DNA from: a virus
Length of the DNA stretch: 64,000 nucleotides
Reading direction: 5' to 3' (one strand)
Virus record (IMG/VR): IMGVR_UViG_3300028840_006907
Coordinates: 320,001-384,000 of that record
Numbering within the stretch: the first letter of the stretch is position 1; each line of letters starts with the position of its first letter. A program made the translations under genes and the position numbers. This document shows, in pieces, positions 1 through 64,000 of the stretch. The notes under the pieces were generated by a model. It did no database searches and had not been told where the DNA came from. It saw only the letters and a program-made list of their open reading frames with translations.

Positions 1-615
1 TTATTCCTCTCGTTTTGGTGTTATTATCATATATCCTTGTGATTGGAAATCTCTAGTAAGAGAATGTGTCTTTCCGAATGCATCAAAAAGGAATTTTGAT
101 CCGGAGGTAGGAGATATTTCATGGGCTAAAGTATTCGGTCCATCTGTAAAGGGGCCACTCTCATAAAGGCGTAAATCATCAGTTATAATTATATCATTTG
201 TGACATCTTTTAAAGATGTGATTACTTCTACTTCTTTCTCACATGGGAGTCTCGTATTATAATCAGGTTCACTATTATAATAGGTATAATGGAAGTCAGC
301 TCCTGGGAAATGAGCATCTAAAAAGAACAGTGTGTTGCCTTTCAAGTCCTTTATGATTTCGGGCAGAATTTTAAATGAGTTACCGTGATAAATTTTACAA
401 TTTTTCCCTTTTTCTTTTGATAGAGCATCAAATTTTTTTACTGCTTTTTTATATATCTGATCATAAATCTCTATTGAATAAAAATTTTCAAAGGAATAAT
501 TTAATGCATATTCCAAGCAATCACCTTCACCGGTACCAGTTTCAACATAATTTTTGAGGTTAAACGATTTAATCCATTTTTCCATTTCTGTAATAACTTG
601 ATTTATGTGTCCCAT
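1..615 (-). CDS. SAM-dependent methyltransferase-like protein (TylF/CmcI-like O-methyltransferase fold)
   Basis: Complete ORF (stop at 1-3 on minus strand). Motifs VETGTGEGDC and LFFLDAH resemble SAM-binding/metal-binding motifs of macrocin-type O-methyltransferases. By-eye motif call only. Confidence 0.45.
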   Translation of the reverse strand: MGHINQVITEMEKWIKSFNLKNYVETGTGEGDCLEYALNYSFENFYSIEIYDQIYKKAVKKFDALSKEKGKNCKIYHGNSFKILPEIIKDLKGNTLFFLDAHFPGADFHYTYYNSEPDYNTRLPCEKEVEVITSLKDVTNDIIITDDLRLYESGPFTDGPNTLAHEISPTSGSKFLFDAFGKTHSLTRDFQSQGYMIITPKREE

Positions 616-623
616 TTAATTCC

Positions 624-1286
624 TTATCTATAATTGTAATTGACTTTGAATAAGTCTTTGAGGTGGTAATAGTTCTTTGGTCCCCATCTTGAAAAGAGAT
701 CAATCTTTTTTGCCTTTAAAGTAAGCTTTTCCATTATGTAATTAAACACTGTATCGATTAATTGAATCTCTTCAGCATTTTCAATTACTTTGGACCAATC
801 AATTACATTAAAACCTTCATAAAGAGTATTATCTATTATTCTTAAATTAGTGGTAATTGGTATGGGAAAACATTTACTATGAGGAGGAGTACCATAATGA
901 ATATTTCTAAAGACATATCTCTCATTATCTTTTAAACCTAGTATTTTATAATAAAGTTCATTTTCTTTCTTAGGGAATCTTTTAAAATTAAAGTAATTGG
1001 TCCAATCCCTGTGATCCAGTCCTACTAATTTATACTTTCCTTCCATGATAGGACCTGGAATTATTTGATCCGCATTTTGTAGATCTACATAGAGGTCTAT
1101 ATTATCGGGTTGGCCAAGAGGTACGAATTCGACTCCTGGGCTTATGAGGTAATCATTATACCATAAAAATTCTTTTCTGACGGGCCATTTTACTTGATAG
1201 CCTTGGTGCACAAAGTGCTGACCAATTTTTTGACAGAAAAAGACATCTCCAATGCCAGCCGGTTGATTTATTACGCATAGTTTCAT
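624..1286 (-). CDS. hypothetical protein in glycan-modification operon
   Basis: 220-aa ORF tightly packed between methyltransferase-like genes; no motif recognised. Confidence 0.35.
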   Translation of the reverse strand: MKLCVINQPAGIGDVFFCQKIGQHFVHQGYQVKWPVRKEFLWYNDYLISPGVEFVPLGQPDNIDLYVDLQNADQIIPGPIMEGKYKLVGLDHRDWTNYFNFKRFPKKENELYYKILGLKDNERYVFRNIHYGTPPHSKCFPIPITTNLRIIDNTLYEGFNVIDWSKVIENAEEIQLIDTVFNYIMEKLTLKAKKIDLFSRWGPKNYYHLKDLFKVNYNYR

Positions 1287-2090
1287 TTATCCAATAATAT
1301 CCTTTAAGTATTTGTCGTATAAGATATCTTCAATTATGTCATACTGTAAGGCAATTTTGAAATTATTCTCAATATATTCCATCAAGGAATAATACAATTC
1401 AGGGGATAAATCCGATACATCAAAGTCATCTTTTAATGTTATGATACCACGACTATCAAAAAACTCTCCTACATCGGGACTCCCATGATATACTGGAACT
1501 GTACCAGTAGTAAAACAGTCCAATATTTTTTCAGTCCAGTAAGTTTCATATTGTGAATTTTCAATTGTAACGGAGAACATGTAATCTACCAGAGCAATTT
1601 CTTTTTTCTCTATTTCATTAAACCCTCTGCCGTAAAGATCTAATTTATCTCTTAATTTATTTACCCATGCTAGTCTGAAATTATGGCCAGCACACATCCT
1701 TTTAGCAGAACTCATCATTGAGGCTAATTTAGTCTTCTTATAAATTTTAGGTTCCTTTATCCAGTACCCGTGAGAGGTGATGTAATGGAAATTATCTGCA
1801 AGGCTGTAGATTCTTTTGTCATGGGTAAATAGGAGAGGATAGGATTCTGAAATTTCTTTTGCATGGGCTATTATGTTGTCTATTACATTAGGAATAATTG
1901 AACTGGATTCTACTACCCAGGCAATTTTATTCGTTTTATTATTTATGTTCGGAACTATTTGTTCATCTACGAAAAAAGTCAGATCTTCTTGTTTACCTTT
2001 AGACCAATCAAAGTACGTAGGTTTTTTCCATAGTGTAGAAGAATAAGCATGTTGGAACCAACCACCTATAAGTCCTATTTTCTTTTTCAT
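1287..2090 (-). CDS. hypothetical protein, possibly glycosyltransferase-associated
   Basis: 267-aa ORF abutting neighbours with no intergenic gap; no firm motif. Confidence 0.35.
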   Translation of the reverse strand: MKKKIGLIGGWFQHAYSSTLWKKPTYFDWSKGKQEDLTFFVDEQIVPNINNKTNKIAWVVESSSIIPNVIDNIIAHAKEISESYPLLFTHDKRIYSLADNFHYITSHGYWIKEPKIYKKTKLASMMSSAKRMCAGHNFRLAWVNKLRDKLDLYGRGFNEIEKKEIALVDYMFSVTIENSQYETYWTEKILDCFTTGTVPVYHGSPDVGEFFDSRGIITLKDDFDVSDLSPELYYSLMEYIENNFKIALQYDIIEDILYDKYLKDIIG

Positions 2091-2710
2091 TACAGACCGC
2101 CCTTGATATAGAATGCATCACCCCATGTCCCTCCATCCCATGTGGTCTCAGCTCTTTCAAAACCGTATTTTGAAAGGAAAGAATCCAACTCAGTTACCAT
2201 GCAACAATTTTCATAGACTTGATCACGATTTACTTCAGCAATGATATAGTCAATCTTTCTTAATGTCTCTGTGCCCCCTTTAAAAACTTCCAGCTCAAAT
2301 CCCTGGACATCAATATTAATGAGGTTGCTAAAATCAGAAAAATAAAAGTTGTCTAATTTTTCTACTCTTATCTCATCCGATTCTTCAAACTTAATATGTG
2401 GGTACTGTCTTAAATGTATCAGTGGTTTTAATAAGGAGCTAGATTCTCCTTGATTGGATGATTTATAGAAAGTCTTAAAACATTCTTCCGGACCTAAAGC
2501 AATGTTATAAATTCTTACTCTAGAGTCGTCTTTGATATTCTCGTATAGTACTTTAAAGGAATCTGGATCGGGTTCGAAAAAGTTCATCTCTTTTATTGAA
2601 TCATATTTTATATAAATTTTATATTCTTCCCCATAATGGGCTCCTATATGAATGATCCCAGTAACATTCATGTCGTATTTGTTTATTAATCTATCGAAAT
2701 CAAGTAGCAT
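2090..2710 (-). CDS. FkbM-family methyltransferase-like protein
   Basis: 206 aa; N-terminal GIIHIGAHYGEE resembles the FkbM-type SAM-binding region; operon context with other transferases. Confidence 0.45.
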   Translation of the reverse strand: MLLDFDRLINKYDMNVTGIIHIGAHYGEEYKIYIKYDSIKEMNFFEPDPDSFKVLYENIKDDSRVRIYNIALGPEECFKTFYKSSNQGESSSLLKPLIHLRQYPHIKFEESDEIRVEKLDNFYFSDFSNLINIDVQGFELEVFKGGTETLRKIDYIIAEVNRDQVYENCCMVTELDSFLSKYGFERAETTWDGGTWGDAFYIKGGL

Positions 2711-4765
2711 TTAATCCTCCCACTTAAGTTCAATCTCTTGATGTGGGGAAATATTTTTTACCCCTTTAATATTTCTGATAGATAGTTTACGGCCTTCCAA
2801 ATATTTCTGATTAAATTCTCCTGCTGAAATATTACCATGTCTGTTAGGGTAAGCTCCAACAAGATTTACAGGTATATTAACAATTTTAGATTCGTCATAA
2901 CAGAGCATCATAGGTCTTTCTGGAATCTGTTTCATAAGAGCATCTTCGAAAGTATTAGGATTGTTATAGGTACCGTTTTTTATTGCACTCATTAAATCAG
3001 GTGTACGATAGATATTTCCATCAACACTCATGGGATACCCCCAATCCCCGGCATAATTTTTCCATTCCCATTTATTTTCTGAAGAAAGATCGGGAGGCGG
3101 AGATGGTATGTTTTGGGGATAACAGAAATTGATCCTAGAGCATAATCTCAAAGAGATGCTTAAGATCTCATCTGGATTTAATTTGTCAAAGTCATTTCTT
3201 AATTTGTACGGTTCTTTGAATACAATGTCATCAACTAAAAACATTGTATATTCTTTTTCGGTATTTACAGCATTTATAACTGAATCTTTAAAATCATTAG
3301 TTTGTTTATAAAAGTAGAATCCTGGATGATCTGAGATAACTTTATCATAACCAGCTTTAAAATCATCGTTACTGTATGTCCATATAATAGTTATTTTGAA
3401 TTCGTACCAGTTTTCCCAAAGTTCCTTTATACTTCTTAATAATAAATCTAGTTGACATGCCCGATCTTTACTGAAAATAACAACATTCATATTTTTTAGT
3501 CTTTTATAGGGAGGTCTTTGGAAGATCCCATGAGCACAGTCCCTCTGTGTAGACCCTCTTTTATGGTCATTGACATCACTTTCAGTATTATAGATGTAGT
3601 TAAATGAAGTTAATAATTTAGCGTGTGAAGGACCTGCCATTTCGAGCATGGGTATCATGAATGACAAATCTCCTGCCATATGCCAGAAAGTGTCACCAGA
3701 GATAAAATCTCTTTTATCTATTTTTCTAAACAGCCATGTTTTAAAGGTCCTTAAATGAGTGGCTCTCCAGTCGGTGGTTTTTCTGAGAAGGTCCCAATTG
3801 GGCATTTTTGCCCATCCATCTCGTTCACCTCTTCCATTATATTCTCTAAATTGTCCGAATGAGATCCAGGTATCCGGGTCTTTATAAGCTTCAAGGACTC
3901 TTTCAAAAACCTTATTGTCATCTGGTAGCCAGTCATCTCCATCAATATTTATACAAATATCTTGATTATTAATTTCGGGTCTATGTAAAGTATGATAATA
4001 ATTTCCGCTGACATATCTTTTTTCGGTATTATTTATAATAACAAATCGATCATCTCCGTAAGTATGCCTTTCAATAAAATCAAGACTGTTATCTGTAGAT
4101 AGGTCATTACAGATATAACATTTCCAGTTTCTTACTGATTGGTTTTTTATACTGTTGATACATCGGATAATGTATTTACCTGCATTCCAACATGGAGTGA
4201 CAATTCGTAATGTATTTTTTTCTTCTTGATATTCTTGTAACACTTTGACTTCAGGTTTGGTCTCTTCTTTTTGGATACTCTTTTTTCGAACAACAATTTC
4301 GAAGGACCATTCTCCGTACATTTTTAAGTCGTAACGTTCATGATGGATAAGTTCTACACCACCTATTTTTTGAAGAATTTCCCAGAGATCTTCCCAGCCA
4401 AAATGATGGATATGTTTTTTGTTACATCTTGGATCATCTAATGGATGATAATATTCTTTGTCTACTTGGTAGAGGACTAGATATCCATCATCTTTGAGTA
4501 TTCTGAGCCACTCTCTGAGGGTTGCTTCGGTATCATATATTTCTTCCAATAAATGACTGGAATAGACATAATCAAAATGTTTATCAGGGTAGCAGGGCAT
4601 GAGACGGGCGTCTATGGGCATGTCTGCGAAAGGACTTAAAAGATCTATCCCTATAGCATCAATTTTTATTTTTGTATTACCACAGCCTAAGTCAACTCCT
4701 TGACCTTGACAGTATTTGAGTAATCTATTTCTGCAATTATCTGTTTCTCCTTTATGTCTTTCCAT
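2711..4765 (-). CDS. bifunctional class I SAM methyltransferase / GT2-like glycosyltransferase
   Basis: 684 aa; N-terminal motif I GVDLGCGN plus acidic post-I region; central KCYICNDLSTDNS resembles the GT2 DxD region. Confidence 0.55.
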   Translation of the reverse strand: MERHKGETDNCRNRLLKYCQGQGVDLGCGNTKIKIDAIGIDLLSPFADMPIDARLMPCYPDKHFDYVYSSHLLEEIYDTEATLREWLRILKDDGYLVLYQVDKEYYHPLDDPRCNKKHIHHFGWEDLWEILQKIGGVELIHHERYDLKMYGEWSFEIVVRKKSIQKEETKPEVKVLQEYQEEKNTLRIVTPCWNAGKYIIRCINSIKNQSVRNWKCYICNDLSTDNSLDFIERHTYGDDRFVIINNTEKRYVSGNYYHTLHRPEINNQDICINIDGDDWLPDDNKVFERVLEAYKDPDTWISFGQFREYNGRGERDGWAKMPNWDLLRKTTDWRATHLRTFKTWLFRKIDKRDFISGDTFWHMAGDLSFMIPMLEMAGPSHAKLLTSFNYIYNTESDVNDHKRGSTQRDCAHGIFQRPPYKRLKNMNVVIFSKDRACQLDLLLRSIKELWENWYEFKITIIWTYSNDDFKAGYDKVISDHPGFYFYKQTNDFKDSVINAVNTEKEYTMFLVDDIVFKEPYKLRNDFDKLNPDEILSISLRLCSRINFCYPQNIPSPPPDLSSENKWEWKNYAGDWGYPMSVDGNIYRTPDLMSAIKNGTYNNPNTFEDALMKQIPERPMMLCYDESKIVNIPVNLVGAYPNRHGNISAGEFNQKYLEGRKLSIRNIKGVKNISPHQEIELKWED

Positions 4766-4788
4766 TTTATTCCTCTAATTTAAATATG

Positions 4789-5337
4789 TTATCTGTTATC
4801 TTTTACAATCTGTTCTAATTGAGCTATACGATTTTTTAACTCAGTATTTTCAGTTTTTAATTTTTCTAATTCTTTCTCTTCTTCAATTTCGGTGTCTTTT
4901 ATCATAATGGAAAGAATTTCAATTTCAGCAGGTTTAATAATTTCTGGAAAATGTTCGAAATTAATTAAATAGAAATCTATTTCGATTTCTTCCTCCAGAA
5001 TTGAGTTGATTTCAGTAAAGAGTTTTTCATATTTATTTTTTAAATCAATAAGTTCAATTTTGAATTGAGGATTTTCTGCAACACCTTTAAATTCTTCGTT
5101 CTCGATGATGGGGGCATTATTTTCGTCTCTATCCACATATTTGGCACAAAGGTTTAGTCTCTTTTCTTCAAATTCATTTAAATCTTTTTGAAGGTTATCT
5201 AATATTTCGAGTTCTTCTTTTATCTTGTTTTTATTTTTTAATAAACCTAGTCCAAACCATTTGGATGCATCTATAATACTAACTCTTTGTATTGATTCGT
5301 TAATTTTTTTGATTTCTCCTCTTTTTATTTTAGCCAT
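4789..5337 (-). CDS. coiled-coil hypothetical protein
   Basis: 182 aa, K/E-rich heptad-like sequence (ELKNRIAQLEQIVKDNR). Confidence 0.4.
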   Translation of the reverse strand: MAKIKRGEIKKINESIQRVSIIDASKWFGLGLLKNKNKIKEELEILDNLQKDLNEFEEKRLNLCAKYVDRDENNAPIIENEEFKGVAENPQFKIELIDLKNKYEKLFTEINSILEEEIEIDFYLINFEHFPEIIKPAEIEILSIMIKDTEIEEEKELEKLKTENTELKNRIAQLEQIVKDNR

Positions 5338-5344
5338 TTTTTTC

Positions 5345-5842
5345 TCACTCTGTCCTTGTTATGTTGTAAACTTCAGTTTTTATCTTATCTAATTTTTTAA
5401 GAGTATCTTTTAAATTTTTCTCTATATCAAAGATTTCTTTCACAAATACTTCACTAGCGTTATATTGACCTTTTTTTATTTGCATTATAGCTATTTGTCT
5501 ATGTTCCGGTTCTGAAAGTACAAGAACGGTATTATCAGGAATTTTTCTTGAAATTATAACAGTAGCTCCCCACATATAACCCATAATACCATTTCTTATA
5601 GATTCTTTTCTTGTCTCCATATCAATTGAATCTTTACAAAATTTTCTAATATCAACATAAGATCTAGAATTCATTAAAACTTCATTTACTCTATTTTCAT
5701 GTTTTTCTATTTCTGCAAATCCATCAGCTAAAATATCGGGTATAAAATTAGGAATAGGGCTTTTAATAATTTTCCTAATATTTAATGACTTGATGAATTC
5801 TTCATATTCTATGTCTTTTAATTCTTTCGATAGGTATGCCAC
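5345..5842 (-). CDS. hypothetical protein
   Basis: 165-aa ORF in operon. Confidence 0.4.
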   Translation of the reverse strand: MAYLSKELKDIEYEEFIKSLNIRKIIKSPIPNFIPDILADGFAEIEKHENRVNEVLMNSRSYVDIRKFCKDSIDMETRKESIRNGIMGYMWGATVIISRKIPDNTVLVLSEPEHRQIAIMQIKKGQYNASEVFVKEIFDIEKNLKDTLKKLDKIKTEVYNITRTE

Positions 5843-6393
5843 TATTCATCCCCTTTAAAGATAGTATCTAAAAGTGAACCTTTATTATCCGATAATATGC
5901 AATTTTCGAAATAGGTTTTGAAAGATAAAGCATTTATTAATCGTTGAAAATCGACTCTTATTATTTTAAAGAAATAGTCATAAGCACAAGATGGGCATAT
6001 ATGATATATTTCAGGTTTTCCAGAGTTTTCTGAAACAATATCATATTTAATACATGTACTCTTAGCAGGGATATTACATCCTTTGATAGAACATTTTTGA
6101 GCCCATTCAATTATCTCTATGAATACTCTTCCTTTTTCACCATTATAGAAATTTGTGTAGAAAGGATTTATTTTCATATAAGTAATAGGGAATATATTAT
6201 ATACAGTAAGAACCGTATGGGGCTCTTTCATTGTTGCATCGATATCTTCTGAATTTCGTGAAATATATAATTCAGAGTCACATTGCATAATTTCTTTAGC
6301 CTTATTTTTATCACTAGTGGCTATTACTACTCTGTATGAGAAATTCAAAAGATTATCAAAATATTTATCAGTTGTAAATACTTCTAAATTCAT
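5842..6393 (-). CDS. hypothetical cysteine-containing protein
   Basis: 183-aa ORF with several Cys (CNIPAKSTC, CPSCAYDYF). Confidence 0.4.
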   Translation of the reverse strand: MNLEVFTTDKYFDNLLNFSYRVVIATSDKNKAKEIMQCDSELYISRNSEDIDATMKEPHTVLTVYNIFPITYMKINPFYTNFYNGEKGRVFIEIIEWAQKCSIKGCNIPAKSTCIKYDIVSENSGKPEIYHICPSCAYDYFFKIIRVDFQRLINALSFKTYFENCILSDNKGSLLDTIFKGDE

Positions 6394-6731
6394 TATAATC
6401 CTAATCTTTTAATAGTATGAGCTATATTTGGGAAATCCTCTTTTAATATATTAAATTGATTTTTACTATATGCTTTGATTTCGGTTGCTTCAGGAGCTAT
6501 CCAAATTTGAGCACCCCATATTTTTGCACAACATCCTTTTTCAAAACGTTCCTTATTTTTTTCAAAATCAAAAAAATTGTATACTTCTCTTGCGTAAAAC
6601 CAGTCTTGTGGGCCTATAATTATATGATCAACTTCTTCTTTAGCGCTTCGTATTTTTGAAAATATCTGTCCAAAATATCCGATTATATCTTCTTCATTCA
6701 TTTTTTTTAAAATTGACATGTCTACTCCCAT
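6393..6731 (-). CDS. hypothetical protein, tandem paralog A
   Basis: 112 aa; C-terminal APEATEIKAYSKNQFNILKEDFPN matches the neighbour's IEEATEVKVYHEGNFSDMKKDFPN. Confidence 0.4.
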   Translation of the reverse strand: MGVDMSILKKMNEEDIIGYFGQIFSKIRSAKEEVDHIIIGPQDWFYAREVYNFFDFEKNKERFEKGCCAKIWGAQIWIAPEATEIKAYSKNQFNILKEDFPNIAHTIKRLGL

Positions 6732-7081
6732 CGTACTTTTTGTAATAATAGATTGTTAGGGAAGTCTTTTTTCATATCACTGAAATTTCCTTCGTGGTAA
6801 ACTTTGACTTCAGTTGCTTCTTCAATTAATAATACAGGGGTTTTCCATAGGAAACCCACTAGTCCATCTTGAGAGTGTTCATGTTTTTCGATAGAGTCGG
6901 TGTCTAAATATTCTCTGATACCTGATAAGGATGTGAGATAATCCCAATCAATTCGATTTATTATCATATAGCGTGGTTTTTTCTCTTGTCTGATAAAGAG
7001 CAAAGAGATGTGATTAATTACTTTATTCTTTTTAGTATTTTTATTACCGGTTTTTCCAGCGATTTCTTTTAAGCTTGGCAT
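6722..7081 (-). CDS. hypothetical protein, tandem paralog B
   Basis: 119 aa; shares the EATE-K-Y...DFPN motif with 6393-6731. Confidence 0.4.
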   Translation of the reverse strand: MPSLKEIAGKTGNKNTKKNKVINHISLLFIRQEKKPRYMIINRIDWDYLTSLSGIREYLDTDSIEKHEHSQDGLVGFLWKTPVLLIEEATEVKVYHEGNFSDMKKDFPNNLLLQKVRWE

Positions 7082-7084
7082 TTA

Positions 7085-7759
7085 CTATTCCCGGTAAAAA
7101 GGTGGAAAGGAAACCCAATCTTTCATTCCTTTTAGAACGAGTCCATCTACATCTACCTGCATTCCTCCTACTATTTGGATCATGGGTTTGAACTTTTCAC
7201 AAATTCTTTTTATAAATCGGAAATCATGTTCAGGTTCATGTCTCCAAGGTTCTTCGATGGCCCATTCTCTTTTTACTATATAACAAGGAGTACCTACGTG
7301 GCATATGATAGGAAACATATGAATATCAATTTCAGGAACAAGAACAATTGTCTCGGGATCTCCATCTTTATACATCCGGGATTGCTGACATGACATCTGT
7401 ACTATACCAATCATGTTGTCACGGCAATTTGAGATGAGTGTTTCGAGATAAGTATCTTTGTAACGATCATCATCATCACAAAATACTAGGTATTGTCCCC
7501 GAGAAATTTTTATACCGTGATTTCGTGGTTTCGTTCCTGGAGAGATATCCATATTACCGTAATCTTTTTCGATATTACAGAATTGTGTCCAGGGTCCAGC
7601 AGTTTTCATTAAGTTAATGACATCTACAGGAGGTGGTCCATCATATACTATTATATGTTCAAAATTTTTAAAAGTTTGGTTTTTGAAATCGTTAAGTAAA
7701 TTTGATAGTTCTCTTACACCGCGAGAAGCAGGGGTAATAACACTGATAGTTGGTCCCAT
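7085..7759 (-). CDS. GT2-family glycosyltransferase-like protein
   Basis: 224 aa; N-terminal ISVITPASRG...FEHIIVYDGPPP resembles the GT2 N-terminal region; CDDDD acidic cluster. Confidence 0.5.
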   Translation of the reverse strand: MGPTISVITPASRGVRELSNLLNDFKNQTFKNFEHIIVYDGPPPVDVINLMKTAGPWTQFCNIEKDYGNMDISPGTKPRNHGIKISRGQYLVFCDDDDRYKDTYLETLISNCRDNMIGIVQMSCQQSRMYKDGDPETIVLVPEIDIHMFPIICHVGTPCYIVKREWAIEEPWRHEPEHDFRFIKRICEKFKPMIQIVGGMQVDVDGLVLKGMKDWVSFPPFYRE

Positions 7760-8011
7760 TTTGTCTCCAAGCCAATTTTAAAAAAGATAAATAAAAATTA
7801 GGTCTCATCATAGTAAAAAATATTAAAAGAATATTAAAATACCCTTTACATGCCATATAAATACTTTTTTCTTTTAGAAGTCCTTATAGTCCAGTAGGTT
7901 ATATATCAATTTAATTATCTTTTAATACAAAATTCCTTTGTATAGATCTAAATTTTCTTTAAAATAGAGATATTAAATTCAAATCTAAATCAAATAGTGA
8001 AAGGATTCCTA
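7760..8011. promoter_or_regulatory. divergent intergenic promoter region between minus-strand operon and plus-strand block
   Basis: ~250-bp AT-rich non-coding gap between divergently oriented gene blocks; several TATAAT-like boxes. Confidence 0.3.
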
Positions 8012-9475
8012 ATGGTAACAGAGTTTACAAAAGGCAAAAATCAAAAATTTGTAGCAACTATATCCTTCAGTCTTAATTGGGATGATAGAGATATTAAATC
8101 TATTAAGATAAAAGAGGGTCAGGAACTTTTCTATGATGGTGAAGTAGCTACTGTAGAAAATGGTGCTGGACAAGTAAAAGGTCGGTGTATGGGGTTAAAA
8201 TCAGCCATTAATGTTATGAATTGGTTGGTTCCTGTGGAAAATGGGGGGTCTTCAAAAACTCCTGAAGTACCAAAAATAGTTAGTGATAGTTTATTTGAGA
8301 ATGATGATTATAAACCAGGAATAGGTGGAAATCTTGACACTTATATCGAACGAACTAATGAAATTGGTGGGAAACGAGAAATTATCAAGGAAGAAGATTT
8401 GATTGTTAAAACTGTCTCACCTATTAATAAGAGAGAAGAGCAACCTAAGAAAGGAAAATTGGAAATAGCAGGAGATCAAGTTGAAGTCCCTAAAGACCGC
8501 CTTTTAGTAAGTAGTACCACTATAAGAACAAAGTCGAGTAAAAGAGATGTCACAATAACCAGAGCTGATGAAATGGGAGCTGATTCGGTACAACCTCTTA
8601 AAAAGGTTAAAGGAACAACTGCTAAAAAAGAAAAGAAAAAAAGTTTTACAGTTGATGATACTACTCCAAGACAAATTCATGAAGATATGAAATTGGATGA
8701 GATCCATCGTATCACTAAAGTTGTAAATGCTGATGAGTCTCAAGATGCTAAAGTTGTAAAGAAAATCGATAGATCTAAAGTAGAAGTCAAAGAAATTGAG
8801 GGAGTTACATTAAAGAGAACCGATTCTCCAAAAGATGTTAAGTTTAATAAAACAACTTCTCCTACTGAAGTTTCTATAAAAACTACTGTTGGTTCTGGAA
8901 GTAATTATTCCGCAGGAGATCAAGGTGGTGTGGTTGTAGGTAGATCTAAAGTTGCTAAAACTGGAGTTGAGAAAAAAGGTCAAGATTTAATTGATGATAT
9001 TTTTGAGGAAGCTCCAGTAATTACTGAAGAGGAAAAACAAAAACAAGCTAAAAAATTAGCTGAGAGAACAAAAAAAGCCCAAGAACGAGCGGCCAGCAGG
9101 AAAAAAAGTTCTAAAGAAACACAGAAAATGATGGAAAAGGAGAAAGAAGTTCAGAATGTAGAAGTTGAAATCCCTGCTGATAAGGCACCTGATCTTATTG
9201 AAGAAGTAAAAGCAGATGATTTAACAAAAATTACATCAGTGGAAATAGATGGTGATTTAACTGAAATAACTTCTGTAAAAGAAGATACTGTTGATTATCT
9301 ATTAATGTTGCCCGATAATTGGAACAAACTACATTGGGTAAAGAAGGAAAAATTTATAAAAGAAGTAACAGATGCTTCCTTTATAAGGTTTATTCTTTCT
9401 ATGGAAATAACCAAAGCAGTCAGAAATGCTTGTTTAGAAAGGTTAGAAGAACTTGGACAGAAAGAGTCAGGCTAA
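8012..9475 (+). CDS. lysine/glutamate-rich hypothetical protein (possible scaffold or internal structural protein)
   Basis: ORF track begins at a GTG at 7997; in-frame ATG at 8012 has a GAAAGGA RBS upstream. Highly charged low-complexity sequence. Confidence 0.5.
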   Translation: MVTEFTKGKNQKFVATISFSLNWDDRDIKSIKIKEGQELFYDGEVATVENGAGQVKGRCMGLKSAINVMNWLVPVENGGSSKTPEVPKIVSDSLFENDDYKPGIGGNLDTYIERTNEIGGKREIIKEEDLIVKTVSPINKREEQPKKGKLEIAGDQVEVPKDRLLVSSTTIRTKSSKRDVTITRADEMGADSVQPLKKVKGTTAKKEKKKSFTVDDTTPRQIHEDMKLDEIHRITKVVNADESQDAKVVKKIDRSKVEVKEIEGVTLKRTDSPKDVKFNKTTSPTEVSIKTTVGSGSNYSAGDQGGVVVGRSKVAKTGVEKKGQDLIDDIFEEAPVITEEEKQKQAKKLAERTKKAQERAASRKKSSKETQKMMEKEKEVQNVEVEIPADKAPDLIEEVKADDLTKITSVEIDGDLTEITSVKEDTVDYLLMLPDNWNKLHWVKKEKFIKEVTDASFIRFILSMEITKAVRNACLERLEELGQKESG

Positions 9476-11231
9476 ACGAATACTTGCGAATGTTGTCGAT
9501 TTTGATATGCATAACCTTTTTCCTCCACGAACCTTTATGGAGAATCTGGAAGATGCATCATCAGGAGAGTTTACATCTCAGCCTCAAAAAACTCTTAGGG
9601 AACGCCCTTATGGTACTCAACCATTAATGGTAACCCCTAAGTATGAGGGTGATTTCCTGAAAAAGTTACGGAAACCCGAACTAGAAGGCAAACCTGTAAT
9701 GCCTTTGGAAAATGTCGTGAATGTTTATGCTGCAAATCCAAATAATTTATGGGATTTCAGTATGCCTTCTGAATGGTTAAAACATCAGGAACGGCCTTTT
9801 CCCCGTAACCTCGTGGATCTCTATTATGAAACAAATAGGCCAGGTGAGGGTGTTGGAGAAAAAACTCTTGATGAATACCATGATCGGGGTTGGGATGCAG
9901 ATGATGCTCCTGAAATGTCAGAAGACAAACCTATTCGTAGAGGACCTTTTCCTGGGAAACCTTTAAAAGTTCCTTTTCATTCGGCATCAAAAAGAGTGGT
10001 GGCGTCATATTTATCTGAGTTTACGGAAAAAGATGAATGTTGTGGACCGAATGTAGGGATAGTTGTAGCATCATATTTAATGAATTGTGTTCCTTCTGAA
10101 TTTATTGTTAATTTTGAAAATATTAAAACCGCTATGTTATTAGAGGGGTTAGAAGAAAGTCGGATTGATAGTAAAACAAAAGGACTTCATAAATTAGAGA
10201 CTGGGGATGTGGTTGTAAGACCTTATAGAAATAGCCCTAAACAGGGTAAATGGATTTTTAAAACATTCTCAGGTCCAAGACCACCTGCAGCAATAGAGTG
10301 GCCTTATACTACAACTTTTGAGTTTATACCACATGGAAGAGAAAAACGAGTAAATAAACTTCATGTAAGAACGAGTTGCACTTGTCCTTCCTGGCTTTTT
10401 TGGGGTGCTCAATATAATGCTACTATGCAGGATTATAGGTATGGTCCTATAAGACCTAAGTTTGCTCCTCCTGACAAAAGAGATAAAAGGCGTAAGTTTT
10501 TAGCCTGTAAACATATCATAGCTTGTATTCCATATTTAGTTGGAACAGGACAACGTGGTAAATTTACCGATGAAGGTTTTTCTCTTCATATGATTGATGT
10601 TCCTGTAGAAAAGAGAAAACGGATCATAAAAGCTCCTAAATTTCAAATAATGAAAAAGGCTCCGATAGAAGAGTTAAGAATACCCCAGGAATTAATGAAA
10701 GCAGGTAAGAAGCCTGAAGTAAGATCTATTGTTTCTGAGTGGAAAACTGCTACTCCGCGTTTAAGAAAATCCATGTTGAAAAAGTTGGATGATGTTCAGG
10801 ATGTCTCTTACATAGCTCATAGGTTTCCTGAATCAGCTACTCATTTAGTTGCTGAGAGATTGAAGGAAATTGGTGATAAGACAAAACAGATGGATGTCAA
10901 GAAAGATGCGGTGGAGGAAATAAAAGTAATAGAGAAGATTGAGGATAAAGTTGAAAAAGCTCTTCCAGAAGTTCCGGCTGAATTGAGTCATTTTGAAGAT
11001 GATGAGAAGATCCAAAATTTATTAAAGGACATTAAAGAAACTCCTGGTTGGGAAAGAAAAAGTACACTTTTGAAGGAACAGGATGATGCTGATGCTCTTG
11101 CATATATGGCAATAGCTTTATATCGAGAGGATTTTGATGAAAGTGTTAATATTATCCTTGAAAAATTAAGTGATATGGTTAAGGAAAAGGGTGATCCAAA
11201 AGCCAAGAAATGGTCGGAGTATATTTATTAA
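9453..11231 (+). CDS. hypothetical protein with SWIM-type zinc finger
   Basis: 592 aa; CTCPSW...CKHIIAC fits the CxCxnCxH SWIM pattern. Start uncertain (TTG at 9453 or ATG at 9507). Confidence 0.5.
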   Translation: MDRKSQAKRILANVVDFDMHNLFPPRTFMENLEDASSGEFTSQPQKTLRERPYGTQPLMVTPKYEGDFLKKLRKPELEGKPVMPLENVVNVYAANPNNLWDFSMPSEWLKHQERPFPRNLVDLYYETNRPGEGVGEKTLDEYHDRGWDADDAPEMSEDKPIRRGPFPGKPLKVPFHSASKRVVASYLSEFTEKDECCGPNVGIVVASYLMNCVPSEFIVNFENIKTAMLLEGLEESRIDSKTKGLHKLETGDVVVRPYRNSPKQGKWIFKTFSGPRPPAAIEWPYTTTFEFIPHGREKRVNKLHVRTSCTCPSWLFWGAQYNATMQDYRYGPIRPKFAPPDKRDKRRKFLACKHIIACIPYLVGTGQRGKFTDEGFSLHMIDVPVEKRKRIIKAPKFQIMKKAPIEELRIPQELMKAGKKPEVRSIVSEWKTATPRLRKSMLKKLDDVQDVSYIAHRFPESATHLVAERLKEIGDKTKQMDVKKDAVEEIKVIEKIEDKVEKALPEVPAELSHFEDDEKIQNLLKDIKETPGWERKSTLLKEQDDADALAYMAIALYREDFDESVNIILEKLSDMVKEKGDPKAKKWSEYIY

Positions 11232-11578
11232 TGAAAATCGTTCCAGACATAATTTATTCAAAATGTAAAACTAGCTTGTATTGTAAAGGAGGAGAGACTC
11301 TAAATGATTCTTTGAATTACGGTTTCGCCTATATAGAACAACAGGATCATATCGTTGAATACATTGTGGCAAACAATCGTGTGATGAAAAGGATTTTGGG
11401 AGAAATCGGTGATTCAAAATTGAAACCTGAAAAACAATTTATTGGAGAACTCTGGACAGCAAAATTATTATTGTCGAATAAATTGCATGATTCACAAATA
11501 CTTTTTTCTAACAGTGTTTTTTCAATAGTTATAAATCTAAATCTAAATCCAAAGGAAGTTGACAATGCCTACATATGA
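11231..11578 (+). CDS. hypothetical protein
   Basis: ATG at 11231 overlaps the upstream stop (TAATG), suggesting translational coupling; track start 11210 is an alternative. Confidence 0.4.
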   Translation: MKIVPDIIYSKCKTSLYCKGGETLNDSLNYGFAYIEQQDHIVEYIVANNRVMKRILGEIGDSKLKPEKQFIGELWTAKLLLSNKLHDSQILFSNSVFSIVINLNLNPKEVDNAYI

Positions 11579-11954
11579 CTATTCCTGTTCTTCTTGTAAG
11601 GTAGTAGAAGAGCATATACACCCAATAAATGATGAACCAAAATATAAATGCCCTAAATGCGGTAAAGTAATGAAAAAAATAATTTCAGGTAGTTTCGGAG
11701 GATTTATAATGAAGGGTGGAACACCTGCTATTCATTATAGAGAGAAACAGCAACGCTTAAAAAATAGTGAAAAAATGGAGAAAAAACAGAGGCAAACATG
11801 GGGAGACTCTGGGCCTAAGATAGCCCCCAATATAGCGGGTGTGAGAACTGATTCTTGGTCAGATGCTCAGAAGATGGCTAAAGAGGCAGGAATGAATCAT
11901 GAGAGTTATACACCATATGTAGAGAAGGAAAAGAAGAAAAAAATCATCATTTAA
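11565..11954 (+). CDS. FmdB-family zinc-ribbon protein
   Basis: N-terminus MPTYDYSCSSC...CPKCG is the characteristic FmdB pattern; RBS AAAGGAAG upstream of ATG 11565. Confidence 0.6.
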   Translation: MPTYDYSCSSCKVVEEHIHPINDEPKYKCPKCGKVMKKIISGSFGGFIMKGGTPAIHYREKQQRLKNSEKMEKKQRQTWGDSGPKIAPNIAGVRTDSWSDAQKMAKEAGMNHESYTPYVEKEKKKKIII

Positions 11955-12005
11955 GTCTTAATAATCTTTTGATATCGGTTTTATATTAAAATAAGGAATT
12001 TATCT

Positions 12006-12647
12006 ATGAATAGTTTTATTGAACCTCTTTATAAAGCAGTCGATTTGATCAAATTTGGTTGGAGTCGAGAAGCTGGTGCAGTCTCATATAATATGTATGT
12101 AGGACAGACTTCAGGGTCTTTATCACAACTTTACACAGATATACCTGATGTAGCAAGCAAACAACCCGTTGGACTAGGGAAAGTTATCCGTGATGCAACG
12201 ATAGAAGATGTAAGATCGACTTTAAGTCTAGCAAGTACAGTTAATTTTGGTAATAGGACGTTGTATTTTGCCATCACTTATGTAGACTCAGTAGGAGCAG
12301 AAAGTGCCCTAGCTGATTCCAGAATAGTAGAAGTACCCCCAGTTGGCATAACTCCAAAAACTATGAAAGATGATCCAACAATCAGAAGACAGGGATTTGT
12401 CTATAGTGAGGATTTATTAAAATGGGTAAAAATGGCTGGTTCCGCAAGTGGTGCTTTAATTACAAGTGAATCGAGTTTTTATTCAGATAATATTACAACT
12501 GAATATACTTATGACGGAACAAATCTATCGACTGAGAAGTCTTATTTAAGTGATGCCACGACTGCAGGGTCACCGGCAAAATTAAAGACATATACTTATT
12601 CTGGGAGTGATTTAATTAAGGTTGTAGTAACGGACAGCACCGTTTAA
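12006..12647 (+). CDS. hypothetical protein with fibronectin-III-like pattern (possible structural protein)
   Basis: 213 aa; W...Y..Y...L...YFAITYVDSVGAES spacing resembles an FN3/Ig-like beta-sandwich. Confidence 0.45.
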   Translation: MNSFIEPLYKAVDLIKFGWSREAGAVSYNMYVGQTSGSLSQLYTDIPDVASKQPVGLGKVIRDATIEDVRSTLSLASTVNFGNRTLYFAITYVDSVGAESALADSRIVEVPPVGITPKTMKDDPTIRRQGFVYSEDLLKWVKMAGSASGALITSESSFYSDNITTEYTYDGTNLSTEKSYLSDATTAGSPAKLKTYTYSGSDLIKVVVTDSTV

Positions 12648-12723
12648 TAATCTATTGATACGGAAAAAATAGTATATCTCAGGATTATAATGACAATTTA
12701 TTAATAGCTAAGGAGGAAATACC

Positions 12724-12990
12724 ATGGCAATTCCTACAGTAATAGTCAACTATGATGGTACTGATTACGGCAGAGTTTATCTAGGTGATGTTGGTCGAAG
12801 ACATCAGCTCGGAGGTGCGAAGGGCCTTTATTCTTTAGGTCAAGATCGTTATCTCAGTAGTGGTCAAGATGCAACATTTATCGCTACAAGTGATGTAATC
12901 ATGAGTGCCACATATGCCGGAGCAGATAGAACCGGTCAGATTAAGAACATGGAAGACAGGGGTGCCTTTACAGTTACTGACACCTTTTAA
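12724..12990 (+). CDS. small hypothetical protein, likely highly expressed
   Basis: 88 aa; strong RBS AAGGAGG; followed by a strong intrinsic terminator. Confidence 0.5.
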   Translation: MAIPTVIVNYDGTDYGRVYLGDVGRRHQLGGAKGLYSLGQDRYLSSGQDATFIATSDVIMSATYAGADRTGQIKNMEDRGAFTVTDTF

Positions 12991-13033
12991 ACGGTCATAA
13001 AGATGTAATGTATTAGAAATCAGCCCTTAAGAA

Positions 13034-13067
13034 GGCCACCGTTATTTTTAAGGGTGGCCTTTTTTTA
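13034..13067 (+). terminator. rho-independent terminator
   Basis: GGCCACC - 12-nt loop - GGTGGCC followed by a T7 tract. Confidence 0.55.
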
Positions 13068-13113
13068 TAAGATATTAGATAACAGATTTAAATATTAGAT
13101 AAGAGAGTTTTTT

Positions 13114-13410
13114 ATGGACGAAAATGAAATTATTACTGATGACAGTTTTGATGCTTCATCTGGCTATCAAACATGTGATTTATATTTGGCAGCTTTTTTT
13201 CTTTCTGCTGGATGTGAAATGATGAAATCAGTACGGAATAAGAGAACAAAAAGAGTTTATTTTCTTTTTGAAAAGAATCCAACACTGAAAGATTTAAAAT
13301 TAGATTACTTTAGCCGTAAAGCTAAAATTGATGCTTTAACATTTGCTGATAATGTGAAATCTCTTAAAAGTCTATGCCATAATATATCGACTATGAGGGA
13401 TATGAGTTAA
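13114..13410 (+). CDS. hypothetical protein
   Basis: 98-aa ORF with ATG start. Confidence 0.4.
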   Translation: MDENEIITDDSFDASSGYQTCDLYLAAFFLSAGCEMMKSVRNKRTKRVYFLFEKNPTLKDLKLDYFSRKAKIDALTFADNVKSLKSLCHNISTMRDMS

Positions 13411-13427
13411 ATCTAAAAGGGGGCATA

Positions 13428-13598
13428 AATGGCTACCACTATTGTAAATCAAGAAAGAGAAAAGGTGATTTCTCCTACTCTAGGAGATAAAATGTCTTCA
13501 TCAGAGCCTAGTGTTTATTATGTTACACATAAATGGGTTCTTGATTCTACGAGCAATGTGCCTGTTGGTACTCAAGTCGAAATAAGTTTTCCTTCTTA
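13428..13598 (+). CDS. small hypothetical protein (56 aa), absent from ORF track
   Basis: ATG preceded by AAAAGGGGG RBS; fills an otherwise unexplained gap between 13410 and 13614. Confidence 0.3.
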
Positions 13599-13613
13599 AA
13601 AGGTTTATAATAT

Positions 13614-14051
13614 ATGTTGCTAAATGATTTTGTTCGAGTTGTCAATGCAGCGAAAAAATTCAAAATAAAAGATAAATTTGAATTTATTTCGTTTGATGAT
13701 ATTACTCATGAAACAGGTGGATTGAAAGATGATCCCGAAAGTATTGAAATTTGGGCTGCTGTAAAAATCTTTTATGAAGGCGAACTCCCCGATAGTTATA
13801 AAGCACTCAATCTTATTATCGGGGATTGGGTAGAAAAGAATAAAAGTGAATTAACAAAAGTCCTTCATTCTGAATTGAAATATCACTTTAAAGAAAAATA
13901 TAAAGACAGTGATTCGGAAGAACTGGATAAACTTGATGATTCAGCTATATGGGCGGATCAACTAGATTATATGCCTGCTACAGTTGAAGGTGAAAAAGCA
14001 TTAATGATTGAAATTGAACTTGTTCTTCACGCTGAACCTATCGAGGAATAA
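13614..14051 (+). CDS. acidic hypothetical protein
   Basis: 145-aa D/E-rich ORF. Confidence 0.45.
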   Translation: MLLNDFVRVVNAAKKFKIKDKFEFISFDDITHETGGLKDDPESIEIWAAVKIFYEGELPDSYKALNLIIGDWVEKNKSELTKVLHSELKYHFKEKYKDSDSEELDKLDDSAIWADQLDYMPATVEGEKALMIEIELVLHAEPIEE

Positions 14052-14053
14052 TT

Positions 14054-14431
14054 ATGAGGAAATCTAATGAATCTACTGATAGAGCATGTAATGCTGTTGT
14101 TGACTATATAGATGAAGGATCATTATACTCTGCCGGTAGATTGGTTATTTATCGGCAAGATTCTAGTGTCATGTCAATTCATAGCCTTTCTGATCCAGCA
14201 TGTATAGACTCAACTGATGGGACCGCAGTATTTAATACTATCTATGATGCTACAGCTATGCTAGACGGTACAGCAACAACATTCGATGTATTAAATAAAG
14301 ATGCAAGTAATGTCTTTGATGGAAGCGTATCCTTAACAAATGGCTCAGGTGATCTGAAATTACCTGCTACAACCATATATCAGGATTCCACCATTAATAT
14401 CTCATATGCCTTTTACTCTGTCCCACGGTAA
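14054..14431 (+). CDS. hypothetical protein
   Basis: 125-aa ORF, tight spacing. Confidence 0.4.
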   Translation: MRKSNESTDRACNAVVDYIDEGSLYSAGRLVIYRQDSSVMSIHSLSDPACIDSTDGTAVFNTIYDATAMLDGTATTFDVLNKDASNVFDGSVSLTNGSGDLKLPATTIYQDSTINISYAFYSVPR

Positions 14432-14437
14432 GGTCCT

Positions 14438-15013
14438 ATGGATATTTATGACGGAAAACTATCCCTTGTTGATAGTACCCATATTAGTGAATTTATAGGG
14501 AGTATTACTCTTACTAGTTCTCTTCGACTTGTTGATACCACTCATACCGTTTCCCTTACTGGGTATGTCTTAAATGACTCAACTTATCTCCCTGGTGATG
14601 CTACCTTTGCTCAAGGCAGTGAGCTAACTTCTGCTGATATGACGGTTGTCTTTGCTGACTGGACATATGCTCACGGTGTTCCGAATATTGATGGTACCCT
14701 TGTAGATGGGACTTTAGGTTATAGATGGTTTGATCCATATAGAATTCATTACAGTATTTATTATATGGATTATGATACCTCTGATTTTAATCTTATCGGA
14801 TATAGGTATCGAGAACCAGGTCGTCAAAATGTAGGTTTATATTTTGCCCCTATGATAGTAGGGCAACCTGGTCATTACGAAAATAGATGGGTATATCAAA
14901 GAGAAGTATTGGGCTATTCTCAAGAAATAAGACAAAAATTTACTTCTATGTCCAGTGGCCTGGACGCTATGAGAGATTACCCAGTGGATTCCACTAGTGG
15001 TGACAGTACGTAA
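14438..15013 (+). CDS. hypothetical protein
   Basis: 191-aa ORF. Confidence 0.4.
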   Translation: MDIYDGKLSLVDSTHISEFIGSITLTSSLRLVDTTHTVSLTGYVLNDSTYLPGDATFAQGSELTSADMTVVFADWTYAHGVPNIDGTLVDGTLGYRWFDPYRIHYSIYYMDYDTSDFNLIGYRYREPGRQNVGLYFAPMIVGQPGHYENRWVYQREVLGYSQEIRQKFTSMSSGLDAMRDYPVDSTSGDST

Positions 15014-15027
15014 ATGGAGGATTTAAA

Positions 15028-15807
15028 ATGAAAATATCGAATTTAACTTTAGAACTTGATAAAATAGCGGATGAAATCCAGGTCCAGGATCCTACTATAG
15101 CCCTTGCTATTGATAAAATATCTGATGCTTTGGAGAATCCTAAAAAGAAAATCGATCCTTCAACTTTAACAGATGAACAAATTAAAAAGATGAAAGTTCA
15201 TCTTAGAGTCAGAACTGCTCGATATGTTATTAGTAGTGAAACTTTGCATATGTTAAAGGAAGCAGGTCTTAAGGAAGATTTTGATAAAATATTCAGTAAA
15301 GGTAAAGCCACATGGTTTAATTTATGGAATAAAATTAAAGATAAAACTCTTATGGCTGAAATAAAAGCTTTAAATTCTGTCCATGCTATCAAAGAATTCC
15401 TTAAAAAAAATCCTGCAATGAAATGGACTGTATTAAGTGCTATTGCCTTAGGTCTCATATCTTTGCCTTTGGCAGCGAATGTCGATATCATATCTCCAAG
15501 TAATTTAATTGATCTTGTCACTAGTATCGATATTGATATAGTGATGGATCCATCTGGATTCCCTTCTCTTGAAATCACTATTGATGATTCATGGATACAG
15601 GAAGTAGCTCAAGAAAGTATGATGGATGCAAAATCTAAAGAGCAGTTAAAATCCAATCTTAAAGATAGTCTTATGGAGATTTTAACTGAAAAGTATGAAA
15701 GAAGTCCTTTGAAAAAAGTTATTAAAAAAGAACAGATAATTCCACATCTCCAACGAATTATTAAAGAGCAATTATGGCCAAAAATTTTAAAATATTTAGT
15801 TATATAA
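15028..15807 (+). CDS. hypothetical membrane-associated protein
   Basis: 259 aa; GGAGGA RBS; hydrophobic segment WTVLSAIALGLISLPLAANV. Confidence 0.45.
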   Translation: MKISNLTLELDKIADEIQVQDPTIALAIDKISDALENPKKKIDPSTLTDEQIKKMKVHLRVRTARYVISSETLHMLKEAGLKEDFDKIFSKGKATWFNLWNKIKDKTLMAEIKALNSVHAIKEFLKKNPAMKWTVLSAIALGLISLPLAANVDIISPSNLIDLVTSIDIDIVMDPSGFPSLEITIDDSWIQEVAQESMMDAKSKEQLKSNLKDSLMEILTEKYERSPLKKVIKKEQIIPHLQRIIKEQLWPKILKYLVI

Positions 15808-15822
15808 TAAAGGAGATATAAG

Positions 15823-15966
15823 ATGCCTACTAGAAAAGTTTATGGTGGTAAAAATTATGATTGGAATTATGGTAGAACCAGAGATGATTTAAAAGCTGAA
15901 GCAAAATGGAAAGAATCAAAAGACCGGAAAGAACGTCAAGAACAAGACAAAAGAAATAAGAAATAA
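15823..15966 (+). CDS. small basic hypothetical protein (47 aa), absent from ORF track
   Basis: AAAGGAG RBS then ATG; K/R-rich; stop directly abuts the next gene's ATG at 15967. Confidence 0.3.
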   Translation: MPTRKVYGGKNYDWNYGRTRDDLKAEAKWKESKDRKERQEQDKRNKK

Positions 15967-16536
15967 ATGTTTTATAGAAGAGAATTAATTGATCTAAATT
16001 CTAGTGAAGGAAAGACTCTAATGGAATGTATGTTGCCAGGTTGTCAGGGCAATGAGTTTAAAGAGACTGTTGCCAATAGATTAAGAAAAGTCTCACGGAT
16101 ACTTAAGGCTCAATTCTATGACATCGATCCTGAAATGCTCCTGAGACTATATCAGGATTATCTCGAAGAAATGCCTGATAATTGGAATTATATCCTTCCA
16201 CCTGAACTTAATGAAATTATAAAAAGTGGTCAGGCTAGTAATTATTTTCTACTTGATATTCGGAAACCTGAAGATTTTCAGGAAGTTCGTATACCAGGTA
16301 CAGTAAATATCTATTGGCAAGATGTATTGAAAAAAGAAAATTTAAATAAATTGCCTATTGATAAAGAAATAATAATTATTTGTTATCTTGGTCATACAAG
16401 TTCTCAGATCTTGGTTATTTTGTCCACATTAGGTTACCGTTGTAGATCTCTGAAGTTCGGGATGGGTAAAAGTCCCGATGTAAAAGTACTTATAAAGGGT
16501 TGGTTGGATTATAATTTCCCAGTGATAAAACAATAG
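15967..16536 (+). CDS. rhodanese-like domain protein
   Basis: 189 aa; IIIICYLGHTSSQ matches the rhodanese active-site loop (CxxGxxS) after a hydrophobic strand. Confidence 0.55.
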   Translation: MFYRRELIDLNSSEGKTLMECMLPGCQGNEFKETVANRLRKVSRILKAQFYDIDPEMLLRLYQDYLEEMPDNWNYILPPELNEIIKSGQASNYFLLDIRKPEDFQEVRIPGTVNIYWQDVLKKENLNKLPIDKEIIIICYLGHTSSQILVILSTLGYRCRSLKFGMGKSPDVKVLIKGWLDYNFPVIKQ

Positions 16537-16543
16537 ATTTATT

Positions 16544-17032
16544 ATGAATAAGCAATCGTTTAATAAAGAAAATGTTACAGAACTTCTTAGTCAATTGAAA
16601 AAAGTAGTTAATCGGGATTTGGGTGATGAATATAATCAGGAATTAATAGAATTAAGTAGGAAAATAGACCGAAATTTTAAAAAGAGAAAATTAGTAATGC
16701 GGGTGGCTTCTAATTTTTTAAAAACTATTCTTGCTACAATGGCATATAGTACTCATGGTAAATGGTCACCTTCAAAAGAGATTTATAAAACTGAAAAAGA
16801 ACGTGGTAATAAAGTTGATAAACTTCTTTTACAAGAAAATTATGACGCTATTTGGGTATGCCCTAAACCAGAAGATTGTGTAAGATATAATAGAAGTAGT
16901 GATGAAGAAGATGATCCTGTAACACAGGAAGAAATTGATGAACTCGTCAAAGTCAATTTGAGTGGAGCTACACACGTAAAATCTATGGATGATGGTGATG
17001 GCGGGGAATTATGGATTAGAAAGGCAAAGTAG
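16544..17032 (+). CDS. hypothetical protein
   Basis: 162-aa ORF between rhodanese-like and sulfotransferase-like genes. Confidence 0.4.
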   Translation: MNKQSFNKENVTELLSQLKKVVNRDLGDEYNQELIELSRKIDRNFKKRKLVMRVASNFLKTILATMAYSTHGKWSPSKEIYKTEKERGNKVDKLLLQENYDAIWVCPKPEDCVRYNRSSDEEDDPVTQEEIDELVKVNLSGATHVKSMDDGDGGELWIRKAK

Positions 17033-17610
17033 TGATTTGTTCTGATGAATATCAATTCATATTTTATGCAGTCCCTAAAACCGGTTCTCGATCCATGCAA
17101 AATTTTCTTCAACGTTACGGTCGTCGCTCTGTAACTGGCTGGTCACCTAATCATAATAATTATGAAGAAGTAAAAAGTGATGTAGGTATAGAAAAAAGTA
17201 ATAAATATTTTAAGTTTGCTTTTTTCAGAAATCCATGGGCTATGCTTGTATCCATGTATTTCTATAATATGCATATATGGGGACTAAATGCCAAAAAAGA
17301 TTCTGTTGTAAATTGGCTTAATACATATAAAGGCGGGGATCCTTATATTCCTTATATTTTTGATAATGAAGGAAATGCCATTTTGGATTTTATGGGTAAG
17401 TTAGAAAATTCCAGAGAAGATTTAAAAACTGTCTGTAAAATGTTAAAGATCCCGATCTCAGGAGAATTGTCCCATATAGGAAAACAACATGTAAAAGGAA
17501 GATTGGATTATAGAGCGTATTATGAAAGTCCAGTACTAGTGGAAAAAATAAGAAAGATATTTTCAAAAAGTCTTAGTGTGTTAAATTATGACTTTAATGA
17601 AGGGGTTTAA
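17032..17610 (+). CDS. sulfotransferase-family protein
   Basis: 192 aa; N-terminal AVPKTGSRS (5'-PSB-like) and FRNPWAMLVSMY (3'-PB-like) motifs. Apparent GTG start overlapping the upstream stop. Confidence 0.6.
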   Translation: MICSDEYQFIFYAVPKTGSRSMQNFLQRYGRRSVTGWSPNHNNYEEVKSDVGIEKSNKYFKFAFFRNPWAMLVSMYFYNMHIWGLNAKKDSVVNWLNTYKGGDPYIPYIFDNEGNAILDFMGKLENSREDLKTVCKMLKIPISGELSHIGKQHVKGRLDYRAYYESPVLVEKIRKIFSKSLSVLNYDFNEGV

Positions 17611-17673
17611 CTTAAATATAAAGCTAGGGTCTTATAAGTTGTGATGGGCTTATATATGACTAAAGTGTGGTAA

Positions 17674-17715
17674 GTGGTCAAGGTTCTTAGAGAGGTCCCT
17701 TGACCACTTTTATTT
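17674..17715 (+). terminator. rho-independent terminator
   Basis: GTGGTCAAGG - loop - CCTTGACCAC followed by TTTTATTT. Confidence 0.5.
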
Positions 17716-17765
17716 AATTTAAGTATATTAATTTCCCAGAGAGCATAACTAATGCAAAGAAGTTT

Positions 17766-17808
17766 AGGTTGTGGGACCAAGGTCAGGGTTCTGCAACCTA
17801 TTTTTTTA
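17766..17808 (+). terminator. terminator-like hairpin with T-tract
   Basis: AGGTTG ... CAACCT stem followed by ATTTTTTTAT; second of several hairpins in a 340-bp non-coding gap. Confidence 0.4.
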
Positions 17809-17949
17809 TCCTATAATACCTCCCATAATTTATGCCCATTAAAGAGGCCAGTAAAAATTTATTTTCTGGCATTTTTTGTAATAAACTTCTAATATCTGTA
17901 ACCTCCGATAAAGGGAAAGCGACTATTACCCTAAAAAGGAGGTCCGTTT

Positions 17950-18816
17950 ATGGACAAAAAATATGAAGACCGAATGCTTGTCGTTTTTATCTTAGTGGGT
18001 CTAGTTGGTGGGTCACTGTTCTATTTCCTTAAAGATGGTCAGCCTCTCAGCTCAATTTTCATGACTTTCGCTCTATCAAGTATCCTCTATCGATTCCTGG
18101 GTGGAATTGGCCAAGGCACAAAATTCAGTGTCGGAGCATTTCGGTTAGGTGGTAGTGCAGCCTTCATGATCGGCTGTATCTTTTTTATCAACGAGTACAT
18201 TTTCCCAAAACCAGAAATCAACACCATTGTTTTAAGTACTCCCCAGGATCGATGGGTTCCTGTTAAATACCCTACAGGTGAGTATGTGAATGTTAAGGTA
18301 TTAACTCCTTCTGGAGATACTATTATTCATGGTATAAGTAGTGTAGAAATGGATGCTTTAAAAAAAAGGGAATACTGCATCACAAAAGAAGGGGAGAATT
18401 TTTATATCTGTTCTAATGCTGATTCAACGGTAATAGGCCATCTTAAGTTTGAAGATGTTTTTAAAGCTATTGAAAATGATATCCATATCACAGTCCAAGA
18501 TTTTCGGGTTTTTAAATTATACCCTAATCCTATAAATGACCCAAAAGATCAAGAAAAGAAATATAAAACTACTGATTCACTTGATGCTGTAAGTCAGACT
18601 TTTCCCATAGTAATCGAAGTCGATAAAACTAATATGAATATAAAGACAAAGGATGACAGTTTATTAACATCAGATGTACCTCGTAGTGAAAAATTCTATT
18701 TAGTTGATATTGAAAATGAGTATTTTATAGTTACAATATTACATGCTAATTTAGAAACATCAGAAAGTAAATGGTATTCTGAGTTTCTTGTTGGAAAAGT
18801 ATCTATTAATCGATAG
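17950..18816 (+). CDS. hypothetical membrane protein
   Basis: 288 aa; AAAGGAGG RBS; ~3 N-terminal hydrophobic helices. Confidence 0.45.
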   Translation: MDKKYEDRMLVVFILVGLVGGSLFYFLKDGQPLSSIFMTFALSSILYRFLGGIGQGTKFSVGAFRLGGSAAFMIGCIFFINEYIFPKPEINTIVLSTPQDRWVPVKYPTGEYVNVKVLTPSGDTIIHGISSVEMDALKKREYCITKEGENFYICSNADSTVIGHLKFEDVFKAIENDIHITVQDFRVFKLYPNPINDPKDQEKKYKTTDSLDAVSQTFPIVIEVDKTNMNIKTKDDSLLTSDVPRSEKFYLVDIENEYFIVTILHANLETSESKWYSEFLVGKVSINR

Positions 18817-18823
18817 AGGTAAT

Positions 18824-19252
18824 ATGAGCAATATGAAAATTGCAATAGCTTCTTATATGCGTTATACAGTTGTTTTAGCCAACTTGAAAGAGCATTTCAA
18901 AAGAGAACTCGATCTAGCTGGCCTATTTGATAAAGACTCCGATTATAATGGAATGATAGGTAACGCTGTTATGGACCTGTGTAAAGTCTTCTCTGATCAG
19001 GGCCATAGCGGGTTCTCCGCGAACTGGGTTCTGAAATTGTTCGATACTCTTGGTCACTATAAAACGTTGACTCCTATTACAGATAATCCGAAAGAGTGGA
19101 TGAAGGTTACAGATGGCCTCGGTAGAGATGAACCGGTCTGGCAGAGTAATCGAAATCCTTCCCTTTTTTCTAATAATGGTGGAAAGAGTTATTATGATGT
19201 AGACGATAAGAAGCGTAAGAAGATCCGCTCTAAAAAGTTTAAAAAGAAATAA
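18824..19252 (+). CDS. hypothetical protein
   Basis: Track start 18788 is TTG; in-frame ATG at 18824 has an AGAGGT RBS. Confidence 0.4.
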   Translation: MSNMKIAIASYMRYTVVLANLKEHFKRELDLAGLFDKDSDYNGMIGNAVMDLCKVFSDQGHSGFSANWVLKLFDTLGHYKTLTPITDNPKEWMKVTDGLGRDEPVWQSNRNPSLFSNNGGKSYYDVDDKKRKKIRSKKFKKK

Positions 19253-19312
19253 TTTTTCTGAATAAATCAGGTTTTTTTCTTATTCTTTCGATAATTTCTC
19301 TTCTCTTTTTTC

Positions 19313-19327
19313 TCATAATTTATTATA
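19313..19327 (+). promoter_or_regulatory. candidate leader promoter motif TTATAATTATATATA
   Basis: 15-bp motif in the AT-rich leader ~90 bp upstream of the first repeat; identical 15-mer recurs at 56411-56425. Confidence 0.35.
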
Positions 19328-19414
19328 ATTATATATAGTATCTATAGCTCTTTGAAATTGGTAGAAATTTACTGAATCCGTAAGCCCTTGATCTTATGAT
19401 ATTTATGTTTTAGT

Positions 19415-20311
19415 ATATTCCCCGCGTATGCGGGGCTGGGCCGATAAATCTTAAAATGGGTAAGATAAAAACCTGAATATTCCCCGCCCATGCGGGGCTG
19501 ATGCGTAATATAAATAATTTTTGATCAATTATAGGACATATTCCCCGCCCCTGCGGGGATTCCCCGAAAATATTGATGTTTTTTTGTATATATCAAAAAT
19601 ATTCCCCGCCCCTGCGGGGTTGATGCGAATACCGAACAAGTGCAGGGCCTGCAGATTATATATTCCCCGCGTATGCGGGGCTGGCGCGTAGGAGGTAAAA
19701 ATGAAATCGAAACATATTCCCCGCGTATGCGGGGCTGGTTCTAGAATTGAATGAAGCGCTGAATTTTCCCCGCCCATGCGGGGCTGAACCGACCGGGAAA
19801 TCATATCTATCCATAAATCTTGCATATTCCCCGCGTATGCGGGGCTGAACCGATACTAGATTGGGACATGTGTTTACCCAGAACATATTCCCCGCCCATG
19901 CGGGGCTGAACCGATTTCAAAAAACACGACCAGATAAAGATGAATATTCCCCGCGTATGCGGGGCTGTGTCAGGGTGAGAGGCTCGTGACGAATAATTTT
20001 TCATATTCCCCGACTCTTCGGGGTTGCCCCTCAGGAAGCTATTGAATTGCAAAAAACTGTATTCCCCGTCTATGCGGGGCTGTCTCTCCACATGCAAATG
20101 TAAGTAGTAAATACTGAATATTCCCCGGCATTCCGGGGCTGATCCCGTCTGGTAAAAACATAAAATGGTTCATCATAAGTATTCCCCGCCCATGCGAGGT
20201 TGGGCCATCCAGTACTGCTACTGCTAGGACCGTATTCCCCGCCCATGCGGGGCTGATCCTACGACTGGGACAGAAGTATTCATTGGTTTCACCCCGGCCT
20301 TTCCGGGGTCT
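19415..20311 (+). CRISPR. CRISPR-like array, 16 palindromic repeats with type I-E-like repeat sequence; non-canonical (degenerate 3' ends, variable spacing); no cas genes in window
   Basis: Consensus ATATTCCCCGCGTATGCGGGG(CTGAACCG) with repeat starts at 19415, 19477, 19538, 19599, 19660, 19714, 19764, 19824, 19885, 19944, 20003, 20059, 20118, 20179, 20232, 20288. Periods 50-62 bp (mode 61). Unique intervening sequences; AT-rich leader upstream; last repeat degenerate. Confidence 0.55.
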
Positions 20312-20316
20312 AAAAT

Positions 20317-20355
20317 AAGGATCTGAGATTTTTTTCTTAGATCCTTATATTTTTA
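20317..20355 (+). terminator. terminator-like hairpin downstream of the array
   Basis: AAGGATCTGAG - 8-nt loop - CTTAGATCCTT (one G-U wobble) followed by a T-rich tract. Confidence 0.35.
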
Positions 20356-20409
20356 ATAATGTATTTATATTATTCCTTTAAATAATATCAAAATAAAAAA
20401 GGAAAAAGT

Positions 20410-21315
20410 ATGGCAATTGCGTTTATGAGAGGAAGCACCACTAATCAGAATGATTTGACCATAACGGTACGTGATACATCCAATAATTTGATCGACCCGT
20501 ATTCGTTGGAGTATGCTGTCTTCGATTACACTAGTGGCACTGAGGTCCTCATCGGATCCCCTGTTAATACTCCGCTCAAGTTGTCAACAGGAGAATATTG
20601 GGCGGAGGTTGTAATAGCAGCCGATGCCAATATAGGTCTCTGGCGCATCCGTTGGACAATTCAAGAAACAGCAGTCAGTCCTGTTTATCAATCGGTTCAG
20701 GAATTTCAAGTAGTAGGTTCCAGTGTTGTGACGAGTGTAACCGGAGATGCAAATTTTGATGCATTGGTCCATTCTTTACGAGTGATACTCCGAGACAACA
20801 ATCCGGACCGCAACTACAGATTTCGTCCCCCAGCTTCCGAGAAATTTATCCAAGGTCAGACCCAAGTCTTTGGATTCATTTGGGAAGATGAAGAGCTTGT
20901 AGAGTATATATACATGGCTATTGACGACTTCAATTCACGCCCCCCGACTACAGGTATAGATGTGGCCAATCTTTGGGGAACTGAGAGACGGTGGAGAACT
21001 ACAATTATTTTAAGAGCAGCAGCTTTTGCATGTTTCGCTATAACAATGAATTGGATCGCTGACGAATTTTCTTATTCAATTTCTGGAGTATCTCTTGACA
21101 TTGAGAAATCTTCGAAGTATCAATCTATGAAAGAGAATTATATCAATGAATATGACAAGCTTGTCGAGGCCAATAAGAGATCCATAAAAATTATAAAAGG
21201 TCTTAGGCAATATCGGTACGGGGTGGGCATCACGAGCGCCCTGGGACCCATGAACAGACCTGGAGTTCAAAGTAGAAGAAACCTTATAAGTCCAAGTTAT
21301 GGCCCTTATTTCTAA
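20410..21315 (+). CDS. hypothetical protein
   Basis: 301-aa ORF with AAGGAAAAAG RBS. Confidence 0.45.
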   Translation: MAIAFMRGSTTNQNDLTITVRDTSNNLIDPYSLEYAVFDYTSGTEVLIGSPVNTPLKLSTGEYWAEVVIAADANIGLWRIRWTIQETAVSPVYQSVQEFQVVGSSVVTSVTGDANFDALVHSLRVILRDNNPDRNYRFRPPASEKFIQGQTQVFGFIWEDEELVEYIYMAIDDFNSRPPTTGIDVANLWGTERRWRTTIILRAAAFACFAITMNWIADEFSYSISGVSLDIEKSSKYQSMKENYINEYDKLVEANKRSIKIIKGLRQYRYGVGITSALGPMNRPGVQSRRNLISPSYGPYF

Positions 21316-21408
21316 TGAGTTATGGAGATGATAGCTTTTTCTGTAAATCTAAATTATTCTATATGATTTTATAAAGAATATTTGTAGACTTGGACCTAGG
21401 GCAGTACC

Positions 21409-23859
21409 TTATATTTTATTATTTTTTCTAAGGAGAGCTATCTGACGTTTAATCCATCGAGGAGTTTCTTCAAGAGTTTCAGCCATTTGATTTCTTGTCA
21501 TCTTTCCACGATTATCTATTATGAATTGGAGCTTTTCTTCAGTCTTTCTATCTTTGGTACAACCAATAGGGTTTTTTGTAGATAATGTACCTTTTTTTTG
21601 TAAGAATTTTATTTGAGATTTAACCCATCGCTCTGTTTCATTGAGAGCTTTAGATAATTCTTTTTTAGTTTTATTTTTATAATTAGTGATTATATACTGC
21701 GTTTTTTCAGGGGTTCTTCTACATTTTGTTGAGAATTTAGAAATCTCTTTTAAATAGGTAAATTTCTCAGTGGGTTGTTTAATATTTATATCTTCAATAC
21801 ATTTTGAATTATATATTTCTTTTTCTCTTTTAGGATAAGGTTTAGTAACATAATTTTTTAATTTGTTAATTTTTTTCTTATCTCTTTTATTTTCACCTAT
21901 TAATAAGACATATTTATGTTTTCTTTCAGTAATAAATTTTTGAGCTTCAGATAATATATTTTTATTCCAATTATTCCATTGAACTTTAATTCCTTCTGGT
22001 ATGGTACTCATATTTTTAAAACCATTTTCTTTAAACCATTCCTTTTGAGAAATAATCCCTTGATTTTTACACCATTTTTTAAATGCTGATGTACGTTTTA
22101 GAGATTGAGCTGAAAAAGTCCTATTATTTTTAATGGAAGGATGTTTATATAAGTATGAACTTCCAAAGTTATTTCCTAGATAATCAAATCCACAAGCTTG
22201 GTAAATAGTCCCTATTTCAAGAGCTTTAGGATCAGCATAACCTATGAAAGCTCTTTTAGAAGTGTTATTAGCCATCCAATTACAAGCAAACCTTATAAGA
22301 CGGCTACCCAGGTTTTTCGGGGTCCATGAGGCAGTGGCACCTCTTTGAATTAAAGCTTCATATTTGGGAGTATCTTTACCTAGAATTTTGGAATATGCTG
22401 TGGGTTCATTTATAAATAATACTCCTGCGAGAATATTATTGTATCTGGCTGTGAAGCACCATTTTGGTATTACTCCAATTGTTCCTAACCATTCATATTT
22501 TTTTATAAATTGGACCATTTCATTATTAAATTTTTCTTCAGATAATGTAAAAGAAGTAGCTTTTAAAGAAGAGTGATTGAAATCGATATTTTTTTTATCT
22601 TCATCAATCCATTGAAGTTTCTTTTTATATTGGTGGCATATAAAAGTGGTCTTGTTTTTACTGTTAATTTTATTTTTTATTAAATCAATGATAATACCTT
22701 TTCGGATAGCTTCTTTTACATCATCAGACCAAAATCTAATCAAATTGGGTATATTTTTATTTTGGATTTCATCATTCTTAATATTTTCTTTTATTTTTAA
22801 TGCCCTTGGAGACGTATCATTTTCTCTTATTTCTTTACCATGCCAATAATTACCATCATATTGTACCCATAAGTTATAGCGAGGCATATAGAAATCAATT
22901 ACATGTTTAATAATTGGGTGCATAACTTGATGTTCTACAAAAGGATCAAATACAATAAGATAATTAAAAAAGTTATTTTCTTCATCTGAGGATGAGAAGG
23001 AATTATTTAGTTTAACTGTTTTATATGTTTTTTCTTTTATTTCAACATTCTGTTGGGGATTTTCAACGCCATATCTTTCAATATTAGTTTCAGTGATTTT
23101 TTTCTTAATCTCTGGAGATTGGAATACATTGTCAACCCCGTATCTTGATTGTACTGTTACTTTAACTTTTCTTTTTACTTCTTTAGATTGAGAGGGGTAT
23201 TCTACTCCTCGTTTTTCAATATTAGATTGACGGGATTTTTCTTTCATTGAGTTTAGTTGAGTAGAATATTCTACGCCATAACGTTTTTTAATAGTTTCGT
23301 TATTATGTTTAACTATATCTTCATTTATTTTATCTCGATTCCTTCTTAATCCTAGTTTAATAGCTCTTTCTCGGATGGCTTTCCAGGTCCTGTTTTCAAA
23401 GTAGAGCATAATAAATTCCATAGAATTCTTTTCATATACTTCTTTTAAAAGATCATCTTCTTTGGGTGACCAGAAGTCTTCCCTAGCAGGAGCGCTTTTA
23501 CCACCATCAATCATTTCTTGTTTAATTATTTCAGGATTTCTTTGAAGGTTTAATTTTTGAGCATTACTTCGGATGCTTTGCCATGATCGATTCTTGAATT
23601 TAGAAAGGATAAATTCTTTTGAATTATTTTCATATATATTTTTAAGAATATTTATCTCTTCGGTTGTCCAGGAATCTTTTCTTGGTCCTCTTTTTTTACG
23701 GTCTTCATTTATAAGGTCAGGATTACGGTGAAGATTTAGCTTACGTGCTTTTCTACAGATGGTTGTCCAAGATTTATTTAATTTGGAGATAATAAATTCT
23801 TTTGAATTATTTTTATATATTTCTTTTAATAAATTTTCTTCTTCTATTTTCCAACGCAT
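21409..23859 (-). CDS. multidomain hypothetical protein: N-terminal triplicated helical repeats, YGV(E/D)N repeats, possible Vsr/PD-(D/E)xK-like nuclease core
   Basis: Start set at second Met (MRWKIEE) with AAGAGG RBS; track start is 23916. Three ~50-aa repeats (SWTTEEINILKNIYENNSKEFI...); three RYGVxNxxQ repeats; VIDFYMPRYNLWVQYDGNYWHG resembles a Vsr/DUF559-type core. Only minus-strand gene in the plus-strand block. Confidence 0.5.
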   Translation of the reverse strand: MRWKIEEENLLKEIYKNNSKEFIISKLNKSWTTICRKARKLNLHRNPDLINEDRKKRGPRKDSWTTEEINILKNIYENNSKEFILSKFKNRSWQSIRSNAQKLNLQRNPEIIKQEMIDGGKSAPAREDFWSPKEDDLLKEVYEKNSMEFIMLYFENRTWKAIRERAIKLGLRRNRDKINEDIVKHNNETIKKRYGVEYSTQLNSMKEKSRQSNIEKRGVEYPSQSKEVKRKVKVTVQSRYGVDNVFQSPEIKKKITETNIERYGVENPQQNVEIKEKTYKTVKLNNSFSSSDEENNFFNYLIVFDPFVEHQVMHPIIKHVIDFYMPRYNLWVQYDGNYWHGKEIRENDTSPRALKIKENIKNDEIQNKNIPNLIRFWSDDVKEAIRKGIIIDLIKNKINSKNKTTFICHQYKKKLQWIDEDKKNIDFNHSSLKATSFTLSEEKFNNEMVQFIKKYEWLGTIGVIPKWCFTARYNNILAGVLFINEPTAYSKILGKDTPKYEALIQRGATASWTPKNLGSRLIRFACNWMANNTSKRAFIGYADPKALEIGTIYQACGFDYLGNNFGSSYLYKHPSIKNNRTFSAQSLKRTSAFKKWCKNQGIISQKEWFKENGFKNMSTIPEGIKVQWNNWNKNILSEAQKFITERKHKYVLLIGENKRDKKKINKLKNYVTKPYPKREKEIYNSKCIEDINIKQPTEKFTYLKEISKFSTKCRRTPEKTQYIITNYKNKTKKELSKALNETERWVKSQIKFLQKKGTLSTKNPIGCTKDRKTEEKLQFIIDNRGKMTRNQMAETLEETPRWIKRQIALLRKNNKI

Positions 23860-23962
23860 ATGAGTACCTCTTTTTAGTATATTACTTATTATAACAGGTA
23901 TTAGAGTTATTGTCAATATTTCATTTAATAAATATGGAATTCATTAATTTATAGGGAAAAAG

Positions 23963-24316
23963 ATGGAAATTGAAATTTATGGAAAAGAATTTGTTTCTTG
24001 TAATATTTTAAGGGCTGAAGTAGGTACAAATTGCCCACAGGGGGGAGATACAGGACATGGTGGTCGAACTATTTTAAGATTGATTGATGAAGCAGCTACT
24101 GATATAAGTATAAAAGTAGATGGTCAGCCTTTAGGTAGTATAAAAACTTTGGAAATATTATTAGGTGGCGATACTGAGTGCGACACTTTTATGAATGCTC
24201 TTAATTTTGCCTTGAATGTATTAAAAGATCATAATCCAAATTATGAAATGGATCCACATATAAGAGGTTCTGGGAAGGGATTGATACAAAAAGATTATAA
24301 AATAGAAACATTATGA
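23963..24316 (+). CDS. hypothetical protein
   Basis: 117-aa ORF; stop overlaps next start (ATGA). Confidence 0.4.
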   Translation: MEIEIYGKEFVSCNILRAEVGTNCPQGGDTGHGGRTILRLIDEAATDISIKVDGQPLGSIKTLEILLGGDTECDTFMNALNFALNVLKDHNPNYEMDPHIRGSGKGLIQKDYKIETL

Positions 24317-24861
24317 TTACAAAGATAGAATTATTAGAAAAATACAGAACTTTAAAACCGTTTGTTATGGAGCCTAATCTAGGAGTCAATCTTATTGTTG
24401 GTGAGAATGGTTCGGGTAAATCCTCATTGTTAAATATTATAAAGGAAAATGCTCCTGAGGTAAGATTAGAAATTGAAGGTACTATAAATTATTACCATTT
24501 TGATACGGAAAAGGACAATCCTCGAACTCAAGGCACTCTTCCATTTAATGCTCCTGGTGATGTTTATGCCTATCATCTGACGTCACATTTCCAGAGTCAT
24601 GGTGAAGTACTATTTCCTATTTTAAATCTTATGAGAACTTTTGAGAACAGGATTTTATTCTATGATGAACCGGAGAGTGGGGTCTCGATTAATAATCAGT
24701 TAAAGGCATGTACTGCGATAAGAAAAGCGGTAAGGAATGGTTGTCAACTTTTTATTGCGACTCATTCTTATATATTTATAAAAAAATTTAAAAAAGTCTT
24801 TGATTTAAAGACATATCAATTTGTAAAATCAGAGGATTGGTTATCTCAATTTAGGATATAA
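24313..24861 (+). CDS. small P-loop NTPase (ABC/AAA_21-like ATPase fragment)
   Basis: 182 aa; Walker A GENGSGKSS and Walker B-like ILFYDEPESG; short for a full ABC ATPase. Confidence 0.5.
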   Translation: MITKIELLEKYRTLKPFVMEPNLGVNLIVGENGSGKSSLLNIIKENAPEVRLEIEGTINYYHFDTEKDNPRTQGTLPFNAPGDVYAYHLTSHFQSHGEVLFPILNLMRTFENRILFYDEPESGVSINNQLKACTAIRKAVRNGCQLFIATHSYIFIKKFKKVFDLKTYQFVKSEDWLSQFRI

Positions 24862-25073
24862 CATGATACCAGAATGGGTTTATAGATTAATGGTTGAAGA
24901 TCGAGAACGATGTATGATAAATCATTTAGAAAAAAGGAATTATATTGACGAGGAAGAGATAAAAGAGAATACTCTTTCTGATATCTCTGAAAAGGATTAA
25001 AATATGACTCTCATGGATTTACATAAATAAATTTTATTTCACATATTTTTTAACTTTACATAAGGAGACATAC

Positions 25074-25913
25074 ATGCACAAAATAATAGTCTTATTATTA
25101 GTTTTGTTAGTGAATGTTTTTTCTGTAACGCCTGAATATTTGTGGGTAGGTTCCTACACTATTGAGCATTACAATAATGGTGTTTATTTGGCTTATAGTC
25201 ATAAGCAAGCTTCTGCTTTTACTTCTCTAATGAGTTGGCTTATTAATTGGAAAAATCTTGATATTGATTATAAGTGGAATCATAACTATAAGGATGCTGC
25301 TGTTAATGAGACAGTATTCGAAGGACAGGATTTTAATATTAATGAATTTCTCATTTTTGTTAGTCATGGTTATCGGGGAGGAATGGTCATTAATAAATAT
25401 AATACTTCGACTACTTATGCAATGGATATCTCTAATCAATATCCTAATACCAGATCATGGGATTTTGGTAATTCTTATACCAAATGGATTATCATGGGTT
25501 CTTGTCATACAATCCTGGATGAGCATGTGACTGTGTGGGGGACCACTTTTTATTTTTACGATCAGATTTTTGATGGTGTGCATAGTATTATGGGCTATAA
25601 ATCTGATGGTAGAAACGTTTATGATGGTGGTCCGATAGGAAGATTCCCATTAGAGTGGGTTCATAATCGACGTTCTATTTGGAATGCATGGCGTGTGTCG
25701 GTCCGGGAAGAAGTATATGAAGGTTGCAACCAAGATGTGACACCTTCCATGGTAGGTGTTTGGGGAACTGTGAATGGGCAAGATTGGGATGCAGATACTG
25801 AATTGTTTTATGCTGTGTATGATGCCTTAACACCTCATAATGAAACTTTGGGGGCTTGGATAGGTTATGGTATGATGTATCGTCATGTTGAATATGGCGA
25901 TCCGGAATATTAA
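25074..25913 (+). CDS. secreted hypothetical protein
   Basis: 279 aa; N-terminal signal-peptide-like MHKIIVLLLVLLVNVFSVTPE; AAGGAGA RBS. Confidence 0.45.
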   Translation: MHKIIVLLLVLLVNVFSVTPEYLWVGSYTIEHYNNGVYLAYSHKQASAFTSLMSWLINWKNLDIDYKWNHNYKDAAVNETVFEGQDFNINEFLIFVSHGYRGGMVINKYNTSTTYAMDISNQYPNTRSWDFGNSYTKWIIMGSCHTILDEHVTVWGTTFYFYDQIFDGVHSIMGYKSDGRNVYDGGPIGRFPLEWVHNRRSIWNAWRVSVREEVYEGCNQDVTPSMVGVWGTVNGQDWDADTELFYAVYDALTPHNETLGAWIGYGMMYRHVEYGDPEY

Positions 25914-25930
25914 AAAAGGGAGATAAAGAG

Positions 25931-26848
25931 ATGAAAAAAGTATTTATTATAATAGTATTGTTTTGTGCTTATGGATTTTCAGAAATATCTGTGTCAGATA
26001 TTGTTAAATCATTTGTGGATAATCCAAAGACTTTCAGATCTAGATTGTTGAAATATGAAGTTATTCCAGACCATGTTGATTTACCAATAGAATTTGTCGA
26101 TGATGAAGATGAAAGTTTATGGAAAACTAAGAAAAAGGTTAATTATATAATAGATTATTCAAAGATGTCGAAATGTGCTGATAAATTTAGAGATCTTTTT
26201 GCATATGAAGGATTGACTGAATATCAGTATATGGATCAGTCAAACCTTTTGGTATTTAATCATCCTAATGGTGGCCGTGAAGTATCCGCACAGATTGTCA
26301 GGGATTTGATTAATACTAGAACAGAGGCAGAATTAAAAAATATAGGATTGACTTTAGGTGAAAAGCTCTTTGCCATTTTTAAGAATAAAATAGAATTTCA
26401 ATGTACGGAAATAGAGTATACAAGGGGTCATACGAATTTAAACCAAATAAGTAAATACTCTATTCGATATAGGCGTATTTTTAATGATGGTATTGTCTTA
26501 CAGAATATTTCCTATATAATGTTAACTCTGGAAGGACTTGGTGATTTGATTGAAGTCGAGATTAAATGGCCTAAATTTAAAAAATGTGAAAATATAAAGA
26601 ATGGCATTTTAATTAAGGACGCTTTAATATTAGCTAAACAAGAGTATAATGAAATCGCTTCTCGAAAAGTTGATGAATTCTTAAATATTGAAGCTATCGA
26701 TAGACTTTCTATAACTGGATCTTGTTTTGGATGGACTCATGAGATCATTGATGGTGTTAATTTATTAAAACCTAGTTATGGGTTTGTGGGAATAGCTGAA
26801 ACAAAGAATGGTAAAAAAGAACATCATTATATAAATATCGATAAATGA
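25931..26848 (+). CDS. secreted hypothetical protein
   Basis: 305 aa; signal-peptide-like MKKVFIIIVLFCAYGFSEIS; GGGAGA RBS. Confidence 0.45.
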   Translation: MKKVFIIIVLFCAYGFSEISVSDIVKSFVDNPKTFRSRLLKYEVIPDHVDLPIEFVDDEDESLWKTKKKVNYIIDYSKMSKCADKFRDLFAYEGLTEYQYMDQSNLLVFNHPNGGREVSAQIVRDLINTRTEAELKNIGLTLGEKLFAIFKNKIEFQCTEIEYTRGHTNLNQISKYSIRYRRIFNDGIVLQNISYIMLTLEGLGDLIEVEIKWPKFKKCENIKNGILIKDALILAKQEYNEIASRKVDEFLNIEAIDRLSITGSCFGWTHEIIDGVNLLKPSYGFVGIAETKNGKKEHHYINIDK

Positions 26849-26888
26849 TCTATTTTTTTGATACAGTTTTGTAGAAATGGGCTAAATC

Positions 26889-27614
26889 TTGCAACAACAA
26901 ATTTTCGGGTGTTTAAAAGATACTCTTTCGATTCTGATTGTTTTAAAAGATCCTACAGTTGTTAAAAAGATTATAAGGTTTATTCAGCCTACTTATATTT
27001 ATAATATCACAATAGTTAATTCGGTTAAAGGAGCACAGGAAGTTCTTGACAAAGAAAGAGTTCATCTCTGTCTTCTGGGTTCTGAATTTAAAGAATTTGC
27101 TATTATAAATAAATATTTATATACTTCGTTTATAATATTTGTAATTGATGATATAAATTATCATGAGATTTTTAATTATGTGAAATTAGGAGTTAAGACT
27201 CTAATTGACAAAGGTAGTATTAACTTCTCTTTGATAAAAATAATTAATCATTTTTCTCTTAGGAATGTTATTAATCCATTCTATAGAAGAGGTTTCGAAG
27301 ATATTTTATCTGTTTCCACTGAAAAATTAATTGAAAGAAATCCTAGTGGAGTAACTGACTGGGCTTCTGATTGTGGTATATCAGAAAGACAATTAAGATG
27401 GATATGGAATATAAGATTTAAAGTAAAAACTAGAATCGTATTATTTATTTATAAAATTTATAAAACTGCTTTTGATGTTAAAAACCCTTTAGACAAAAAG
27501 ACCTTCGAACAATTAACTTTTTTCTTTATTTCCCATAAAAATGAAATAATAGATTATATCAATTACTTACAATTAAAAGATGTTCCTGTCTACAAAATGT
27601 TCTTTCAATCGTAA
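26889..27614 (+). CDS. possible pseudo-receiver/HTH regulatory protein
   Basis: 241-aa ORF with no in-frame ATG near the 5' end (TTG start); receiver-like FIIFVIDD...KLGVKTLIDKG and HTH-like GISERQLRWIW; low-complexity. May be degenerate. Confidence 0.3.
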   Translation: MQQQIFGCLKDTLSILIVLKDPTVVKKIIRFIQPTYIYNITIVNSVKGAQEVLDKERVHLCLLGSEFKEFAIINKYLYTSFIIFVIDDINYHEIFNYVKLGVKTLIDKGSINFSLIKIINHFSLRNVINPFYRRGFEDILSVSTEKLIERNPSGVTDWASDCGISERQLRWIWNIRFKVKTRIVLFIYKIYKTAFDVKNPLDKKTFEQLTFFFISHKNEIIDYINYLQLKDVPVYKMFFQS

Positions 27615-27695
27615 TAAACTTCTAATACTCTATTCAATGTAATAATCAATTGATATTTAGCTCTGTTTTAAAGACTATCTGATAAGGAGCAAAAA

Positions 27696-27941
27696 ATGGC
27701 TTTTGAAGTTGAATATTTTGAATTGTCACCGAGCGATGCAACAAATGAGTATGTCTCATTAGGGGGTGTTCCAGTGGTTGCTGATAATGTTGCAATAGAT
27801 CTTGTGGGAGGTACAGCCCAAGCATTAACGAATGATTTTGCCGTTGATGGAACAAGAATTGTATGGGATAGTACATCCTATAATTTAAATGGACTGCTTG
27901 CTACTGGTGACAAAATGAGAGCTATCTACGATAGATCCTAA
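27696..27941 (+). CDS. small hypothetical protein upstream of fibre genes
   Basis: 81 aa; AAGGAG RBS; immediately precedes the fibre gene pair. Confidence 0.4.
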   Translation: MAFEVEYFELSPSDATNEYVSLGGVPVVADNVAIDLVGGTAQALTNDFAVDGTRIVWDSTSYNLNGLLATGDKMRAIYDRS

Positions 27942-27978
27942 CACCTATAACTAATCGATTTTAAAGGAGTTAGAGCAA

Positions 27979-30900
27979 ATGGCTCAAGTAGAAAGAAAAT
28001 GGATCCAGGACCAAGCAATTTCCAATGAAAAAGTAGATCCCACTGATATTTATACCATTACAGGTTTAAGAGTTGATGAAACCAATGCCATTGGGAGAGT
28101 AGGAATAGGTTTATCTAGCCCTTTGGATGCTCTTCATATTCAACGAACTGATTCTTCTTCTGGAATGATGCTGGATCTTAGTGATGGTACAAATGGTAAA
28201 CTTTATAAGATATATTCAGGAGCTAATGGTTTACTGAATTTTACTGATGCTACAGATGGGGGCATATTCACCTATGGTGAATCAGGTTCGATAGGTCGAG
28301 TTGGTATCAATACCGCATCTATCCAAGATCACCTTCATGTAAGTTCCCCTTTAACAGATGCTGCGTTAAGACTTGATTTAGATGATGGACTCAATGGTCG
28401 AGCTTATCGTCTTGTCTCAGATACAGATGGAGCTTTTAGGATAATTGATGTTGATGCGGGTAATGTAAATAGACTTCAGATTGCTAATACAGGAACTTTA
28501 ACTGTCTCAGGTGATGCAACTTTTGATAGTAATTTTCAAATTAATGGTACTGTTACAGTTATTAATACTGAAATTGTCATTGCAGATCAATTAGAAATAA
28601 ATCAAACTGACAATCAGGCAGCATTGATAGTAAGTCAAGATACAGGTGGTGCTACAGCCACTGTAATGAGAATTGAAAATGCTGGCACAGGCCATGCTTT
28701 AACCGTAGATTCTGGTAATGTAGGTATTGGTACTTTAACTCCGGCTGCTCCTCTTCATGTTCAAGGTGATATAATTACTGCCAATGGGTATAATATCGGA
28801 GACACCACTCATAGAATTGGTACTCTTTGGATGGCTTCTACTGTAGATTATTTGACTGACCTTAATTTTAGTTCAGGTGGAACAAATGTTACTTTTGCAA
28901 CCGGTGGAAATGTCGGGATAGGTTCTGGTACTCCTACCCAGGCCCTGGATGTGGTTGGAACTATAGAAAATACAGGTGATATCATAACAACTGGTTCTTA
29001 TCCTTCCGGTTTAATAAGAGGAGCTTATTTAACGATAACTACTGGAAATTCGACTTTCCAAGGAAGAGTGGGAATTGGTGTTACAAGTCCGTCTTATCCT
29101 CTTCATGTTGGTGGAGACATTTATTCCAATACAGGTAATATTGTAGCCACTGCTGGAACTGTGACAGGTGGATCTGGTTTAATAGCTACTACAGGTGGTG
29201 TTATAGCCTCTGCTGGAAATATAACAGCGACCTTGGGTGATCTCATCGCTTCTGCGGGTTCTGTAACTGCTAATACAAATGTAACTGCTACGAATGGAAA
29301 TATAGTTGCTTCTAATGGAAATATTTCTGCTACGAATGGTACAGTAACAGGAGGCACCGGTTTAATAGCTACCACAGGGGGTGTGACCGCTACGAATGGA
29401 AATATAGTTGCTTCTAATGGAAATATTTCTGCTACGAATGGTACAGTAACAGGAGGCACCGGTTTAATAGCTACCACAGGGGGTGTGACCGCTTTAGCTG
29501 GTAATATCTCTGCTTCGGCTGGTTCTGTAACTGCTAATACTAATATAACAGCCACGAATGGTAATATTGTTGCTTCTAATGGAAATATTTCTGCTACAAA
29601 TGGTACGGTAACAGGAGGCACCGGTTTAATAGCGACTACAGGTGGTGTAACCGCTACGGCTGGAAATATCACTGCTTCAAATGGTAGTTTTGTCGCTCCA
29701 AATGGAATTGTAAGTGTAGGTTTTGGCGTTATAGCAGCAGGGGGTGATATATTTGCCCAAACGGGTAAAGTAGGAATTTCAACCAGTTCTATTGCAGGAG
29801 GTTATGTATTACATGTTCAAGGAAACGCTTATTGTTCAGGTCAAGTAGATACAAATACTTTGGATGTAGGTAGTGGCAGTTTTACTGTAAGTGCAATTGG
29901 TGCAACAAATATCGGACCAGGCTGGTTAACTTTCGGTCAACATATGTCTGGTGGAGGACAGATTGGATCTGCTTCTACCGTAAATATTGTTTCAACCAGT
30001 GGTGCAACTATGTCAGGAGGTTCAGGCGCTGTCTCAATTACTACTAATAACAGTGGTACGCCAAGTGCGATTAATGTGACCTCTGGAAATAACACCGGAT
30101 CAGGAGTTGGTGGAGCACTCAATCTGAATGCAGGTGATTCGGGAGGAGCTGGTACAGGTGGTGCAGTAACTATTACTGGAGGAACGGCTTCAGGTGGTGG
30201 ATCTACAGGAGGAGACATTTTGCTGCTTCCTGGAAGTGCTGTCTCAAATGGGCGCGTTGAGGTAGGCACAGGTGCCTCTTCGAAAAATTTATGGGTTTCA
30301 GGTAGTGTAACTATAGAAGGAGCTAATTCTGCTTTTGCTCTTTCGATTAATAATACGAATTATGTAGGAGCTTATTGTGCAATAGCAGGAGCATCAACGG
30401 TAGCTGGCTGGTTTGAAAATAGTGGTTCAGATTCAACATCTATGTTTGTGCAACAATTAAATACTGGTAAAGGGCTTTTCGCTACTGGATTAGGATTAAA
30501 TTCTTTTGCAGGATTTTTCCAAAGTACGGGCTATACAACTCTTAGGTCAGAAGTGAGTGGTACTGGAGGTGGTGATTATGCTGTACATGCAATATGTACA
30601 AATGCTGGATCGAGTGCCACTTCAGCAGCAGTTTTTGCTCAAAATTGGGGAGGTGGAAAAGCTATTCAGGCAACCGCAGGAACTGGAACTACTATTCAAG
30701 GGTCAAACACTAATGGTACTGCTATTTATGGGTCTCAAGCAGGAACCTCTGGTAGAGCAGGACGTTTTAGGTGTAATGCTGGATCTTATGCATACAATGC
30801 TGTTGAGGTAGAAGTGACTTCAGGTACAGGAGCTTCAAAAGGGATCTTAGTTAATTATACCGGTTCTGGTAATGCTATAGAAGTAAACGGTGGTAGTGGC

Positions 30901-31665
30901 TATGGTATTGAAGCATACCAAAGTGCAGGAACAGTTTATCATGGGACTAATTCAGGAACTACAGGTAGAGCTGCTTTATTCGAAACTTCTAATACCAGTT
31001 TTAATGGTACTATAGTTGAAATAAGTAGTAATACAACATCACTGAATAATAATTGTTTAGTTTGCAATCATTCAGGTAGTGGTACAGGTCTTACTGTTAA
31101 CTCCAATGCAGCGGGTGCTAGTTTTGGTATTAACAGCTTTATGCCGGGTGTCTCTGGAACTGGAAGAGCTATTAATGGCTACTGTGTTTCAGCATCAGGA
31201 TTTGCCGGTTATTTTACTGGGAATGTACATATTGCGGGTACTCTTTCTAAAACTGCGGGTGGTTTTAAAATTGATCATCCAATTGAACCTGAGACAAAGA
31301 ATTTAGTTCATAGTTTTGTTGAAAGCCCTGAGATGAGGAATGTCTATTATGGACGGGCTGTGACTCATGATGGGACAGCATCTATAGGTCTTCCGGATTG
31401 GTGGGTTACATTAAATGGGTCTAATAAGGAAGAGTATAATTATAGTTTAACTACTATTGGTAAATACAGCAGATTATTTATTAGTAAAGAAATAGAGAAC
31501 AATCAATTTGAAGTCTCTTCATTGGATGGAGACTGTACTTTTTCCTGGACTATCTCAGCCATTCGCCATGATACTTATGCTGAGAGCAACAGAATACAAG
31601 TAGAAAAGAACAAAACACAAGAAGAAATAGATGATTATAAAAAAGAGCATGGCATTTCTGTCTAA
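27979..31665 (+). CDS. glycine/threonine-rich fibre-like structural protein (tail-fibre-like), paralog 1
   Basis: 1228 aa; AAAGGAG RBS; long G/T/S/N-rich beta-rich repeats; N-terminal ~300 aa closely match 31696-35172. Confidence 0.6.
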   Translation: MAQVERKWIQDQAISNEKVDPTDIYTITGLRVDETNAIGRVGIGLSSPLDALHIQRTDSSSGMMLDLSDGTNGKLYKIYSGANGLLNFTDATDGGIFTYGESGSIGRVGINTASIQDHLHVSSPLTDAALRLDLDDGLNGRAYRLVSDTDGAFRIIDVDAGNVNRLQIANTGTLTVSGDATFDSNFQINGTVTVINTEIVIADQLEINQTDNQAALIVSQDTGGATATVMRIENAGTGHALTVDSGNVGIGTLTPAAPLHVQGDIITANGYNIGDTTHRIGTLWMASTVDYLTDLNFSSGGTNVTFATGGNVGIGSGTPTQALDVVGTIENTGDIITTGSYPSGLIRGAYLTITTGNSTFQGRVGIGVTSPSYPLHVGGDIYSNTGNIVATAGTVTGGSGLIATTGGVIASAGNITATLGDLIASAGSVTANTNVTATNGNIVASNGNISATNGTVTGGTGLIATTGGVTATNGNIVASNGNISATNGTVTGGTGLIATTGGVTALAGNISASAGSVTANTNITATNGNIVASNGNISATNGTVTGGTGLIATTGGVTATAGNITASNGSFVAPNGIVSVGFGVIAAGGDIFAQTGKVGISTSSIAGGYVLHVQGNAYCSGQVDTNTLDVGSGSFTVSAIGATNIGPGWLTFGQHMSGGGQIGSASTVNIVSTSGATMSGGSGAVSITTNNSGTPSAINVTSGNNTGSGVGGALNLNAGDSGGAGTGGAVTITGGTASGGGSTGGDILLLPGSAVSNGRVEVGTGASSKNLWVSGSVTIEGANSAFALSINNTNYVGAYCAIAGASTVAGWFENSGSDSTSMFVQQLNTGKGLFATGLGLNSFAGFFQSTGYTTLRSEVSGTGGGDYAVHAICTNAGSSATSAAVFAQNWGGGKAIQATAGTGTTIQGSNTNGTAIYGSQAGTSGRAGRFRCNAGSYAYNAVEVEVTSGTGASKGILVNYTGSGNAIEVNGGSGYGIEAYQSAGTVYHGTNSGTTGRAALFETSNTSFNGTIVEISSNTTSLNNNCLVCNHSGSGTGLTVNSNAAGASFGINSFMPGVSGTGRAINGYCVSASGFAGYFTGNVHIAGTLSKTAGGFKIDHPIEPETKNLVHSFVESPEMRNVYYGRAVTHDGTASIGLPDWWVTLNGSNKEEYNYSLTTIGKYSRLFISKEIENNQFEVSSLDGDCTFSWTISAIRHDTYAESNRIQVEKNKTQEEIDDYKKEHGISV
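29287..29490 (+). repeat. perfect 102-bp tandem duplication inside fibre CDS, plus a third imperfect copy to ~29650
   Basis: Unit GCTACGAATGGAAATATAGTTGC...GGGGGTGTGACC repeated identically at 29287 and 29389; in-frame, 34 aa (ATNGNIVASNGNISATNGTVTGGTGLIATTGGVT). Confidence 0.8.
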
Positions 31666-31695
31666 ATTTCTTTTGTAAAAAGGAGTTAAATACTC

Positions 31696-34600
31696 ATGTC
31701 ACAAGTGTTGAGAAAATGGATAGCTGATCAAGCCGTTAATAATGATAAAATAGATCCTACCGATACCTATACAATTACAGGATTGAGAGTCGATGAGACG
31801 AATGCCGTAGGAAGAATAGCAATGGGATTAAGCAGTCCATTAGATGCTATTCATATTAGGAGGACTGATACTTCTGCTGGTATAATAATGGATCTTGATG
31901 ATGGAGGTTCAGGACGATCTTATCAAATAACTTCAGATCAAAGTGGCTTTTTAAATGTAAGAGATAGAGATCTCGATGTTGATCGATTGACTTTATATTC
32001 TGTTCCTTCAGTAGGGCGCTTAGGAGTAAATAGTTATTCTCCTCAAGACACTATTCATGCACGATCAACTGTACTTGCTTCAGCTTTACGATTAGATACC
32101 GATGATGGATTTGCAGGAAGATCTTATCGTGTCGTTTCTGATACCGATGGTGCTTTTAAGATTATCGATGTTGATGCAGGTAATGTGAATAGATTTCAAA
32201 TTGCTAATACAGGTACTTTGACAGTTTCAGGTGATGCAACTTTCGATAGTAATTTTCAGATTAACGGTACTGTTACTGTAATAAATACAGAAATAGTAGT
32301 AGCTGATCAGCTCGAAATTAATCAAACAGATGATCAGGCTGCGTTAATAGTAAGTCAAGATAATGCAGGTGCCACGGCTACTGTAATGAGAATCGAAAAT
32401 GCAGGTTCGGGTCATGCTTTAACCGTAGATTCTGGTAATGTAGGTATTGGTACTTTAACTCCGGCTGCTCCTCTTCATGTTCAAGGAGATATAATTACTG
32501 CTAATGGGTATAATATCGGAGACACCACTCATCGAATTGGTACTCTCTGGATGGCTTCCACTGTAGATTATCAAACAAATTTAAATTTTTATTCTGGTGG
32601 AAATAATGTTACCTTTGCCACGGGTGGTAATGTTGGTATAGGTTCGACTATTCCTACTCAGGCCCTGGATGTGGTTGGAAATATTTTAGGTAGTGCAAAT
32701 ATACAGGGTGCAACATTAACTATAAATACAGGACCTTCCCAGTTTACTGGAAATGTTGGTATCGGGATTTCTCCTTCATATCCTCTTCATGTAAGTGGTG
32801 CTATTGTAGGAACTACGACAGTAACGGGTGGTACAGGTATTATTGCTTCAACTGGTAATATTACAGCTTCTACAGGAAATATAATAGCAACCTTGGGAGA
32901 TATGACAGCGGTTGCAGGGGATATAGCTGCTCCATTAGGTACAATTACGGCATCGAGTTTAAATATAACCTCAGGGCCAACTTCACTTGCTGGCCCTTTT
33001 TCAGTTACGACCCCAGCTACAACTGATACTTATATGGAAATTAGTAGAGCTGGTTTTCCTGCATTCAAAGTCCAGACTTATTATGTTGCTTCACCTACTA
33101 CAAGCAGAATTGTGGAAATGGGTGCTACTGACGGTGGACAGACACATATTACTTATGGTAGTGGCGGTCCAACACGTCGAGCCATTTCGATTTTAAGTGC
33201 TGGTGCTACTTTAGGTTATGTAGGTATAGGTACTCAAACCCCCGCACAAAGACTTCAAGTTCAAGGTAATATTCAAGTAGAAGGTGATTTTTTAGGAAAG
33301 CCTACTGCAAGTGCTTCGAATATAGGTAGTTCTACTCGTCGGATTGGTACTATTTATATGGATTCGACAGTTAACACAGGTTCTACGGGTTTAACAATAG
33401 CGCCTAGTGGGAGCCCGATGTTATATGTCACTCCAAGTGGAGTAGGTATAGGAACAGATTTTCCTGTCAATTTATTAGATGTGAGAAGTTCTGGTGCTGT
33501 GGCTGCTCAGCTTCAGGCTGGTTCTGGTGGAAACAATGCATTTTTTAGAGTGAGAGCAAATGGTATTGGTGGAGATGCATCTATAGTAGTGGATTCAGGG
33601 GATGCTGCTAATGCTTCTACAGTAGATTTTTATTTTGCTGGTAATCCTGGTGGTTCGATAGAATATAAGGGTTGGAATATGAATATAAACAACTCTATAG
33701 GTTATACGAGCGTGAATATTGGGAGTCAACCAGTATTAAAAGTGGACTCACCAGGAGTCGATGTTAGTACATCAGGTAATTTAACAATGAATCTTCGAGG
33801 TGGTCCAACTAATAGCATAAATTTAGACTTTGGTAATACCTTTTTAGCTTATGCAGGTATTCATCAACCTCATTTTCTTGATACTACGGTATATAATAAT
33901 ATTGGCAAGATCATTTTAACGCCCAGTACTAACATGCTTTATGCAACAAGTACTGGTGTTGGTATATTTCAAGCGGATGTCCCTAGCGCTTTTCTACATG
34001 TAAAGAGTACTGTAGGGGCTGCTGATGCTAAGATTGAATCGACAGTAGGAAATGCTCAATTAGATCTTACTCCTCAATTTAATGCTAATGCTATTCTAAA
34101 TATGACTGCATTTTCCGGTATTCAGCAGACAGGTGCTACAGACATGACCATGTTTAATAATATCGGAAGAATTGTTTTAACTCCAAGTTCTAATATGCTT
34201 TATGCTACAAGTACAGGAGTTGGAATTTTTCAAGCTGATGTTCCTACCGCTTTTTTACATGTTAAGAGTACAGTTGGACTAGCTGATGCGAAAATTGAGT
34301 CCACAGTAGGAAATGCTAAATTAACATTTACTCCGCAATTTAGTTCTAATGCAATTATCGAATTTGGAGCATTTGCAGGTATTCAACAAACTGGTTTTAC
34401 TGATACTACTGTGTTTAATAATGCAGGTCAGATTGTTTTGTCTCCTAGTTTAGGAGTGTTGCGTGCTTCAAGTGCAGGTGTAGGTCTTACTTATGGTGAT
34501 ACTTTTACACCAGGTTATTTGTTGCATATGTATAGAAGTTCTGGATCTACTGAAGCAAAAATTGAATCAGATGATAATAATGCCCGATTAAGGCTTGATT

Positions 34601-35172
34601 GTGGTAATAATCAGGAGAGTGAAATATTTTTTCAAGAACAGGGTAATAATGAAGCGTCTATTCAATATAATGCCACTAATCAAAGATTATACATTCGTGG
34701 TTCAGATGGCCTCAGATTTGGGACATATCCATCAACCAACACAATGAATTTATATAGTAGTGGTCTTATCCATTATTCAGCATACGAAGCTCATCCTTAT
34801 ACAGGTGGTGGAGATGGTTATCATTTCGATCTATGTGTTGATAGTGCAGGAGATATGACTACAAATAGAGTTCAGAATATTGAAGTTTATGGGACTCTTG
34901 GTTCAGGAACTAGTGGTTTAATAGATTTAAGTGGTCGCAGTAGTCAGATTAACAATAATACTTTTATTGCTTTTGACTTATCTGTTAAACATCTTGGTTT
35001 TGGAGATGTCTGGTATCCACCAGGTTATGATTCGTCTGGTACTATCAAACATTATGATGCACGTTTTCAAATTCCAAGTGGCCCTGCTGTTATTCTTATT
35101 AATCGTGGAGCTGATATGGATGGTGCTAATCCTTATAGGTTACTCGTTTGGTTTCGTACTGTAAGTCATTAA
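31696..35172 (+). CDS. fibre-like structural protein, paralog 2
   Basis: 1158 aa; AAAGGAG RBS; N-terminus MSQVLRKWIADQAVNNDKIDPTDTYTITGLRVDETNAVGR matches paralog 1; divergent C-terminal two-thirds. Confidence 0.6.
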   Translation: MSQVLRKWIADQAVNNDKIDPTDTYTITGLRVDETNAVGRIAMGLSSPLDAIHIRRTDTSAGIIMDLDDGGSGRSYQITSDQSGFLNVRDRDLDVDRLTLYSVPSVGRLGVNSYSPQDTIHARSTVLASALRLDTDDGFAGRSYRVVSDTDGAFKIIDVDAGNVNRFQIANTGTLTVSGDATFDSNFQINGTVTVINTEIVVADQLEINQTDDQAALIVSQDNAGATATVMRIENAGSGHALTVDSGNVGIGTLTPAAPLHVQGDIITANGYNIGDTTHRIGTLWMASTVDYQTNLNFYSGGNNVTFATGGNVGIGSTIPTQALDVVGNILGSANIQGATLTINTGPSQFTGNVGIGISPSYPLHVSGAIVGTTTVTGGTGIIASTGNITASTGNIIATLGDMTAVAGDIAAPLGTITASSLNITSGPTSLAGPFSVTTPATTDTYMEISRAGFPAFKVQTYYVASPTTSRIVEMGATDGGQTHITYGSGGPTRRAISILSAGATLGYVGIGTQTPAQRLQVQGNIQVEGDFLGKPTASASNIGSSTRRIGTIYMDSTVNTGSTGLTIAPSGSPMLYVTPSGVGIGTDFPVNLLDVRSSGAVAAQLQAGSGGNNAFFRVRANGIGGDASIVVDSGDAANASTVDFYFAGNPGGSIEYKGWNMNINNSIGYTSVNIGSQPVLKVDSPGVDVSTSGNLTMNLRGGPTNSINLDFGNTFLAYAGIHQPHFLDTTVYNNIGKIILTPSTNMLYATSTGVGIFQADVPSAFLHVKSTVGAADAKIESTVGNAQLDLTPQFNANAILNMTAFSGIQQTGATDMTMFNNIGRIVLTPSSNMLYATSTGVGIFQADVPTAFLHVKSTVGLADAKIESTVGNAKLTFTPQFSSNAIIEFGAFAGIQQTGFTDTTVFNNAGQIVLSPSLGVLRASSAGVGLTYGDTFTPGYLLHMYRSSGSTEAKIESDDNNARLRLDCGNNQESEIFFQEQGNNEASIQYNATNQRLYIRGSDGLRFGTYPSTNTMNLYSSGLIHYSAYEAHPYTGGGDGYHFDLCVDSAGDMTTNRVQNIEVYGTLGSGTSGLIDLSGRSSQINNNTFIAFDLSVKHLGFGDVWYPPGYDSSGTIKHYDARFQIPSGPAVILINRGADMDGANPYRLLVWFRTVSH
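33895..34416 (+). repeat. imperfect in-frame tandem repeat (2 x ~261 bp) within fibre paralog 2
   Basis: Two ~87-aa units starting NNIGKIILTPSTNMLYATSTGVGIFQADVP and NNIGRIVLTPSSNMLYATSTGVGIFQADVP, roughly 80% nt identity. Confidence 0.5.
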
Positions 35173-35250
35173 TAATTTAATAATCATTTAATATTTAACA
35201 TATAGGTAAATATCTAAATTTAAATTTAAATAAAATAAGTGAGGTTTTAT

Positions 35251-35553
35251 ATGTCTGGTGATCAAAGAGAACAAATACCACCTCCAACAGTGGTTGATGG
35301 CCCAGGAGTGGCAGAAGAGAAGCAAGAAACAGTTAACAAGACAGTTGATTCCAAAGTAAATTTGAATGTGGATCCAATTACTGCAATCAATTTAAATGCT
35401 TTGGAATATGATAGAAAGATAAGAGAGGCTGAGGCAGTTGTAGCCCAGTTAAAGAGTGAGAGAGCTGCTTACATTTATGATGCAAATGTAAAGAATCTTG
35501 TGGCTCAAGCTCAGGCTCAACAAAATCAACCTCAAAACCCAGTACAAAATTAA
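35251..35553 (+). CDS. hypothetical Q/A-rich protein
   Basis: ATG at 35251 preceded by GTGAGG RBS (track start 35239). Confidence 0.4.
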   Translation: MSGDQREQIPPPTVVDGPGVAEEKQETVNKTVDSKVNLNVDPITAINLNALEYDRKIREAEAVVAQLKSERAAYIYDANVKNLVAQAQAQQNQPQNPVQN

Positions 35554-35555
35554 TT

Positions 35556-35834
35556 ATGAATCCAATTGTAAATTATATTGATCTCAAGACACCTTTTGGA
35601 ACAAATATTCCGTTAGTTCAAAAAAGGTTATCAAAAAATTCTACGAGGAATTTTAATGATAAGCAGGAATTTATTGATCATATTGATTCGATAAAGCCTT
35701 CTCGAAGAGTTGATACTTATCTTGTGATAAAATGTAGCTGTGAAAAAGAATATGAATATAAAAATAAGGATGAAGTACCTTCTTCTGGTTTAGTTTGTGG
35801 TTGCAAGAGAGTTTTACTCAAATACGGTAACTGA
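35556..35834 (+). CDS. small cysteine-containing hypothetical protein
   Basis: 92 aa with CSC...CGC pairs. Confidence 0.4.
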   Translation: MNPIVNYIDLKTPFGTNIPLVQKRLSKNSTRNFNDKQEFIDHIDSIKPSRRVDTYLVIKCSCEKEYEYKNKDEVPSSGLVCGCKRVLLKYGN

Positions 35835-35912
35835 CTCTCGATGATGTGTTTCATAGGTTTTTCATTTTTTCCTTCTTATTTAAAAATGTAGAACTTTGAG
35901 GTTAAAGAATTA

Positions 35913-35945
35913 AAAAAGGGCGATTGGTGAGTCGCCCTTTTTTAA
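35913..35945 (+). terminator. rho-independent terminator, possibly bidirectional
   Basis: A-tract, GGGCGA - loop - TCGCCC, then T6. Confidence 0.55.
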
Positions 35946-36008
35946 TTTTCTTCTAATATCATAATACTCTATAGAATCAATTTAATATCTATTATAAAAG
36001 GTATAATT

Positions 36009-38234
36009 ATGTCTTACATGTTTCGATTGACTGTTGATAGTAGCAAAATAATAGGAACTGATAAAACAGATTTTCCTGTTTTATTTAATGAAAATTGTTC
36101 GAATATACCATCTTCTTTTTGGTCTAATATCACTGATGTAACAGATGGATTAGATGTTCGTTTTTATGATAGTACATCAAAATCAATTGAATATTCAAGA
36201 GAAGTTGTATCAGTTGATGCTACTGGTGAAACTATTGAATCATGGGTACAAATACCTTCTTTAAGTGTTAGTGCAGATACTGATCTTTATTGTGAAGTTG
36301 GAGGTGGTGATCGAACAAATGATACTGATATATGGACTGATTTAGGGGCACTTGGAATTTATCATATGGAAAACACTGCTAGTTCTGTTGATAATGGAAA
36401 AGATGCAACAAATAGTGATGCCACTTCCATAACTGGAAGAATAGGAAGATGTTACGATTTTGACGGTACAAGTAATTATATGGTAATGGATAATTATACC
36501 TTTTTAACTTCTAATCCTTACTATGTTTCTGCCTGGATTAATATGGATAACACTAAAGTAACTGATCCAAGTTGGGAGGATCAATTCGCTACCATATTTA
36601 ATAGATTAGAGAAGTGTAATGAATCTGTATCAGGAAGAGGATCATGCTCATTTGATTTTGGTGTTGATAGAGATGCTAAAGTAGGCTTTTTTGTTGGAGA
36701 TAATTTAACTAATGTATGTTCTAATGCAGGTTATCATCAAGATAGGTATACCACAGATAGCACTATTAATATGAATACATGGTATCATGTTGGTGTCTGG
36801 ATTGAAGATATTTCACAAACAACACCTAACCGTATTGTGAAATTTTATATAGATGGTCAATTGGTCTCTTCTACAGAGAATATTAGTGCCGCTGTTGACT
36901 ATTCGAATACTCATAGACCAGGTGAACAAACTCGAATTGGTAGTGGATATAGAATAGGGGGAGCACACTATCAAAATTTTAATGGTCGAATAGATGAATT
37001 AAGAATATTTAATGGTTCAGATTTTGATTCTAGTTGGATTGAGACAAGTTATAATACTCAAAGTGATCCAGCTTCATTTCTTTCTGGTAGTACCCTTCCA
37101 TTTCAATTTAATGTGAATGTCATATCAGATTATGTCCCTGGTTCAGATAAAACGAATTTTCCAGTAATGTTTACTCAAGATTGTAGCAATGTACCCTCCG
37201 AGTTATGGGATCATGTTTCGGATACGACAAATGGATTAGATATTAGATTTTATAGTGATTCTGGAAAGAGTGTTGAATATGATCGTGAAATTGTTCTTTA
37301 TGATCGGACTGGTCAAAAAGTAGAAGCTTATATAAAAGTACCTACATTAAATGCTTCTTCAAATACAACTTTTGTATGTGAAATAGGGGATGCTACAAAA
37401 GCTAATGATCAAATTTGGGCCGATTCTAGCGCTAGAGGTATATACCATCTTCAAAAGAGTTTAATGGATTATTCTCCAAGAGGACTGGATGGTACAAATA
37501 ATGGTTCTTTAGACTCAACAGGAAAAATAAATGACGCTTATTCATTTAATGATAGCCATGTCCAAATTTATGAGAGTACTGCTTATAATGATACTGTAGC
37601 AATAAGTGCATGGATAAATCTTAATTCTTATCCGCCAAATAATTCTTTAACAGGTTCTCCGAACTATGGCCGTGCAAGTATTTACAATACGGCAGTTATC
37701 TGTTCAACCACTTATAGAGGTTGGATTCCCATGAGTTTTAATATTACACCAACTGGTGAACTTGATTTTTGGGTTAGGACAAGTGTTAGTTGTGGTGGTG
37801 GAGCAACTACATGGGGCTATCGAACGGATAGTACACATATCAGTCTTTATAATTGGCATCATGTCATGGCTGTTATAAATAATTATACAGATGGTGCAAC
37901 AAGATCTCTGACATTTTATGTAGATGGTCAATCGGTAGCTGCTACAAAAGTTTATACTGCAGAATTTGCCCCGGTATACGCTGGTGGTATTCAAACAAGA
38001 ATTGGGTCCCAGTATAAAACTTCAGGTGTTAATGAGTGGCGAATAGATGGTATTATTGATGAATTGCGGATTCATGATGGTTGGGAGCCTCCTGATACTG
38101 ATTGGATAGAGACTGATTATAATAATCAAAATGATCCGAATACGTTTATTATTTGCGGGGATGTTCCAACTCCTCCTTCTACTTCTGTACCTGTAATGCG
38201 AAGAAGACAAAAAGTGAACAGTAGTGGTTTTTAA
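36009..38234 (+). CDS. surface/adhesin-like protein with two tandem DUF2341-like + LamG-like modules
   Basis: 741 aa; module 1 TDKTDFPVLF...GLDVRFYDSTSKSIEYSREV and GRIDELRIFNG; module 2 SDKTNFPVMF...GLDIRFYSDSGKSVEYDREI and GIIDELRIHDG. Confidence 0.6.
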   Translation: MSYMFRLTVDSSKIIGTDKTDFPVLFNENCSNIPSSFWSNITDVTDGLDVRFYDSTSKSIEYSREVVSVDATGETIESWVQIPSLSVSADTDLYCEVGGGDRTNDTDIWTDLGALGIYHMENTASSVDNGKDATNSDATSITGRIGRCYDFDGTSNYMVMDNYTFLTSNPYYVSAWINMDNTKVTDPSWEDQFATIFNRLEKCNESVSGRGSCSFDFGVDRDAKVGFFVGDNLTNVCSNAGYHQDRYTTDSTINMNTWYHVGVWIEDISQTTPNRIVKFYIDGQLVSSTENISAAVDYSNTHRPGEQTRIGSGYRIGGAHYQNFNGRIDELRIFNGSDFDSSWIETSYNTQSDPASFLSGSTLPFQFNVNVISDYVPGSDKTNFPVMFTQDCSNVPSELWDHVSDTTNGLDIRFYSDSGKSVEYDREIVLYDRTGQKVEAYIKVPTLNASSNTTFVCEIGDATKANDQIWADSSARGIYHLQKSLMDYSPRGLDGTNNGSLDSTGKINDAYSFNDSHVQIYESTAYNDTVAISAWINLNSYPPNNSLTGSPNYGRASIYNTAVICSTTYRGWIPMSFNITPTGELDFWVRTSVSCGGGATTWGYRTDSTHISLYNWHHVMAVINNYTDGATRSLTFYVDGQSVAATKVYTAEFAPVYAGGIQTRIGSQYKTSGVNEWRIDGIIDELRIHDGWEPPDTDWIETDYNNQNDPNTFIICGDVPTPPSTSVPVMRRRQKVNSSGF

Positions 38235-38400
38235 AAAAATTCTTCCTTTATTAATCTATTAATATTCATCCTTCTTTAATAGCCTTAATAATAAGAAAGG
38301 GCTGTGATTTATCAATTGTTGATAAGGTCCCTTAATCTTTTTTTGTTATGGCCATGAAAAAAGAATCAAATGGCTTTTATATAATTAAGGAGCTGATACT

Positions 38401-41400
38401 ATGCCTGAAAGAGTCCTAAGAAAATTTGGTGTGGCAGCATCAGTTGATTTTACCCTATTCGAAACAGATGGAATTAACTTTAAAACTGATGCAACGCATG
38501 CCTCCGGTGACACAAAAATAAGAAAAGACACGAGTGCTGAAGTAAATACAACAAATGGATTTACAGATCAAACTACATCATATGCAATAGCATTTACCTC
38601 TGCTGAACTGTCTGCTAAGAGAATATTTGTTGGAATTGTTGATCAAGGTACAAAAACTTGGCTCGATGATTATTTAATGATTGAGACTTACGGACATCCT
38701 CAAGCAATGCACCCCTTTGATCTTGGTGCTGATTTAACTGATTATAATGAGACCTGGAAATTTAAACAAATCGATATCCAGAATGATTCAGGATCTGCAT
38801 TTAGAGCACATTCAACGGGTAGTAGTGGCCATGGTATCGATGCCTCTGGATATGATTTAGGTCACGGTATATATGCCAAAGGTGGTAATACGGATGGTGT
38901 TGGAATTTTTGCTAAAGGTGGTGAAACCGGGCATGGCTTTTATGGAGAAGGAGGTGCTGATTATGGAGATGGTATTCATGGTGAGGCTGTTGGTATCGGT
39001 ACAGGATCTCGTAAGGGTATAGTAGGTATCGGAGAAGGTGGAAACGCTGGGATTTATGCTGAAGGTGGTAGTACTGGTCATGGGTTTAGTTGTGAGGGTG
39101 GTACCGGTGGTGCTGGTATATCTTGTCTTGGAGGTACAAATGGCCATGGTTTTCTGACTTCAGGTACTGGTACTGGAGAAGGTATTTATGCTGTTGGAGA
39201 TATAGGGATTTTTGCTCAAGGTAATGGAAATCCAGGTCATGGTATGAGCCTATTTGGAGCTTCTAATGGCCATGGATTACAGATCTCTGGATCTGGTTCT
39301 AATTTTAATGGAATCAATGTAGTATCTGCAGTGGGTGTAGGTATTGAAGTAAATGCTGGTACAAATCAAAATGCTATTGAGATTTATGGTAATGGTACCG
39401 GAAACGGTGTTAATATAGTTGGTGGTGGTACATCAGGTTCAGCTATGAATCTTACTGCAACGTCTGGTTATGCTATAGATGCTTCAGGAGGTGGAACTTT
39501 TGCTGCTGTTCATCTACAAGGTGGTACAGGAAATCCTGGTTTAAAAGTTCTCGGAGATGGTACAGGTGAAGGTCTCTATGCTGAAGGAGGAGCAACAGCT
39601 AATGGCATTATTGCTAAAGCGGGTTCTACCTCTGGAACAGGTCTTGTTTGTCAATCCCCTACTGCTGGAGATGGTGTAGCAATGTATGGAAAGAGTACTG
39701 GCAAAGGTCTTAGAATTACTGCTGATCAAGAAGCAGTGGCAATTTCTGCCGGTACCGGTATTGGAATTAATGTTATAGCTGGTACTCAAGGTATCAGTTT
39801 AACGGGTCTTGCAAATGAAGGATTAAAGATATTAGGTGCAACACATGGAATTAGTACAGCATCATTTGGAACTGGACATGGCATAGATGCTTCTGGTGGT
39901 GGTGCTAATGCAGCGGTTCTTCTAACAGGTGGAACAGGTCAGGCTGGTTTGAAATTGGTAGGTACGGGCACAGTTGGGCTGGATACGGCTGAAATCGGAA
40001 CGCCTCCAGCTATCTTTGATGGTACTGCAAGTCCAAGCATATATGCGATGCTTACGGCAATGTCTGATGCAAGTGGTGGTTCTGATTTCACTGCTAGTAT
40101 CGATAGTTTAGTTGCTATTTCTAGTCAGGTTGGAGGAATGTCCACAGATGTAAATGTAGTCTCTATTGATGGTCAGGCTACAAGTGGTAACAATGCAACT
40201 CTTAATTTGAAACAATTAAATATCGTTAATAATTCAGGATCAGCCATTGTCGCTCACTCAACTGGTTCTGATGGTCATGGTTTGGATGCTTCAGGTAATA
40301 ACAATGGTAGCGGAATATATGCCTATGGTGGTAATAATAGTAGCGGAAGCGGAATATATGCTAATGGTGGCTTACAGGGAACCGGTTTCCATATAATTTC
40401 TTCAGGAGATAATGCCTTACATATTGAAACTAGCGGATCAGGTTCTAATGGAATCTATGCTAAAGGATTTGGTTCTGGGCATGGCGTGAACTTTGTTGGA
40501 GGAGCTTCATCTGGGTCAATCGGTCTCAGAGCTTCAGGTGAGACAGCGGGTATTTACGCAAGAGGAGAAAATTCTACGAGTGGTGACGGTATAAAAGCTG
40601 AATCTGTAGAACATGGGCATGGTATAAATGCCCTTGGTGGTGAAGGTGGTGCTCCTCCAAGCGGTGACGGTATTCATGCTGAAGCCCGTCATGGAGACCA
40701 TTATGGTATTTACGCGGGTGGTTTTGGCTCTGGAAGTGGCATGTATAGTAAAGGTGGTTTATGGGGTCATGGAGTTGAGTTTAGAGGTGGGGATAATTCT
40801 GGTGCAGGTTTACTTCTTGCAGTAGATGGAACCAATTCTAATGGCTTGAGTATAACGGGTTCTGATAATAGTTCAGGTGTCTATATTGAAGGTGGTACAT
40901 CAGGACATGGAGTTGAAATAATAGGAGGATCAACATCTGGAAGTGGTATCTATACACGTGCTCTAAATAACGGAATGGGTATCTATGCAATAGGTGGTAA
41001 TTCAGCAGGTGATGGTATAAATGCTCAGTCCCCGGTAGCAGGTAACGGAATTTCAGCAACTGGTTCTCTTATTACGGGTAAAGGAATAGTCAGTACGGGT
41101 GGTATAGCAATGCAACTAGTAGGATTGACTGGAAATGCGCTTGATATGACAACAACTACTGGACATGGTATTCAAATAGATGCTCATGGGTCTGGGAAGA
41201 GTGGTATGTATATACAATCTACTTCATCCTATGGTATGACCGTTGTCGGAACCACTGGAGTAAGATTCCAAGGATTATCAGGTCCAGGTATTGATGTTAA
41301 TGCTATAGGTGGTAATGGTTTAAATATCATAAGTACTGACAATGATGGAGTACATATTGAAGCTGGTGGAAGTAATCCTGGTTTCTACAGTCAAGGATCG

Positions 41401-42318
41401 GGATCACAAGCAGGTATGGAAATTCGTGGTGGTAGTTCTGATGGAAGAGGTTTGTTGGTCCAAGGTGGTGGAAATAGTGAAGGTGCTCGGATTTTAGCTG
41501 GTGGCTCTTTCGATGCCGGTCTCCATATTATGGGCGGTGGGCATGGTTTACAAATTGAAGCTCAAGCCGGTAATTATAATGGTGTTAGAATTCAAGGAAA
41601 TGGGACTGCAAGTGGCCTATATGTTGCTGCTCAATTTGCTGGTTCTGGTAGTGGTGTGGAAATCAGAGGAGCTAGCAATACTGGTGGCCATGGTGTCAAT
41701 ATAACAGGTTTTGGAGGACAAGGGTTAATTGCTACAGGTGATTTGGGTGGTATGAATATAACATGTAGTGGATCAACAGGTGACGGTTTTTATGCTGAGG
41801 GTGGAGATCATGGCCACGGAATCCATGCTGTCGGTGGTGCTGGTGCTGCTCCTCCTCCAAGTGGCCACGGTATTCTGGCTGAAGCCGTCCACGGTGATTA
41901 TAATGGTATTTGTGCCATTGGTCATGATTCCAGTGCTGGTATCGCTGCTATTGGTGGATCTACTGGTCATGGTATTGAGGCAATCGGTGGAGATACAACA
42001 GGTGATGGTATTAATGCTTATGCTCAGACAGGTGACGGCGCTGGAATGCGCTTAAGAGGAGTTGGTACAGGCCATGATCTTGATGCTACTGAAGTCCTTG
42101 GTGGTGGAGGAGGAGGTACTCTAAATGCCTTAACTCTGGATACTGTAGTTGATGGCACCACATTAGAATATGCCTTTATGTTAATGATGGCACGAGTAAA
42201 TGGTAAATATCTTGTTAATGATCCAACGGGAGGAGATATAAGATTCTTCAGACGTGATAATACGACAGAATTAACTCGGGTTCATGTGGATACCGCAGGT
42301 AGAACAAGAACATTCTAA
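38401..42318 (+). CDS. giant glycine-rich repeat protein with recurring G-H-G motifs, predicted beta-solenoid fibre
   Basis: 1305 aa; AAGGAG RBS; dozens of ~12-14-aa degenerate repeats (TGHGFYGEGG, SGHGIDASG, GHGVEFRGG); larger duplicated segments around 38.95, 40.64 and 41.82 kb. Confidence 0.55.
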   Translation: MPERVLRKFGVAASVDFTLFETDGINFKTDATHASGDTKIRKDTSAEVNTTNGFTDQTTSYAIAFTSAELSAKRIFVGIVDQGTKTWLDDYLMIETYGHPQAMHPFDLGADLTDYNETWKFKQIDIQNDSGSAFRAHSTGSSGHGIDASGYDLGHGIYAKGGNTDGVGIFAKGGETGHGFYGEGGADYGDGIHGEAVGIGTGSRKGIVGIGEGGNAGIYAEGGSTGHGFSCEGGTGGAGISCLGGTNGHGFLTSGTGTGEGIYAVGDIGIFAQGNGNPGHGMSLFGASNGHGLQISGSGSNFNGINVVSAVGVGIEVNAGTNQNAIEIYGNGTGNGVNIVGGGTSGSAMNLTATSGYAIDASGGGTFAAVHLQGGTGNPGLKVLGDGTGEGLYAEGGATANGIIAKAGSTSGTGLVCQSPTAGDGVAMYGKSTGKGLRITADQEAVAISAGTGIGINVIAGTQGISLTGLANEGLKILGATHGISTASFGTGHGIDASGGGANAAVLLTGGTGQAGLKLVGTGTVGLDTAEIGTPPAIFDGTASPSIYAMLTAMSDASGGSDFTASIDSLVAISSQVGGMSTDVNVVSIDGQATSGNNATLNLKQLNIVNNSGSAIVAHSTGSDGHGLDASGNNNGSGIYAYGGNNSSGSGIYANGGLQGTGFHIISSGDNALHIETSGSGSNGIYAKGFGSGHGVNFVGGASSGSIGLRASGETAGIYARGENSTSGDGIKAESVEHGHGINALGGEGGAPPSGDGIHAEARHGDHYGIYAGGFGSGSGMYSKGGLWGHGVEFRGGDNSGAGLLLAVDGTNSNGLSITGSDNSSGVYIEGGTSGHGVEIIGGSTSGSGIYTRALNNGMGIYAIGGNSAGDGINAQSPVAGNGISATGSLITGKGIVSTGGIAMQLVGLTGNALDMTTTTGHGIQIDAHGSGKSGMYIQSTSSYGMTVVGTTGVRFQGLSGPGIDVNAIGGNGLNIISTDNDGVHIEAGGSNPGFYSQGSGSQAGMEIRGGSSDGRGLLVQGGGNSEGARILAGGSFDAGLHIMGGGHGLQIEAQAGNYNGVRIQGNGTASGLYVAAQFAGSGSGVEIRGASNTGGHGVNITGFGGQGLIATGDLGGMNITCSGSTGDGFYAEGGDHGHGIHAVGGAGAAPPPSGHGILAEAVHGDYNGICAIGHDSSAGIAAIGGSTGHGIEAIGGDTTGDGINAYAQTGDGAGMRLRGVGTGHDLDATEVLGGGGGGTLNALTLDTVVDGTTLEYAFMLMMARVNGKYLVNDPTGGDIRFFRRDNTTELTRVHVDTAGRTRTF

Positions 42319-42322
42319 AATT

Positions 42323-42358
42323 ATGGGGTAAGGAAACTTGCCCCATATAACTGTTTTT
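42323..42358 (+). terminator. terminator-like hairpin with GAAA tetraloop
   Basis: ATGGGGTAAG - GAAA - CTTGCCCCAT followed by ATAACTGTTTTT. Confidence 0.4.
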
Positions 42359-42382
42359 AACAAAGGCTTATTGGATTAGCTT

Positions 42383-44431
42383 ATGGCAGCATTTATGTTC
42401 AGACTTTGTGTACCTTACACACAAGTTCCAGGTGCAAATAAAACTAATTTCCCAGTACTTTTTAATGAGAGTATATCTGCAATTCCTGCCGGATTTTGGC
42501 CTAATATTTCTGATTCTTGTGCTTTAGATGTCCGGTTTTATTCAGATCCATTAAAAACTGTTGAATATAAAAGAACGATTGAAGAATATACTCCTTCAAC
42601 TTCTATTCGGGCATGGGTACAAGTTCCTACTTTATATGGGTCTGATAGTAGCACTAATAATAATATCTTTTGTGAAGTAGGTTCTGGTACTACAGCAAGT
42701 GATAATTCTATCTGGACAGATTTAGAAGCACAAAATATTCAGCATTTTGAAGATGATGTTTTAGATGATTCAACTAATGCAAATAATGGAACTTTAGTAA
42801 ATAGCCCTACTTATACTACAGGGAAACTTGGTAGAGCTTTAGAATTTGATAAAGATTCTACTCAATATGTAGTCTTAGATAATAATATCATGTTTAATGA
42901 TGATATTGTTGCGGAAGCTTGGGTTTATTTAAATTCTTATCCAGTCCATGTCCCAAATCCTAATTTTGAATATGCCACAATTGCCTCAAGAGGTACATAT
43001 TGCGTTAATTGGTATAGGGGTAGATCTCAATTTATCTTTGCAATAGATTCAACTGGACATCCATTTTTTCAATTAAATTATTCTACAGGATGTACTGCAG
43101 GATCTCGAACTAATTCTTATACTTCAGATGCAATAGTCCCTTTATCAACATGGACTCATGTAGCGGTTGTCTCTCAAGATAATACTTCGTTTTCAAGACA
43201 AGTAGATTTTTATGTTAATGGAGAAAAAAGAACTGATGCATCAAATGTTTTAATAGCTTTGACTTTTGATACTGTTACTAATCATCAAACACAAATTGGT
43301 GCAACATTTGAAGAGTGGGGTGGAGGAGGTCCTAGCCAAAGATGGCCTTTTGATGGTCGTATTGATGAATTGAGGATATATAGACAGAATCCATTGTTAT
43401 TTGATGATGGATGGATGCAAGCCACTTATAATTCTCAAAATGATCCTGATACTTTTTTTACTTGTGGTACTACACCCTTTTATGTTTTCTCAGATAGAAT
43501 TGCACAAGATGGTTTTAATCCTCCTGCTGATTCTACTTGGTTAGCTACATTTGGTGAATGGAATATCGGGGAGGAACCTCCATATATAATTACAGATCCT
43601 CGATATTGGGTTGCTCTATCGGATTCCACATGGAATGATACCGCTAATTGGTCGTATTTTTCTGGAGGTCCAGGAGGAGCACCAGTTCCTATTTCCAATA
43701 ATACTGTTGTATTTGATAATGGTGGAATAGGTAGATGTGATATAGATACTTCGGTTGATGTAAATGGATTTTATTGTTCAGGTTATGGAAACACTATCAG
43801 TCAAAATGGTTTTCCCATTTCAGTGGATTCATGTGGGGCTCTGTTTTGGTCTGGAGTTTTTGAAGGTAGTGGAGATGATATTAGGATAGCAGGAAATCTT
43901 TATATAGGAGGAGCTGCTAATTTTACCAGTACTGACCAAACTCTTTCTTGCGACTCTACATTTACTTATTATCCTACTGCATTTTTCGAACATAATAGTG
44001 GTATTATATCTCTTGATAATAGTGGTTGTATGATCGAAGCTCCTAGTATGAGAGCATCTACTTTACAATTTAATGCGGACCAAGCCCGTGTCAGTCAGAG
44101 CATGGATGTGAACGATCTATTGGTTTTAAATAGTGGAAGTGCCCGTCATCTTGGTGTGGGTGCCTCTATTAATTTAAAAGGAGATGCATCTTGTAGATCT
44201 GGTTATAATCAGTGGAATAATTTTAATAATTTAACGATATATTTAGATGGGACAGAACAACAGCAAATTAAAAATGAAATAGGTTGTATAGTTCCAACAC
44301 TTTATGTAAATAAAAATGTCACTGAACAAGTTGTATGTGATGGTGGTAGCCCTTTGAGAGTAAAAGGGGATTTTTGGGTTCTTGATGGGACCTTTAATAT
44401 GAATGGATTAAATGTACAAGTAGGGCTTTAA
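42383..44431 (+). CDS. surface/adhesin-like protein with DUF2341-like + LamG-like module
   Basis: 682 aa; N-terminus FRLCVPYTQVPGANKTNFPVLF...ALDVRFYSDPLKTVEYKRTIE and GRIDELRIYRQN. Confidence 0.6.
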   Translation: MAAFMFRLCVPYTQVPGANKTNFPVLFNESISAIPAGFWPNISDSCALDVRFYSDPLKTVEYKRTIEEYTPSTSIRAWVQVPTLYGSDSSTNNNIFCEVGSGTTASDNSIWTDLEAQNIQHFEDDVLDDSTNANNGTLVNSPTYTTGKLGRALEFDKDSTQYVVLDNNIMFNDDIVAEAWVYLNSYPVHVPNPNFEYATIASRGTYCVNWYRGRSQFIFAIDSTGHPFFQLNYSTGCTAGSRTNSYTSDAIVPLSTWTHVAVVSQDNTSFSRQVDFYVNGEKRTDASNVLIALTFDTVTNHQTQIGATFEEWGGGGPSQRWPFDGRIDELRIYRQNPLLFDDGWMQATYNSQNDPDTFFTCGTTPFYVFSDRIAQDGFNPPADSTWLATFGEWNIGEEPPYIITDPRYWVALSDSTWNDTANWSYFSGGPGGAPVPISNNTVVFDNGGIGRCDIDTSVDVNGFYCSGYGNTISQNGFPISVDSCGALFWSGVFEGSGDDIRIAGNLYIGGAANFTSTDQTLSCDSTFTYYPTAFFEHNSGIISLDNSGCMIEAPSMRASTLQFNADQARVSQSMDVNDLLVLNSGSARHLGVGASINLKGDASCRSGYNQWNNFNNLTIYLDGTEQQQIKNEIGCIVPTLYVNKNVTEQVVCDGGSPLRVKGDFWVLDGTFNMNGLNVQVGL

Positions 44432-44432
44432 T

Positions 44433-44780
44433 ATGAGTACAACATATATAAACGGTCATCTTCTTTTAGATGGGGATCTCTCTTGTGATGGTGATATCAC
44501 AGTGAGTCCTGCTGGAATTGTCAATCCAATTCCTGATCCGGATTTAATGAAAACATTCTTTTCATATCAATCTAATTCTTATATCACGGCAAATGGGAAG
44601 AGTAGAACTATGACCTCAACTACGGGAGATATTATTGTAAATGGGCTAATTGATGGGGAAGGATTTGGTTTTGAGTCTGACAGAGGTCCTGGAGCGAATA
44701 GTGCCTTAAAGGATTCTTCAGGAAATTTATTACCTGGATTCGGGGCTTCACATGCAAATCTTGGCGCTTTAAGAACATAA
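44433..44780 (+). CDS. hypothetical protein
   Basis: 115-aa ORF between two DUF2341-like genes. Confidence 0.4.
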   Translation: MSTTYINGHLLLDGDLSCDGDITVSPAGIVNPIPDPDLMKTFFSYQSNSYITANGKSRTMTSTTGDIIVNGLIDGEGFGFESDRGPGANSALKDSSGNLLPGFGASHANLGALRT

Positions 44781-44800
44781 CTAAAAGGTGGATCTAATCT

Positions 44801-47800
44801 ATGGCTTTTATGTTTAGACTAACAGTTGACAAGGATATGGTCGCCGGAACGGATAAGAGTAATTATCCTTTACTTGTTGATGACCGAGTAGCTAATTTTC
44901 CATCTTCATTCTTTTCGAATGTTGTTGATGCTAGTGGTTTAGATATTAGATATTATTCTGATGCAGCAAAATCAGTAGAGTATAGTAGGGAAATAGTAAC
45001 AGTTGATACTACTGCTCAAACATTTGAATCTTGGGTTCAAATACCATTATTATCTGCTTCCAGTGATTCTACTTTTTATTGTGAAGTGGGGGATGCCACA
45101 TCAGCTAATGATTTTACTATTTGGGATTCTCAAAACCATTATCGTGTATTTCATTTACAAGATGCTTCTGATTCAGGAACTTTACACGATCCTTTAATTG
45201 TAAATAATGCCTCATCTGTATCGAGTAAAATACAGAAAGGTTATGATTTCAGTGGAACCACTCATCATTTACAATGTACTACTAATCCTGATTTTCAGCA
45301 AACATACCCATTTTATATTTCTTCTTGGGTAAACTTAAGATCTCTTATAGTATCGCCTACATTTATTGATAGTGTCTCGTGTATATTTAGTCGTGAAGTA
45401 ATTTGTCAGACGACACTTAGGAATTGGATAGCTTTCAATTTTGGTATTGATAGTTCTCAAAGACTGTCTTGGATGTGTGGAGAAAATCTTTCTGGATGTG
45501 TATTGCCCGGACAACATACTGATTGGTATACTTCTGATAATACGGTTTCATTAAATCAATGGATCCATGTAGGAGCATATATTGAAAATTTATATACAGC
45601 TACTCCAAATCGTGTCGTAAAGTTATTTGTTGATGGGAGTCAGATACCTTCTACAGAAGGTAATCTTGGAGATATTGTAAATTATCACAATACACATAAT
45701 CTAGCTCAATTATCAAGGATTGGTGCTGGGTACCGGCAAACAGGTATACCAATACAAAATTTTGATGGTATTATTGATGAAGTAAGAATAGTCAGTGATG
45801 CAACTATATATTCTAATGGTGACTGGCAACAAACGGAATTTAATAATCAAAATGATCCTTCAACTTATATCTTGGCACCTGATACTACGGGGGTCTATTT
45901 TATTAATGCCGCTGGATCAAGTACTTATCCCTACGATACTGAAGCAAAAGGAGCTGTTAATTTAAAAGATTTACTTGATAGTGTTTCTCTTAATGATGGT
46001 GATATAATAGAAGTCTCTGATGCAGGTGGTACAATAGATGACTCTGCTGCTAGTCCGGGTAATATAAATGCCTCAGTAACAATTAGGTCTTATTCTGGAA
46101 ATACAGGTAATCCAACTTTTAAAGTTCGTGATAGTAGTTATTTATTTTTATTTAATGGTGTGACAGTAGATGGCGTTTATATTCAAAACATAGATATGTA
46201 TAAAGCCGGAACTGGTTCTACCTCTATCGCTTTCATTTGGTTTTTAACTTGTGATATATCAAATTTTGAAGTAACTAATTGTAACTTCTCAATAACCGGA
46301 ACTGCTGGCTCGGTAGCTGCTGTGGAATTAGACACTTCTGATCTTCATGGAACTTCCAGGTTTGAATATAATACAATAACTAAGATGAGTGCTGGACTAT
46401 ATATCAGAGACAATTGTTCTGTCTTTGAAGATTTTAGTGCTTCTTATAATACGTATAATGATATTAGTTATGGTAGTATTAAAGCTTTTCTTCTTGTCGG
46501 AACTCTAAGTACTATACAAAGAATTGTTGTTGATAATAATTATGGTACTGATAGTGGACTAACTTTTGTCTTTATGGCAGGTACTGCAGGTCAAACCTGT
46601 GATGACATTAAAATAAGAAATAATGTTATTAACTCAATGGATTCATTTCATTTTAATACCATAAATTTAGCTGCTCCTACTTTGACGAATTCAAGTGTTG
46701 TTAATAATTCATTATTTCAAGCTGGGGGTATATTTGTAAATAATGCTGATGCTAATCTAGTTGTAGCTAATAATACTCTAAGTCGAGGCTCGGAATCTTG
46801 GTTCATTTATGCTATTCAAGTTACTGCTGCAGCAGGAGCTTCTTTCAATAACAATAATATTTATGGTTATACAAACCCATATTTTGTAAGTGGTGGCATT
46901 ACATATGGTACAAGTAATACACAATTGGATCCTCTTTATGATAGCACTTCTAATCTCCATCTCCAAGCTGGAAGTCCTTGTATAAAAACCGGTGCAAGTT
47001 ACGGAGTCTATTCTTCAGTACCTACAACAGGTTATGATGGTACTGCCCGACAGAGTCTTGTCTGTGATATTGGTGCTTATGAAACTACTCCTAATACTTA
47101 TTTTGTAAATAATGGTGGATCTGCTACATATCCTTTTGATACTGAAATAAAAGGTGCTGTTAATTTCAATCAATTACTTGGTGTTATAACTTTATCAAAT
47201 TGGGATACAGTTGAAGTAAGTAATGCTGGTGGTACAATTGATGATTCGACTGCTTTTCCTAATTTTATTAATGCTGCGGTAACAATTAGATCATATGCTA
47301 ATAATACAGCCAAACCTGTTATTCATGTAAAGAATACTGGAGCTTCAAGAGAGAGCCAGTTTCGTTGGGACAACTATCCTACTGTTTATTCATCAGATGC
47401 TGTAACAATACAAAATTTACAATTATATAAATCAGGTCCAAGTCCAAGTCAGCCCTTTATAAACGCCCGAACATGGGATTTCGATACTTTAGAAGTTACT
47501 GGATGTGATTTTTCAGTGACTGATCCAACTGGTGCTGTAAGTGCTGTACAAGGAGTTTATCTTGATGATTGTAATATCAATCAGAGTTTTACTTATCAGG
47601 ATAGTGACTCTTCCGGTGTAGACGGTGCCCTTTGGATTACTGATACTACTACTAAAACTATACAGGGTGTAAATATATCAGATCATATTTTTGAAGGGAA
47701 ATATTTATTTGTTTATATACAACCCGATACTCTTTCTGATGCTACTATTGAAACTAATGATGTAGGAGGATCAATTTTATGTGCTGGAACTTCTATAAAT

Positions 47801-50800
47801 AGTAGTGTAGCTATTAGGAATAATGTCGTTCGAAGTGTTTCAAGTTTGGCACCTTTAGGAATTTATACCACTGGAGCTGGTCAGAGTGTTGTAAATAATA
47901 CGATCAGAAATATCCCAGTTGGTGGTTATGGTATAAGATATCTTAGTGGTGGTGCAAATAGTTATGTTCTCAATAATATCGTTTATAGAGATGATACTGT
48001 GGGAGCTGCCACTGGAATCGAAACTTCATTTACAGCCGGTGTCATTGATTATAACAATGTTTATAATTTTGGCACACCTTATGTTTCTGGAGCAGTCACT
48101 CCAGGACCAAATAGTATTCAAGTTGATCCAATTTTTATTAGTTCTACAAATCTCCGTTTACAAAGTAATAGTCCTTGTATAAGAACTGGTATAGGTAGTG
48201 GGACTTATTCTGTAGTTCCATCGGTTGGATATGATGGTAATCCAAGATCTTCTGCTACTGTTGATATGGGAGCTTATGAATCTCTTTTACCCTCTGGACT
48301 TTTTCCTCCTCCCCTACCTATTTACGGTAATTATGAAACACCTGTTTCCTTAGGAAGTGGATCAGGTTATTACCACAAGCCTGCTGATTATTTAGGGCAG
48401 GAAACTAAAGGTGGTGGAGCTATTAAATTAGTGGCAAATTCAGGTAATGTTAGTATTAATGGTAGAATCAGAATGGATGGTCAGGATGGGACTATGACCG
48501 GGGGTGCCGCTGGAGGAAGTGTCTGGCTTATTGGTTGGAGAATAGATGGGACTGGAACAATAAGCGCAGATGGTGGAAGGACTCAATTGGTAAGTAATTC
48601 CGGTGGTGGAAGTGGTGGCTATATTTCAATGTGGCATCATAAAACTATAACTTATGATGGAACTGCAACTGTTGATGGTTATGATGGTGCCGGAGATGGA
48701 AAGATATTTATAAAAGAAATTGAGCCCATTTTAGAAGAGCCTTTTACAGGTGATATTTTAAATATAAAATGGTGGGATACTACGAATTCTGTAACCATAG
48801 ATAATGAACTCACTTTTGATTCACCAAATGATAATTATAATTTCCCGGAGACTTTATCGGAATTTAATATTTCAGGAAAAGAAATAAATGTTGAAGCAGA
48901 TTATACTTCACTCACTCCAGACTCATCTCAGAATACGGCAGCATTTCTATTGTGGGTCGATGATTTAAATTGGGCAGGAGTGGCACGGAAATTTAATGGC
49001 TTTTTTGGAATATCCTCTATAAATGGGGCTGTCTCTGTTTCAGGAGTGCCTTTTGATAATACGAATGTAACTTTCCGTATTCTTAAAAATGATAGTACTT
49101 TTACATATCAATTTTGGGATGCCACATCAACTCCTCAAACTATTTATATGGATTATCTGCCAGAATTGGCAAATAGTGTATTTAAAGTGAAGTTAACAGT
49201 TGATAAACCTCCACTGGGTGATTCACTACGTACAAGATATCAAAGATTAACTGCATTTGATATTTCAAATCAATATCTTTATATGGATGGGATTCCTATA
49301 GATCAATCAGCCGTTGCTATGAATTCTATTACTGGTACATCTCATTACTATGGAGAAGATTTTTATGTAGATAATTATCTTTTGAAATGGGATTATACAG
49401 CTTCTAATTTTGCTTCCCTTGCAGCGTGGGGTGATGTTGTCAGATATCAATATGAATATAATGCTCCGCCAACAAATGAGGTTACTGTAGCTTTCGATAA
49501 TGTAAGAGTATATGAAGGAGTTTTAAGTAATGCAGAAACAACTGAACCGGTTATCTATGTTGATCCTAATTATGGCTCAGATACCTGTTCTGGAAGACAG
49601 CTTGATCCTTTGAAAAATTTATTTGTAGCCACGGCTTGGGCTAAAAAAGGAAGTACAGTTGTATTGTATGATGGAACTCATAATCCTACTAAAGTATCCC
49701 GCAAAGACCTGACCATACGAGGAGCTGAAGGAAGTATTGCTGGAATTACTTCGAAAAATGTCCAGGATTCAACAGGTTCTAATTGGGAAAGAGATGCTCT
49801 TTCATTTTATGGCAGTCAAGGTATCGTAGAAAATGTGCATATTTTTGATAGTAGTAGAGGTATTGTAGTTGAGAATGGTAATTATGAAATATCTCGAAAC
49901 ACAATTACAGATACAAGTAATGCTGTAACCTTCGTCAAATGTGATCCTAGAATTATCCGAAATAAAATTTTGGATGTAGATTTTGGTCTTGATTTTACAT
50001 CTTGTCGAATTGCTCCTTATGCTTATGCTAATATTATATCAAATGCAGATGTAGCAGTTCGAGCTAATTTAACAACTGATATGACTTTTTCATGTAATAC
50101 TTTTGACAATGATCAGACCCATTTCTTGATTGATTCAAGTTCATCAATTATTATGTCGTCAAATAATTTGACATATAGTGTTATGCCAGTCATTGTTTCA
50201 ACAGATTCATGGTTTGGTTCTTATTATAATAACTTTTATCCTAATACGACACAATATAATAGGACCCCAGATGATGCTACTAACAATATTGTTGCAAATC
50301 CTTTATACTATGACCGAATTGGAAAGGATTTCCATTTAAATACTGGATCTCCTAATATAGGAACAGGGTCACTTACATATAATGATTATCTCTATGATTT
50401 TGATGGGGCTGATATTCGTAGTGCTGAAATAGGAGCATACCAATATATTGACAGTACTAAAATAACAAGTGACTATTATGTATCAAGTCATGGTAATGAT
50501 TATTGGAATTTCGGAAGACAGACTGACCCATTCCGGACTTTAGATAGAGCTATGGTAGATGCTGATTCTACTGTCCGTATTGATGGTGGTCATTATGATT
50601 CATTCTATCTTAATCTGAGATCACAGGATATACATTTAAATCAACTCTATATTTATTTAGGACCGGAACAACAATTTGTCTCATATATCACTTTAGATGC
50701 AGAAGATGCTTCAAATAAATATGTTCCTTTGCCAAGTTTTGTTGCACCAGATGATGCTTCCCATGTAGCTATGAATATCATAGGAAGTTCGGCACAAATT

Positions 50801-52126
50801 CAGGGAGAGGATTACATAGTAGAATGGGGTCATCTTGTATGGGATACTTATGATCTTGATGGTTTCCTTTCAGCGGGAGATACTTTAAGAGTAATTTTCT
50901 ACGGTCCTTTACAAAAGAAAGCATTAAATAATTTTGTTCTTCATGGGCATTATAGTAACTATAACCAGAATCAGGCAATTTTTGTATCACCGAGTGGAAG
51001 TGATAGCACTGATCTGGGAGGGGACGGGACCAATACAGGTGGAACTGGATCAAGAGATTTACCATACAGAACTATTAGTATGGCTCTGTCTCAATCAAAT
51101 TCGGGTGATAACATTGTAGCTATGGCTGGAGAGTATCCAGTATTTGATGGCCTTCAGGATCGGGTAATCGTTCCTGCCTTTGACCGGACCGCTGCAGTCA
51201 ATAGTTCAAAAAGGGTTTATGAGGATTTCTTTGCACAAAAAGATTTTAGAGCTTATGGTACAACTGAATATGATCCAACACCATGGGAATTTGATTATAC
51301 AGGAAATTCAGAAGTATTCGCAGGAGGAGGATTCTTAAACTTTACCTATGACGGATCGAACAGTGCTACAGCCACATCGACTTTTCAATTTACCAGTGAT
51401 TTTGAAGTAAGGGCTAATTTAAGAAATGCTGTGGATCCAATAACTCTTAGAGTAACTTCACCTGATACAACAGCCTTTATTAGTTATAACGAATCACAGT
51501 TTACTGCTGGTGTTATAAATACTGATAGTACAGTTATATGTAGTGCTGTGGCACATAGTGGTGATACTACTGAATCAGATGTTTTTGTTGTAGAATATAT
51601 TCCTGTAACATCGGATCATACTCGAAATAAATATGCCGAATTATCATATATTCCAGAGGGATCTGATTGTACCAATTTAGCTCTTAATGTTGTTGGGGGT
51701 AATACGCAGGATTTCGGTGAAGATTTCTATGTCCAAGATTCTAAAATTAAATGGGATGGTATGACAATGGATGGTGAAATAGAACCAGGTGAAGTTTTAA
51801 GAGCTGTTTACTTGGATCGACCTTTATCATTGGCTGTTACTGCTTCCATCACTCTTGAGAATGGTCTCTTTACTCTAAAGGCTTATGATGGTACTTGGAA
51901 TACTTTAATGAATAGAAGTTTGGTAGGAGATTATACCGGTAACTGGAATGTATCATTTACAATGGATACACCTAACGAAGAATTTAGTCATAATTGCATT
52001 TATGGTAAAGGATATGCGTCTCAATTCTTGGCAATAGCTGATTCTTTTGAGAATATTCAAGGTTTAGATAAGCCTTTGGCTGTCTCAACTGAGAGACGTA
52101 ATTTAGTTATATATGAAGAGAGGTAA
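44801..52126 (+). CDS. giant (2441-aa) surface protein: N-terminal DUF2341-like + LamG-like module followed by three right-handed beta-helix-like modules
   Basis: N-terminus FRLTVDKDMVAGTDKSNYPLLV...GLDIRYYSDAAKSVEYSREI; GIIDEVRIV; three modules ending NLHLQAGSPCIKTG...DIGAYE, NLRLQSNSPCIRTG...DMGAYE and FHLNTGSPNIGTG...EIGAYQ; N/T/S-rich repeat ladders. Confidence 0.6.
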   Translation: MAFMFRLTVDKDMVAGTDKSNYPLLVDDRVANFPSSFFSNVVDASGLDIRYYSDAAKSVEYSREIVTVDTTAQTFESWVQIPLLSASSDSTFYCEVGDATSANDFTIWDSQNHYRVFHLQDASDSGTLHDPLIVNNASSVSSKIQKGYDFSGTTHHLQCTTNPDFQQTYPFYISSWVNLRSLIVSPTFIDSVSCIFSREVICQTTLRNWIAFNFGIDSSQRLSWMCGENLSGCVLPGQHTDWYTSDNTVSLNQWIHVGAYIENLYTATPNRVVKLFVDGSQIPSTEGNLGDIVNYHNTHNLAQLSRIGAGYRQTGIPIQNFDGIIDEVRIVSDATIYSNGDWQQTEFNNQNDPSTYILAPDTTGVYFINAAGSSTYPYDTEAKGAVNLKDLLDSVSLNDGDIIEVSDAGGTIDDSAASPGNINASVTIRSYSGNTGNPTFKVRDSSYLFLFNGVTVDGVYIQNIDMYKAGTGSTSIAFIWFLTCDISNFEVTNCNFSITGTAGSVAAVELDTSDLHGTSRFEYNTITKMSAGLYIRDNCSVFEDFSASYNTYNDISYGSIKAFLLVGTLSTIQRIVVDNNYGTDSGLTFVFMAGTAGQTCDDIKIRNNVINSMDSFHFNTINLAAPTLTNSSVVNNSLFQAGGIFVNNADANLVVANNTLSRGSESWFIYAIQVTAAAGASFNNNNIYGYTNPYFVSGGITYGTSNTQLDPLYDSTSNLHLQAGSPCIKTGASYGVYSSVPTTGYDGTARQSLVCDIGAYETTPNTYFVNNGGSATYPFDTEIKGAVNFNQLLGVITLSNWDTVEVSNAGGTIDDSTAFPNFINAAVTIRSYANNTAKPVIHVKNTGASRESQFRWDNYPTVYSSDAVTIQNLQLYKSGPSPSQPFINARTWDFDTLEVTGCDFSVTDPTGAVSAVQGVYLDDCNINQSFTYQDSDSSGVDGALWITDTTTKTIQGVNISDHIFEGKYLFVYIQPDTLSDATIETNDVGGSILCAGTSINSSVAIRNNVVRSVSSLAPLGIYTTGAGQSVVNNTIRNIPVGGYGIRYLSGGANSYVLNNIVYRDDTVGAATGIETSFTAGVIDYNNVYNFGTPYVSGAVTPGPNSIQVDPIFISSTNLRLQSNSPCIRTGIGSGTYSVVPSVGYDGNPRSSATVDMGAYESLLPSGLFPPPLPIYGNYETPVSLGSGSGYYHKPADYLGQETKGGGAIKLVANSGNVSINGRIRMDGQDGTMTGGAAGGSVWLIGWRIDGTGTISADGGRTQLVSNSGGGSGGYISMWHHKTITYDGTATVDGYDGAGDGKIFIKEIEPILEEPFTGDILNIKWWDTTNSVTIDNELTFDSPNDNYNFPETLSEFNISGKEINVEADYTSLTPDSSQNTAAFLLWVDDLNWAGVARKFNGFFGISSINGAVSVSGVPFDNTNVTFRILKNDSTFTYQFWDATSTPQTIYMDYLPELANSVFKVKLTVDKPPLGDSLRTRYQRLTAFDISNQYLYMDGIPIDQSAVAMNSITGTSHYYGEDFYVDNYLLKWDYTASNFASLAAWGDVVRYQYEYNAPPTNEVTVAFDNVRVYEGVLSNAETTEPVIYVDPNYGSDTCSGRQLDPLKNLFVATAWAKKGSTVVLYDGTHNPTKVSRKDLTIRGAEGSIAGITSKNVQDSTGSNWERDALSFYGSQGIVENVHIFDSSRGIVVENGNYEISRNTITDTSNAVTFVKCDPRIIRNKILDVDFGLDFTSCRIAPYAYANIISNADVAVRANLTTDMTFSCNTFDNDQTHFLIDSSSSIIMSSNNLTYSVMPVIVSTDSWFGSYYNNFYPNTTQYNRTPDDATNNIVANPLYYDRIGKDFHLNTGSPNIGTGSLTYNDYLYDFDGADIRSAEIGAYQYIDSTKITSDYYVSSHGNDYWNFGRQTDPFRTLDRAMVDADSTVRIDGGHYDSFYLNLRSQDIHLNQLYIYLGPEQQFVSYITLDAEDASNKYVPLPSFVAPDDASHVAMNIIGSSAQIQGEDYIVEWGHLVWDTYDLDGFLSAGDTLRVIFYGPLQKKALNNFVLHGHYSNYNQNQAIFVSPSGSDSTDLGGDGTNTGGTGSRDLPYRTISMALSQSNSGDNIVAMAGEYPVFDGLQDRVIVPAFDRTAAVNSSKRVYEDFFAQKDFRAYGTTEYDPTPWEFDYTGNSEVFAGGGFLNFTYDGSNSATATSTFQFTSDFEVRANLRNAVDPITLRVTSPDTTAFISYNESQFTAGVINTDSTVICSAVAHSGDTTESDVFVVEYIPVTSDHTRNKYAELSYIPEGSDCTNLALNVVGGNTQDFGEDFYVQDSKIKWDGMTMDGEIEPGEVLRAVYLDRPLSLAVTASITLENGLFTLKAYDGTWNTLMNRSLVGDYTGNWNVSFTMDTPNEEFSHNCIYGKGYASQFLAIADSFENIQGLDKPLAVSTERRNLVIYEER

Positions 52127-52128
52127 TA

Positions 52129-53496
52129 GTGCCAGTATATCATTCAGGAAATTTAAGAGATACTGATAGGCCAGAATGGAATTATCCATTAAGACCTCAG
52201 GTTGCAGATTTAACAAAGCCTTTGGCTCCCCGAAATCTTATGGTAACAAGTCCTTATGATGTTGGAAAATTGGATATTCGTTGGGATAATCCTAATATTC
52301 TTCCACAAAATAGTGGATTAAATATTGTAGGATGTAATGTATACCGTTCTATTGATAGTCCTTTCAGATTTGTAAAAATTAATGAGACACCCGTTACCGT
52401 ACTTTTTTATCGTGATGAGACAAAAGAAACTTTGGTAACAAATGAAAATGCTACTCCTACAATACGTCATGATTTAGTTCCAGAAGAGAAATGGTCTGTA
52501 TGGGCTCAAAGAAGACCTATAGTAAGACCTGATTCAAATGGTGTTACAACTGATAGAGTTCAAGATATTTTACTTGAAATAGATAATGGTGATGGTACAT
52601 TTCTTGAAGTACCAGCTTTTTCTGTAAATGGAAAAACAGGTGAAATTGTACTTATAAGAACTCCTGTTTATAATTACGAAGTTAGCCAAATAGTTCCTCC
52701 ACGTTTACCATATCCACCTAATGGTCGCGTCAGAATTACATATAGATATTTAGAACATTCGGTAATTACTGTATTAAATCAAAGAATTTATTATAAAGTG
52801 ACAACAGTAGCAGTAGATCCGGATGATCCTGCTTCTTTTATTGAAACTCCGTTGGATGAGGTTTCATCACGTACTGCTTTTGATGTAGAATCGATTGATT
52901 ATATTTGGAGAGAAGGAATTTTACGTAATCGTTGGTTATTAGAGCAGAGCGGTGAAAGAGTGAAGATATTTATACGTAGATGGATGGGAGAAAAGTGTCC
53001 ATCTCATCAGACAAATTATGGACAAAGCTATAATGATTGTACTGATTGTTATGGTACTAATATTGTAGGTGGGTATGATGGTCCTTATGATGTGATAATA
53101 GCACCACCAGAGTCAGAGAAGATGATAGAATTAGCGGACATGGGACTTCATATTACTTACGATTGGGCAACTTGGATGGGTCCCTATCCGCTTCTAAATG
53201 AACGTGATGTTATTGTTCGTCAGAATAATGAGCGTTATGTTGTAGGTCCTGTGACTCCTCAGGGATCACGAGGATGTATTTATCAGCATCATTTTACTAT
53301 GAGCTATATTGACCAAGGAGATATTAGATATCAGATACCGATTGAAGGTGGGGAAACTAGTGTGCCTTCTTCATATGATCCTTATCGTGAAACTGCTCCG
53401 ACTGATGCAAGTCCAGCAATAAACGATAAGCCTGAAATTCCTGATGACAAGATCATTAGAGGCCGTACAGTAACCTTCGAAAATATTACCTATTAA
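52129..53496 (+). CDS. hypothetical protein
   Basis: 455 aa; apparent GTG start with AGAGAGG RBS, immediately after the giant gene. Confidence 0.45.
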   Translation: MPVYHSGNLRDTDRPEWNYPLRPQVADLTKPLAPRNLMVTSPYDVGKLDIRWDNPNILPQNSGLNIVGCNVYRSIDSPFRFVKINETPVTVLFYRDETKETLVTNENATPTIRHDLVPEEKWSVWAQRRPIVRPDSNGVTTDRVQDILLEIDNGDGTFLEVPAFSVNGKTGEIVLIRTPVYNYEVSQIVPPRLPYPPNGRVRITYRYLEHSVITVLNQRIYYKVTTVAVDPDDPASFIETPLDEVSSRTAFDVESIDYIWREGILRNRWLLEQSGERVKIFIRRWMGEKCPSHQTNYGQSYNDCTDCYGTNIVGGYDGPYDVIIAPPESEKMIELADMGLHITYDWATWMGPYPLLNERDVIVRQNNERYVVGPVTPQGSRGCIYQHHFTMSYIDQGDIRYQIPIEGGETSVPSSYDPYRETAPTDASPAINDKPEIPDDKIIRGRTVTFENITY

Positions 53497-53613
53497 CTAA
53501 TTGATTTTGAAGAAGTTACAAGAACTGCTCAAAAAACATCTTAATTTATCCTTCGCTCATTCAGTATATATAGTATAAGGATCTATATAAAAAATAATAG
53601 AAAGGAATAATAT

Positions 53614-55116
53614 ATGGATGTAACATTAGCAGGATTTAATGTCGATACAAATGTCCTTAGGGAGATGGAAGAAATCACCGGTAAACGGGATGATCTTACC
53701 CCAGAAGTTTTATCTGCCTCATATGCCCGGATAAGTCGGGATCCTCGGCCAATTGGTGAATTAAGATTAGATTCTAAAAACGAAGTAGAAAAAGCTCGGA
53801 AATCAAATTCAAGTATCATTTTTAAAATGGGCCATCATTCTGTAGCGGAGCATGCTGTATTTAATCTTGATGTTGTAGGACTTTCTCGATATGCTATTGA
53901 AGAGTTGGAAAAATTTCGATTATGTTCATATACAGAAAAATCTCAACGTTATATAACCCTTGATGATGACTATGTTGTTCCTCCTGAGATTGCTGGATCA
54001 AAGTTTGAAGATGAATTTAGGGAAACTATTAAAATGCAGAATGAAGCATACCATGAATTTTACGGTGCTTTAAAAGAACATATCTTTAAAAAGCATGCTG
54101 ATCTTGCCAGTGATCCAAAGAATAAGAATTTATTAGAAGGTTGGGCAAAGGAAGATGCCAGGTATTTAGTAAGCATTGCGACTGAAGCTCAGGTTGGAGT
54201 GACCGTCAATGCCCGAAACTTGGAACTGATGTTAAGAAGATTTGCTTCTAATCCGTTGCAGGAAGTCCAGGAACTGGGGAGAAAAATTTACCAGGAGGTG
54301 GAAAAAATTGCCCCTTCTATAATTATTTTCCATGAAGGTAATGAGTATGACCGTGATACATATCCTAGACTTGAAAAAGTAGGACGTGATTTATTTAATG
54401 GAAGCCATGTCTCATTTTTGGAAGGAGATGTCTCATTAATTGAATTTGATGAAGAAGCAGATGAAACTATAGCTGCATCATTACTTTATAAAGGTCTGAA
54501 TATCCCTTATAAAGATGTCATAACATTTGTTTATGATATGAGTGAAGAGGATACTGATAAAATTGTTAATGCTGTTTGGGAAGATGCCCAATTATATGAT
54601 TCGGCCCTCAGAGAATACGAATTTGCCAATCTTACCTATGAAGTCTGTTTATCTTCCTCTTGTTTTGGTCAACTAAAACGTCATCGTATGTCTTCTATTA
54701 TTGCTCAACCATACAATCCGAACAGAGGTGTGACTATTCCAGAATCGATTAAAGAGATTGGTATGGAAAAGAGATTTCAGGAGATTATTAAAAAGACAGA
54801 TGATGTATTTTTTAAGGTATACGAAGATTTACCATTGGTAGCTCCTTATATATTAACAAATGCTCATAAAAGACGGGTCATAATTCGGGTAAATGCTCGT
54901 GAGTTATATCATATGTCCCGATTAAGAGAGGATAATCACGCTCAATGGGATATAAAAAATGTGGTGACTAGAATGTGCATGTTGGCTCAGACAGAGATGC
55001 CATTTACATTTGCTCTTCTTTGTGGTAAAGACATGTATAATATGACATATAAAAATCATTTCGGTAATGAACCAAAAGTGAAAGAGGTGAAATTACCAGG
55101 TAAGCGTAAATTTTAA
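53614..55116 (+). CDS. thyX: ThyX-like flavin-dependent thymidylate synthase, double-length (two ThyX-like halves)
   Basis: 500 aa; N-half has ARISRDPRP, HHSVAEH and SYTEKSQRY with RHR replaced by FRL; C-half carries KRHRMSS. Roughly twice the usual ThyX length. Confidence 0.6.
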   Translation: MDVTLAGFNVDTNVLREMEEITGKRDDLTPEVLSASYARISRDPRPIGELRLDSKNEVEKARKSNSSIIFKMGHHSVAEHAVFNLDVVGLSRYAIEELEKFRLCSYTEKSQRYITLDDDYVVPPEIAGSKFEDEFRETIKMQNEAYHEFYGALKEHIFKKHADLASDPKNKNLLEGWAKEDARYLVSIATEAQVGVTVNARNLELMLRRFASNPLQEVQELGRKIYQEVEKIAPSIIIFHEGNEYDRDTYPRLEKVGRDLFNGSHVSFLEGDVSLIEFDEEADETIAASLLYKGLNIPYKDVITFVYDMSEEDTDKIVNAVWEDAQLYDSALREYEFANLTYEVCLSSSCFGQLKRHRMSSIIAQPYNPNRGVTIPESIKEIGMEKRFQEIIKKTDDVFFKVYEDLPLVAPYILTNAHKRRVIIRVNARELYHMSRLREDNHAQWDIKNVVTRMCMLAQTEMPFTFALLCGKDMYNMTYKNHFGNEPKVKEVKLPGKRKF

Positions 55117-55126
55117 AGAGAATCAT

Positions 55127-55804
55127 ATGAATATAAATCTGAATATTGTCCAACCACCTCATGTAGTCTTTCTCCTTTCAGGGGAATCTTTTCCAGCTTT
55201 GTTTTTCGATTGTTTTTTTAATTTATTGGATTATTGTAACAGGCAGAATATCGGATATACAATAATTAGGCGGTATTCTCCTGTTGTTTATTTTGTTCGA
55301 AACATGTGTTTAGGTGGAAATGTTTTGAGAGGGGAGAATCAGAAACCCTTTGATGGTAAGATAAACTACACACATTTAATGTGGATTGATAATGATATTG
55401 CATTTAAACCCGCTCAATTTCAATCTTTGTTGAACTCAAATATGGATATTATAGCCGGGGCTTATAAGATGGCTGATGGGAGACATTATGCCATTGTTGA
55501 AAATTGGGATGAAGAATATTTTCAAAAAAATGCTTCTTTTAAATTTCTTACTGATGAAGACATCAGGGGTAGAAAAGGTTTTATTGATGTAGATTATACT
55601 GGTTTAGGTTTTATGCTTGTAAAAAAGGGTGTTTTTGAATCTTTGAAATATCCTTGGTTCAGACCTAAATTCTATAAATTTGGTGATTGTTTTGATTTCT
55701 GTTCGGAGGATGTCGGGTTCTGTCGGGATATAAAAGAAAAGGGTTATAAAATCTATATCGATCCGAGAATAATTGTGGGTCATATTAAAGATATTGTTAT
55801 TTAA
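55127..55804 (+). CDS. hypothetical protein
   Basis: 225-aa ORF. Confidence 0.4.
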   Translation: MNINLNIVQPPHVVFLLSGESFPALFFDCFFNLLDYCNRQNIGYTIIRRYSPVVYFVRNMCLGGNVLRGENQKPFDGKINYTHLMWIDNDIAFKPAQFQSLLNSNMDIIAGAYKMADGRHYAIVENWDEEYFQKNASFKFLTDEDIRGRKGFIDVDYTGLGFMLVKKGVFESLKYPWFRPKFYKFGDCFDFCSEDVGFCRDIKEKGYKIYIDPRIIVGHIKDIVI

Positions 55805-55894
55805 TTTCAATTAATAATCTTCTAATACGCTGATAGTAGCATATTGCCAATATTGATTATAAATAACTAAATTGTATAATTCTAGGAGGTATAT

Positions 55895-56269
55895 ATGTCA
55901 TTAAAAGAGGCATCCCAGGAACTTCTAAAACTTGCTGATGAAATTGAAAAAGAAGCAAATGAAGTGACTCAATTTGTGTGTGATAAGTGTAATCATACTG
56001 CAACTCTGGCAACAATAAATCAGAAAAGAGAAGCTGTAGCAAAAGAAGCTGGTGAAAAGATAGTTGTAACAGCTTTGACAGTTGAGGACAAAGTGCATTG
56101 TCCTGCATGTGAGGGTGTCATGGCTTACAAAGAAACAGAAGCCAGTGCTCCTTATTATCTTGACACTGAAAAAAAGGCTGAGGATGATAACGGTGAAGAA
56201 GAGGAAGAGAAAGAAAAGAAAGCTTCCGAACCTATCGATTATGATTCACTAAAAAGATATTCAAGCTAA
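55895..56269 (+). CDS. acidic zinc-ribbon protein
   Basis: 124 aa; CDKCNH...CPACEG Cys pairs; E-rich C-terminus; TGTATAAT extended -10 and AGGAGG RBS upstream. Confidence 0.45.
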   Translation: MSLKEASQELLKLADEIEKEANEVTQFVCDKCNHTATLATINQKREAVAKEAGEKIVVTALTVEDKVHCPACEGVMAYKETEASAPYYLDTEKKAEDDNGEEEEEKEKKASEPIDYDSLKRYSS

Positions 56270-56320
56270 TTTAGCTAGATTTTCTCTTACATACAGTTTT
56301 TAAAAAGATGGTCTTCTAAT

Positions 56321-56350
56321 GGAGGGAGTGGTTGCCCTCCATTTTTCTTT
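56321..56350 (+). terminator. rho-independent terminator
   Basis: GGAGGG - loop - CCCTCC followed by ATTTTTCTTT. Confidence 0.5.
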
Positions 56351-56410
56351 CTTATAGTGGTTTTTCACTTCTTCATTGTAGTATTTATTTGTATTCCATT
56401 TAGAAATTAG

Positions 56411-56512
56411 TTATAATTATATATACTTCTCCCCGTCCTTTTACGGGGCTGTCTCACACACACAGATTCTCAAGTACGGAAAATGATTAAATACCCTCGG
56501 CTCTTTCCGGGG
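56411..56512 (+). ncRNA. candidate promoter-driven small RNA carrying two CRISPR-repeat-like hairpins (mini-array or repeat-mimic RNA)
   Basis: TTATAATTATATATA at 56411-56425 (identical to 19313-19327) directly followed by hairpin CCCCGTCCTTTTACGGGG+CTG (56431-56451) and a second degenerate copy at ~56494-56512, 63 bp apart; between a terminator and the next gene. Confidence 0.4.
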
Positions 56513-56605
56513 ATTCAGGGAAAGATTCACAATTTTTCCCTTTTCTTTTACCTCCTCCAATTTGATAATGTATTAATATTTCCCTGACTATATATAGGAG
56601 TATAT

Positions 56606-57166
56606 ATGGTCAGAATATTAGGAAACTCCCCGGAACGGATTGAAATACGTGATCTGCAAGATGTAGTTTATTACCGTCAAATCAAAGAGTTTACAGATCA
56701 ACAGTATGAACTTTCTAAAGATTTAAAACGGGAAATAGATAAAGGCCGTTTAATCAAGATAGATAAAAATGAGATCTATCGAGGTTCGGGAGAAATATCT
56801 GTCCATCAAATAGTTGAGAGTAACAATTCACTTAGTATCAGTGATCTTAAGACAGCGATACGTGAAGTCCTCCCTGAGATGAAAGGGAACAATGGGGCTA
56901 CTGAGAAATCAGTAAAGGATGCTGTCAGAGAAGTTATTCCTGTATTAGTCGAAATGGTTCGGCAAGAAGTTTCTAAAGTGAGTGTAGTCAGGGAAGAAGT
57001 AAAACCAAAGAAAACAACGACAAGTAGTGAATTCCTATTTCCGACTTATACTCCAAGTATCTCTGATACAGGTCTTAAGAGTAACATAAAAATAAAGGAA
57101 AAAGAAGTCTCTGGTGATTCAGTAGCAGATAGTCTTGCTATTCTTCGTCAGATTAAGAAAAAATAA
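56606..57166 (+). CDS. hypothetical protein
   Basis: 186 aa; ATAGGAG RBS. Confidence 0.45.
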   Translation: MVRILGNSPERIEIRDLQDVVYYRQIKEFTDQQYELSKDLKREIDKGRLIKIDKNEIYRGSGEISVHQIVESNNSLSISDLKTAIREVLPEMKGNNGATEKSVKDAVREVIPVLVEMVRQEVSKVSVVREEVKPKKTTTSSEFLFPTYTPSISDTGLKSNIKIKEKEVSGDSVADSLAILRQIKKK

Positions 57167-57216
57167 CAAATAATAAATCTAAATAAAATTTTTTAATCAA
57201 TCAAGGAGGTTATAGT

Positions 57217-58233
57217 ATGAGTTGTGGCGTGGATATAGGAACATGTTTCCTTGTAAGTGCTAGAAATGATGATAATAATCAAATTCAAATAAAGTCTATT
57301 CGGGATGCTTTTCTTGACATGGAGAACAACCCCCAAGTCAAAAACATGATGAAAATGTCAGGTGCAAATTTTATTGAATCTGACGACATTCTTTACATAA
57401 TTGGTGATTCCTCAGTGGTAGTAGCAAACATATTCCAGAAAGAAGCTCGTAGACCATTGAGTCGGGGTGTTATTTCTCCTGGTGAACTTGAAGCTGAGAA
57501 AATTCTGTTGGTTTTGATAAAGGATATATTGGGGAATTGTAAAGTGCAGGATGAAACTTGTTATTATTCGGTTCCTGCCGAGCCCATAGATCATGAAGCT
57601 GATGTGATCTATCACCAAGCTATGTTTAGTAAACTTATTGGTTCATTAGGTTACAAGCCAGTTGCTTTAAATGAGGCAGCAGCAATCATTTATAGCAATT
57701 GTGGAAAGGAAAAATTTTCGGCGATATCTATTTCTTTTGGTGCCGGTTTAACAAATGTTTGTCTTATGTATCAAACGATTATTGGTATGGCTTTTAGTGT
57801 AAATAAAGCTGGAGATAATATTGATGACGGTGCTGCTCAGGCTCTGGGAACTACTTCCAGTAGAATACAGTCAATAAAAGAAAAGGGTATAAATCTTCTT
57901 GATCCTAATGAAGGTGATCCGAAGACTTTCCGGGAACGTGAAGCTATTATCATTTATTATAAAAGTTTGGTTTTATATGTACTTGATAAAATCAAAGAGG
58001 AATTTTTGAAACGTCAAGGTACGATTGAATTACCTAATGCTATTCCGATTGTGCTTTCAGGTGGAACTAGTTTGCCGAAGAATTTTAAAGAGTTTTTTGA
58101 AGCCGGTTTTAATGAAGTAAAGGATAAATTCCCAATTCCGATTTCAGAGATTAGAATGGCAGAACAACCATTAAATGCAGTAGCACAGGGTCTATTAATT
58201 GCCGCTATGAACCATGATGAAGGGTCAAAATAA
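57217..58233 (+). CDS. actin-fold ATPase (MreB/ParM/Alp-like, ASKHA superfamily)
   Basis: 338 aa; AAGGAGG RBS; N-terminal GVDIGT phosphate-1-like motif, VLSGGTS and C-terminal NAVAQGLLIAAM. Confidence 0.55.
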   Translation: MSCGVDIGTCFLVSARNDDNNQIQIKSIRDAFLDMENNPQVKNMMKMSGANFIESDDILYIIGDSSVVVANIFQKEARRPLSRGVISPGELEAEKILLVLIKDILGNCKVQDETCYYSVPAEPIDHEADVIYHQAMFSKLIGSLGYKPVALNEAAAIIYSNCGKEKFSAISISFGAGLTNVCLMYQTIIGMAFSVNKAGDNIDDGAAQALGTTSSRIQSIKEKGINLLDPNEGDPKTFREREAIIIYYKSLVLYVLDKIKEEFLKRQGTIELPNAIPIVLSGGTSLPKNFKEFFEAGFNEVKDKFPIPISEIRMAEQPLNAVAQGLLIAAMNHDEGSK

Positions 58234-59579
58234 TGTATCAACGCTTGATGTATGCAATAAAAAGACGGATTTTGGATGAGAGTGAAGATGCATTCAAAGA
58301 ACATCCTGCTTTTTCTGAAAAAGTAAGAGTTTACAATAAATTTCCCTATGATGAACGGGTTCAATTTGGGATAATTCTCCGAAATGCTTCTTCTTCATTG
58401 ATACGTCTTTCTGCTGATAATTTTATGTCAGATCTTTATTCTCATGTCAAAATAGCTAAACAAGGAACTCATCCTGGAATAGCTATTGAATGGGTGAGAG
58501 AGAATGAAGGAAATATTACTGAATATGTTGAGGAGGATGTTTCTTCTCAGTTAGATCCGACTAGAAGGATATTTACAACGAATTATCCTATTACTGCCGG
58601 ACCAAATAATACTGATTATGCTACTAGTCCGGGACAGGTCAGAGTGACTCTAGATGGTACTAAGGTGATGCCTCAATTTGTTTATGGTGAAGATAGCGAG
58701 GTATGGTTAACACAGGCTCCGAATGCTGGGACGGTTGCGAAGATATGGTATAATCGTCGTGCTATTGTACCACCTAGTATTCATATTGTTGAATTTACTG
58801 AGGATAATCAGTTTATAGTAGGTATGATTTATGTGATTGATAATGAACTTTTGATAGAAGAAACGACTGGGCTTGAGACTACGGTTAATTTGGTTAATAG
58901 TAATGTTGATACTAATTCTGAAGAAATTTGGTTGACCTATAAAAATGGTACAAAAATAGTGGCTTTGGAAAATGGTGTTGATTACAGTATTAATTATGCT
59001 ACTGGATTGATTACTTTTCTTCAACCATTACAAAGCAATTATAGTATTTACGCTGATTATCGTTATCAGCCTCCTGGAAATGTTACAGGTCCTTATGTAT
59101 TTACTGAGTATCAAGAAAATCATGAGGCAATTCCAGGAGTAGTCCTCTCAATTGGTCGTCGGGCTAAGAAGGGTGATAAGCAGGCTGTTATTGTTTCTCA
59201 ATCGAATGAACTGCAGGCTAAAATTTATGGTGGTCATTGGGAAATTTCATTGGATTTAGCGGTGATTGCTAAAGATCCGATGCAGATGGAACAAATGACT
59301 GATCATATTATCTCTTATTTGTGGGGTGAGAGAAAAAATAGGTTGGAGTATGAGGGAATCGCTTTAAATTCAGTAGAGCCTACTGGAGAGACAGAGGAGA
59401 CTCATGTAGAATCAACTGGTGATCTTTATTACGAATCGGGTGTTTCCATAAATCTTCAATCTGAATGGCAGAGATTTGTGCCATATAATCCGATTTATCG
59501 ATTAAGAGATATTAACATGATAGCTGATTTAAGACCAGTCATAAAGGGTCCGATCATCAATTTCGAGAGGTTAACTTGA
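58233..59579 (+). CDS. hypothetical protein (possible structural protein)
   Basis: 448 aa; start overlaps upstream stop (TAATG); Ig-like segment GQVRVTLDGTKVMPQFVYGEDSEVWLTQ resembles repeats in 60157-62958. Confidence 0.45.
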   Translation: MYQRLMYAIKRRILDESEDAFKEHPAFSEKVRVYNKFPYDERVQFGIILRNASSSLIRLSADNFMSDLYSHVKIAKQGTHPGIAIEWVRENEGNITEYVEEDVSSQLDPTRRIFTTNYPITAGPNNTDYATSPGQVRVTLDGTKVMPQFVYGEDSEVWLTQAPNAGTVAKIWYNRRAIVPPSIHIVEFTEDNQFIVGMIYVIDNELLIEETTGLETTVNLVNSNVDTNSEEIWLTYKNGTKIVALENGVDYSINYATGLITFLQPLQSNYSIYADYRYQPPGNVTGPYVFTEYQENHEAIPGVVLSIGRRAKKGDKQAVIVSQSNELQAKIYGGHWEISLDLAVIAKDPMQMEQMTDHIISYLWGERKNRLEYEGIALNSVEPTGETEETHVESTGDLYYESGVSINLQSEWQRFVPYNPIYRLRDINMIADLRPVIKGPIINFERLT

Positions 59580-59624
59580 TTTAATTATCTTTTAATAATT
59601 GATACATATTGTTAGGAGTTTATA

Positions 59625-60044
59625 ATGCCTCTTTATGAATATAAGTGTAAAAAATGTGAATTTGAATTTGAAGAACTCATCCTGAATAAGGAAGGTAGTC
59701 TTTTAATAAAATGTAGGAGATGTGGAGCTGAAGCTGAAAGAAAGATGAGTTCATTTTCATCAGTAGTTCAGGGAAGTTCCAATGAATCGGTTGATGTTAA
59801 AATCGGTCGGGAGGCAGATAAAAGATGGGAATTATACCATAATCGCCAGGAAAAGAGGCGTGCTGGTAAAGAGTTAAAAGAAGTAAAGTTATCAAAAAAA
59901 GGTGGTCAGTATAGACCTGTGATGGCTTTAGGAAGTGAAAAGACAATTGAAAATAGAAATAAGTATTCTGAGTCCCTGCAACAACATAGGCAGGATAGAG
60001 AAAAACGTGGTCAGTCTCAATTTAGTGAAACTGGCTCATTTTAA
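59625..60044 (+). CDS. FmdB-family zinc-ribbon protein
   Basis: N-terminus MPLYEYKCKKCEFEFE...CRRCG; second FmdB-type gene in the window. Confidence 0.6.
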   Translation: MPLYEYKCKKCEFEFEELILNKEGSLLIKCRRCGAEAERKMSSFSSVVQGSSNESVDVKIGREADKRWELYHNRQEKRRAGKELKEVKLSKKGGQYRPVMALGSEKTIENRNKYSESLQQHRQDREKRGQSQFSETGSF

Positions 60045-60156
60045 CCTCTTAAATAATAAATAATATATCAAATAAAATTTTATTAAATCCAAATAAGATA
60101 AGAGATAAAAAAATTTAATTAAAATTGTAAAAACAAAAATATGTAGGAGGTTAACT

Positions 60157-62958
60157 ATGGGACTTGGCCCTTTTGATTCGTTTTCGTTTCCTGATGTGTA
60201 TACGAAAACATTGAATGAAGCGCCTACCGTAACTGCGTCTGGAGATATCCGCATTCCTGCTTTTATTGGAGTAGCTGATGAAAATGTTCCTGTTAATAAC
60301 TATGAAATGATTCGCGGTTCAAGTGCATTGGCCGATAATAAAATAGTTAGGGAAAATGTTTCCAGTCAGGTAACAGGTAGTAACCGTAATTTTAGAGTCT
60401 CTTACTATCCTATTGTAAAAGGGGATGGTAATGGTACCACTACGACAGATCCAAACGATGTAACGGTTGAGGTTGATGGAGAAGCAGTTGCAGTCTCATC
60501 AGTTGACGGAGAGAATGGTTGGATTTATCTAGTAGGTATCCCACCAACAGGAAGTACAGTGCTTATCACTTATTATTTCAAACGTAATGATACATTACAT
60601 ACATTGGAAGATCTCAGTGATCAGGTTGATGGTACACGTACTGTTTTTCAAACACATTATACTCCGATTGTAACAGGTGATGGTAGTGGTACAACTACAA
60701 CAACTACTTCTCATGTTACAGTTTTAGTAAACAATTCAGCGGTTACTGTTTCTGCAGTGGATGGAGATTCAGGTCAAATTACTCTAGCTTCTGCACCATC
60801 GGTTGGTCAGACAGTGAAAGTAACTTATTATTCTAATGAATGGCAAGATACGGCAGATATCTTACCTTCACCTTATGTTACAGAAGTAACACAGGTAGGT
60901 TATAGCCCAGGTACATCTGATTTTATTGATGAGACAGACTATGTTCTTGATACAACAGGGAATTTTAGTACAATAAACTGGGGCCATTCAGTAAAAGTTA
61001 GTGCCGGTACAACAACAACAGGTGGTGAAGCTTTTGATGATACACAAATCACTACTACTCTGTTTGATAATCGGACATTTCGTAGAGCTATGACAGGTAC
61101 TGTTGATGGTACTAATGCAAATTTTGTGATGGAAGCTACTCCGAAGAGTGGTGAAGGTCGTGGTATTGATACTGATGATCCCGATCTTGTTACAGCTTAT
61201 TATGGTACTAATCCAACAGATGCTACAGTTATAGATGTAATTCAATTAACAGCTTCTTCAAGAACGGCTGTTTTGGCATCTGCTCCTCCAGCAGGAAATA
61301 ATGTCTATATCACTCAATATAGCAATTTACTTCCTGATGATACTTGGACTTTAACTGATAAGACTTCCGGTGCTACAGGTATTGGAGTTTATGATGTTGA
61401 GGGTACTAATGCTGGTACGGCTATGGACGTTCAGTGGTCAACAACTGATACAACAGTTGCTGATCCAGATTTCTCTTCTGAGAATGTGACTTATCCGAAT
61501 GGTACCGGTGCAGGTAACAGTGATGCTCAAGTGTCGCCTGGATTTGCTGTTCAAGAAACGGTATCTTTAACTTTTGCCGATGCTACCACTTATACTGTAA
61601 GTTCAGACCAGACAAGTACTGGTTCTGGTTCAGGTGGCGATAATACAGGATATTTAAATCAAACTTACATTGACAGTGTAACGGGTTTCCGTATTACTGT
61701 TAATGAGGGTACATTAGTTATATATCAGGCGGGTGATAAATTAGGTTATACTGTTAATCCTGATTTTGTCACTTCTACGACACCAACAAGAGCAATACCA
61801 GGTGTTCGTGTAAGAGTATCTAATACTACTGATGTAGTGGTAGGAGATACAGGTTTAGTAAAAACGTATAATTTATCAGGACAAGAACCGAATGTTGGAG
61901 ATTTCTATTATGTCTCTTTTACTGAAGCTGTACAATTTGATTCTGATGGTATTCTCATAGGTGGAGCTAAATTATACAGTCAGGAGAAAAATGTAATAGC
62001 TGATACAGGTCCTTTATCTATAACAAATAATCTTGGAATGGCCGCTCATCTTGCTTTTTTGAACGGTTCAAGTTTAATTGCCTTACTACAGATAGAGAAG
62101 ACATCCGGTGCTGATGATGCCCCTGATTCAAGGTATATTGCGGGTATTGATTATTTCAATGAGCCCATGGAAGGTGGTACAAGACCAGCTCTTATGCAAC
62201 CAGTAACAACTTCATCTGCGGTTATCAATTATTTGAGAACTTCAAATACCATTCAATCTGGTATACGTTATGCGAATGAACGTTTCTCTTATTTTGGTTT
62301 CCCGACAAATACGTTACCAACGAGTGCTCAGACTTTTGCTCGATCAATGAATAATGAGTTGATGGTAGCTGTTTATCCTGATGGTGCTGTGACAACTATC
62401 ACGGATGAATTAGGTAATGAGACTGAATATTTGGTAGATGGAGCTTATATGGCAGCAGCGATTGCTGGAAGAGATACTTCACCTGCTTTCGATGTAGCAG
62501 AACCATTGACAAGAAAACCTATTGTAGGATTCCGTCGTTTATTCCGTAGAATGGATTCGGTAACTGCTGCACAAACGGCAAATGCTGGTATAACTCTTCT
62601 TGAAGAGTTAGCTGCAGGTATTGAGGTTAGATTTGCTTTGACAACTGATATATCATCGGTATTAACGAGAACTCCTTCAGTTATTAGAATAAAGCAATTT
62701 GTTCAGAGAGGGGCTCGTTCGGTATTACAGCCTTATATTGGTTCCAAGCTATTAGTTCAACGTAGAGCAGAAATAGAGCAGACTCTTAAGTCTTATCTAG
62801 CTGCCTTACAGCAAGCTAATATTATTACTGGTTGGACAGGTGTAAAGGCTGAACTGGATCCGAATGATCCGACGATTATTAATGTGGAAGCTTTTTATAG
62901 CCCAGTATTTCCGTTGTTATGGATTGTGATTACTTTTAATCTTCGTTCTAATATATAA
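60157..62958 (+). CDS. large structural protein with two tandem Ig-like insert domains; weak resemblance to phage tail sheath C-terminal region
   Basis: 933 aa; AGGAGG RBS; two ~70-aa repeats (VSYYPIVKGDGNGTTTTDPNDVTVEVDG..., YTPIVTGDGSGTTTTTTSHVTVLVNN...). The sheath resemblance is recalled by eye and is low confidence. Confidence 0.5.
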   Translation: MGLGPFDSFSFPDVYTKTLNEAPTVTASGDIRIPAFIGVADENVPVNNYEMIRGSSALADNKIVRENVSSQVTGSNRNFRVSYYPIVKGDGNGTTTTDPNDVTVEVDGEAVAVSSVDGENGWIYLVGIPPTGSTVLITYYFKRNDTLHTLEDLSDQVDGTRTVFQTHYTPIVTGDGSGTTTTTTSHVTVLVNNSAVTVSAVDGDSGQITLASAPSVGQTVKVTYYSNEWQDTADILPSPYVTEVTQVGYSPGTSDFIDETDYVLDTTGNFSTINWGHSVKVSAGTTTTGGEAFDDTQITTTLFDNRTFRRAMTGTVDGTNANFVMEATPKSGEGRGIDTDDPDLVTAYYGTNPTDATVIDVIQLTASSRTAVLASAPPAGNNVYITQYSNLLPDDTWTLTDKTSGATGIGVYDVEGTNAGTAMDVQWSTTDTTVADPDFSSENVTYPNGTGAGNSDAQVSPGFAVQETVSLTFADATTYTVSSDQTSTGSGSGGDNTGYLNQTYIDSVTGFRITVNEGTLVIYQAGDKLGYTVNPDFVTSTTPTRAIPGVRVRVSNTTDVVVGDTGLVKTYNLSGQEPNVGDFYYVSFTEAVQFDSDGILIGGAKLYSQEKNVIADTGPLSITNNLGMAAHLAFLNGSSLIALLQIEKTSGADDAPDSRYIAGIDYFNEPMEGGTRPALMQPVTTSSAVINYLRTSNTIQSGIRYANERFSYFGFPTNTLPTSAQTFARSMNNELMVAVYPDGAVTTITDELGNETEYLVDGAYMAAAIAGRDTSPAFDVAEPLTRKPIVGFRRLFRRMDSVTAAQTANAGITLLEELAAGIEVRFALTTDISSVLTRTPSVIRIKQFVQRGARSVLQPYIGSKLLVQRRAEIEQTLKSYLAALQQANIITGWTGVKAELDPNDPTIINVEAFYSPVFPLLWIVITFNLRSNI

Positions 62959-63016
62959 GGGTTTAACGAGGTATTAGGGGACTTTTCGGAGTCCCCCTTA
63001 AACAGGAAATAATCAA

Positions 63017-64000
63017 ATGAATATACAAGAAATGAAAACTAAAGTTGCAAATAACATTTTGGAGTTTTTAATTGATCCGACGGTATATCCACCTGAACGT
63101 CATATCTATTTTCGTCCGGAAGAAATCCTAGACAATAGTTTTTATGAAAATGCGAAGGCGGATTCAAATAAAGCCTATGGTGATCAAAGACATAACTCCG
63201 ATTTTTATCCAAACCGACCAATTAGGGAGGCGTCATCGATGGAACGTAAAACTATTATAGCAAGTTTGGATGTGCTCTCTCAAACCTTTAACGAGAGCGA
63301 TCCTATAGCTAAAGATCTCAGAACGATGGCTTATGCCGTTGCGAAAATGAGTGAAGAAGAACTTAAAAATAGACTGGTAGAATCGAAGGAAAAAATGGTT
63401 AAATGCCCCAAGTGTGGTGGTAATGTCATGGAAAAAACCGGTTATTGTTTAGCTTGTAAGAAAAAGATTTCTGAAATGAAAAAAGCTGAAGAAGAAGTAC
63501 CGGTTGAAAAAGAAGCTGGAAAGGTAAAAGGTCCAGGAGTTCCGGATGGGACCGGTCCCATGAAAGATAGTCCAGAGTGCCCATATTCTGAAAAGAAAAA
63601 GGAAGCTGAGATAAAGGATTTTTGGAATAAGGAAGCTACTGATGCTGTGAGAAAATCTCTTATCGCTGAAGTTTCTGATGCTTGTGATGATAAAGAAGAA
63701 AAAGAGGAGAAAGAGGCCAAAGAAGCTCCTGCTGAAGAAAAACCTGAGGAAAAAGAAGTAGAAGCTAAAGAAGCTCCTGCTGAAGAAAAACCTGAGGAAA
63801 AAGAAGTAGAAGCTAAAGAAACTCCTGCTGAAGAGAAACCTGAGGAAGAAGAAAAATCAGCTACAGAGAAAAAAGTAGCTGAAGAAAAACCTGAGGAAAA
63901 AGAGGCTAAAAAAGCTCCTGCTAAAGAGGAAGTAACTGAAGAAGTTGTTGAAGAGGTGGAAAAGAATGCTTCTTCTTGTGGTACTAAAAAAGAAGAAAAA
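63017..64000 (+). CDS. 3'-partial CDS: zinc-ribbon protein with K/E/A/P-rich tandem repeats (runs off window end)
   Basis: ATG at 63017; open frame to position 64000 with no stop (328 codons); CPKCGG...CLAC ribbon; not in ORF track because incomplete. Confidence 0.5.
   Translation, partial: MNIQEMKTKVANNILEFLIDPTVYPPERHIYFRPEEILDNSFYENAKADSNKAYGDQRHNSDFYPNRPIREASSMERKTIIASLDVLSQTFNESDPIAKDLRTMAYAVAKMSEEELKNRLVESKEKMVKCPKCGGNVMEKTGYCLACKKKISEMKKAEEEVPVEKEAGKVKGPGVPDGTGPMKDSPECPYSEKKKEAEIKDFWNKEATDAVRKSLIAEVSDACDDKEEKEEKEAKEAPAEEKPEEKEVEAKEAPAEEKPEEKEVEAKETPAEEKPEEEEKSATEKKVAEEKPEEKEAKKAPAKEEVTEEVVEEVEKNASSCGTKKEEK
63719..63853 (+). repeat. in-frame 48-bp tandem repeat (about 2.8 copies) encoding KEAPAEEKPEEKEVEA
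   Basis: Units at 63719-63766 and 63767-63814 are identical; a third diverged partial copy follows. Confidence 0.75.

What the first reader, a model, noticed from the sequence alone, without database searches (positions are those of the whole stretch)
53614..55116. Double-length ThyX-like protein with catalytic motifs split between halves
At 500 aa the protein is about twice typical ThyX length. The N-half carries ARIS, HxSVxEH and SxRY-like motifs but has FRL where RHR is expected, while the C-half carries KRHRMSS. ThyX active sites form at subunit interfaces, so a fused pseudo-dimer with motifs partitioned between halves is plausible.
Basis: partly seen in the sequence, partly recalled or inferred. 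Interest (0 to 1): 0.5.

Follow-up and report, generated by a model that had tools for sequence, protein, structure and literature searches.

The report
Tandem ThyX with complementary half-sites
This gene encodes a double-length flavin-dependent thymidylate synthase whose two diverged copies each keep only part of the active site, a real and neat arrangement that belongs to a large, already-annotated family and so is not a new kind of enzyme.

Summary
The 500-aa ORF at 53614-55116 (+) is real. Each half is a significant ThyX (Pfam Thy1) domain on its own (N-half E=7e-37, C-half E=3e-21), and family profiles of the two halves match each other (hhalign 97% probability).

The split is systematic. 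Across 139 tandem homologues (36-72% identity), the N-half always keeps the dUMP loop (E108, S110, R112, Y113), R92, R183 and the H74/S76/E79/H80 block, while its RHR-equivalent positions drift. The C-half always keeps Q353, R356-H357-R358, R438 and H-A-Q-W, while its dUMP-loop positions drift or are deleted.

Mapped onto the published three-subunit ThyX active site, this predicts that a dimer of tandem chains forms a pseudo-tetramer with two complete and two degenerate sites.

The architecture is not new. At least 583 bacterial species representatives, some named DPANN-archaeal MAG proteins, and Microcystis phages (Ma-LMM01 by fold, MaMV-DC by sequence) carry it, all annotated as thymidylate synthase. 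A 2009 paper already noted an uncharacterised "duplicated ThyX".

The gene here sits in a probable huge phage-like element (389-470 kb contigs). Verdict: observation confirmed, interpretation supported, new member of a known kind.

The parts
53601..53606 (+). Shine-Dalgarno-like AAAGGA, 7 nt upstream of the ATG
   Evidence: Read directly from the sequence.
53614..55116 (+). Complete CDS of the tandem ThyX (500 aa plus stop)
   Evidence: Pfam Thy1 E=1.2e-58 with two matched stretches. TIGR02170 127.5 bits, above the cut-off of 87.9.
53614..54348 (+). N-terminal ThyX domain (aa 1-245). It keeps the dUMP-binding loop and the H/S/E/H block but has a degenerate RHR.
   Evidence: Pfam Thy1 E=6.9e-37 when scanned alone. 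Best PDB sequence match is M. tuberculosis ThyX over aa 69-238. 33 columns are at least 97% conserved across 139 homologues.
53833..53853 (+). H74-H-S-V-A-E-H80, equivalent to T. maritima H53, T55, E58, H59 and M. tuberculosis S71 (the FAD/folate-side residues of the second subunit role)
   Evidence: H74, E79 and H80 are invariant or near-invariant and S76 is S in 134 of 139. Mapping. Role from PMC6514825.
53911..53919 (+). K100-F101-R102, the degenerate counterpart of the RHR ThyX motif
   Evidence: Alignment. Across 139 homologues the first position is H31/K25/R21/S19/A13, the second is H40/F35/S19/R12, and the third is R in 139 of 139.
53935..53952 (+). E108-K-S110-Q-R112-Y113, the dUMP-binding loop (T. 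maritima E86, S88, R90, Y91; M. tuberculosis Q103, S105, R107, Y108)
   Evidence: E108, S110 and R112 are invariant in 139 of 139 and Y113 in 135 of 139. Role.
54160..54162 (+). R183, equivalent to T. maritima R147
   Evidence: R in 138 of 139 in the N-half. The C-half equivalent P411 drifts (P27/E26/D22/A18). The dUMP-phosphate role of R147 is from my memory of the T. maritima structures, not from a tool result.
54349..54465 (+). Inter-domain linker (aa 246-284), poorly conserved
   Evidence: Mean top-residue frequency is 0.24 against 0.55 (N-half) and 0.47 (C-half). The AF2 model shows a helix at 244-261 followed by coil.
54466..55083 (+). C-terminal ThyX domain (aa 285-490). It keeps RHR, R174 and HAQW but lacks the dUMP loop.
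   Evidence: Pfam Thy1 E=2.8e-21 for aa 251-500 scanned alone. T. maritima ThyX matches aa 386-468. hhalign against the N-half profile gives E=1.8e-11.
54670..54687 (+). Q353-L-K-R356-H357-R358, the intact ThyX RHR motif plus the T. maritima Q75 equivalent
   Evidence: R356, H357 and R358 are invariant in 139 of 139 and Q353 in 137 of 139. Role (FAD phosphate, ribityl and isoalloxazine contacts, plus dUMP).
54925..54948 (+). R438-E-D-N-H442-A-Q444-W445, equivalent to T. maritima R174, H178, Q180, W181
   Evidence: R438 is R in 138 of 139, Q444 in 138 of 139, W445 in 137 of 139 and H442 in 112 of 139. R174 activates dUMP (PMC8316439).

Best explanation
The gene encodes a functional flavin-dependent thymidylate synthase (ThyX, dUMP to dTMP) built as a single-chain pseudo-heterodimer of two anciently duplicated ThyX domains. 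In canonical ThyX, each of the four active sites of the homotetramer is assembled from three subunits. One subunit gives RHR and R174 (role 1). A second gives the S/T55-region residues and R165 (role 2). A third gives the dUMP loop ExSxRY and an upstream Arg (role 3). Here the C-half has specialised as the role-1 donor, and the N-half serves as both the role-2 and role-3 donor. Two chains should pair into an N2C2 pseudo-tetramer, with the true twofold axis relating like halves. That gives two complete active sites (role 1 from a C-half, roles 2 and 3 from the two N-halves) and two degenerate sites, which is one catalytic site per 500-aa chain. The domain identities, the residue partition and its conservation are shown here. 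The oligomeric state, the two-plus-two site count and the enzymatic activity are inferred. In this probable huge phage-like element, the enzyme most likely boosts dTMP supply during replication. It was probably acquired from a bacterial lineage such as Omnitrophota, whose proteins are the closest named cellular relatives.
For: Both halves are ThyX domains, and their family profiles match each other (hhalign 97.3%). In 120 close homologues the split is nearly invariant. In 139 divergent tandem sequences at 36-72% identity, N-half role-2 and role-3 residues are invariant while its role-1 positions drift, and the C-half shows the reverse. Subunit roles come from the published M. tuberculosis complex: RHR 95-97 and R199 from subunit A; S71 and R190 from subunit B; Q103, S105, R107, Y108 and R87 from subunit C (PMC6514825). 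The whole protein passes the thyX equivalog cut-off. Cellular homologues at 50-63% identity occur in at least 583 species representatives. The same split is seen in a 40%-identical copy on another huge viral contig and in Microcystis phage MaMV-DC; the 491-aa Microcystis phage LMM01 protein matches the full-length fold at 16% identity. The gene is retained in a syntenic relative of this element.
Against: There are no biochemical data for this protein. The oligomeric state and the arrangement of the halves could not be modelled, because only single chains can be predicted and no coordinates are returned. The AF2 model is moderate (pLDDT 75.8, pTM 0.69), with the lowest confidence exactly on the catalytic loops. 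A strict dead-site model does not explain why the N-half keeps R102 (T. maritima R80) in 139 of 139 sequences, or why the C-half keeps E336, Y367, N427 and R429 (T. maritima E58, Y91, N163, R165). The assignment of T. maritima R147, H53 and Q75 to particular subunits rests on my memory of the structural literature, not on a tool result.
Confidence: 0.75

Rival explanations
1. The C-half is a non-catalytic scaffold (a pseudo-enzyme domain). The N-halves alone form the active sites, with K100 and R102 standing in for RHR.
For: The C-half is less conserved overall (mean 0.47 against 0.55; 15 against 33 near-invariant columns). It scores lower against ThyX profiles. It lacks the dUMP loop.
Against: The C-half residues that are invariant are exactly the cofactor- and substrate-contacting ones: Q353, R356-H357-R358, R438, Q444, W445. 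The N-half counterparts of R78 and H79 drift through H/K/R/S/A and H/F/S/R/T, which is not how functional active-site residues behave.
Confidence: 0.07
2. The enzyme is a ThyX-fold flavoenzyme with a different substrate or product, for example a pyrimidine-nucleotide methylase or hydroxymethylase that feeds phage DNA hypermodification, and not a dTMP synthase.
For: The element also carries a Mom-like DNA-modification domain protein. From my own knowledge, ThyX homologues with other substrates exist, such as the UMP C5-methylase PolB of polyoxin biosynthesis.
Against: All dUMP-contacting residues of canonical ThyX are present in the composite site. The protein passes the thyX equivalog threshold. 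It is 58-63% identical to chromosomal proteins of many bacterial MAGs annotated as FAD-dependent thymidylate synthase. No family-specific changes are seen at the substrate loop.
Confidence: 0.08
3. All four sites of the pseudo-tetramer still bind a dinucleotide. The two degenerate sites have been repurposed (see the novel case) and are not dead.
For: The residues of the would-be second site that survive are the ones that contact the ADP part of FAD in canonical ThyX: N-half R102 in 139 of 139, and C-half E336, N427, R429. M. tuberculosis ThyX can bind NADP+ in the FAD pocket (PMC6514825). The family also has new invariant residues at former catalytic positions: E96 at the T. maritima R74 position and R333 at the H53 position.
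Against: Most role-1 contacts are lost in the N-half (R78, H79, H178, Q180, W181; R174 is kept in only 82 of 139). T55 is deleted in the C-half. The retained residues may simply be structural.
Confidence: 0.1

Closest known systems
Canonical single-domain ThyX / FDTS (T. maritima TM0449, M. tuberculosis Rv2754c, H. pylori, PBCV-1 A674R; Pfam PF02511, TIGR02170)
   Same: Same fold and family for both halves. All residues that contact FAD and dUMP in the canonical site are present somewhere in the chain. The same reaction is expected.
   Different: The canonical enzyme is a homotetramer of roughly 210-260-aa subunits with four identical sites, each subunit playing all three roles. Here two diverged domains are fused in one 500-aa chain and the roles are divided, so only two complete sites are predicted per pseudo-tetramer. 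No solved structure has this architecture: every PDB hit is 258 aa or shorter and covers only one half.
'Duplicated' ThyX noted in Chloroflexi and 'a few other species' (Valas & Bourne 2009, PMC3224940), and the ~500-aa proteins annotated 'FAD-dependent thymidylate synthase' in Omnitrophota, Elusimicrobiota, Aminicenantes, Margulisiibacteriota and DPANN archaea
   Same: Same two-domain architecture. The window protein is 50-63% identical over its full length to these bacterial proteins and shares the same conserved split of motifs. DPANN representatives (P0136, P0244) are 40-46% identical.
   Different: Those are chromosomal genes of cellular MAGs, while this copy sits in a probable huge phage-like element. 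The 2009 paper states that the duplicated form 'has not been characterized'. I found no paper describing the complementary partition. I did not test whether the Chloroflexi proteins belong to this same clade.
Tandem-size thymidylate synthase of Microcystis phages Ma-LMM01 and MaMV-DC (ORF20L, AGR48585.1)
   Same: A phage-encoded, double-length ThyX. The LMM01 protein matches the full-length fold (486 columns, TMq 0.56). In MaMV-DC the N-half carries GHGS and QERSTRY without RHR, and the C-half carries NRHRS.
   Different: Only about 16% identity in the structural alignment. Pfam does not detect its C-half. The virus lineage (Fukuivirus, 169 kb) and the host (a cyanobacterium) are different.
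Chlamydia trachomatis ThyX (CT632), from my own memory and not verified here
   Same: I recall it as about 529 aa, roughly twice the usual ThyX length, and enzymatically characterised as an FAD-dependent thymidylate synthase (Griffin et al., J Biol Chem 2005). If it has the same architecture, activity of a tandem ThyX is already demonstrated.
   Different: I could not retrieve the sequence or the paper, so neither its length nor its motif partition was tested.
Herpesvirus monomeric dUTPase (analogy only, from my own knowledge)
   Same: A nucleotide-metabolism enzyme whose active site is normally built between subunits became a double-length single chain through duplication, with the conserved motifs redistributed between the two halves.
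   Different: An unrelated fold and reaction.

Membership tests
ThyX / Thy1 flavin-dependent thymidylate synthase (PF02511, TIGR02170) | Significant match to the family profile above the curated threshold | tested here: met
   PF02511 198.5 bits against 24.8 for the whole protein; 127.5 bits (N-half) and 76.6 bits (C-half) when scanned alone. TIGR02170 127.5 bits against 87.9 for the whole protein. The C-half alone scores 47.6 bits, below that equivalog cut-off.
ThyX / Thy1 flavin-dependent thymidylate synthase (PF02511, TIGR02170) | ThyX motif RHR followed by the S-x-R-Y substrate loop within one domain | tested here: not met
   Neither domain has the complete motif. The N-half has K-F-R followed by an intact E-K-S-Q-R-Y. 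The C-half has an intact R-H-R followed by a shortened loop without E, S or R. The motif is complete only when the two halves are combined.
ThyX / Thy1 flavin-dependent thymidylate synthase (PF02511, TIGR02170) | Full set of FAD- and dUMP-contacting residues available to assemble an inter-subunit active site | tested here: met
   Role 1 comes from the C-half (Q353, R356, H357, R358, R438, H442). Role 2 comes from the N-half (H74, S76, E79, H80, R201). Role 3 comes from the N-half (R92, E108, S110, R112, Y113, R183).
ThyX / Thy1 flavin-dependent thymidylate synthase (PF02511, TIGR02170) | ThyX fold | tested here: met
   The AF2 model (pLDDT 75.8) gives Foldseek probability 1.00 to M. tuberculosis and T. 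maritima ThyX chains, TM 0.55-0.67 normalised to the target. Which half aligned is not reported, so the C-half fold rests on the profile hits and on the full-length match to the LMM01 protein.
ThyX / Thy1 flavin-dependent thymidylate synthase (PF02511, TIGR02170) | 222-symmetric tetramer with four active sites | not testable with these tools
   Only single chains can be predicted and no coordinates are returned. A dimer of tandem chains (pseudo-222) is inferred from the residue partition.
ThyX / Thy1 flavin-dependent thymidylate synthase (PF02511, TIGR02170) | FAD-, NAD(P)H- and CH2-THF-dependent conversion of dUMP to dTMP | not testable with these tools
   Needs an enzyme assay or thyA complementation.
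Tandem (two-domain) ThyX subfamily | Length of about 440-570 aa with two Thy1 domains, and full-length homology to other tandem members | tested here: met
   Of the top 120 hits, 118 are 500-509 aa and all cover 99-100% of the query at 58-72% identity. In the exhaustive search, 445 representatives at 50% clustering score E<=1e-30, and 137 of the best 150 are 440-600 aa.
Tandem (two-domain) ThyX subfamily | Complementary partition: substrate loop only in the N-half, RHR and HAQW only in the C-half | tested here: met
   The window protein carries every family-invariant residue listed.

The most novel reading that the evidence does not exclude
The two 'degenerate' sites of the pseudo-tetramer are not dead. 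They have been repurposed as dedicated dinucleotide-binding sites (a second FAD, or NAD(P)H) that serve the reductive half-reaction or regulate the two catalytic sites. They would be built from the residues that stay invariant there (N-half R102; C-half E336, Y367, N427, R429) together with the family-specific invariants E96 and R333. Tandem ThyX would then separate in space the NAD(P)H oxidation and methyl-transfer steps that canonical ThyX performs by a ping-pong mechanism in a single pocket.
Probability: 0.1. Interest if true: 0.6.

Novelty: new member of a known kind. Interest (0 to 1): 0.3.

Why it matters
For this window it matters little. It is a thymidylate synthase gene in a large phage-like element, a common kind of auxiliary nucleotide-metabolism gene.

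The family-level pattern is more useful. Tandem ThyX is a natural experiment that assigns the three subunit roles of the ThyX active site to two different polypeptide segments, so the conservation pattern alone shows which residues act together. A single chain with one catalytic site per 58 kDa and fixed asymmetry would be a convenient system for studying inter-subunit catalysis, half-of-sites behaviour and inhibitor binding in ThyX, which is an antibacterial target absent from humans. No tandem ThyX structure is in the PDB copy searched.

The high identity to Omnitrophota proteins is also a weak clue to the host range of this uncultivated huge element.

Tried and rejected
- **Fusion or assembly artefact:** rejected. 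The identical protein was read on 6 contigs, a syntenic relative carries a 72%-identical copy, and the database holds thousands of full-length homologues.
- **Direct BLASTP of N-half against C-half:** only 21% identity, E=0.27. Pairwise sequence comparison cannot show the duplication, but profile-profile comparison does.
- **AFDB50 fold search** (to get UniProt names such as Chlamydia): the library was not available.
- **Linking to the characterised Chlamydia ThyX:** the Griffin 2005 JBC paper and the Leduc 2004 PNAS paper are not held. Searches for CT632 and for Chlamydia ThyX gave no information on size or domains. Names of ten distant cluster representatives gave DPANN archaea, not Chlamydiae.
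- **Literature searches for tandem, fused or duplicated ThyX**: only the one-sentence remark in Valas & Bourne 2009. Stern et al. 2010 does not mention it.
- **Residue-level subunit assignment of T. maritima R147, H53 and Q75:** not found in the held papers.
- **Identity of the element:** most ORFs have no Pfam or PHROG hit. 'Huge phage' rests on a Mom-like/HNH fusion, a sub-threshold tail-sheath hit, lectin-like and beta-helix giant proteins, the absence of tRNA or housekeeping genes in 64 kb, and contig size. It is probable, not proven.
- **Synteny with the other viral contig carrying a tandem ThyX (L083):** none beyond thyX itself.
- **Promoter and terminator scan around the gene:** counts no better than shuffles.
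Full report
**1. The observation**

The ORF at 53614-55116 (+) starts with ATG and encodes 500 aa without interruption. An AAAGGA ribosome-binding-like site lies 7 nt upstream of the ATG. The next gene starts 11 nt after the stop codon.

Each half, scanned alone, is a significant ThyX domain. Pfam PF02511 gives E=6.9e-37 for aa 1-250 and E=2.8e-21 for aa 251-500. The whole protein passes the curated thyX equivalog threshold of NCBIfam (TIGR02170, 127.5 bits against a cut-off of 87.9).

The two halves are very diverged from each other. BLASTP gives 21% identity and E=0.27. Family profiles of the halves do recognise each other (hhalign probability 97.3%, E=1.8e-11, 23% identity over 133 columns). 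The protein is therefore an ancient internal duplication of a ThyX domain.

Alignment with M. tuberculosis and T. maritima ThyX places K100-F101-R102 opposite R-H-R, not F-R-L.

**2. The split of catalytic residues is systematic and conserved**

I aligned both halves of 120 close homologues (58-72% identity) with T. maritima ThyX. Its segments agree with the alignment printed, and its numbering agrees with the mutant names in PDB entry titles: H53A, S88A, R90A, Y91F, E144R, R174A.

I then repeated the analysis on 139 tandem sequences. These were 137 representatives from an exhaustive search at 50% clustering (36-49% identity to the query), plus the window protein and one viral copy.

| Domain | Conserved (of 139) | Drifting or lost |
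|---|---|---|
| N-half | S41, H74, R92 (= Mtb R87), R102 (= Tm R80), E108, S110, R112 all 139; E79, H80, R183 (= Tm R147), R201 138; Y113 135; S76 134; N199 133 | Tm R78 position: H31/K25/R21/S19/A13. Tm H79 position: H40/F35/S19/R12. Tm R174 position is R in only 82. The HAQW motif is lost. |
| C-half | E336, R356, H357, R358 all 139; R438, Q444 138; Q353, W445 137; R429 136; Y367 135; N427 130 | Tm S88 position: P43/A27/T14. Tm R90 position: P51/D27/N11. Tm R147 position: P27/E26/D22/A18. Mtb R87 position: A108/S26. The loop after RHR is 3-4 residues shorter. |

This pattern shows complementary relaxation of selection, not random decay. The window protein carries every family-invariant residue.

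**3. Mechanistic reading**

A review of the M. tuberculosis ThyX-FAD-FdUMP complex (PMC6514825, read) assigns one active site to three subunits:

- Subunit A gives RHR 95-97 and R199. These contact the FAD phosphate, ribityl and isoalloxazine, and dUMP.
- Subunit B gives S71 and R190, which contact FAD.
- Subunit C gives the Q103 backbone, S105, R107, Y108 and R87, which contact dUMP and form the lid.

The alignments give the equivalents in the window protein. Mtb R95-R97 correspond to R356-R358 in the C-half but K100-R102 in the N-half. The N-half supplies S76 (= Mtb S71), R92 (= R87), E108 (= Q103), S110 (= S105), R112 (= R107) and Y113 (= Y108).

The C-half has therefore kept the role of subunit A, and the N-half has kept the roles of subunits B and C. 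In a 222-type tetramer built from two tandem chains, this fits an arrangement where like halves are related by the true twofold axis. Two sites are then complete (role 1 from a C-half, roles 2 and 3 from the two N-halves). The other two sites would need role 1 from an N-half and roles 2 and 3 from C-halves, so they are degenerate.

This step is inference. Only single chains could be modelled and no coordinates are returned. The AF2 model has pLDDT 75.8 and pTM 0.69, with the lowest confidence on the catalytic loops at 67-76, 105-112 and 437-445.

Some conservation is not explained by a simple dead-site model. The N-half keeps R102 in all 139 sequences. The C-half keeps E336, Y367, N427 and R429. 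New invariant residues appear at former catalytic positions: E96 at the Tm R74 position and R333 at the Tm H53 position. These residues may be structural, or they may mean the second pair of sites still binds a dinucleotide. I list that possibility as the novel case, at low probability.

**4. How common and how known is this architecture?**

- The large protein database holds 4644 hits at E<=1e-5 among the 8000 candidates scored. The top 120 cover 99-100% of the query, 118 of them are 500-509 aa, and those with a source name are called 'FAD-dependent thymidylate synthase' or 'thymidylate synthase (FAD)', mostly from Candidatus Omnitrophota MAGs.
- A scan of one genome per species found at least 583 loci. 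The organisms include Omnitrophota, Elusimicrobiota, Fibrobacterota, Margulisiibacteriota, Auribacterota and Aminicenantes/Acidobacteriota.
- The exhaustive representative search found 445 clusters at E<=1e-30. Two distant ones are named from Nanoarchaeota and Woesearchaeota MAGs.
- No PDB entry has the tandem architecture. All hits are 258 aa or shorter and cover one half only.
- Among viruses, IMG/VR gave one other tandem copy, on a 372-kb contig at 40% identity. Its N-half reads W-H-R and its C-half reads R-H-R.
- The viral structure library gave a full-length structural match to the 491-aa thymidylate synthase of the isolated Microcystis phage LMM01.
- The homologue in Microcystis phage MaMV-DC (ORF20L) shows the same partition: GHGS and QERSTRY without RHR in the N-half, NRHRS in the C-half. 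Pfam cannot detect its C-half.
- From memory, the enzymatically characterised Chlamydia trachomatis ThyX is also about twice the normal length. I could not verify this with the tools.
- I found no paper that describes the complementary partition.

**5. Genomic setting**

The window lies on metagenomic contigs of 389 kb (JGI 3300017963) and up to 470 kb. It has about 35% GC and no tRNA genes in 64 kb. Most ORFs have no Pfam or PHROG match.

The identifiable genes are:

- an 834-aa protein combining HNH/homing-endonuclease-like, D5-like and Mom-like DNA-modification regions;
- lectin-like (Laminin_G_3) large proteins;
- a 2441-aa protein whose shorter homologue in a relative has NosD/beta-helix hits;
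- a sub-threshold phage tail-sheath C-terminal hit in a 933-aa protein;
- a Volactin-family actin homologue;
- several glycosyltransferases.

This fits a huge tailed phage or similar element but does not prove it.

A relative on an 18.6-kb ENA contig has the same gene order around a 72%-identical thyX, so the gene is a stable component of this lineage. The closest named cellular proteins (58-63% identity) are from Omnitrophota and other PVC-group MAGs. That suggests, but does not show, acquisition from such a host.

**6. Verdict**

The protein is a member of the ThyX family by profile, fold and composite residue set. Neither domain alone carries the full ThyX motif. It is a new, virus-borne member of a known and widely annotated tandem-ThyX kind, so novelty is modest.

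The mechanistic prediction of one composite site per chain and two per dimer is testable and may not have been spelled out in print. I rate interest at 0.3.

Noticed in passing
window 57217-58233 (+): A 338-aa actin-fold protein matches the Pfam Volactin family end to end (PF25216, E=1.2e-63; MreB_Mbl only faintly). From my own knowledge, Volactin was named after a haloarchaeal actin. Here it sits in a probable huge phage-like element and is conserved in the syntenic relative L084. It could be a virus-encoded cytoskeletal protein and a clue to the host.
   Followed up: partly
window 21409-23916 (-): An 834-aa protein combines HNH/homing-endonuclease-like regions, a D5-like N-terminal region, DUF7487 and a Mom-like DNA-modification domain (PHROG 1384 E=4.7e-18; Pfam Mom E=1.2e-10). 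It is one of only two ORFs of 120 aa or more on the minus strand between 8 kb and the end of the window, the other being embedded in a plus-strand gene. It hints that the element modifies its DNA.
   Followed up: no
window 44801-52126 (+): A 2441-aa ORF with no Pfam hit on record. By eye it contains long internal near-repeats, for example 'YFINAAGSSTYPYDTEAKGAVNLKDLL...' and 'YFVNNGGSATYPFDTEIKGAVNFNQLL...'. Its positional homologue in the relative L084 is only 1394 aa and has NosD/beta-helix hits. It may be a fibre-like protein of variable length.
   Followed up: no
window 60157-62958 (+): A 933-aa protein has a sub-threshold match to the phage tail sheath C-terminal domain (PF17482, E=8e-4, 19.8 bits against a cut-off of 26.9). 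This is the only structural hallmark found for calling the element a tailed phage.
   Followed up: no
window 1-7759 (-): The left end is a minus-strand block rich in glycosylation genes: a GT2 plus methyltransferase fusion (2711-4765), a GT10 fucosyltransferase-like protein (1287-2090) and a GtrB-like protein (7085-7759). GC skew is negative here and turns positive where the genes switch to the plus strand near 8 kb.
   Followed up: no
window 53899-53901 (E96) and 54610-54612 (R333): Two family-specific invariant residues replace canonical catalytic positions. E96 in the N-half sits at the T. maritima R74 position (E in 136 of 139). R333 in the C-half sits at the T. maritima H53 position (R in 134 of 139). 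Their conservation has no explanation in the simple two-live, two-dead-site model.
   Followed up: partly
L085 2034-3386 (Microcystis phage MaMV-DC ORF20L): This annotated 'putative thymidylate synthase' (450 aa) is a tandem ThyX whose C-terminal half Pfam does not detect. That half still carries an RHR motif, and the 491-aa LMM01 protein matches the full-length fold. Tandem ThyX in phages may be under-recognised by profile annotation.
   Followed up: partly
P0160 (250 aa), P0265 (277 aa), P0198 and P0257 (325-329 aa): A few database representatives correspond to only the N-half (66% identity over aa 1-250) or only the C-half (50% identity over aa 231-499). They could be truncated gene calls at contig ends, or true split two-gene versions of the enzyme. 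I did not check which.
   Followed up: no

Follow-up and report, generated by a model that had tools for sequence, protein, structure and literature searches.

A self-contained repeat-spacer-repeat unit of type I-E character in a huge phage, a probable remote guide for the phage's own Cascade

Between the genes for a 124-aa and a 186-aa protein of a huge phage, a promoter-like element that recurs in the leader of the phage's main CRISPR array precedes two repeat-like hairpins. Does this second locus encode an RNA that merely imitates CRISPR repeats, or does it encode a guide? The window, i.e. the whole stretch of 64,000 nucleotides analysed here, belongs to the JGI contig Ga0180437_10000019 (388,651 bp), and the main array is identical in a sister contig of ~470 kb (L076; L numbers denote the loci fetched for comparison). 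The original prediction regarded the hairpins as two solitary repeats and preferred a viral RNA anti-CRISPR, with a one-spacer mini-array as the alternative. The evidence presented below leads us to favour this alternative. With a probability of roughly 65%, the second locus is a self-contained one-spacer type I-E mini-CRISPR array that serves as a remote guide for the phage's own Cascade.

The locus is bounded by two predicted intrinsic terminators. Its parts, and those of the main array to which they are compared, are as follows:

19323..19337, + strand: copy of the 15-mer TTATAATTATATATA in the main-array leader, with the -10 element TATAAT at 19324-19329
19415..20316, + strand: main array, 15 type I-E-like repeats and a terminal hairpin, with spacers of 19-33 nt
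56318..56353, + strand: intrinsic terminator belonging to the 124-aa gene upstream, with a stem at 56318-56343 and then a T-run; 5' boundary of the unit
56389..56425, + strand: promoter-like region of the second locus, TTGTAT (56389-94), 17 nt, and TATAAT (56412-17) within the 15-mer
56426..56456, + strand: repeat unit 1, composed of CTTCT, the hairpin CCCCGT-ccuuuu-ACGGGG (56431-56448) and the handle CTGTCTCA (56449-56456)
56457..56489, + strand: spacer (guide) of 33 nt, CACACACAGATTCTCAAGTACGGAAAATGATTA, the length of the type I-E class
56490..56512, + strand: terminal repeat unit 2, composed of AATAC and the hairpin CCTCGG-cucuuu-CCGGGG (56495-56512), with no handle after it
56517..56551, + strand: intrinsic terminator closing the unit, an 11-bp stem at 56517-56541 followed by TTTCTTTT, also present in the centroid fold

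A terminator upstream of the unit had been placed at 56321-56350 and was recovered as a stem at 56318-43 with its T-run. Likewise, the first hairpin, described as CCCCGTCCTTTTACGGGG followed by CTG and as a compensatory-stem variant of the array repeat, is present at 56431-56448 (+3). The underlying pattern, CCCCG-N4-12-CGGGG, has 16 occurrences in the window, compared with 0.02 expected; 15 of these lie in or beside the main array and one at 56431-56448, which leaves the remaining 63 kb without it. When a covariance model was built from the 15 main-array repeats only, its best non-training match in the window was 56430-56456 (14.2 bits, E ~0.05), and nothing else in the window scored below E=1. 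Unit 1 resembles a known CRISPR repeat in that hairpin and CTG fit the type I-E repeat class.

The proposed second degenerate copy is a real hairpin 64 nt after the first, but it obtains no score with the main-array covariance model. We classed it as a repeat because of its position, its spacing and the arrays found at orthologous sites. The layout applied was that of a type I-E repeat as seen in the main array, i.e. 5 nt, hairpin and 8-nt handle. Hairpin 2 starts 46 nt beyond hairpin 1, and subtraction of the handle and the 5-nt lead leaves a spacer of 33 nt. Since the gap between the hairpins fits a type I-E spacer exactly, the locus is a repeat-spacer-repeat arrangement rather than two solitary repeats. 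It comprises two direct repeats of the same family, each with a predicted Cas6e hairpin. The sequence after the second hairpin, ATTCAGGG, is not a handle and runs into the closing terminator, which begins four bases 3' of unit 2 and was absent from the original prediction. Both hairpins and this terminator are contained in the predicted fold (z = -2.1). The interval holds no ORF of at least 40 aa, no Rfam family and no tRNA; the Rfam search returned no family at the main array either. Small ORFs of 22-39 aa in the interval overlap the hairpins and terminators, are unsupported and were rejected.

The 15-mer TTATAATTATATATA is located at 56411-56425, as originally given. Its copy in the leader of the main array, reported at 19313-19327, is actually found at 19323-19337, a slip of ten bases. 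Its copy counts and locations rule out both an AT-rich word of frequent occurrence and a promoter of general use in the phage. The exact sequence is present twice in 64 kb, while shuffled sequences lead one to expect 0.01 copies. In the 80 fetched loci (556 kb in total), a 13-mer core of it was found only in the main-array leader and in orthologues of the second locus. Since the core is confined to these sites, the objection that the original prediction had raised against itself, an AT-rich word unlinked to hairpins, does not apply. The TATAAT within the 15-mer is part of a sigma-70-like candidate promoter, TTGTAT-17-TATAAT (56389-56417), assigned at the level of the consensus. It is the best-conserved promoter candidate, and its -35 element matches the consensus at only 3/6 positions. 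In L010/L011 and L029, it is kept as TTGCAT-17-TATAAT followed by TATATAG. A scan tool offered TTTAGA-17-TATACT (56399-56427) as an alternative. The predicted transcription start is near 56424, 6-7 nt 5' of hairpin 1.

Syntenic relatives were reached via homologues of the downstream 186-aa gene. A hairpin unit occupies the same intergenic site in contigs whose downstream protein is 57-76% identical, and the number of hairpins per site varies, with three in L012 and in L010/L011, four in L029 and approx. six to seven in L030. In L013-17 and L026-28 (protein 54-58% identical), the unit is missing and only the upstream terminator is present. This terminator, ATGGAGG...CCTCCAT with a T-run, is also found in L010, L029 and L027. 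In all unit-bearing loci a terminator stands directly after the last hairpin, and equivalents of the closing GGAAGGG...CCCTTCC with its T-run exist in L010, L012, L029 and L030. Thus, the sequence itself and its conservation in relatives argue for an independent small transcription unit with a shared promoter element and repeat-like hairpins, as had been suggested.

Hairpin stems of this locus family differ in a compensatory manner, as in CCCCGT/ACGGGG, CCTCGC/GCGGGG, TCCTGC/GCGGGA, TCCCGT/ACGGGG, CCCCGG/CCGGGG and CCTCTG/CAGAGG. Across 31 hand-registered units, 98.4% of the cells were paired, compared with 40-57% when partners were slid, the former value being inflated because the units were chosen for folding. 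What is informative in the pairing data is that fixed positions show varied kinds of compensatory pairs; the same 31 units contain 31 double-sided changes, distributed over four of the six pairs.

Conservation of the handle depends on what follows it. The window, L010, L012 and L029 have eight non-terminal units between them; in all of these the handle conforms to [AC]TG[GT]C[CT]C[AG], and T2, G3, C5 and C7 are kept in every one of the eight. It is lost in the four terminal units of the same loci, which continue with ATTCAGGG, ACCCAAAG, ATTATAAG and ATGATAAG. The contrast between terminal and non-terminal units indicates that the handle is selected only where a spacer follows and the hairpin wherever a spacer ends. 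This pattern of retention therefore fits the requirement for crRNAs and not for decoys. A comparison of L010 and L029 showed 80-88% identity in the flanks and ~82% in the repeat units, while the spacers are only 32-41% identical. With spacer identity so far below that of the flanks, the spacers have been exchanged rather than drifted. The number of units differs between these two loci as well.

Among the 53 ORFs of the window, there was no match to a Cas family. A metagenome scan with the repeat returned two matches on the sister contig, namely the main array (L076) and a further array (L077), and the ORF downstream of the latter was identified as Cse1/Cas8e (Pfam E = 4.6e-48). On the contig of the window, the operon is situated ~290 kb from the second locus in record coordinates, and its gene order is cas8e (647 aa), cas7e (361 aa), cas5e (216 aa), cas6e (214 aa; L079 13717-14361), a 51-aa ORF and finally a 743-aa SF2 helicase with ResIII/DEAD matches and no match to a Cas3 model. 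Cas6e scored 119 bits on TIGR01907 (cutoff 45.2), Cas5e 122.8 bits on TIGR01868 (cutoff 68.95) and Cas8e 116.4 bits on TIGR02547 (cutoff 70.05). Cas7e matched Pfam PF09344 at 1e-52, which is above the Pfam cutoff, and stayed below the NCBIfam cutoff. Models of cse2, cas1, cas2 and cas3 found nothing within 10 kb on either side of cas8e, so that the cas8e-cas7e-cas5e-cas6e genes with these surroundings do not amount to a complete type I-E system. A relative, L081, carries the same operon, with the helicase not visible.

Two additional arrays flank the cas operon:

L079 9409-9776: array A, 7 units
L079 16977-19963: array B, ~50 hypervariable units

Both stems of the second locus, CCCCGT/ACGGGG and CCTCGG/CCGGGG, are found verbatim in array B, the latter with a 6-nt loop at L079 19317-19334, and the handle CTGTCTCA is identical in unit 6 of array A. 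The repeats of the main array are degenerate, with compensatory stem variants. Its units measure 29 nt and follow each other with a modal period of 61 nt; all 15 of its handles share T2 and C7, and 14 of them have G3. A Tad3 anti-Thoeris homologue adjoins the main array. The array of L081 combines six uniform repeats, CTATTTCCCGCGTGCGCGGGGATAAACCT, separated by 32-nt spacers, with degenerate units separated by spacers of ~20 nt.

Spacer lengths in the four arrays of the contig, taken as inter-hairpin distances, fall into classes of 19-20 nt (n=20), 25-27 nt (n=14) and 32-33 nt (n=14), and none measures 22 or 29 nt. The spacers of L029 are 32, 26 and 26 nt long. Each Cas7 covers 6 nt of a type I crRNA. 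As the steps of ~6 nt between the length classes match this Cas7 repeat along the crRNA, spacer lengths alone suggest that Cascade may exist in three sizes in this phage. Fewer Csy3 subunits per complex were described on the shortened spacers of Cracr RNAs (bioRxiv 10.1101/2024.10.29.618823).

Taking these observations together, we infer the following course of events for a mini-array that guides the phage's own Cascade. The unit would have a sigma-70-like promoter of its own, with a -10 region that would serve the main array as well, and the primary RNA transcribed from it, of ~125 nt, would end at the intrinsic terminator. Cas6e of the phage, which we assume to tolerate these unusually degenerate repeats, would cleave both hairpins at their 3' base, i.e. 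after 56448 and after 56512. The mature crRNA (56449-56512, 64 nt) would carry the handle CUGUCUCA at its 5' end, followed by the guide of 33 nt and, at the 3' end, the hairpin of unit 2, and would be loaded into a Cascade consisting of Cas8e, Cas7e, Cas5e and Cas6e. This complex would then bind and silence or displace DNA, be it that of a rival phage, of a gene of the host or of a promoter. Since no Cas3 nuclease model but only an SF2 helicase was found by the operon, binding and silencing appear at least as likely as cleavage.

A more far-reaching version of this idea, which we put forward tentatively and hold at clearly less than even odds, regards the whole system as a multiplex programmable silencer, a nuclease-free and adaptation-free variant of type I-E. 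More than 70 guides would be distributed over at least four dispersed arrays. Drift of the repeats would be tolerated, provided that they keep the Cas6e hairpin and two or three bases of the handle. Guides of ~20, 26 and 32-33 nt would assemble Cascades with 4, 5 and 6 Cas7 subunits, respectively, and the second locus would provide a separately promoted and separately timed guide of the longest class.

A protospacer for the 33-nt spacer was found neither in the inspected parts of the contig, i.e. the window and 22 kb around the cas operon, nor in the fetched loci, INPHARED or IMG/VR. The IMG/VR scan left every sixth base free across the first 23 positions. The search of phage databases with the inter-hairpin sequence, proposed in the original prediction, thus returned no match from INPHARED and IMG/VR. 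Spacers 4 and 8 of the main array had no matches in IMG/VR. Spacer 1 of array A gave one partial match (24/32, including 21 of the first 23 positions), which spans the ribosome-binding site and the start of an ORF in L082, a phage contig of 142 kb with 22% GC, and is probably due to chance. A comparison of 29 spacers with all fetched loci and the window by blastn-short yielded only chance-level matches of 11-16 nt. Similarly, a self-target search in the window and the phage cas locus including its promoters, in which every sixth position was ignored, revealed nothing above the level of shuffled spacers.

The IMG/VR collection seems to contain no members of this phage group. A peptide scan of IMG/VR with the downstream gene found no relatives, and a scan with the repeat detected only unrelated phage mini-arrays of higher GC content. 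When cultured phages (INPHARED) were searched at the DNA level for the region, for the array and for the unit, near as well as distant searches produced nothing or only noise (E >=0.6). A scan of the GTDB species representatives for the repeat pointed to no plausible low-GC host; it recovered only type I-E arrays of Actinobacteria and Lactobacillus and a few isolated matches.

A guide made from the second locus might serve to regulate a promoter in the manner of Cracr or CreR RNAs. A partly complementary guide would then put the type I-E Cascade of the host, or that of the phage, on the promoter of host cas genes, of a toxin gene or of a phage gene and repress that promoter, with no cleavage involved, and would also vie with the host's crRNAs over Cas proteins. 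Reported phage type I-E Cracr arrays have two to three shortened spacers of 21-24 nt, and the definition of Cracrs rests on similarity to host CreR/CreA and on partial pairing with the host cas or creT promoter, for which at least 9 PAM-proximal bp are needed (Liu et al., bioRxiv 10.1101/2024.10.29.618823). By architecture the likeness is considerable. The arrays described there are phage mini-arrays outside cas loci with degenerate repeats, often short spacers and stacked units, and the second locus places degenerate repeats around a spacer on a mobile element away from the cas genes. Shortened spacers occur in its orthologous units and in the other arrays of the phage, with peaks at 19-20 and 25-27 nt. 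Repression would be plausible for all guides of the phage, since no Cas3 nuclease model adjoins the operon, and the Tad3 homologue beside the main array would be in keeping with such a role. The spacer of the second locus itself, however, has the full length of 33 nt, unlike the shortened Cracr spacers. Moreover, neither the window nor the phage cas locus, promoter regions included, contained a partial match above the shuffled-spacer null. Finally, described Cracr carriers rely on Cas proteins of the host, whereas this phage encodes its own effector. On balance, we consider a Cracr-like function unlikely.

It is distinctly improbable, in our judgement, that the hairpins are the relic of a decaying array or ordinary terminator or attenuator stem-loops without a present guide function. 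Hairpins, handle positions, promoter and terminator have all been kept even though the flanking protein is only 57-76% identical, and changes in the stems are compensatory. Both the spacers and the number of units show a cassette-like variation, and the remaining 63 kb of the window are free of the hairpin motif. These properties have to be set against the degeneracy of the repeats, the failure of the array covariance model to detect unit 2, a fold z-score of only -2.1 and the lack of a target in INPHARED, IMG/VR and the self-target search, all of which would suit a relic. Even less credence is given to a Racr-like decoy, whose hairpins would mimic repeats and sequester Cas6e and Cas7e of the host in aberrant complexes, the sequence between them being irrelevant. 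The locus does share with Racrs a type I-E-class repeat hairpin immediately 3' of a promoter-like site in a phage intergenic region, which is the hallmark of solitary repeat units (PMC10651486). In addition, the promoter is predicted, at consensus level only, within the 250 bp 5' of the repeat in which Racr promoters are sought. Repeats of the type I-E class are used by many bacteria. Abundant non-targeting crRNA of any kind competes for Cas proteins (PMC10651486). Solitary repeat units are by definition unassociated with other repeats or cas genes (Camara-Wilpert et al. 2023, PMC10651486). Here, by contrast, a second hairpin follows one spacer length on in a repeat-spacer-repeat layout, orthologues have 3-7 units, and cas6e and the Cascade genes are encoded on the same element. 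The handle is conserved solely in units that precede a spacer, spacers turn over instead of drifting, and the GTDB species representatives yielded no host whose repeat matches. The RNA anti-CRISPR initially preferred thus fails on the 33-nt spacing, the orthologues with 3-7 units, the handle pattern and the phage's own Cas6e and Cascade, and precisely these four observations favour the one-spacer mini-array.

How does this mini-array relate to known CRISPR systems? Canonical type I-E systems, such as those of E. coli and Actinobacteria, have the same repeat plan (5 nt, then a G+C hairpin of 6 bp with a loop of 4 nt, then a handle of 8 nt), the same period of 61 nt with spacers of 32-33 nt, and homologues of Cas8e, Cas7e, Cas5e and Cas6e. 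They differ from the phage system, in which no cse2, cas3, cas1 or cas2 model was matched within 10 kb of cas8e, repeats are not uniform, many spacers measure 19-27 nt, arrays are dispersed and the second locus has its own promoter and terminator. A type I-C variant of huge phages carries a helicase in the place of Cas3 and is devoid of Cas1 and Cas2, and CRISPR systems of huge phages were proposed to act against competing phages or to repress host genes (passages in Al-Shayeb et al. 2020, PMC7162821). Judged by these passages, the present system is similar in its contig size of 388-470 kb, its compact arrays, the helicase and the absence of detected Cas1 and Cas2 near the effectors. It is dissimilar in that its effectors are of type I-E (cas8e, cas7e, cas5e, cas6e), that at least four arrays are dispersed, including a one-spacer unit ~290 kb from the operon, and that repeats with compensatory stems are hypervariable and spacers fall into three length classes ~6 nt apart. 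In the same passages of PMC7162821, we found no mention of a dispersed one-spacer unit, of hypervariable repeats or of stepped spacer lengths. The second locus belongs to a known kind of mini-array; what is new is the variant of type I-E around it, phage-encoded, adaptation-less and apparently nuclease-less, in which repeats are hypervariable, guide lengths are stepped and promoter-terminator cassettes are dispersed.

If our interpretation is correct, a huge phage spreads guides for Cascade genome-wide in the form of minimal promoter-repeat-spacer-repeat-terminator cassettes. The whole genome should therefore be checked for cas genes before promoter-proximal hairpins are called RNA anti-CRISPRs. 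The locus family would also amount to a natural mutational map of the requirements of a type I-E repeat, namely a 6-bp hairpin with an invariant second pair and T2, G3 and C7 in the handle, and the phage would provide a natural series of shortened guides. Both could be useful for recombination-proof multiplex arrays and compact Cascade tools.

Repeat 15 of the main array, GTATTCCCCGCCCATGCGGGGCTGATCC, and a repeat from Propionibacteriaceae, GTATTCCCCGCATGTGCGGGGCTGATCC, differ only in the four bases of the loop and in the stem pair next to it, and this pair remains complementary (CG to GC).

The phage itself encodes a type I-E effector operon, flanked on either side by an array, in the cas neighbourhood of the window's own contig (L079):

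L079 9409-9776: array A, hairpin units
L079 10001-16862 (Ga0180437_10000019 354,454-361,316): phage-encoded type I-E effector operon
L079 16977-19963: array B, hairpin units

The operon runs in the order cas8e (647 aa), cas7e, cas5e, cas6e, a 51-aa ORF and a 743-aa SF2 helicase. Its cas8e product exceeds the usual length by about 100-150 aa, and the C-terminal 270 aa gave no match. Neither cse2 nor cas3, cas1 or cas2 was found within 10 kb of the operon. A 317-aa protein with an OB-fold and an HD domain, encoded 5-9 kb upstream of the cas genes, is conserved in two relatives (L079 1-673; L081 870-1823, where the same operon is present).

In about 50 hairpin units of arrays B and A the stems are highly variable and compensatory, for instance CCCTGC/GCAGGG, CCCTTG/CAAGGG and CCCCAC/GTGGGG, among others. 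Across all arrays of the phage contig, spacer lengths fall into clusters of 19-20, 25-27 and 32-33 nt, i.e. in steps of roughly 6 nt, and spacers of 22 or 29 nt are absent from these arrays. Spacer 1 of array A matches positions 6031-6062 of L082 (IMGVR_UViG_3300026549_000042), a 142 kb phage contig of 22% GC, at 24/32 positions and at 21/23 among the first 23. The matched stretch spans an ORF's start codon and its ribosome-binding site; the similarity may reflect chance or a seed-type target.

Array A and array B both have CTCTTTGACATTTATA...GGTAGAAAATTAGGGT in their leaders. In the leader of the main array, the 15-mer is followed by CTCTTTGAAATTGGTAGAAATTT, a shortened version of this element. 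In the main array (window 19415-20316, + strand), the 8-nt handles differ widely (CTGAACCG, CTGGGCCG, ATTCCCCG, TTGCCCCT and others); despite this diversity, T2 and C7 are invariant. Several of its spacers are as short as 19-27 nt. Three genes in this part of the window:

18788-19252, + strand: Tad3 homologue (Pfam E = 5e-33)
21409-23916, − strand: 835-aa protein with DUF7487 and a Mom-family domain
24313-24861, + strand: 182-aa protein matching AAA_15, AAA_13, AAA_21 and others

Tad3 is an inhibitor of type I Thoeris. As the gene for its homologue is located directly upstream of the leader, the main array adjoins an anti-defence gene. Just past the array lies the convergent gene for the 835-aa protein, whose Mom-family domain is of a DNA-modification type and whose C-terminus has weak matches to HTH-type DNA-binding domains below the Pfam cutoffs. 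The 182-aa protein is made up almost entirely of segments from the two ends (N- and C-terminal) of an ABC/SMC-type ATPase and could represent a truncated ATPase or a mimic of one. The window's PADLOC hits to defence ATPases of the GajA, AriA and PtuA families presumably stem from this ORF.

Type I-E arrays with comparable features were found outside this phage. In other AT-rich contigs of 33-41% GC (L038 118-7371, also L036, L037, L051, L057 and L070), cas3-cse1-cse2-cas6e-cas7-cas5 is directly followed by an irregular type I-E array with periods of 47-98 nt and partly degenerate repeats, and neither cas1 nor cas2 comes after it. Thus, irregular, adaptation-less type I-E arrays occur beyond this phage. 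Repeat hypervariability is seen outside this phage group too: in metagenome contigs of 49-69% GC (L050, L075, L054, L033), type I-E arrays keep a regular period of ~61 nt while nearly all repeats differ, with 30 distinct repeats among 35 units in L050.

Unrelated phage contigs of ~51% GC (L002, L003, L004 and L006 from IMG/VR, and L063) carry a two-repeat type I-E mini-array composed of GTTTCCCCGCACACGCGGGGCTGAACCG, a spacer and a terminal repeat with the end CGGGGCAAAAGAAAATGCCGC. Like the second locus at ~56.4 kb, they have a handle-less terminal repeat leading into a terminator. Near that locus, the gene next after the 186-aa gene is conserved in all relatives:

57217-58233, + strand: actin-like protein, Volactin family (E = 1e-63)

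In the syntenic relative L026 (3597-5693), an intein that contains a LAGLIDADG endonuclease splits the Volactin-family gene, so that the product has 698 aa.

Follow-up and report, generated by a model that had tools for sequence, protein, structure and literature searches.

The open reading frame studied here encodes a phage-borne actin-fold ATPase of the Volactin family (PF25216), as indicated by both the Pfam criterion and direct similarity to cellular members, and the protein has intact nucleotide-binding motifs and an actin-like fold. The window that carries it, a stretch of 64,000 nucleotides (IMG/VR record IMGVR_UViG_3300028840_006907, positions 320,001 to 384,000), is part of a huge phage from a widespread lineage with genomes of about 0.2–0.6 Mb. 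The reading favored here, for which we put the probability at roughly 0.5, is that the actin gene and the small gene g186 form a two-gene cassette within the neck/tail late block, the products of which are made late, form filaments and are coupled to cargo through g186. The features of the locus are listed in Table 1.

Table 1. Features of the actin locus, in coordinates of the window.
Feature	Position	Strand	Remarks
g455, 455 aa	52129..53496	+	FN3-like N-terminal region, Cys cluster; upstream boundary of conserved block
Terminator-like hairpin + T-run	56318..56343	+	3' of g124
Second terminator-like hairpin + T-run	56517..56541	+	
Degenerate promoter-like motif copy TGATAATGTATTAAT	56558..56572	+	2 mismatches to TAATWATCTNYTAAT; 34 nt before g186 start codon
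g186, candidate adaptor, 186 aa, soluble	56606..57166	+	usually directly upstream of actin
AT-rich element with AAATCTAAATAA	57161..57196	+	21-56 nt upstream of actin start codon
Shine-Dalgarno GGAGG of actin ORF	57205-57209	+	from the sequence
Actin ORF (338 aa)	57217..58233	+	ATG start; ORF listing
Phosphate-1 GVDIGT of actin	57226-57243	+	
Catalytic-type Glu153 of actin	57673-57675	+	
Phosphate-2 S173-F-G-A-G-L-T-N180 of actin	57733-57756	+	
Adenosine motif LSGGTS of actin	58054-58071	+	
Connect-2 NAVAQG of actin	58174-58191	+	
g448, tail terminator with inserted beta domains	58233..59579	+	start overlaps actin stop by one base (TAATG)
Exact promoter-like motif copy TAATTATCTTTTAAT	59582..59596	+	just after g448; marks start of next transcription unit
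Zn-ribbon protein, 139 aa (Zn_ribbon_8, FmdB-like)	59625..60044	+	Pfam E 1.4e-11
Tail sheath protein, 933 aa	60157..62958	+	weak Phage_sheath_1C C-terminal domain match

The open reading frame and the three motifs quoted in an earlier, sequence-only reading of this DNA were confirmed, with GVDIGT at residues 4-9, VLSGGTS at residues 279-285 and NAVAQG at residues 320-325. These are the phosphate-1, adenosine and connect-2 motifs, respectively, of the actin/ASKHA fold and are kept in homologues. All five nucleotide-binding motifs are present, at residues 4-9, 152-156 (connect-1), 173-180, 279-285 and 318-325, and among 88 representatives with 31-67% identity to the window actin, residues D6, G8, T9, E153, G175, G177, G282, G283 and G325 were invariant or nearly so. 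Homologues at E <= 1e-3 numbered 1,272 among 5.8 billion proteins, and 970 were obtained when all of 1.84 billion cluster representatives (50% identity) were searched. A chance ORF or pseudogene was ruled out by the 1,272 homologues together with strong purifying conservation. Inteins, which are typical markers of indispensable sites, interrupt the phosphate-2 loop in approximately 19 of the best 150 representatives.

The best Pfam match was to PF25216 (Volactin), with a score of 216 bits versus a cutoff of 35 (E 1.2e-63), and was full length, residues 1-330 of the actin spanning positions 1-321 of the 321 in the model. Membership in the MreB/ParM/Alp group, as proposed from the motifs, was not upheld by these comparisons. 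The match to MreB_Mbl (PF06723) was partial and scored 25.9 versus a cutoff of 27, the score with TIGR00904 was 24.9 versus 365.75, and no ParM or Hsp70 model in Pfam was matched at E <= 0.1. Scores with FtsA models were 15.2 versus 31.8 (PF14450) and 15.7 versus 175.85 (TIGR01174), and the window actin fell far under the cutoffs of the NCBIfam MreB, MreBH and FtsA models. The MamK model NF040964 was not matched by the window actin, and its relatives reached at most 47.9 versus a cutoff of 400. No matches to PHROGs, and none above cutoff in NCBIfam, were noted for the actin, g186 or g448, and PADLOC defence models gave zero matches with six proteins (i.e., the actin and its neighbors). In a phmmer search of PDB sequences, the sole match was MamK at E 0.31.

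The actin-like nature of the fold was evident from structure prediction. An AlphaFold model built on 26 homologues had a mean pLDDT of 88 and a pTM of 0.86, and the top Foldseek matches to this model among solved structures were the MamK filament (TM 0.70/0.73), MreB from four organisms, BeeR, FtsA, ParM, crenactin and eukaryotic actin. Hsp70 did not appear before rank 41 (TM 0.55). These findings place the protein on the filament-forming side of the superfamily, as the sequence-only reading had proposed; best homology to Hsp70 or sugar kinases, which would have spoken against an actin, was looked for, and since MamK and MreB came first, the actin-like reading stands.

A different role for the same fold would be that of a non-polymerising ASKHA ATPase that serves as an assembly chaperone for neck/tail proteins, comparable to the Hsp70 homologue of closterovirus virions. 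The fixed position of the gene between tail-fibre genes and the terminator and sheath genes would fit such a role, as would the replacement of the phosphate-2 carboxylates described below and the results of a search of a viral structure library, in which the best matches to the actin were viral Hsp70 homologues. The last of these is explained by the content of the library, which has hardly any actin-like proteins. Against a chaperone are the length of the protein, since 338 aa leave no room for an Hsp70 substrate-binding domain, the lack of an Hsp70 match in Pfam, the clear precedence of MamK and MreB over Hsp70 among solved structures (TM 0.70 vs 0.55) and the filaments made by the characterised member of the family (PMC10869688). 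We regard this role as very improbable.

The phosphate-2 motif of the window actin is SxGxGxxN (S173 and N180), in which both carboxylates of DxGxGxxD are replaced. The corresponding motif of MamK is D-I-G-A-G-T-T-D, and carboxylates also occur in the phosphate-2 motif of MreB, ParM, Hsp70 and actin. Serine at position 173 was found in 85 of the 88 representatives and asparagine at position 180 in 87 of the 88, and both residues also occur in cellular relatives. On these alignments, SxGxGxxN is a hallmark of the Volactin family and no defect of the window gene. With both carboxylates replaced, ATP hydrolysis could be unusual, a point that weighs against the favored reading.

The attribution of the gene to a large phage, also made from the letters alone, was borne out by its carriers. 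An identical actin was found on a contig of 469,617 bp, close relatives on contigs of 474, 512 and 590 kb, and at least 125 viral contigs with an actin relative in a scan of IMG/VR, the longest being 618,736 bp (lengths taken from 80 of the 125; the locus set is biased to actin relatives at >= 45% identity). In the window itself, the tail sheath gene is accompanied by genes for very long fibre-like proteins (LamG and beta-helix domains), ThyX, a Mom-like protein and glycosyltransferases, and by no tRNA. Only two matches, both to uncultured huge phages (485 and 595 kb), resulted from a tblastn search of 50,697 phage records, and no cultured phage among these records has the gene. A scan of genome contigs with patterns specific for the phage clade found only three MAG contigs. 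Those assigned to KSB1 and Altiarchaeales contain the gene block of the phages and were probably binned wrongly, while a Planctomycetota MAG contig (L006) clusters with cellular Planctomycetota sequences.

The neighborhood of the actin gene was compared by tblastn of window genes against 86 related loci with actins of 42-78% identity; many of the loci that lack a given neighbor end at a contig boundary. The genes keep a constant order, all on a single strand. A homologue of g448, which is a tail terminator protein, was found downstream of actin in 76 of the 86 loci, the sheath gene downstream in 73 (Phage_sheath_1C was also called in locus L009) and the gene for the Zn-ribbon protein in 37. 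On the other side, a homologue of g455 lies on the same strand 2-7 kb upstream of actin in 60 of the 86 loci. In g455, C290 and C307 are invariant and C304 is nearly so; no significant match to this protein was found among PDB sequences, and it is probably structural. In the second of two phage clades, the neighboring genes are only 30-40% identical to those of the window, so the arrangement is old. The gene order could also have been kept because a rigid core block was passed on vertically, without any functional link between actin and tail.

The transcription unit likely consists of g186, actin and the tail terminator gene, since terminators and a promoter-like motif precede g186 and the next exact copy of the motif follows g448. 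The motif, TAATWATCTNYTAAT, occurs 12 times in the window versus 0.83 expected (0 of 100 shuffles reach 12), and all copies are co-oriented with genes and located 40-150 nt before a start codon. The motif was noted at the same position upstream of g186 homologues in loci L004, L008, L009, L011-13, L015, L017-19 and L023, and related loci have, ahead of the partner gene, a hairpin with T-run equivalent to that following g124. The 36-nt AT-rich element that precedes actin recurs upstream of the sheath gene (positions 60051-60086, 81% identical). In the closer clade, its core, [AG]ATC[CT]AAAT, was present in 10 of 34 distinct upstream regions of actin and 6 of 32 of sheath, compared with 0.8% of background windows, and was absent from the upstream regions of g448, g186, g455 and g124. 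The motif AAATCYAAATAA was not enriched across the window (8 matches vs 4.65 expected); what stands out is solely its placement ahead of the actin and sheath genes in related phages. From these modest counts, the element hints at shared regulation of the actin and sheath genes. No Rfam RNA family was found between positions 55700 and 60300.

In the partner protein g186, residues 1-55 form a conserved N-terminal domain. Other parts of the protein are a variable linker, a P-x-Y-[IV]-P motif and an amphipathic basic tail at the C-terminus (DSLAILRQIKKK). It has no transmembrane segment, no match in Pfam, PHROG, NCBIfam or PADLOC and no DNA-binding domain that could be found with Pfam, PHROG or NCBIfam. 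Recurrence of the tail was assessed with the pattern [LAVIM]xx[LIV][RK]x[LMIAF][KRNQG] within the 22 C-terminal residues of ORFs of 100-320 aa ending no more than 2.6 kb upstream of actin. With this pattern, which was broadened from a narrower form that missed the window's own g186 tail, a tail-bearing ORF was detected upstream of actin in 53 of 78 loci, immediately upstream in 44, the frequency among the remaining ORFs of these loci being 8 of 679 (1.2%). The nominal Fisher P of 3e-53 overstates independence because the loci are phylogenetically related. In several apparent misses, the tail motif lies just beyond the 22-residue limit. Homology between the partners of the two phage clades was indicated by hhalign (probability 98.6%, E 9e-16, 193 columns), the N-terminal domain, the P-x-Y-[IV]-P motif and the tail being common to both. 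Thus, homologues of g186, or at minimum its C-terminal tail, recur in both clades.

The layout of g186 bears on the role in DNA positioning or replication compartments that was suggested by the sequence-only reading. In a ParMRC- or AlpAC-type system, phage DNA would be tethered to growing actin filaments by g186, acting as a DNA-binding adaptor, so that replication sites are positioned or the phage is maintained like a plasmid in a carrier state. Such a system shares its adaptor logic with the favored reading, and a small protein encoded beside actin, with an N-terminal domain, linker and tail, does resemble the ParR/ParM and AlpA/AlpC pairs (PMC5539076, PMC4446434). The DNA-binding adaptor and array of centromere repeats expected of a ParM/Alp system were not found, however: an adaptor-like partner exists, but no DNA-binding domain was detected in it and no centromere-like iterons occur around the cassette. 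In addition, in over 70 loci the cassette is surrounded by late structural genes, it shares a unit with the tail terminator gene, and plasmid carriers are limited to haloarchaeal megaplasmids. The suggested role was therefore not sustained, and we consider genome positioning or segregation quite unlikely.

Within the Volactin family, a single member has been characterised, a haloarchaeal protein that controls cell shape (PMC10869688). This protein (VolA, HVO_2015), an actin homologue of Haloferax volcanii described in 2024, is required for the timely transition from rod to disk, and its GFP fusion forms dynamic filaments that cross the cytoplasm with their tips contacting the membrane (PMC10869688). 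Its neighbor, HVO_2016, is CdpA-like; in CdpA itself, a disordered linker connects a transmembrane domain with a small C-terminal domain (PMC12126565). In our comparisons, cellular volactins were represented by proteins of Halogeometricum, Haloarcula and Natrinema in place of HVO_2015 itself. The chromosomal protein P0327 of Halogeometricum borinquense was 34% identical to the window actin over the full length (E 2e-71), and its gene has neighbors with CdpA_N, RdfA and SMC-like domains. In a plasmid collection, the family was carried by five haloarchaeal megaplasmids (Haloarcula, Natrinema and Halogeometricum; 34-37% identity to the window actin) and by no other plasmid. Further cellular members were noted in a housekeeping neighborhood on a Planctomycetota chromosome (L091) and as two genes in tandem on a bacterial contig that also has gatCAB (L093). 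One Planctomycetota protein has the NCBI product name "disk-shape morphogenesis protein volactin".

A neighbor-joining tree, which is rough, distance-based and midpoint-rooted and hence indicative only, contained a haloarchaeal clade, a clade of Planctomycetota and other bacteria, two large clades of viral contigs and, as a deep branch of its own, LR756511, a phage of 595 kb. Phage and cellular sequences fell in separate deep clades with 30-37% identity between them. The haloarchaeal partner, encoded by the gene upstream of actin, is CdpA-like with 3-4 transmembrane segments. Proteins encoded upstream of actin in haloarchaea, Planctomycetota and other bacteria end in the amphipathic tails LLGSIRSLFR, LMSRLRSLFFE, LLNRVRSLVKRD, ASLNKLKSMQTGEE and VERLKQIKQQDDNNE, which are loosely like those of the phage partners, a similarity that may be taken as a lead.

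The cellular members also raise the possibility of host-cell remodelling, in which the phage actin would act on the shape, size or division of the host as volactin or MreB does, for example by blocking division or enlarging the cell to fit very large virions, with the partner targeting the envelope. Consistent with such an activity are the control of cell shape by the sole characterised family member (PMC10869688), the pairing of cellular members with CdpA-type membrane proteins and the resemblance of the amphipathic basic tail of g186 to a membrane-targeting helix. The evidence from the phage locus points the other way. Neither an adjacent CdpA-like partner with multiple transmembrane segments nor a cell-shape context was found there: g186 lacks a transmembrane segment and has a conserved, soluble N-terminal domain, and the actin gene shares a unit with the tail terminator gene in a tail module, away from early host-takeover genes. 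The depth of the split between phage and cellular clades likewise argues against remodelling, which we consider unlikely.

The favored reading, i.e., a cargo-coupled cytoskeleton of the late block, can be set out as follows. We infer that late in infection the phage actin would bind ATP and polymerise into dynamic filaments, as volactin does in H. volcanii. The C-terminal tail of ParR binds ParM and, by analogy, the tail of g186 would dock on the actin filament while the N-terminal domain would hold the phage cargo, which may be virion parts or packaged or replicating DNA. Alternatively, the basic tail may have membrane or nucleic acid as its target in place of actin. A cytoskeleton made by the phage would in this way spatially organise the assembly of a very large virion and be the actin counterpart of the PhuZ tubulin spindle.

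The largest phages build virions half a micrometre long. To our knowledge, the cytoskeletons that phages are known to make comprise a single tubulin system (PhuZ) and the actin of one small prophage (AlpC). No description of volactin-type phage actins was found in a literature search (8 million papers) on volactin and on actin in huge, jumbo or mega phages, and actin is unmentioned in the megaphage G paper and in the huge-phage survey. Some copies of the gene are annotated by JGI as "actin-like ATPase involved in cell morphogenesis", so its existence is not hidden. What appears to be undescribed so far is the family to which the phage actin belongs, how it is distributed, the fixed position that it has within the tail block, and the partner. 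An actin family described in 2024 from archaeal cell shape is also a fixed tail-block gene of a widespread lineage of huge phages, where it is accompanied by a candidate adaptor. The two genes provide a marker pair for this lineage as well as a concrete, testable pair small enough for expression and imaging. If the actin does not polymerise, what remains of the finding is an ATPase of an unusual kind encoded among tail genes of one operon.

Taken together with the cellular genes, the observations suggest a broader and more tentative reading, which we hold to be possible although less likely than the favored one. By this reading, a lineage of huge phages represented by hundreds of metagenomic genomes (0.2-0.6 Mb) would have a volactin-type filament and a tail-docking adaptor as a core late function that places or assembles giant virions, a counterpart of PhuZ. 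Cellular volactins would be connected on the same tail-peptide principle, with CdpA-like membrane anchors in the case of haloarchaea and with coiled-coil partners in that of Planctomycetota, making the pair an ancient two-part module of archaea, bacteria and phages. A binding-peptide rule of this kind, if it holds, could also explain how the tips of cellular volactin filaments are anchored.

Among known systems, the closest by descent is volactin (HVO_2015), which belongs to the same Pfam family as the phage actin; the latter is 34-37% identical to haloarchaeal members and has the same nucleotide-binding motifs, including the family-specific SxGxGxxN. Volactin and the phage actin also share a directly adjacent gene for a partner that has a linker and a C-terminal tail. 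The carriers differ, being a huge phage in the present case and a cell in that of volactin, as do the partners (soluble and 186 aa in the phage, a CdpA-like membrane protein with four transmembrane segments for volactin) and the settings of the genes (a tail-gene operon as opposed to a cell-shape neighborhood). The phage actins also branch in separate deep clades, and a disk-shape role cannot apply to them. Among solved structures, the closest are MamK and MreB (TM 0.63-0.73), which have the same four-subdomain actin architecture but only 15-18% identity to the window actin, with all sequence models below cutoffs, and MamK has DxGxGxxD rather than SxGxGxxN as phosphate-2 motif.

The ParM/ParR/parC system likewise combines an actin with an adaptor that binds it through a C-terminal tail, a contact that in the phage is proposed by analogy, and the dynamic instability of ParM has also been noted for volactin in vivo. 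In contrast with that system, the phage locus has no centromere repeats, no adaptor of RHH type and no match to a ParM model, and the Volactin family is absent from plasmids except for the haloarchaeal megaplasmids. Precedents for phage cytoskeletons are AlpC/AlpA of the Corynebacterium glutamicum prophage CGP3 (PMC4446434, PMC5539076) and PhuZ (PMC4244570). AlpC/AlpA resembles the present pair in that a phage-encoded actin has a small adaptor gene alongside, and it is a precedent for the use by phages of an actin of their own. AlpA binds specific DNA sites and serves the transport and replication of viral DNA in a small temperate prophage, whereas in the huge-phage locus no such sites or DNA-binding domain were found, the surrounding genes are late and structural, and Volactin, to which the actin is assigned, appears to be a different family. 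PhuZ, from the nucleus-forming jumbo phages of the Chimalliviridae, differs in its tubulin fold and phage lineage, has no known adaptor cassette and lies outside the tail-gene block, but is similar, as a functional analogy, in being a cytoskeletal polymer by which very large phages organise the infected cell. By such analogies, the phage actin and g186 would be functionally most like AlpC/AlpA or PhuZ, while being related to neither.

Two insertion sites for inteins were found in Volactin-family actins, of which the first lies within the phosphate-2 loop (Table). Inteins at this site were of the Hint/LAGLIDADG type or mini-inteins, with junctions of the form ...SS|CLTPG...IHN|CGAGMVN, while the intein at the second site, 15-20 residues past the phosphate-2 site, was of the HNH type. 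Approximately 19 of the best 150 family representatives were intein-split, and no other actin-family protein is known to carry an intein.

Departures from the usual architecture of the family were also noted. Two Volactin stretches were matched in P0124 (729 aa), which may be a tandem double volactin; in P0198 (1160 aa) volactin was fused to Wzz/GNVR and to a ParA/BY-kinase-like ATPase, and long N-terminal extensions of no assigned nature were present in P0137, P0142 and P0144. Two copies of volactin, each 48-49% identical to the window protein, occurred approximately 160 kb apart (loci L047 and L060) on the 297-kb contig IMGVR_UViG_3300025141_000016; these could be paralogues or the product of an assembly join. 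A second phage volactin, at 8974-10017 of locus L094 (595-kb phage LR756511), was deep-branching (30% identity) and its neighbourhood was wholly unlike that of other phage volactins. Thus, phages may have gained the Volactin family more than once.

The cassette formed by the partner gene (g186) and actin tolerates mobile insertions without being lost. In a 590-kb relative (L009), a 531-aa homing-endonuclease-like DUF723 protein (11032-12627) separated actin from the tail terminator, and insertions were seen in the partner-actin gap of L017, L018, L023, L032, L039 and L043. The phage block of partner, actin and terminator was also found on short contigs from a bacterial KSB1 MAG (L004) and an archaeal Altiarchaeales MAG (L005), which are most likely phage fragments that were binned wrongly. 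The sheath, in its N-terminal third, and g448, the tail terminator, have a repeated beta domain in common (30-38% identity), and a short stretch of g455 resembled this domain.

In every related phage, strong GGAGG Shine-Dalgarno sequences stand before nearly all genes of this block, which argues against Bacteroidota as host.

The promoter-like motif TAATWATCTNYTAAT was observed 12 times in the window against 0.83 copies expected. All 12 copies had the orientation of the local genes, with a start codon 40-150 nt downstream, and the motif is also kept in related phages. Since it is dissimilar to the sigma-70 consensus, it may be recognised by a factor or polymerase that the phage itself specifies.

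Among other genes of the window, the Mom-like domain of an 835-aa protein belongs to a DNA-modification family. The segment that separates g455 from the actin cassette is variable; in the window it contains a ThyX of approximately twice the usual length, which most related loci lack.

Locations of features in the window and in Volactin-family proteins
Feature	Location	Strand	Proteins
Protein of 835 aa with DUF7487, Mom-like domain and HTH motifs	21409-23916	-	
ThyX, 500 aa, two matched stretches	53614-55116	+	
Tail terminator g448	58233-59579		
Sheath	60157-62958		
Shine-Dalgarno GGAGG	57205-57209, 60144-60148		
Promoter-like motif TAATWATCTNYTAAT	7822	-	
Promoter-like motif TAATWATCTNYTAAT	7912, 9292, 11959, 12645, 17879, 27612, 35178, 35943, 38249, 55812, 59582	+	
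Intein site 1	between the counterparts of residues S173 and 174, within phosphate-2 loop		P0121, P0131, P0134
Intein site 2	near residues 187-196		P0122, P0141

Bacillus phage G is the only cultured megaphage. A tubulin-like protein, and not actin, is mentioned in a 2025 paper on this phage. Its Gp506 (G3MAP7) was a BFVD match to the window actin, with a TM of 0.65 and 10% identity, and is an actin-fold protein unrelated to the window volactin.
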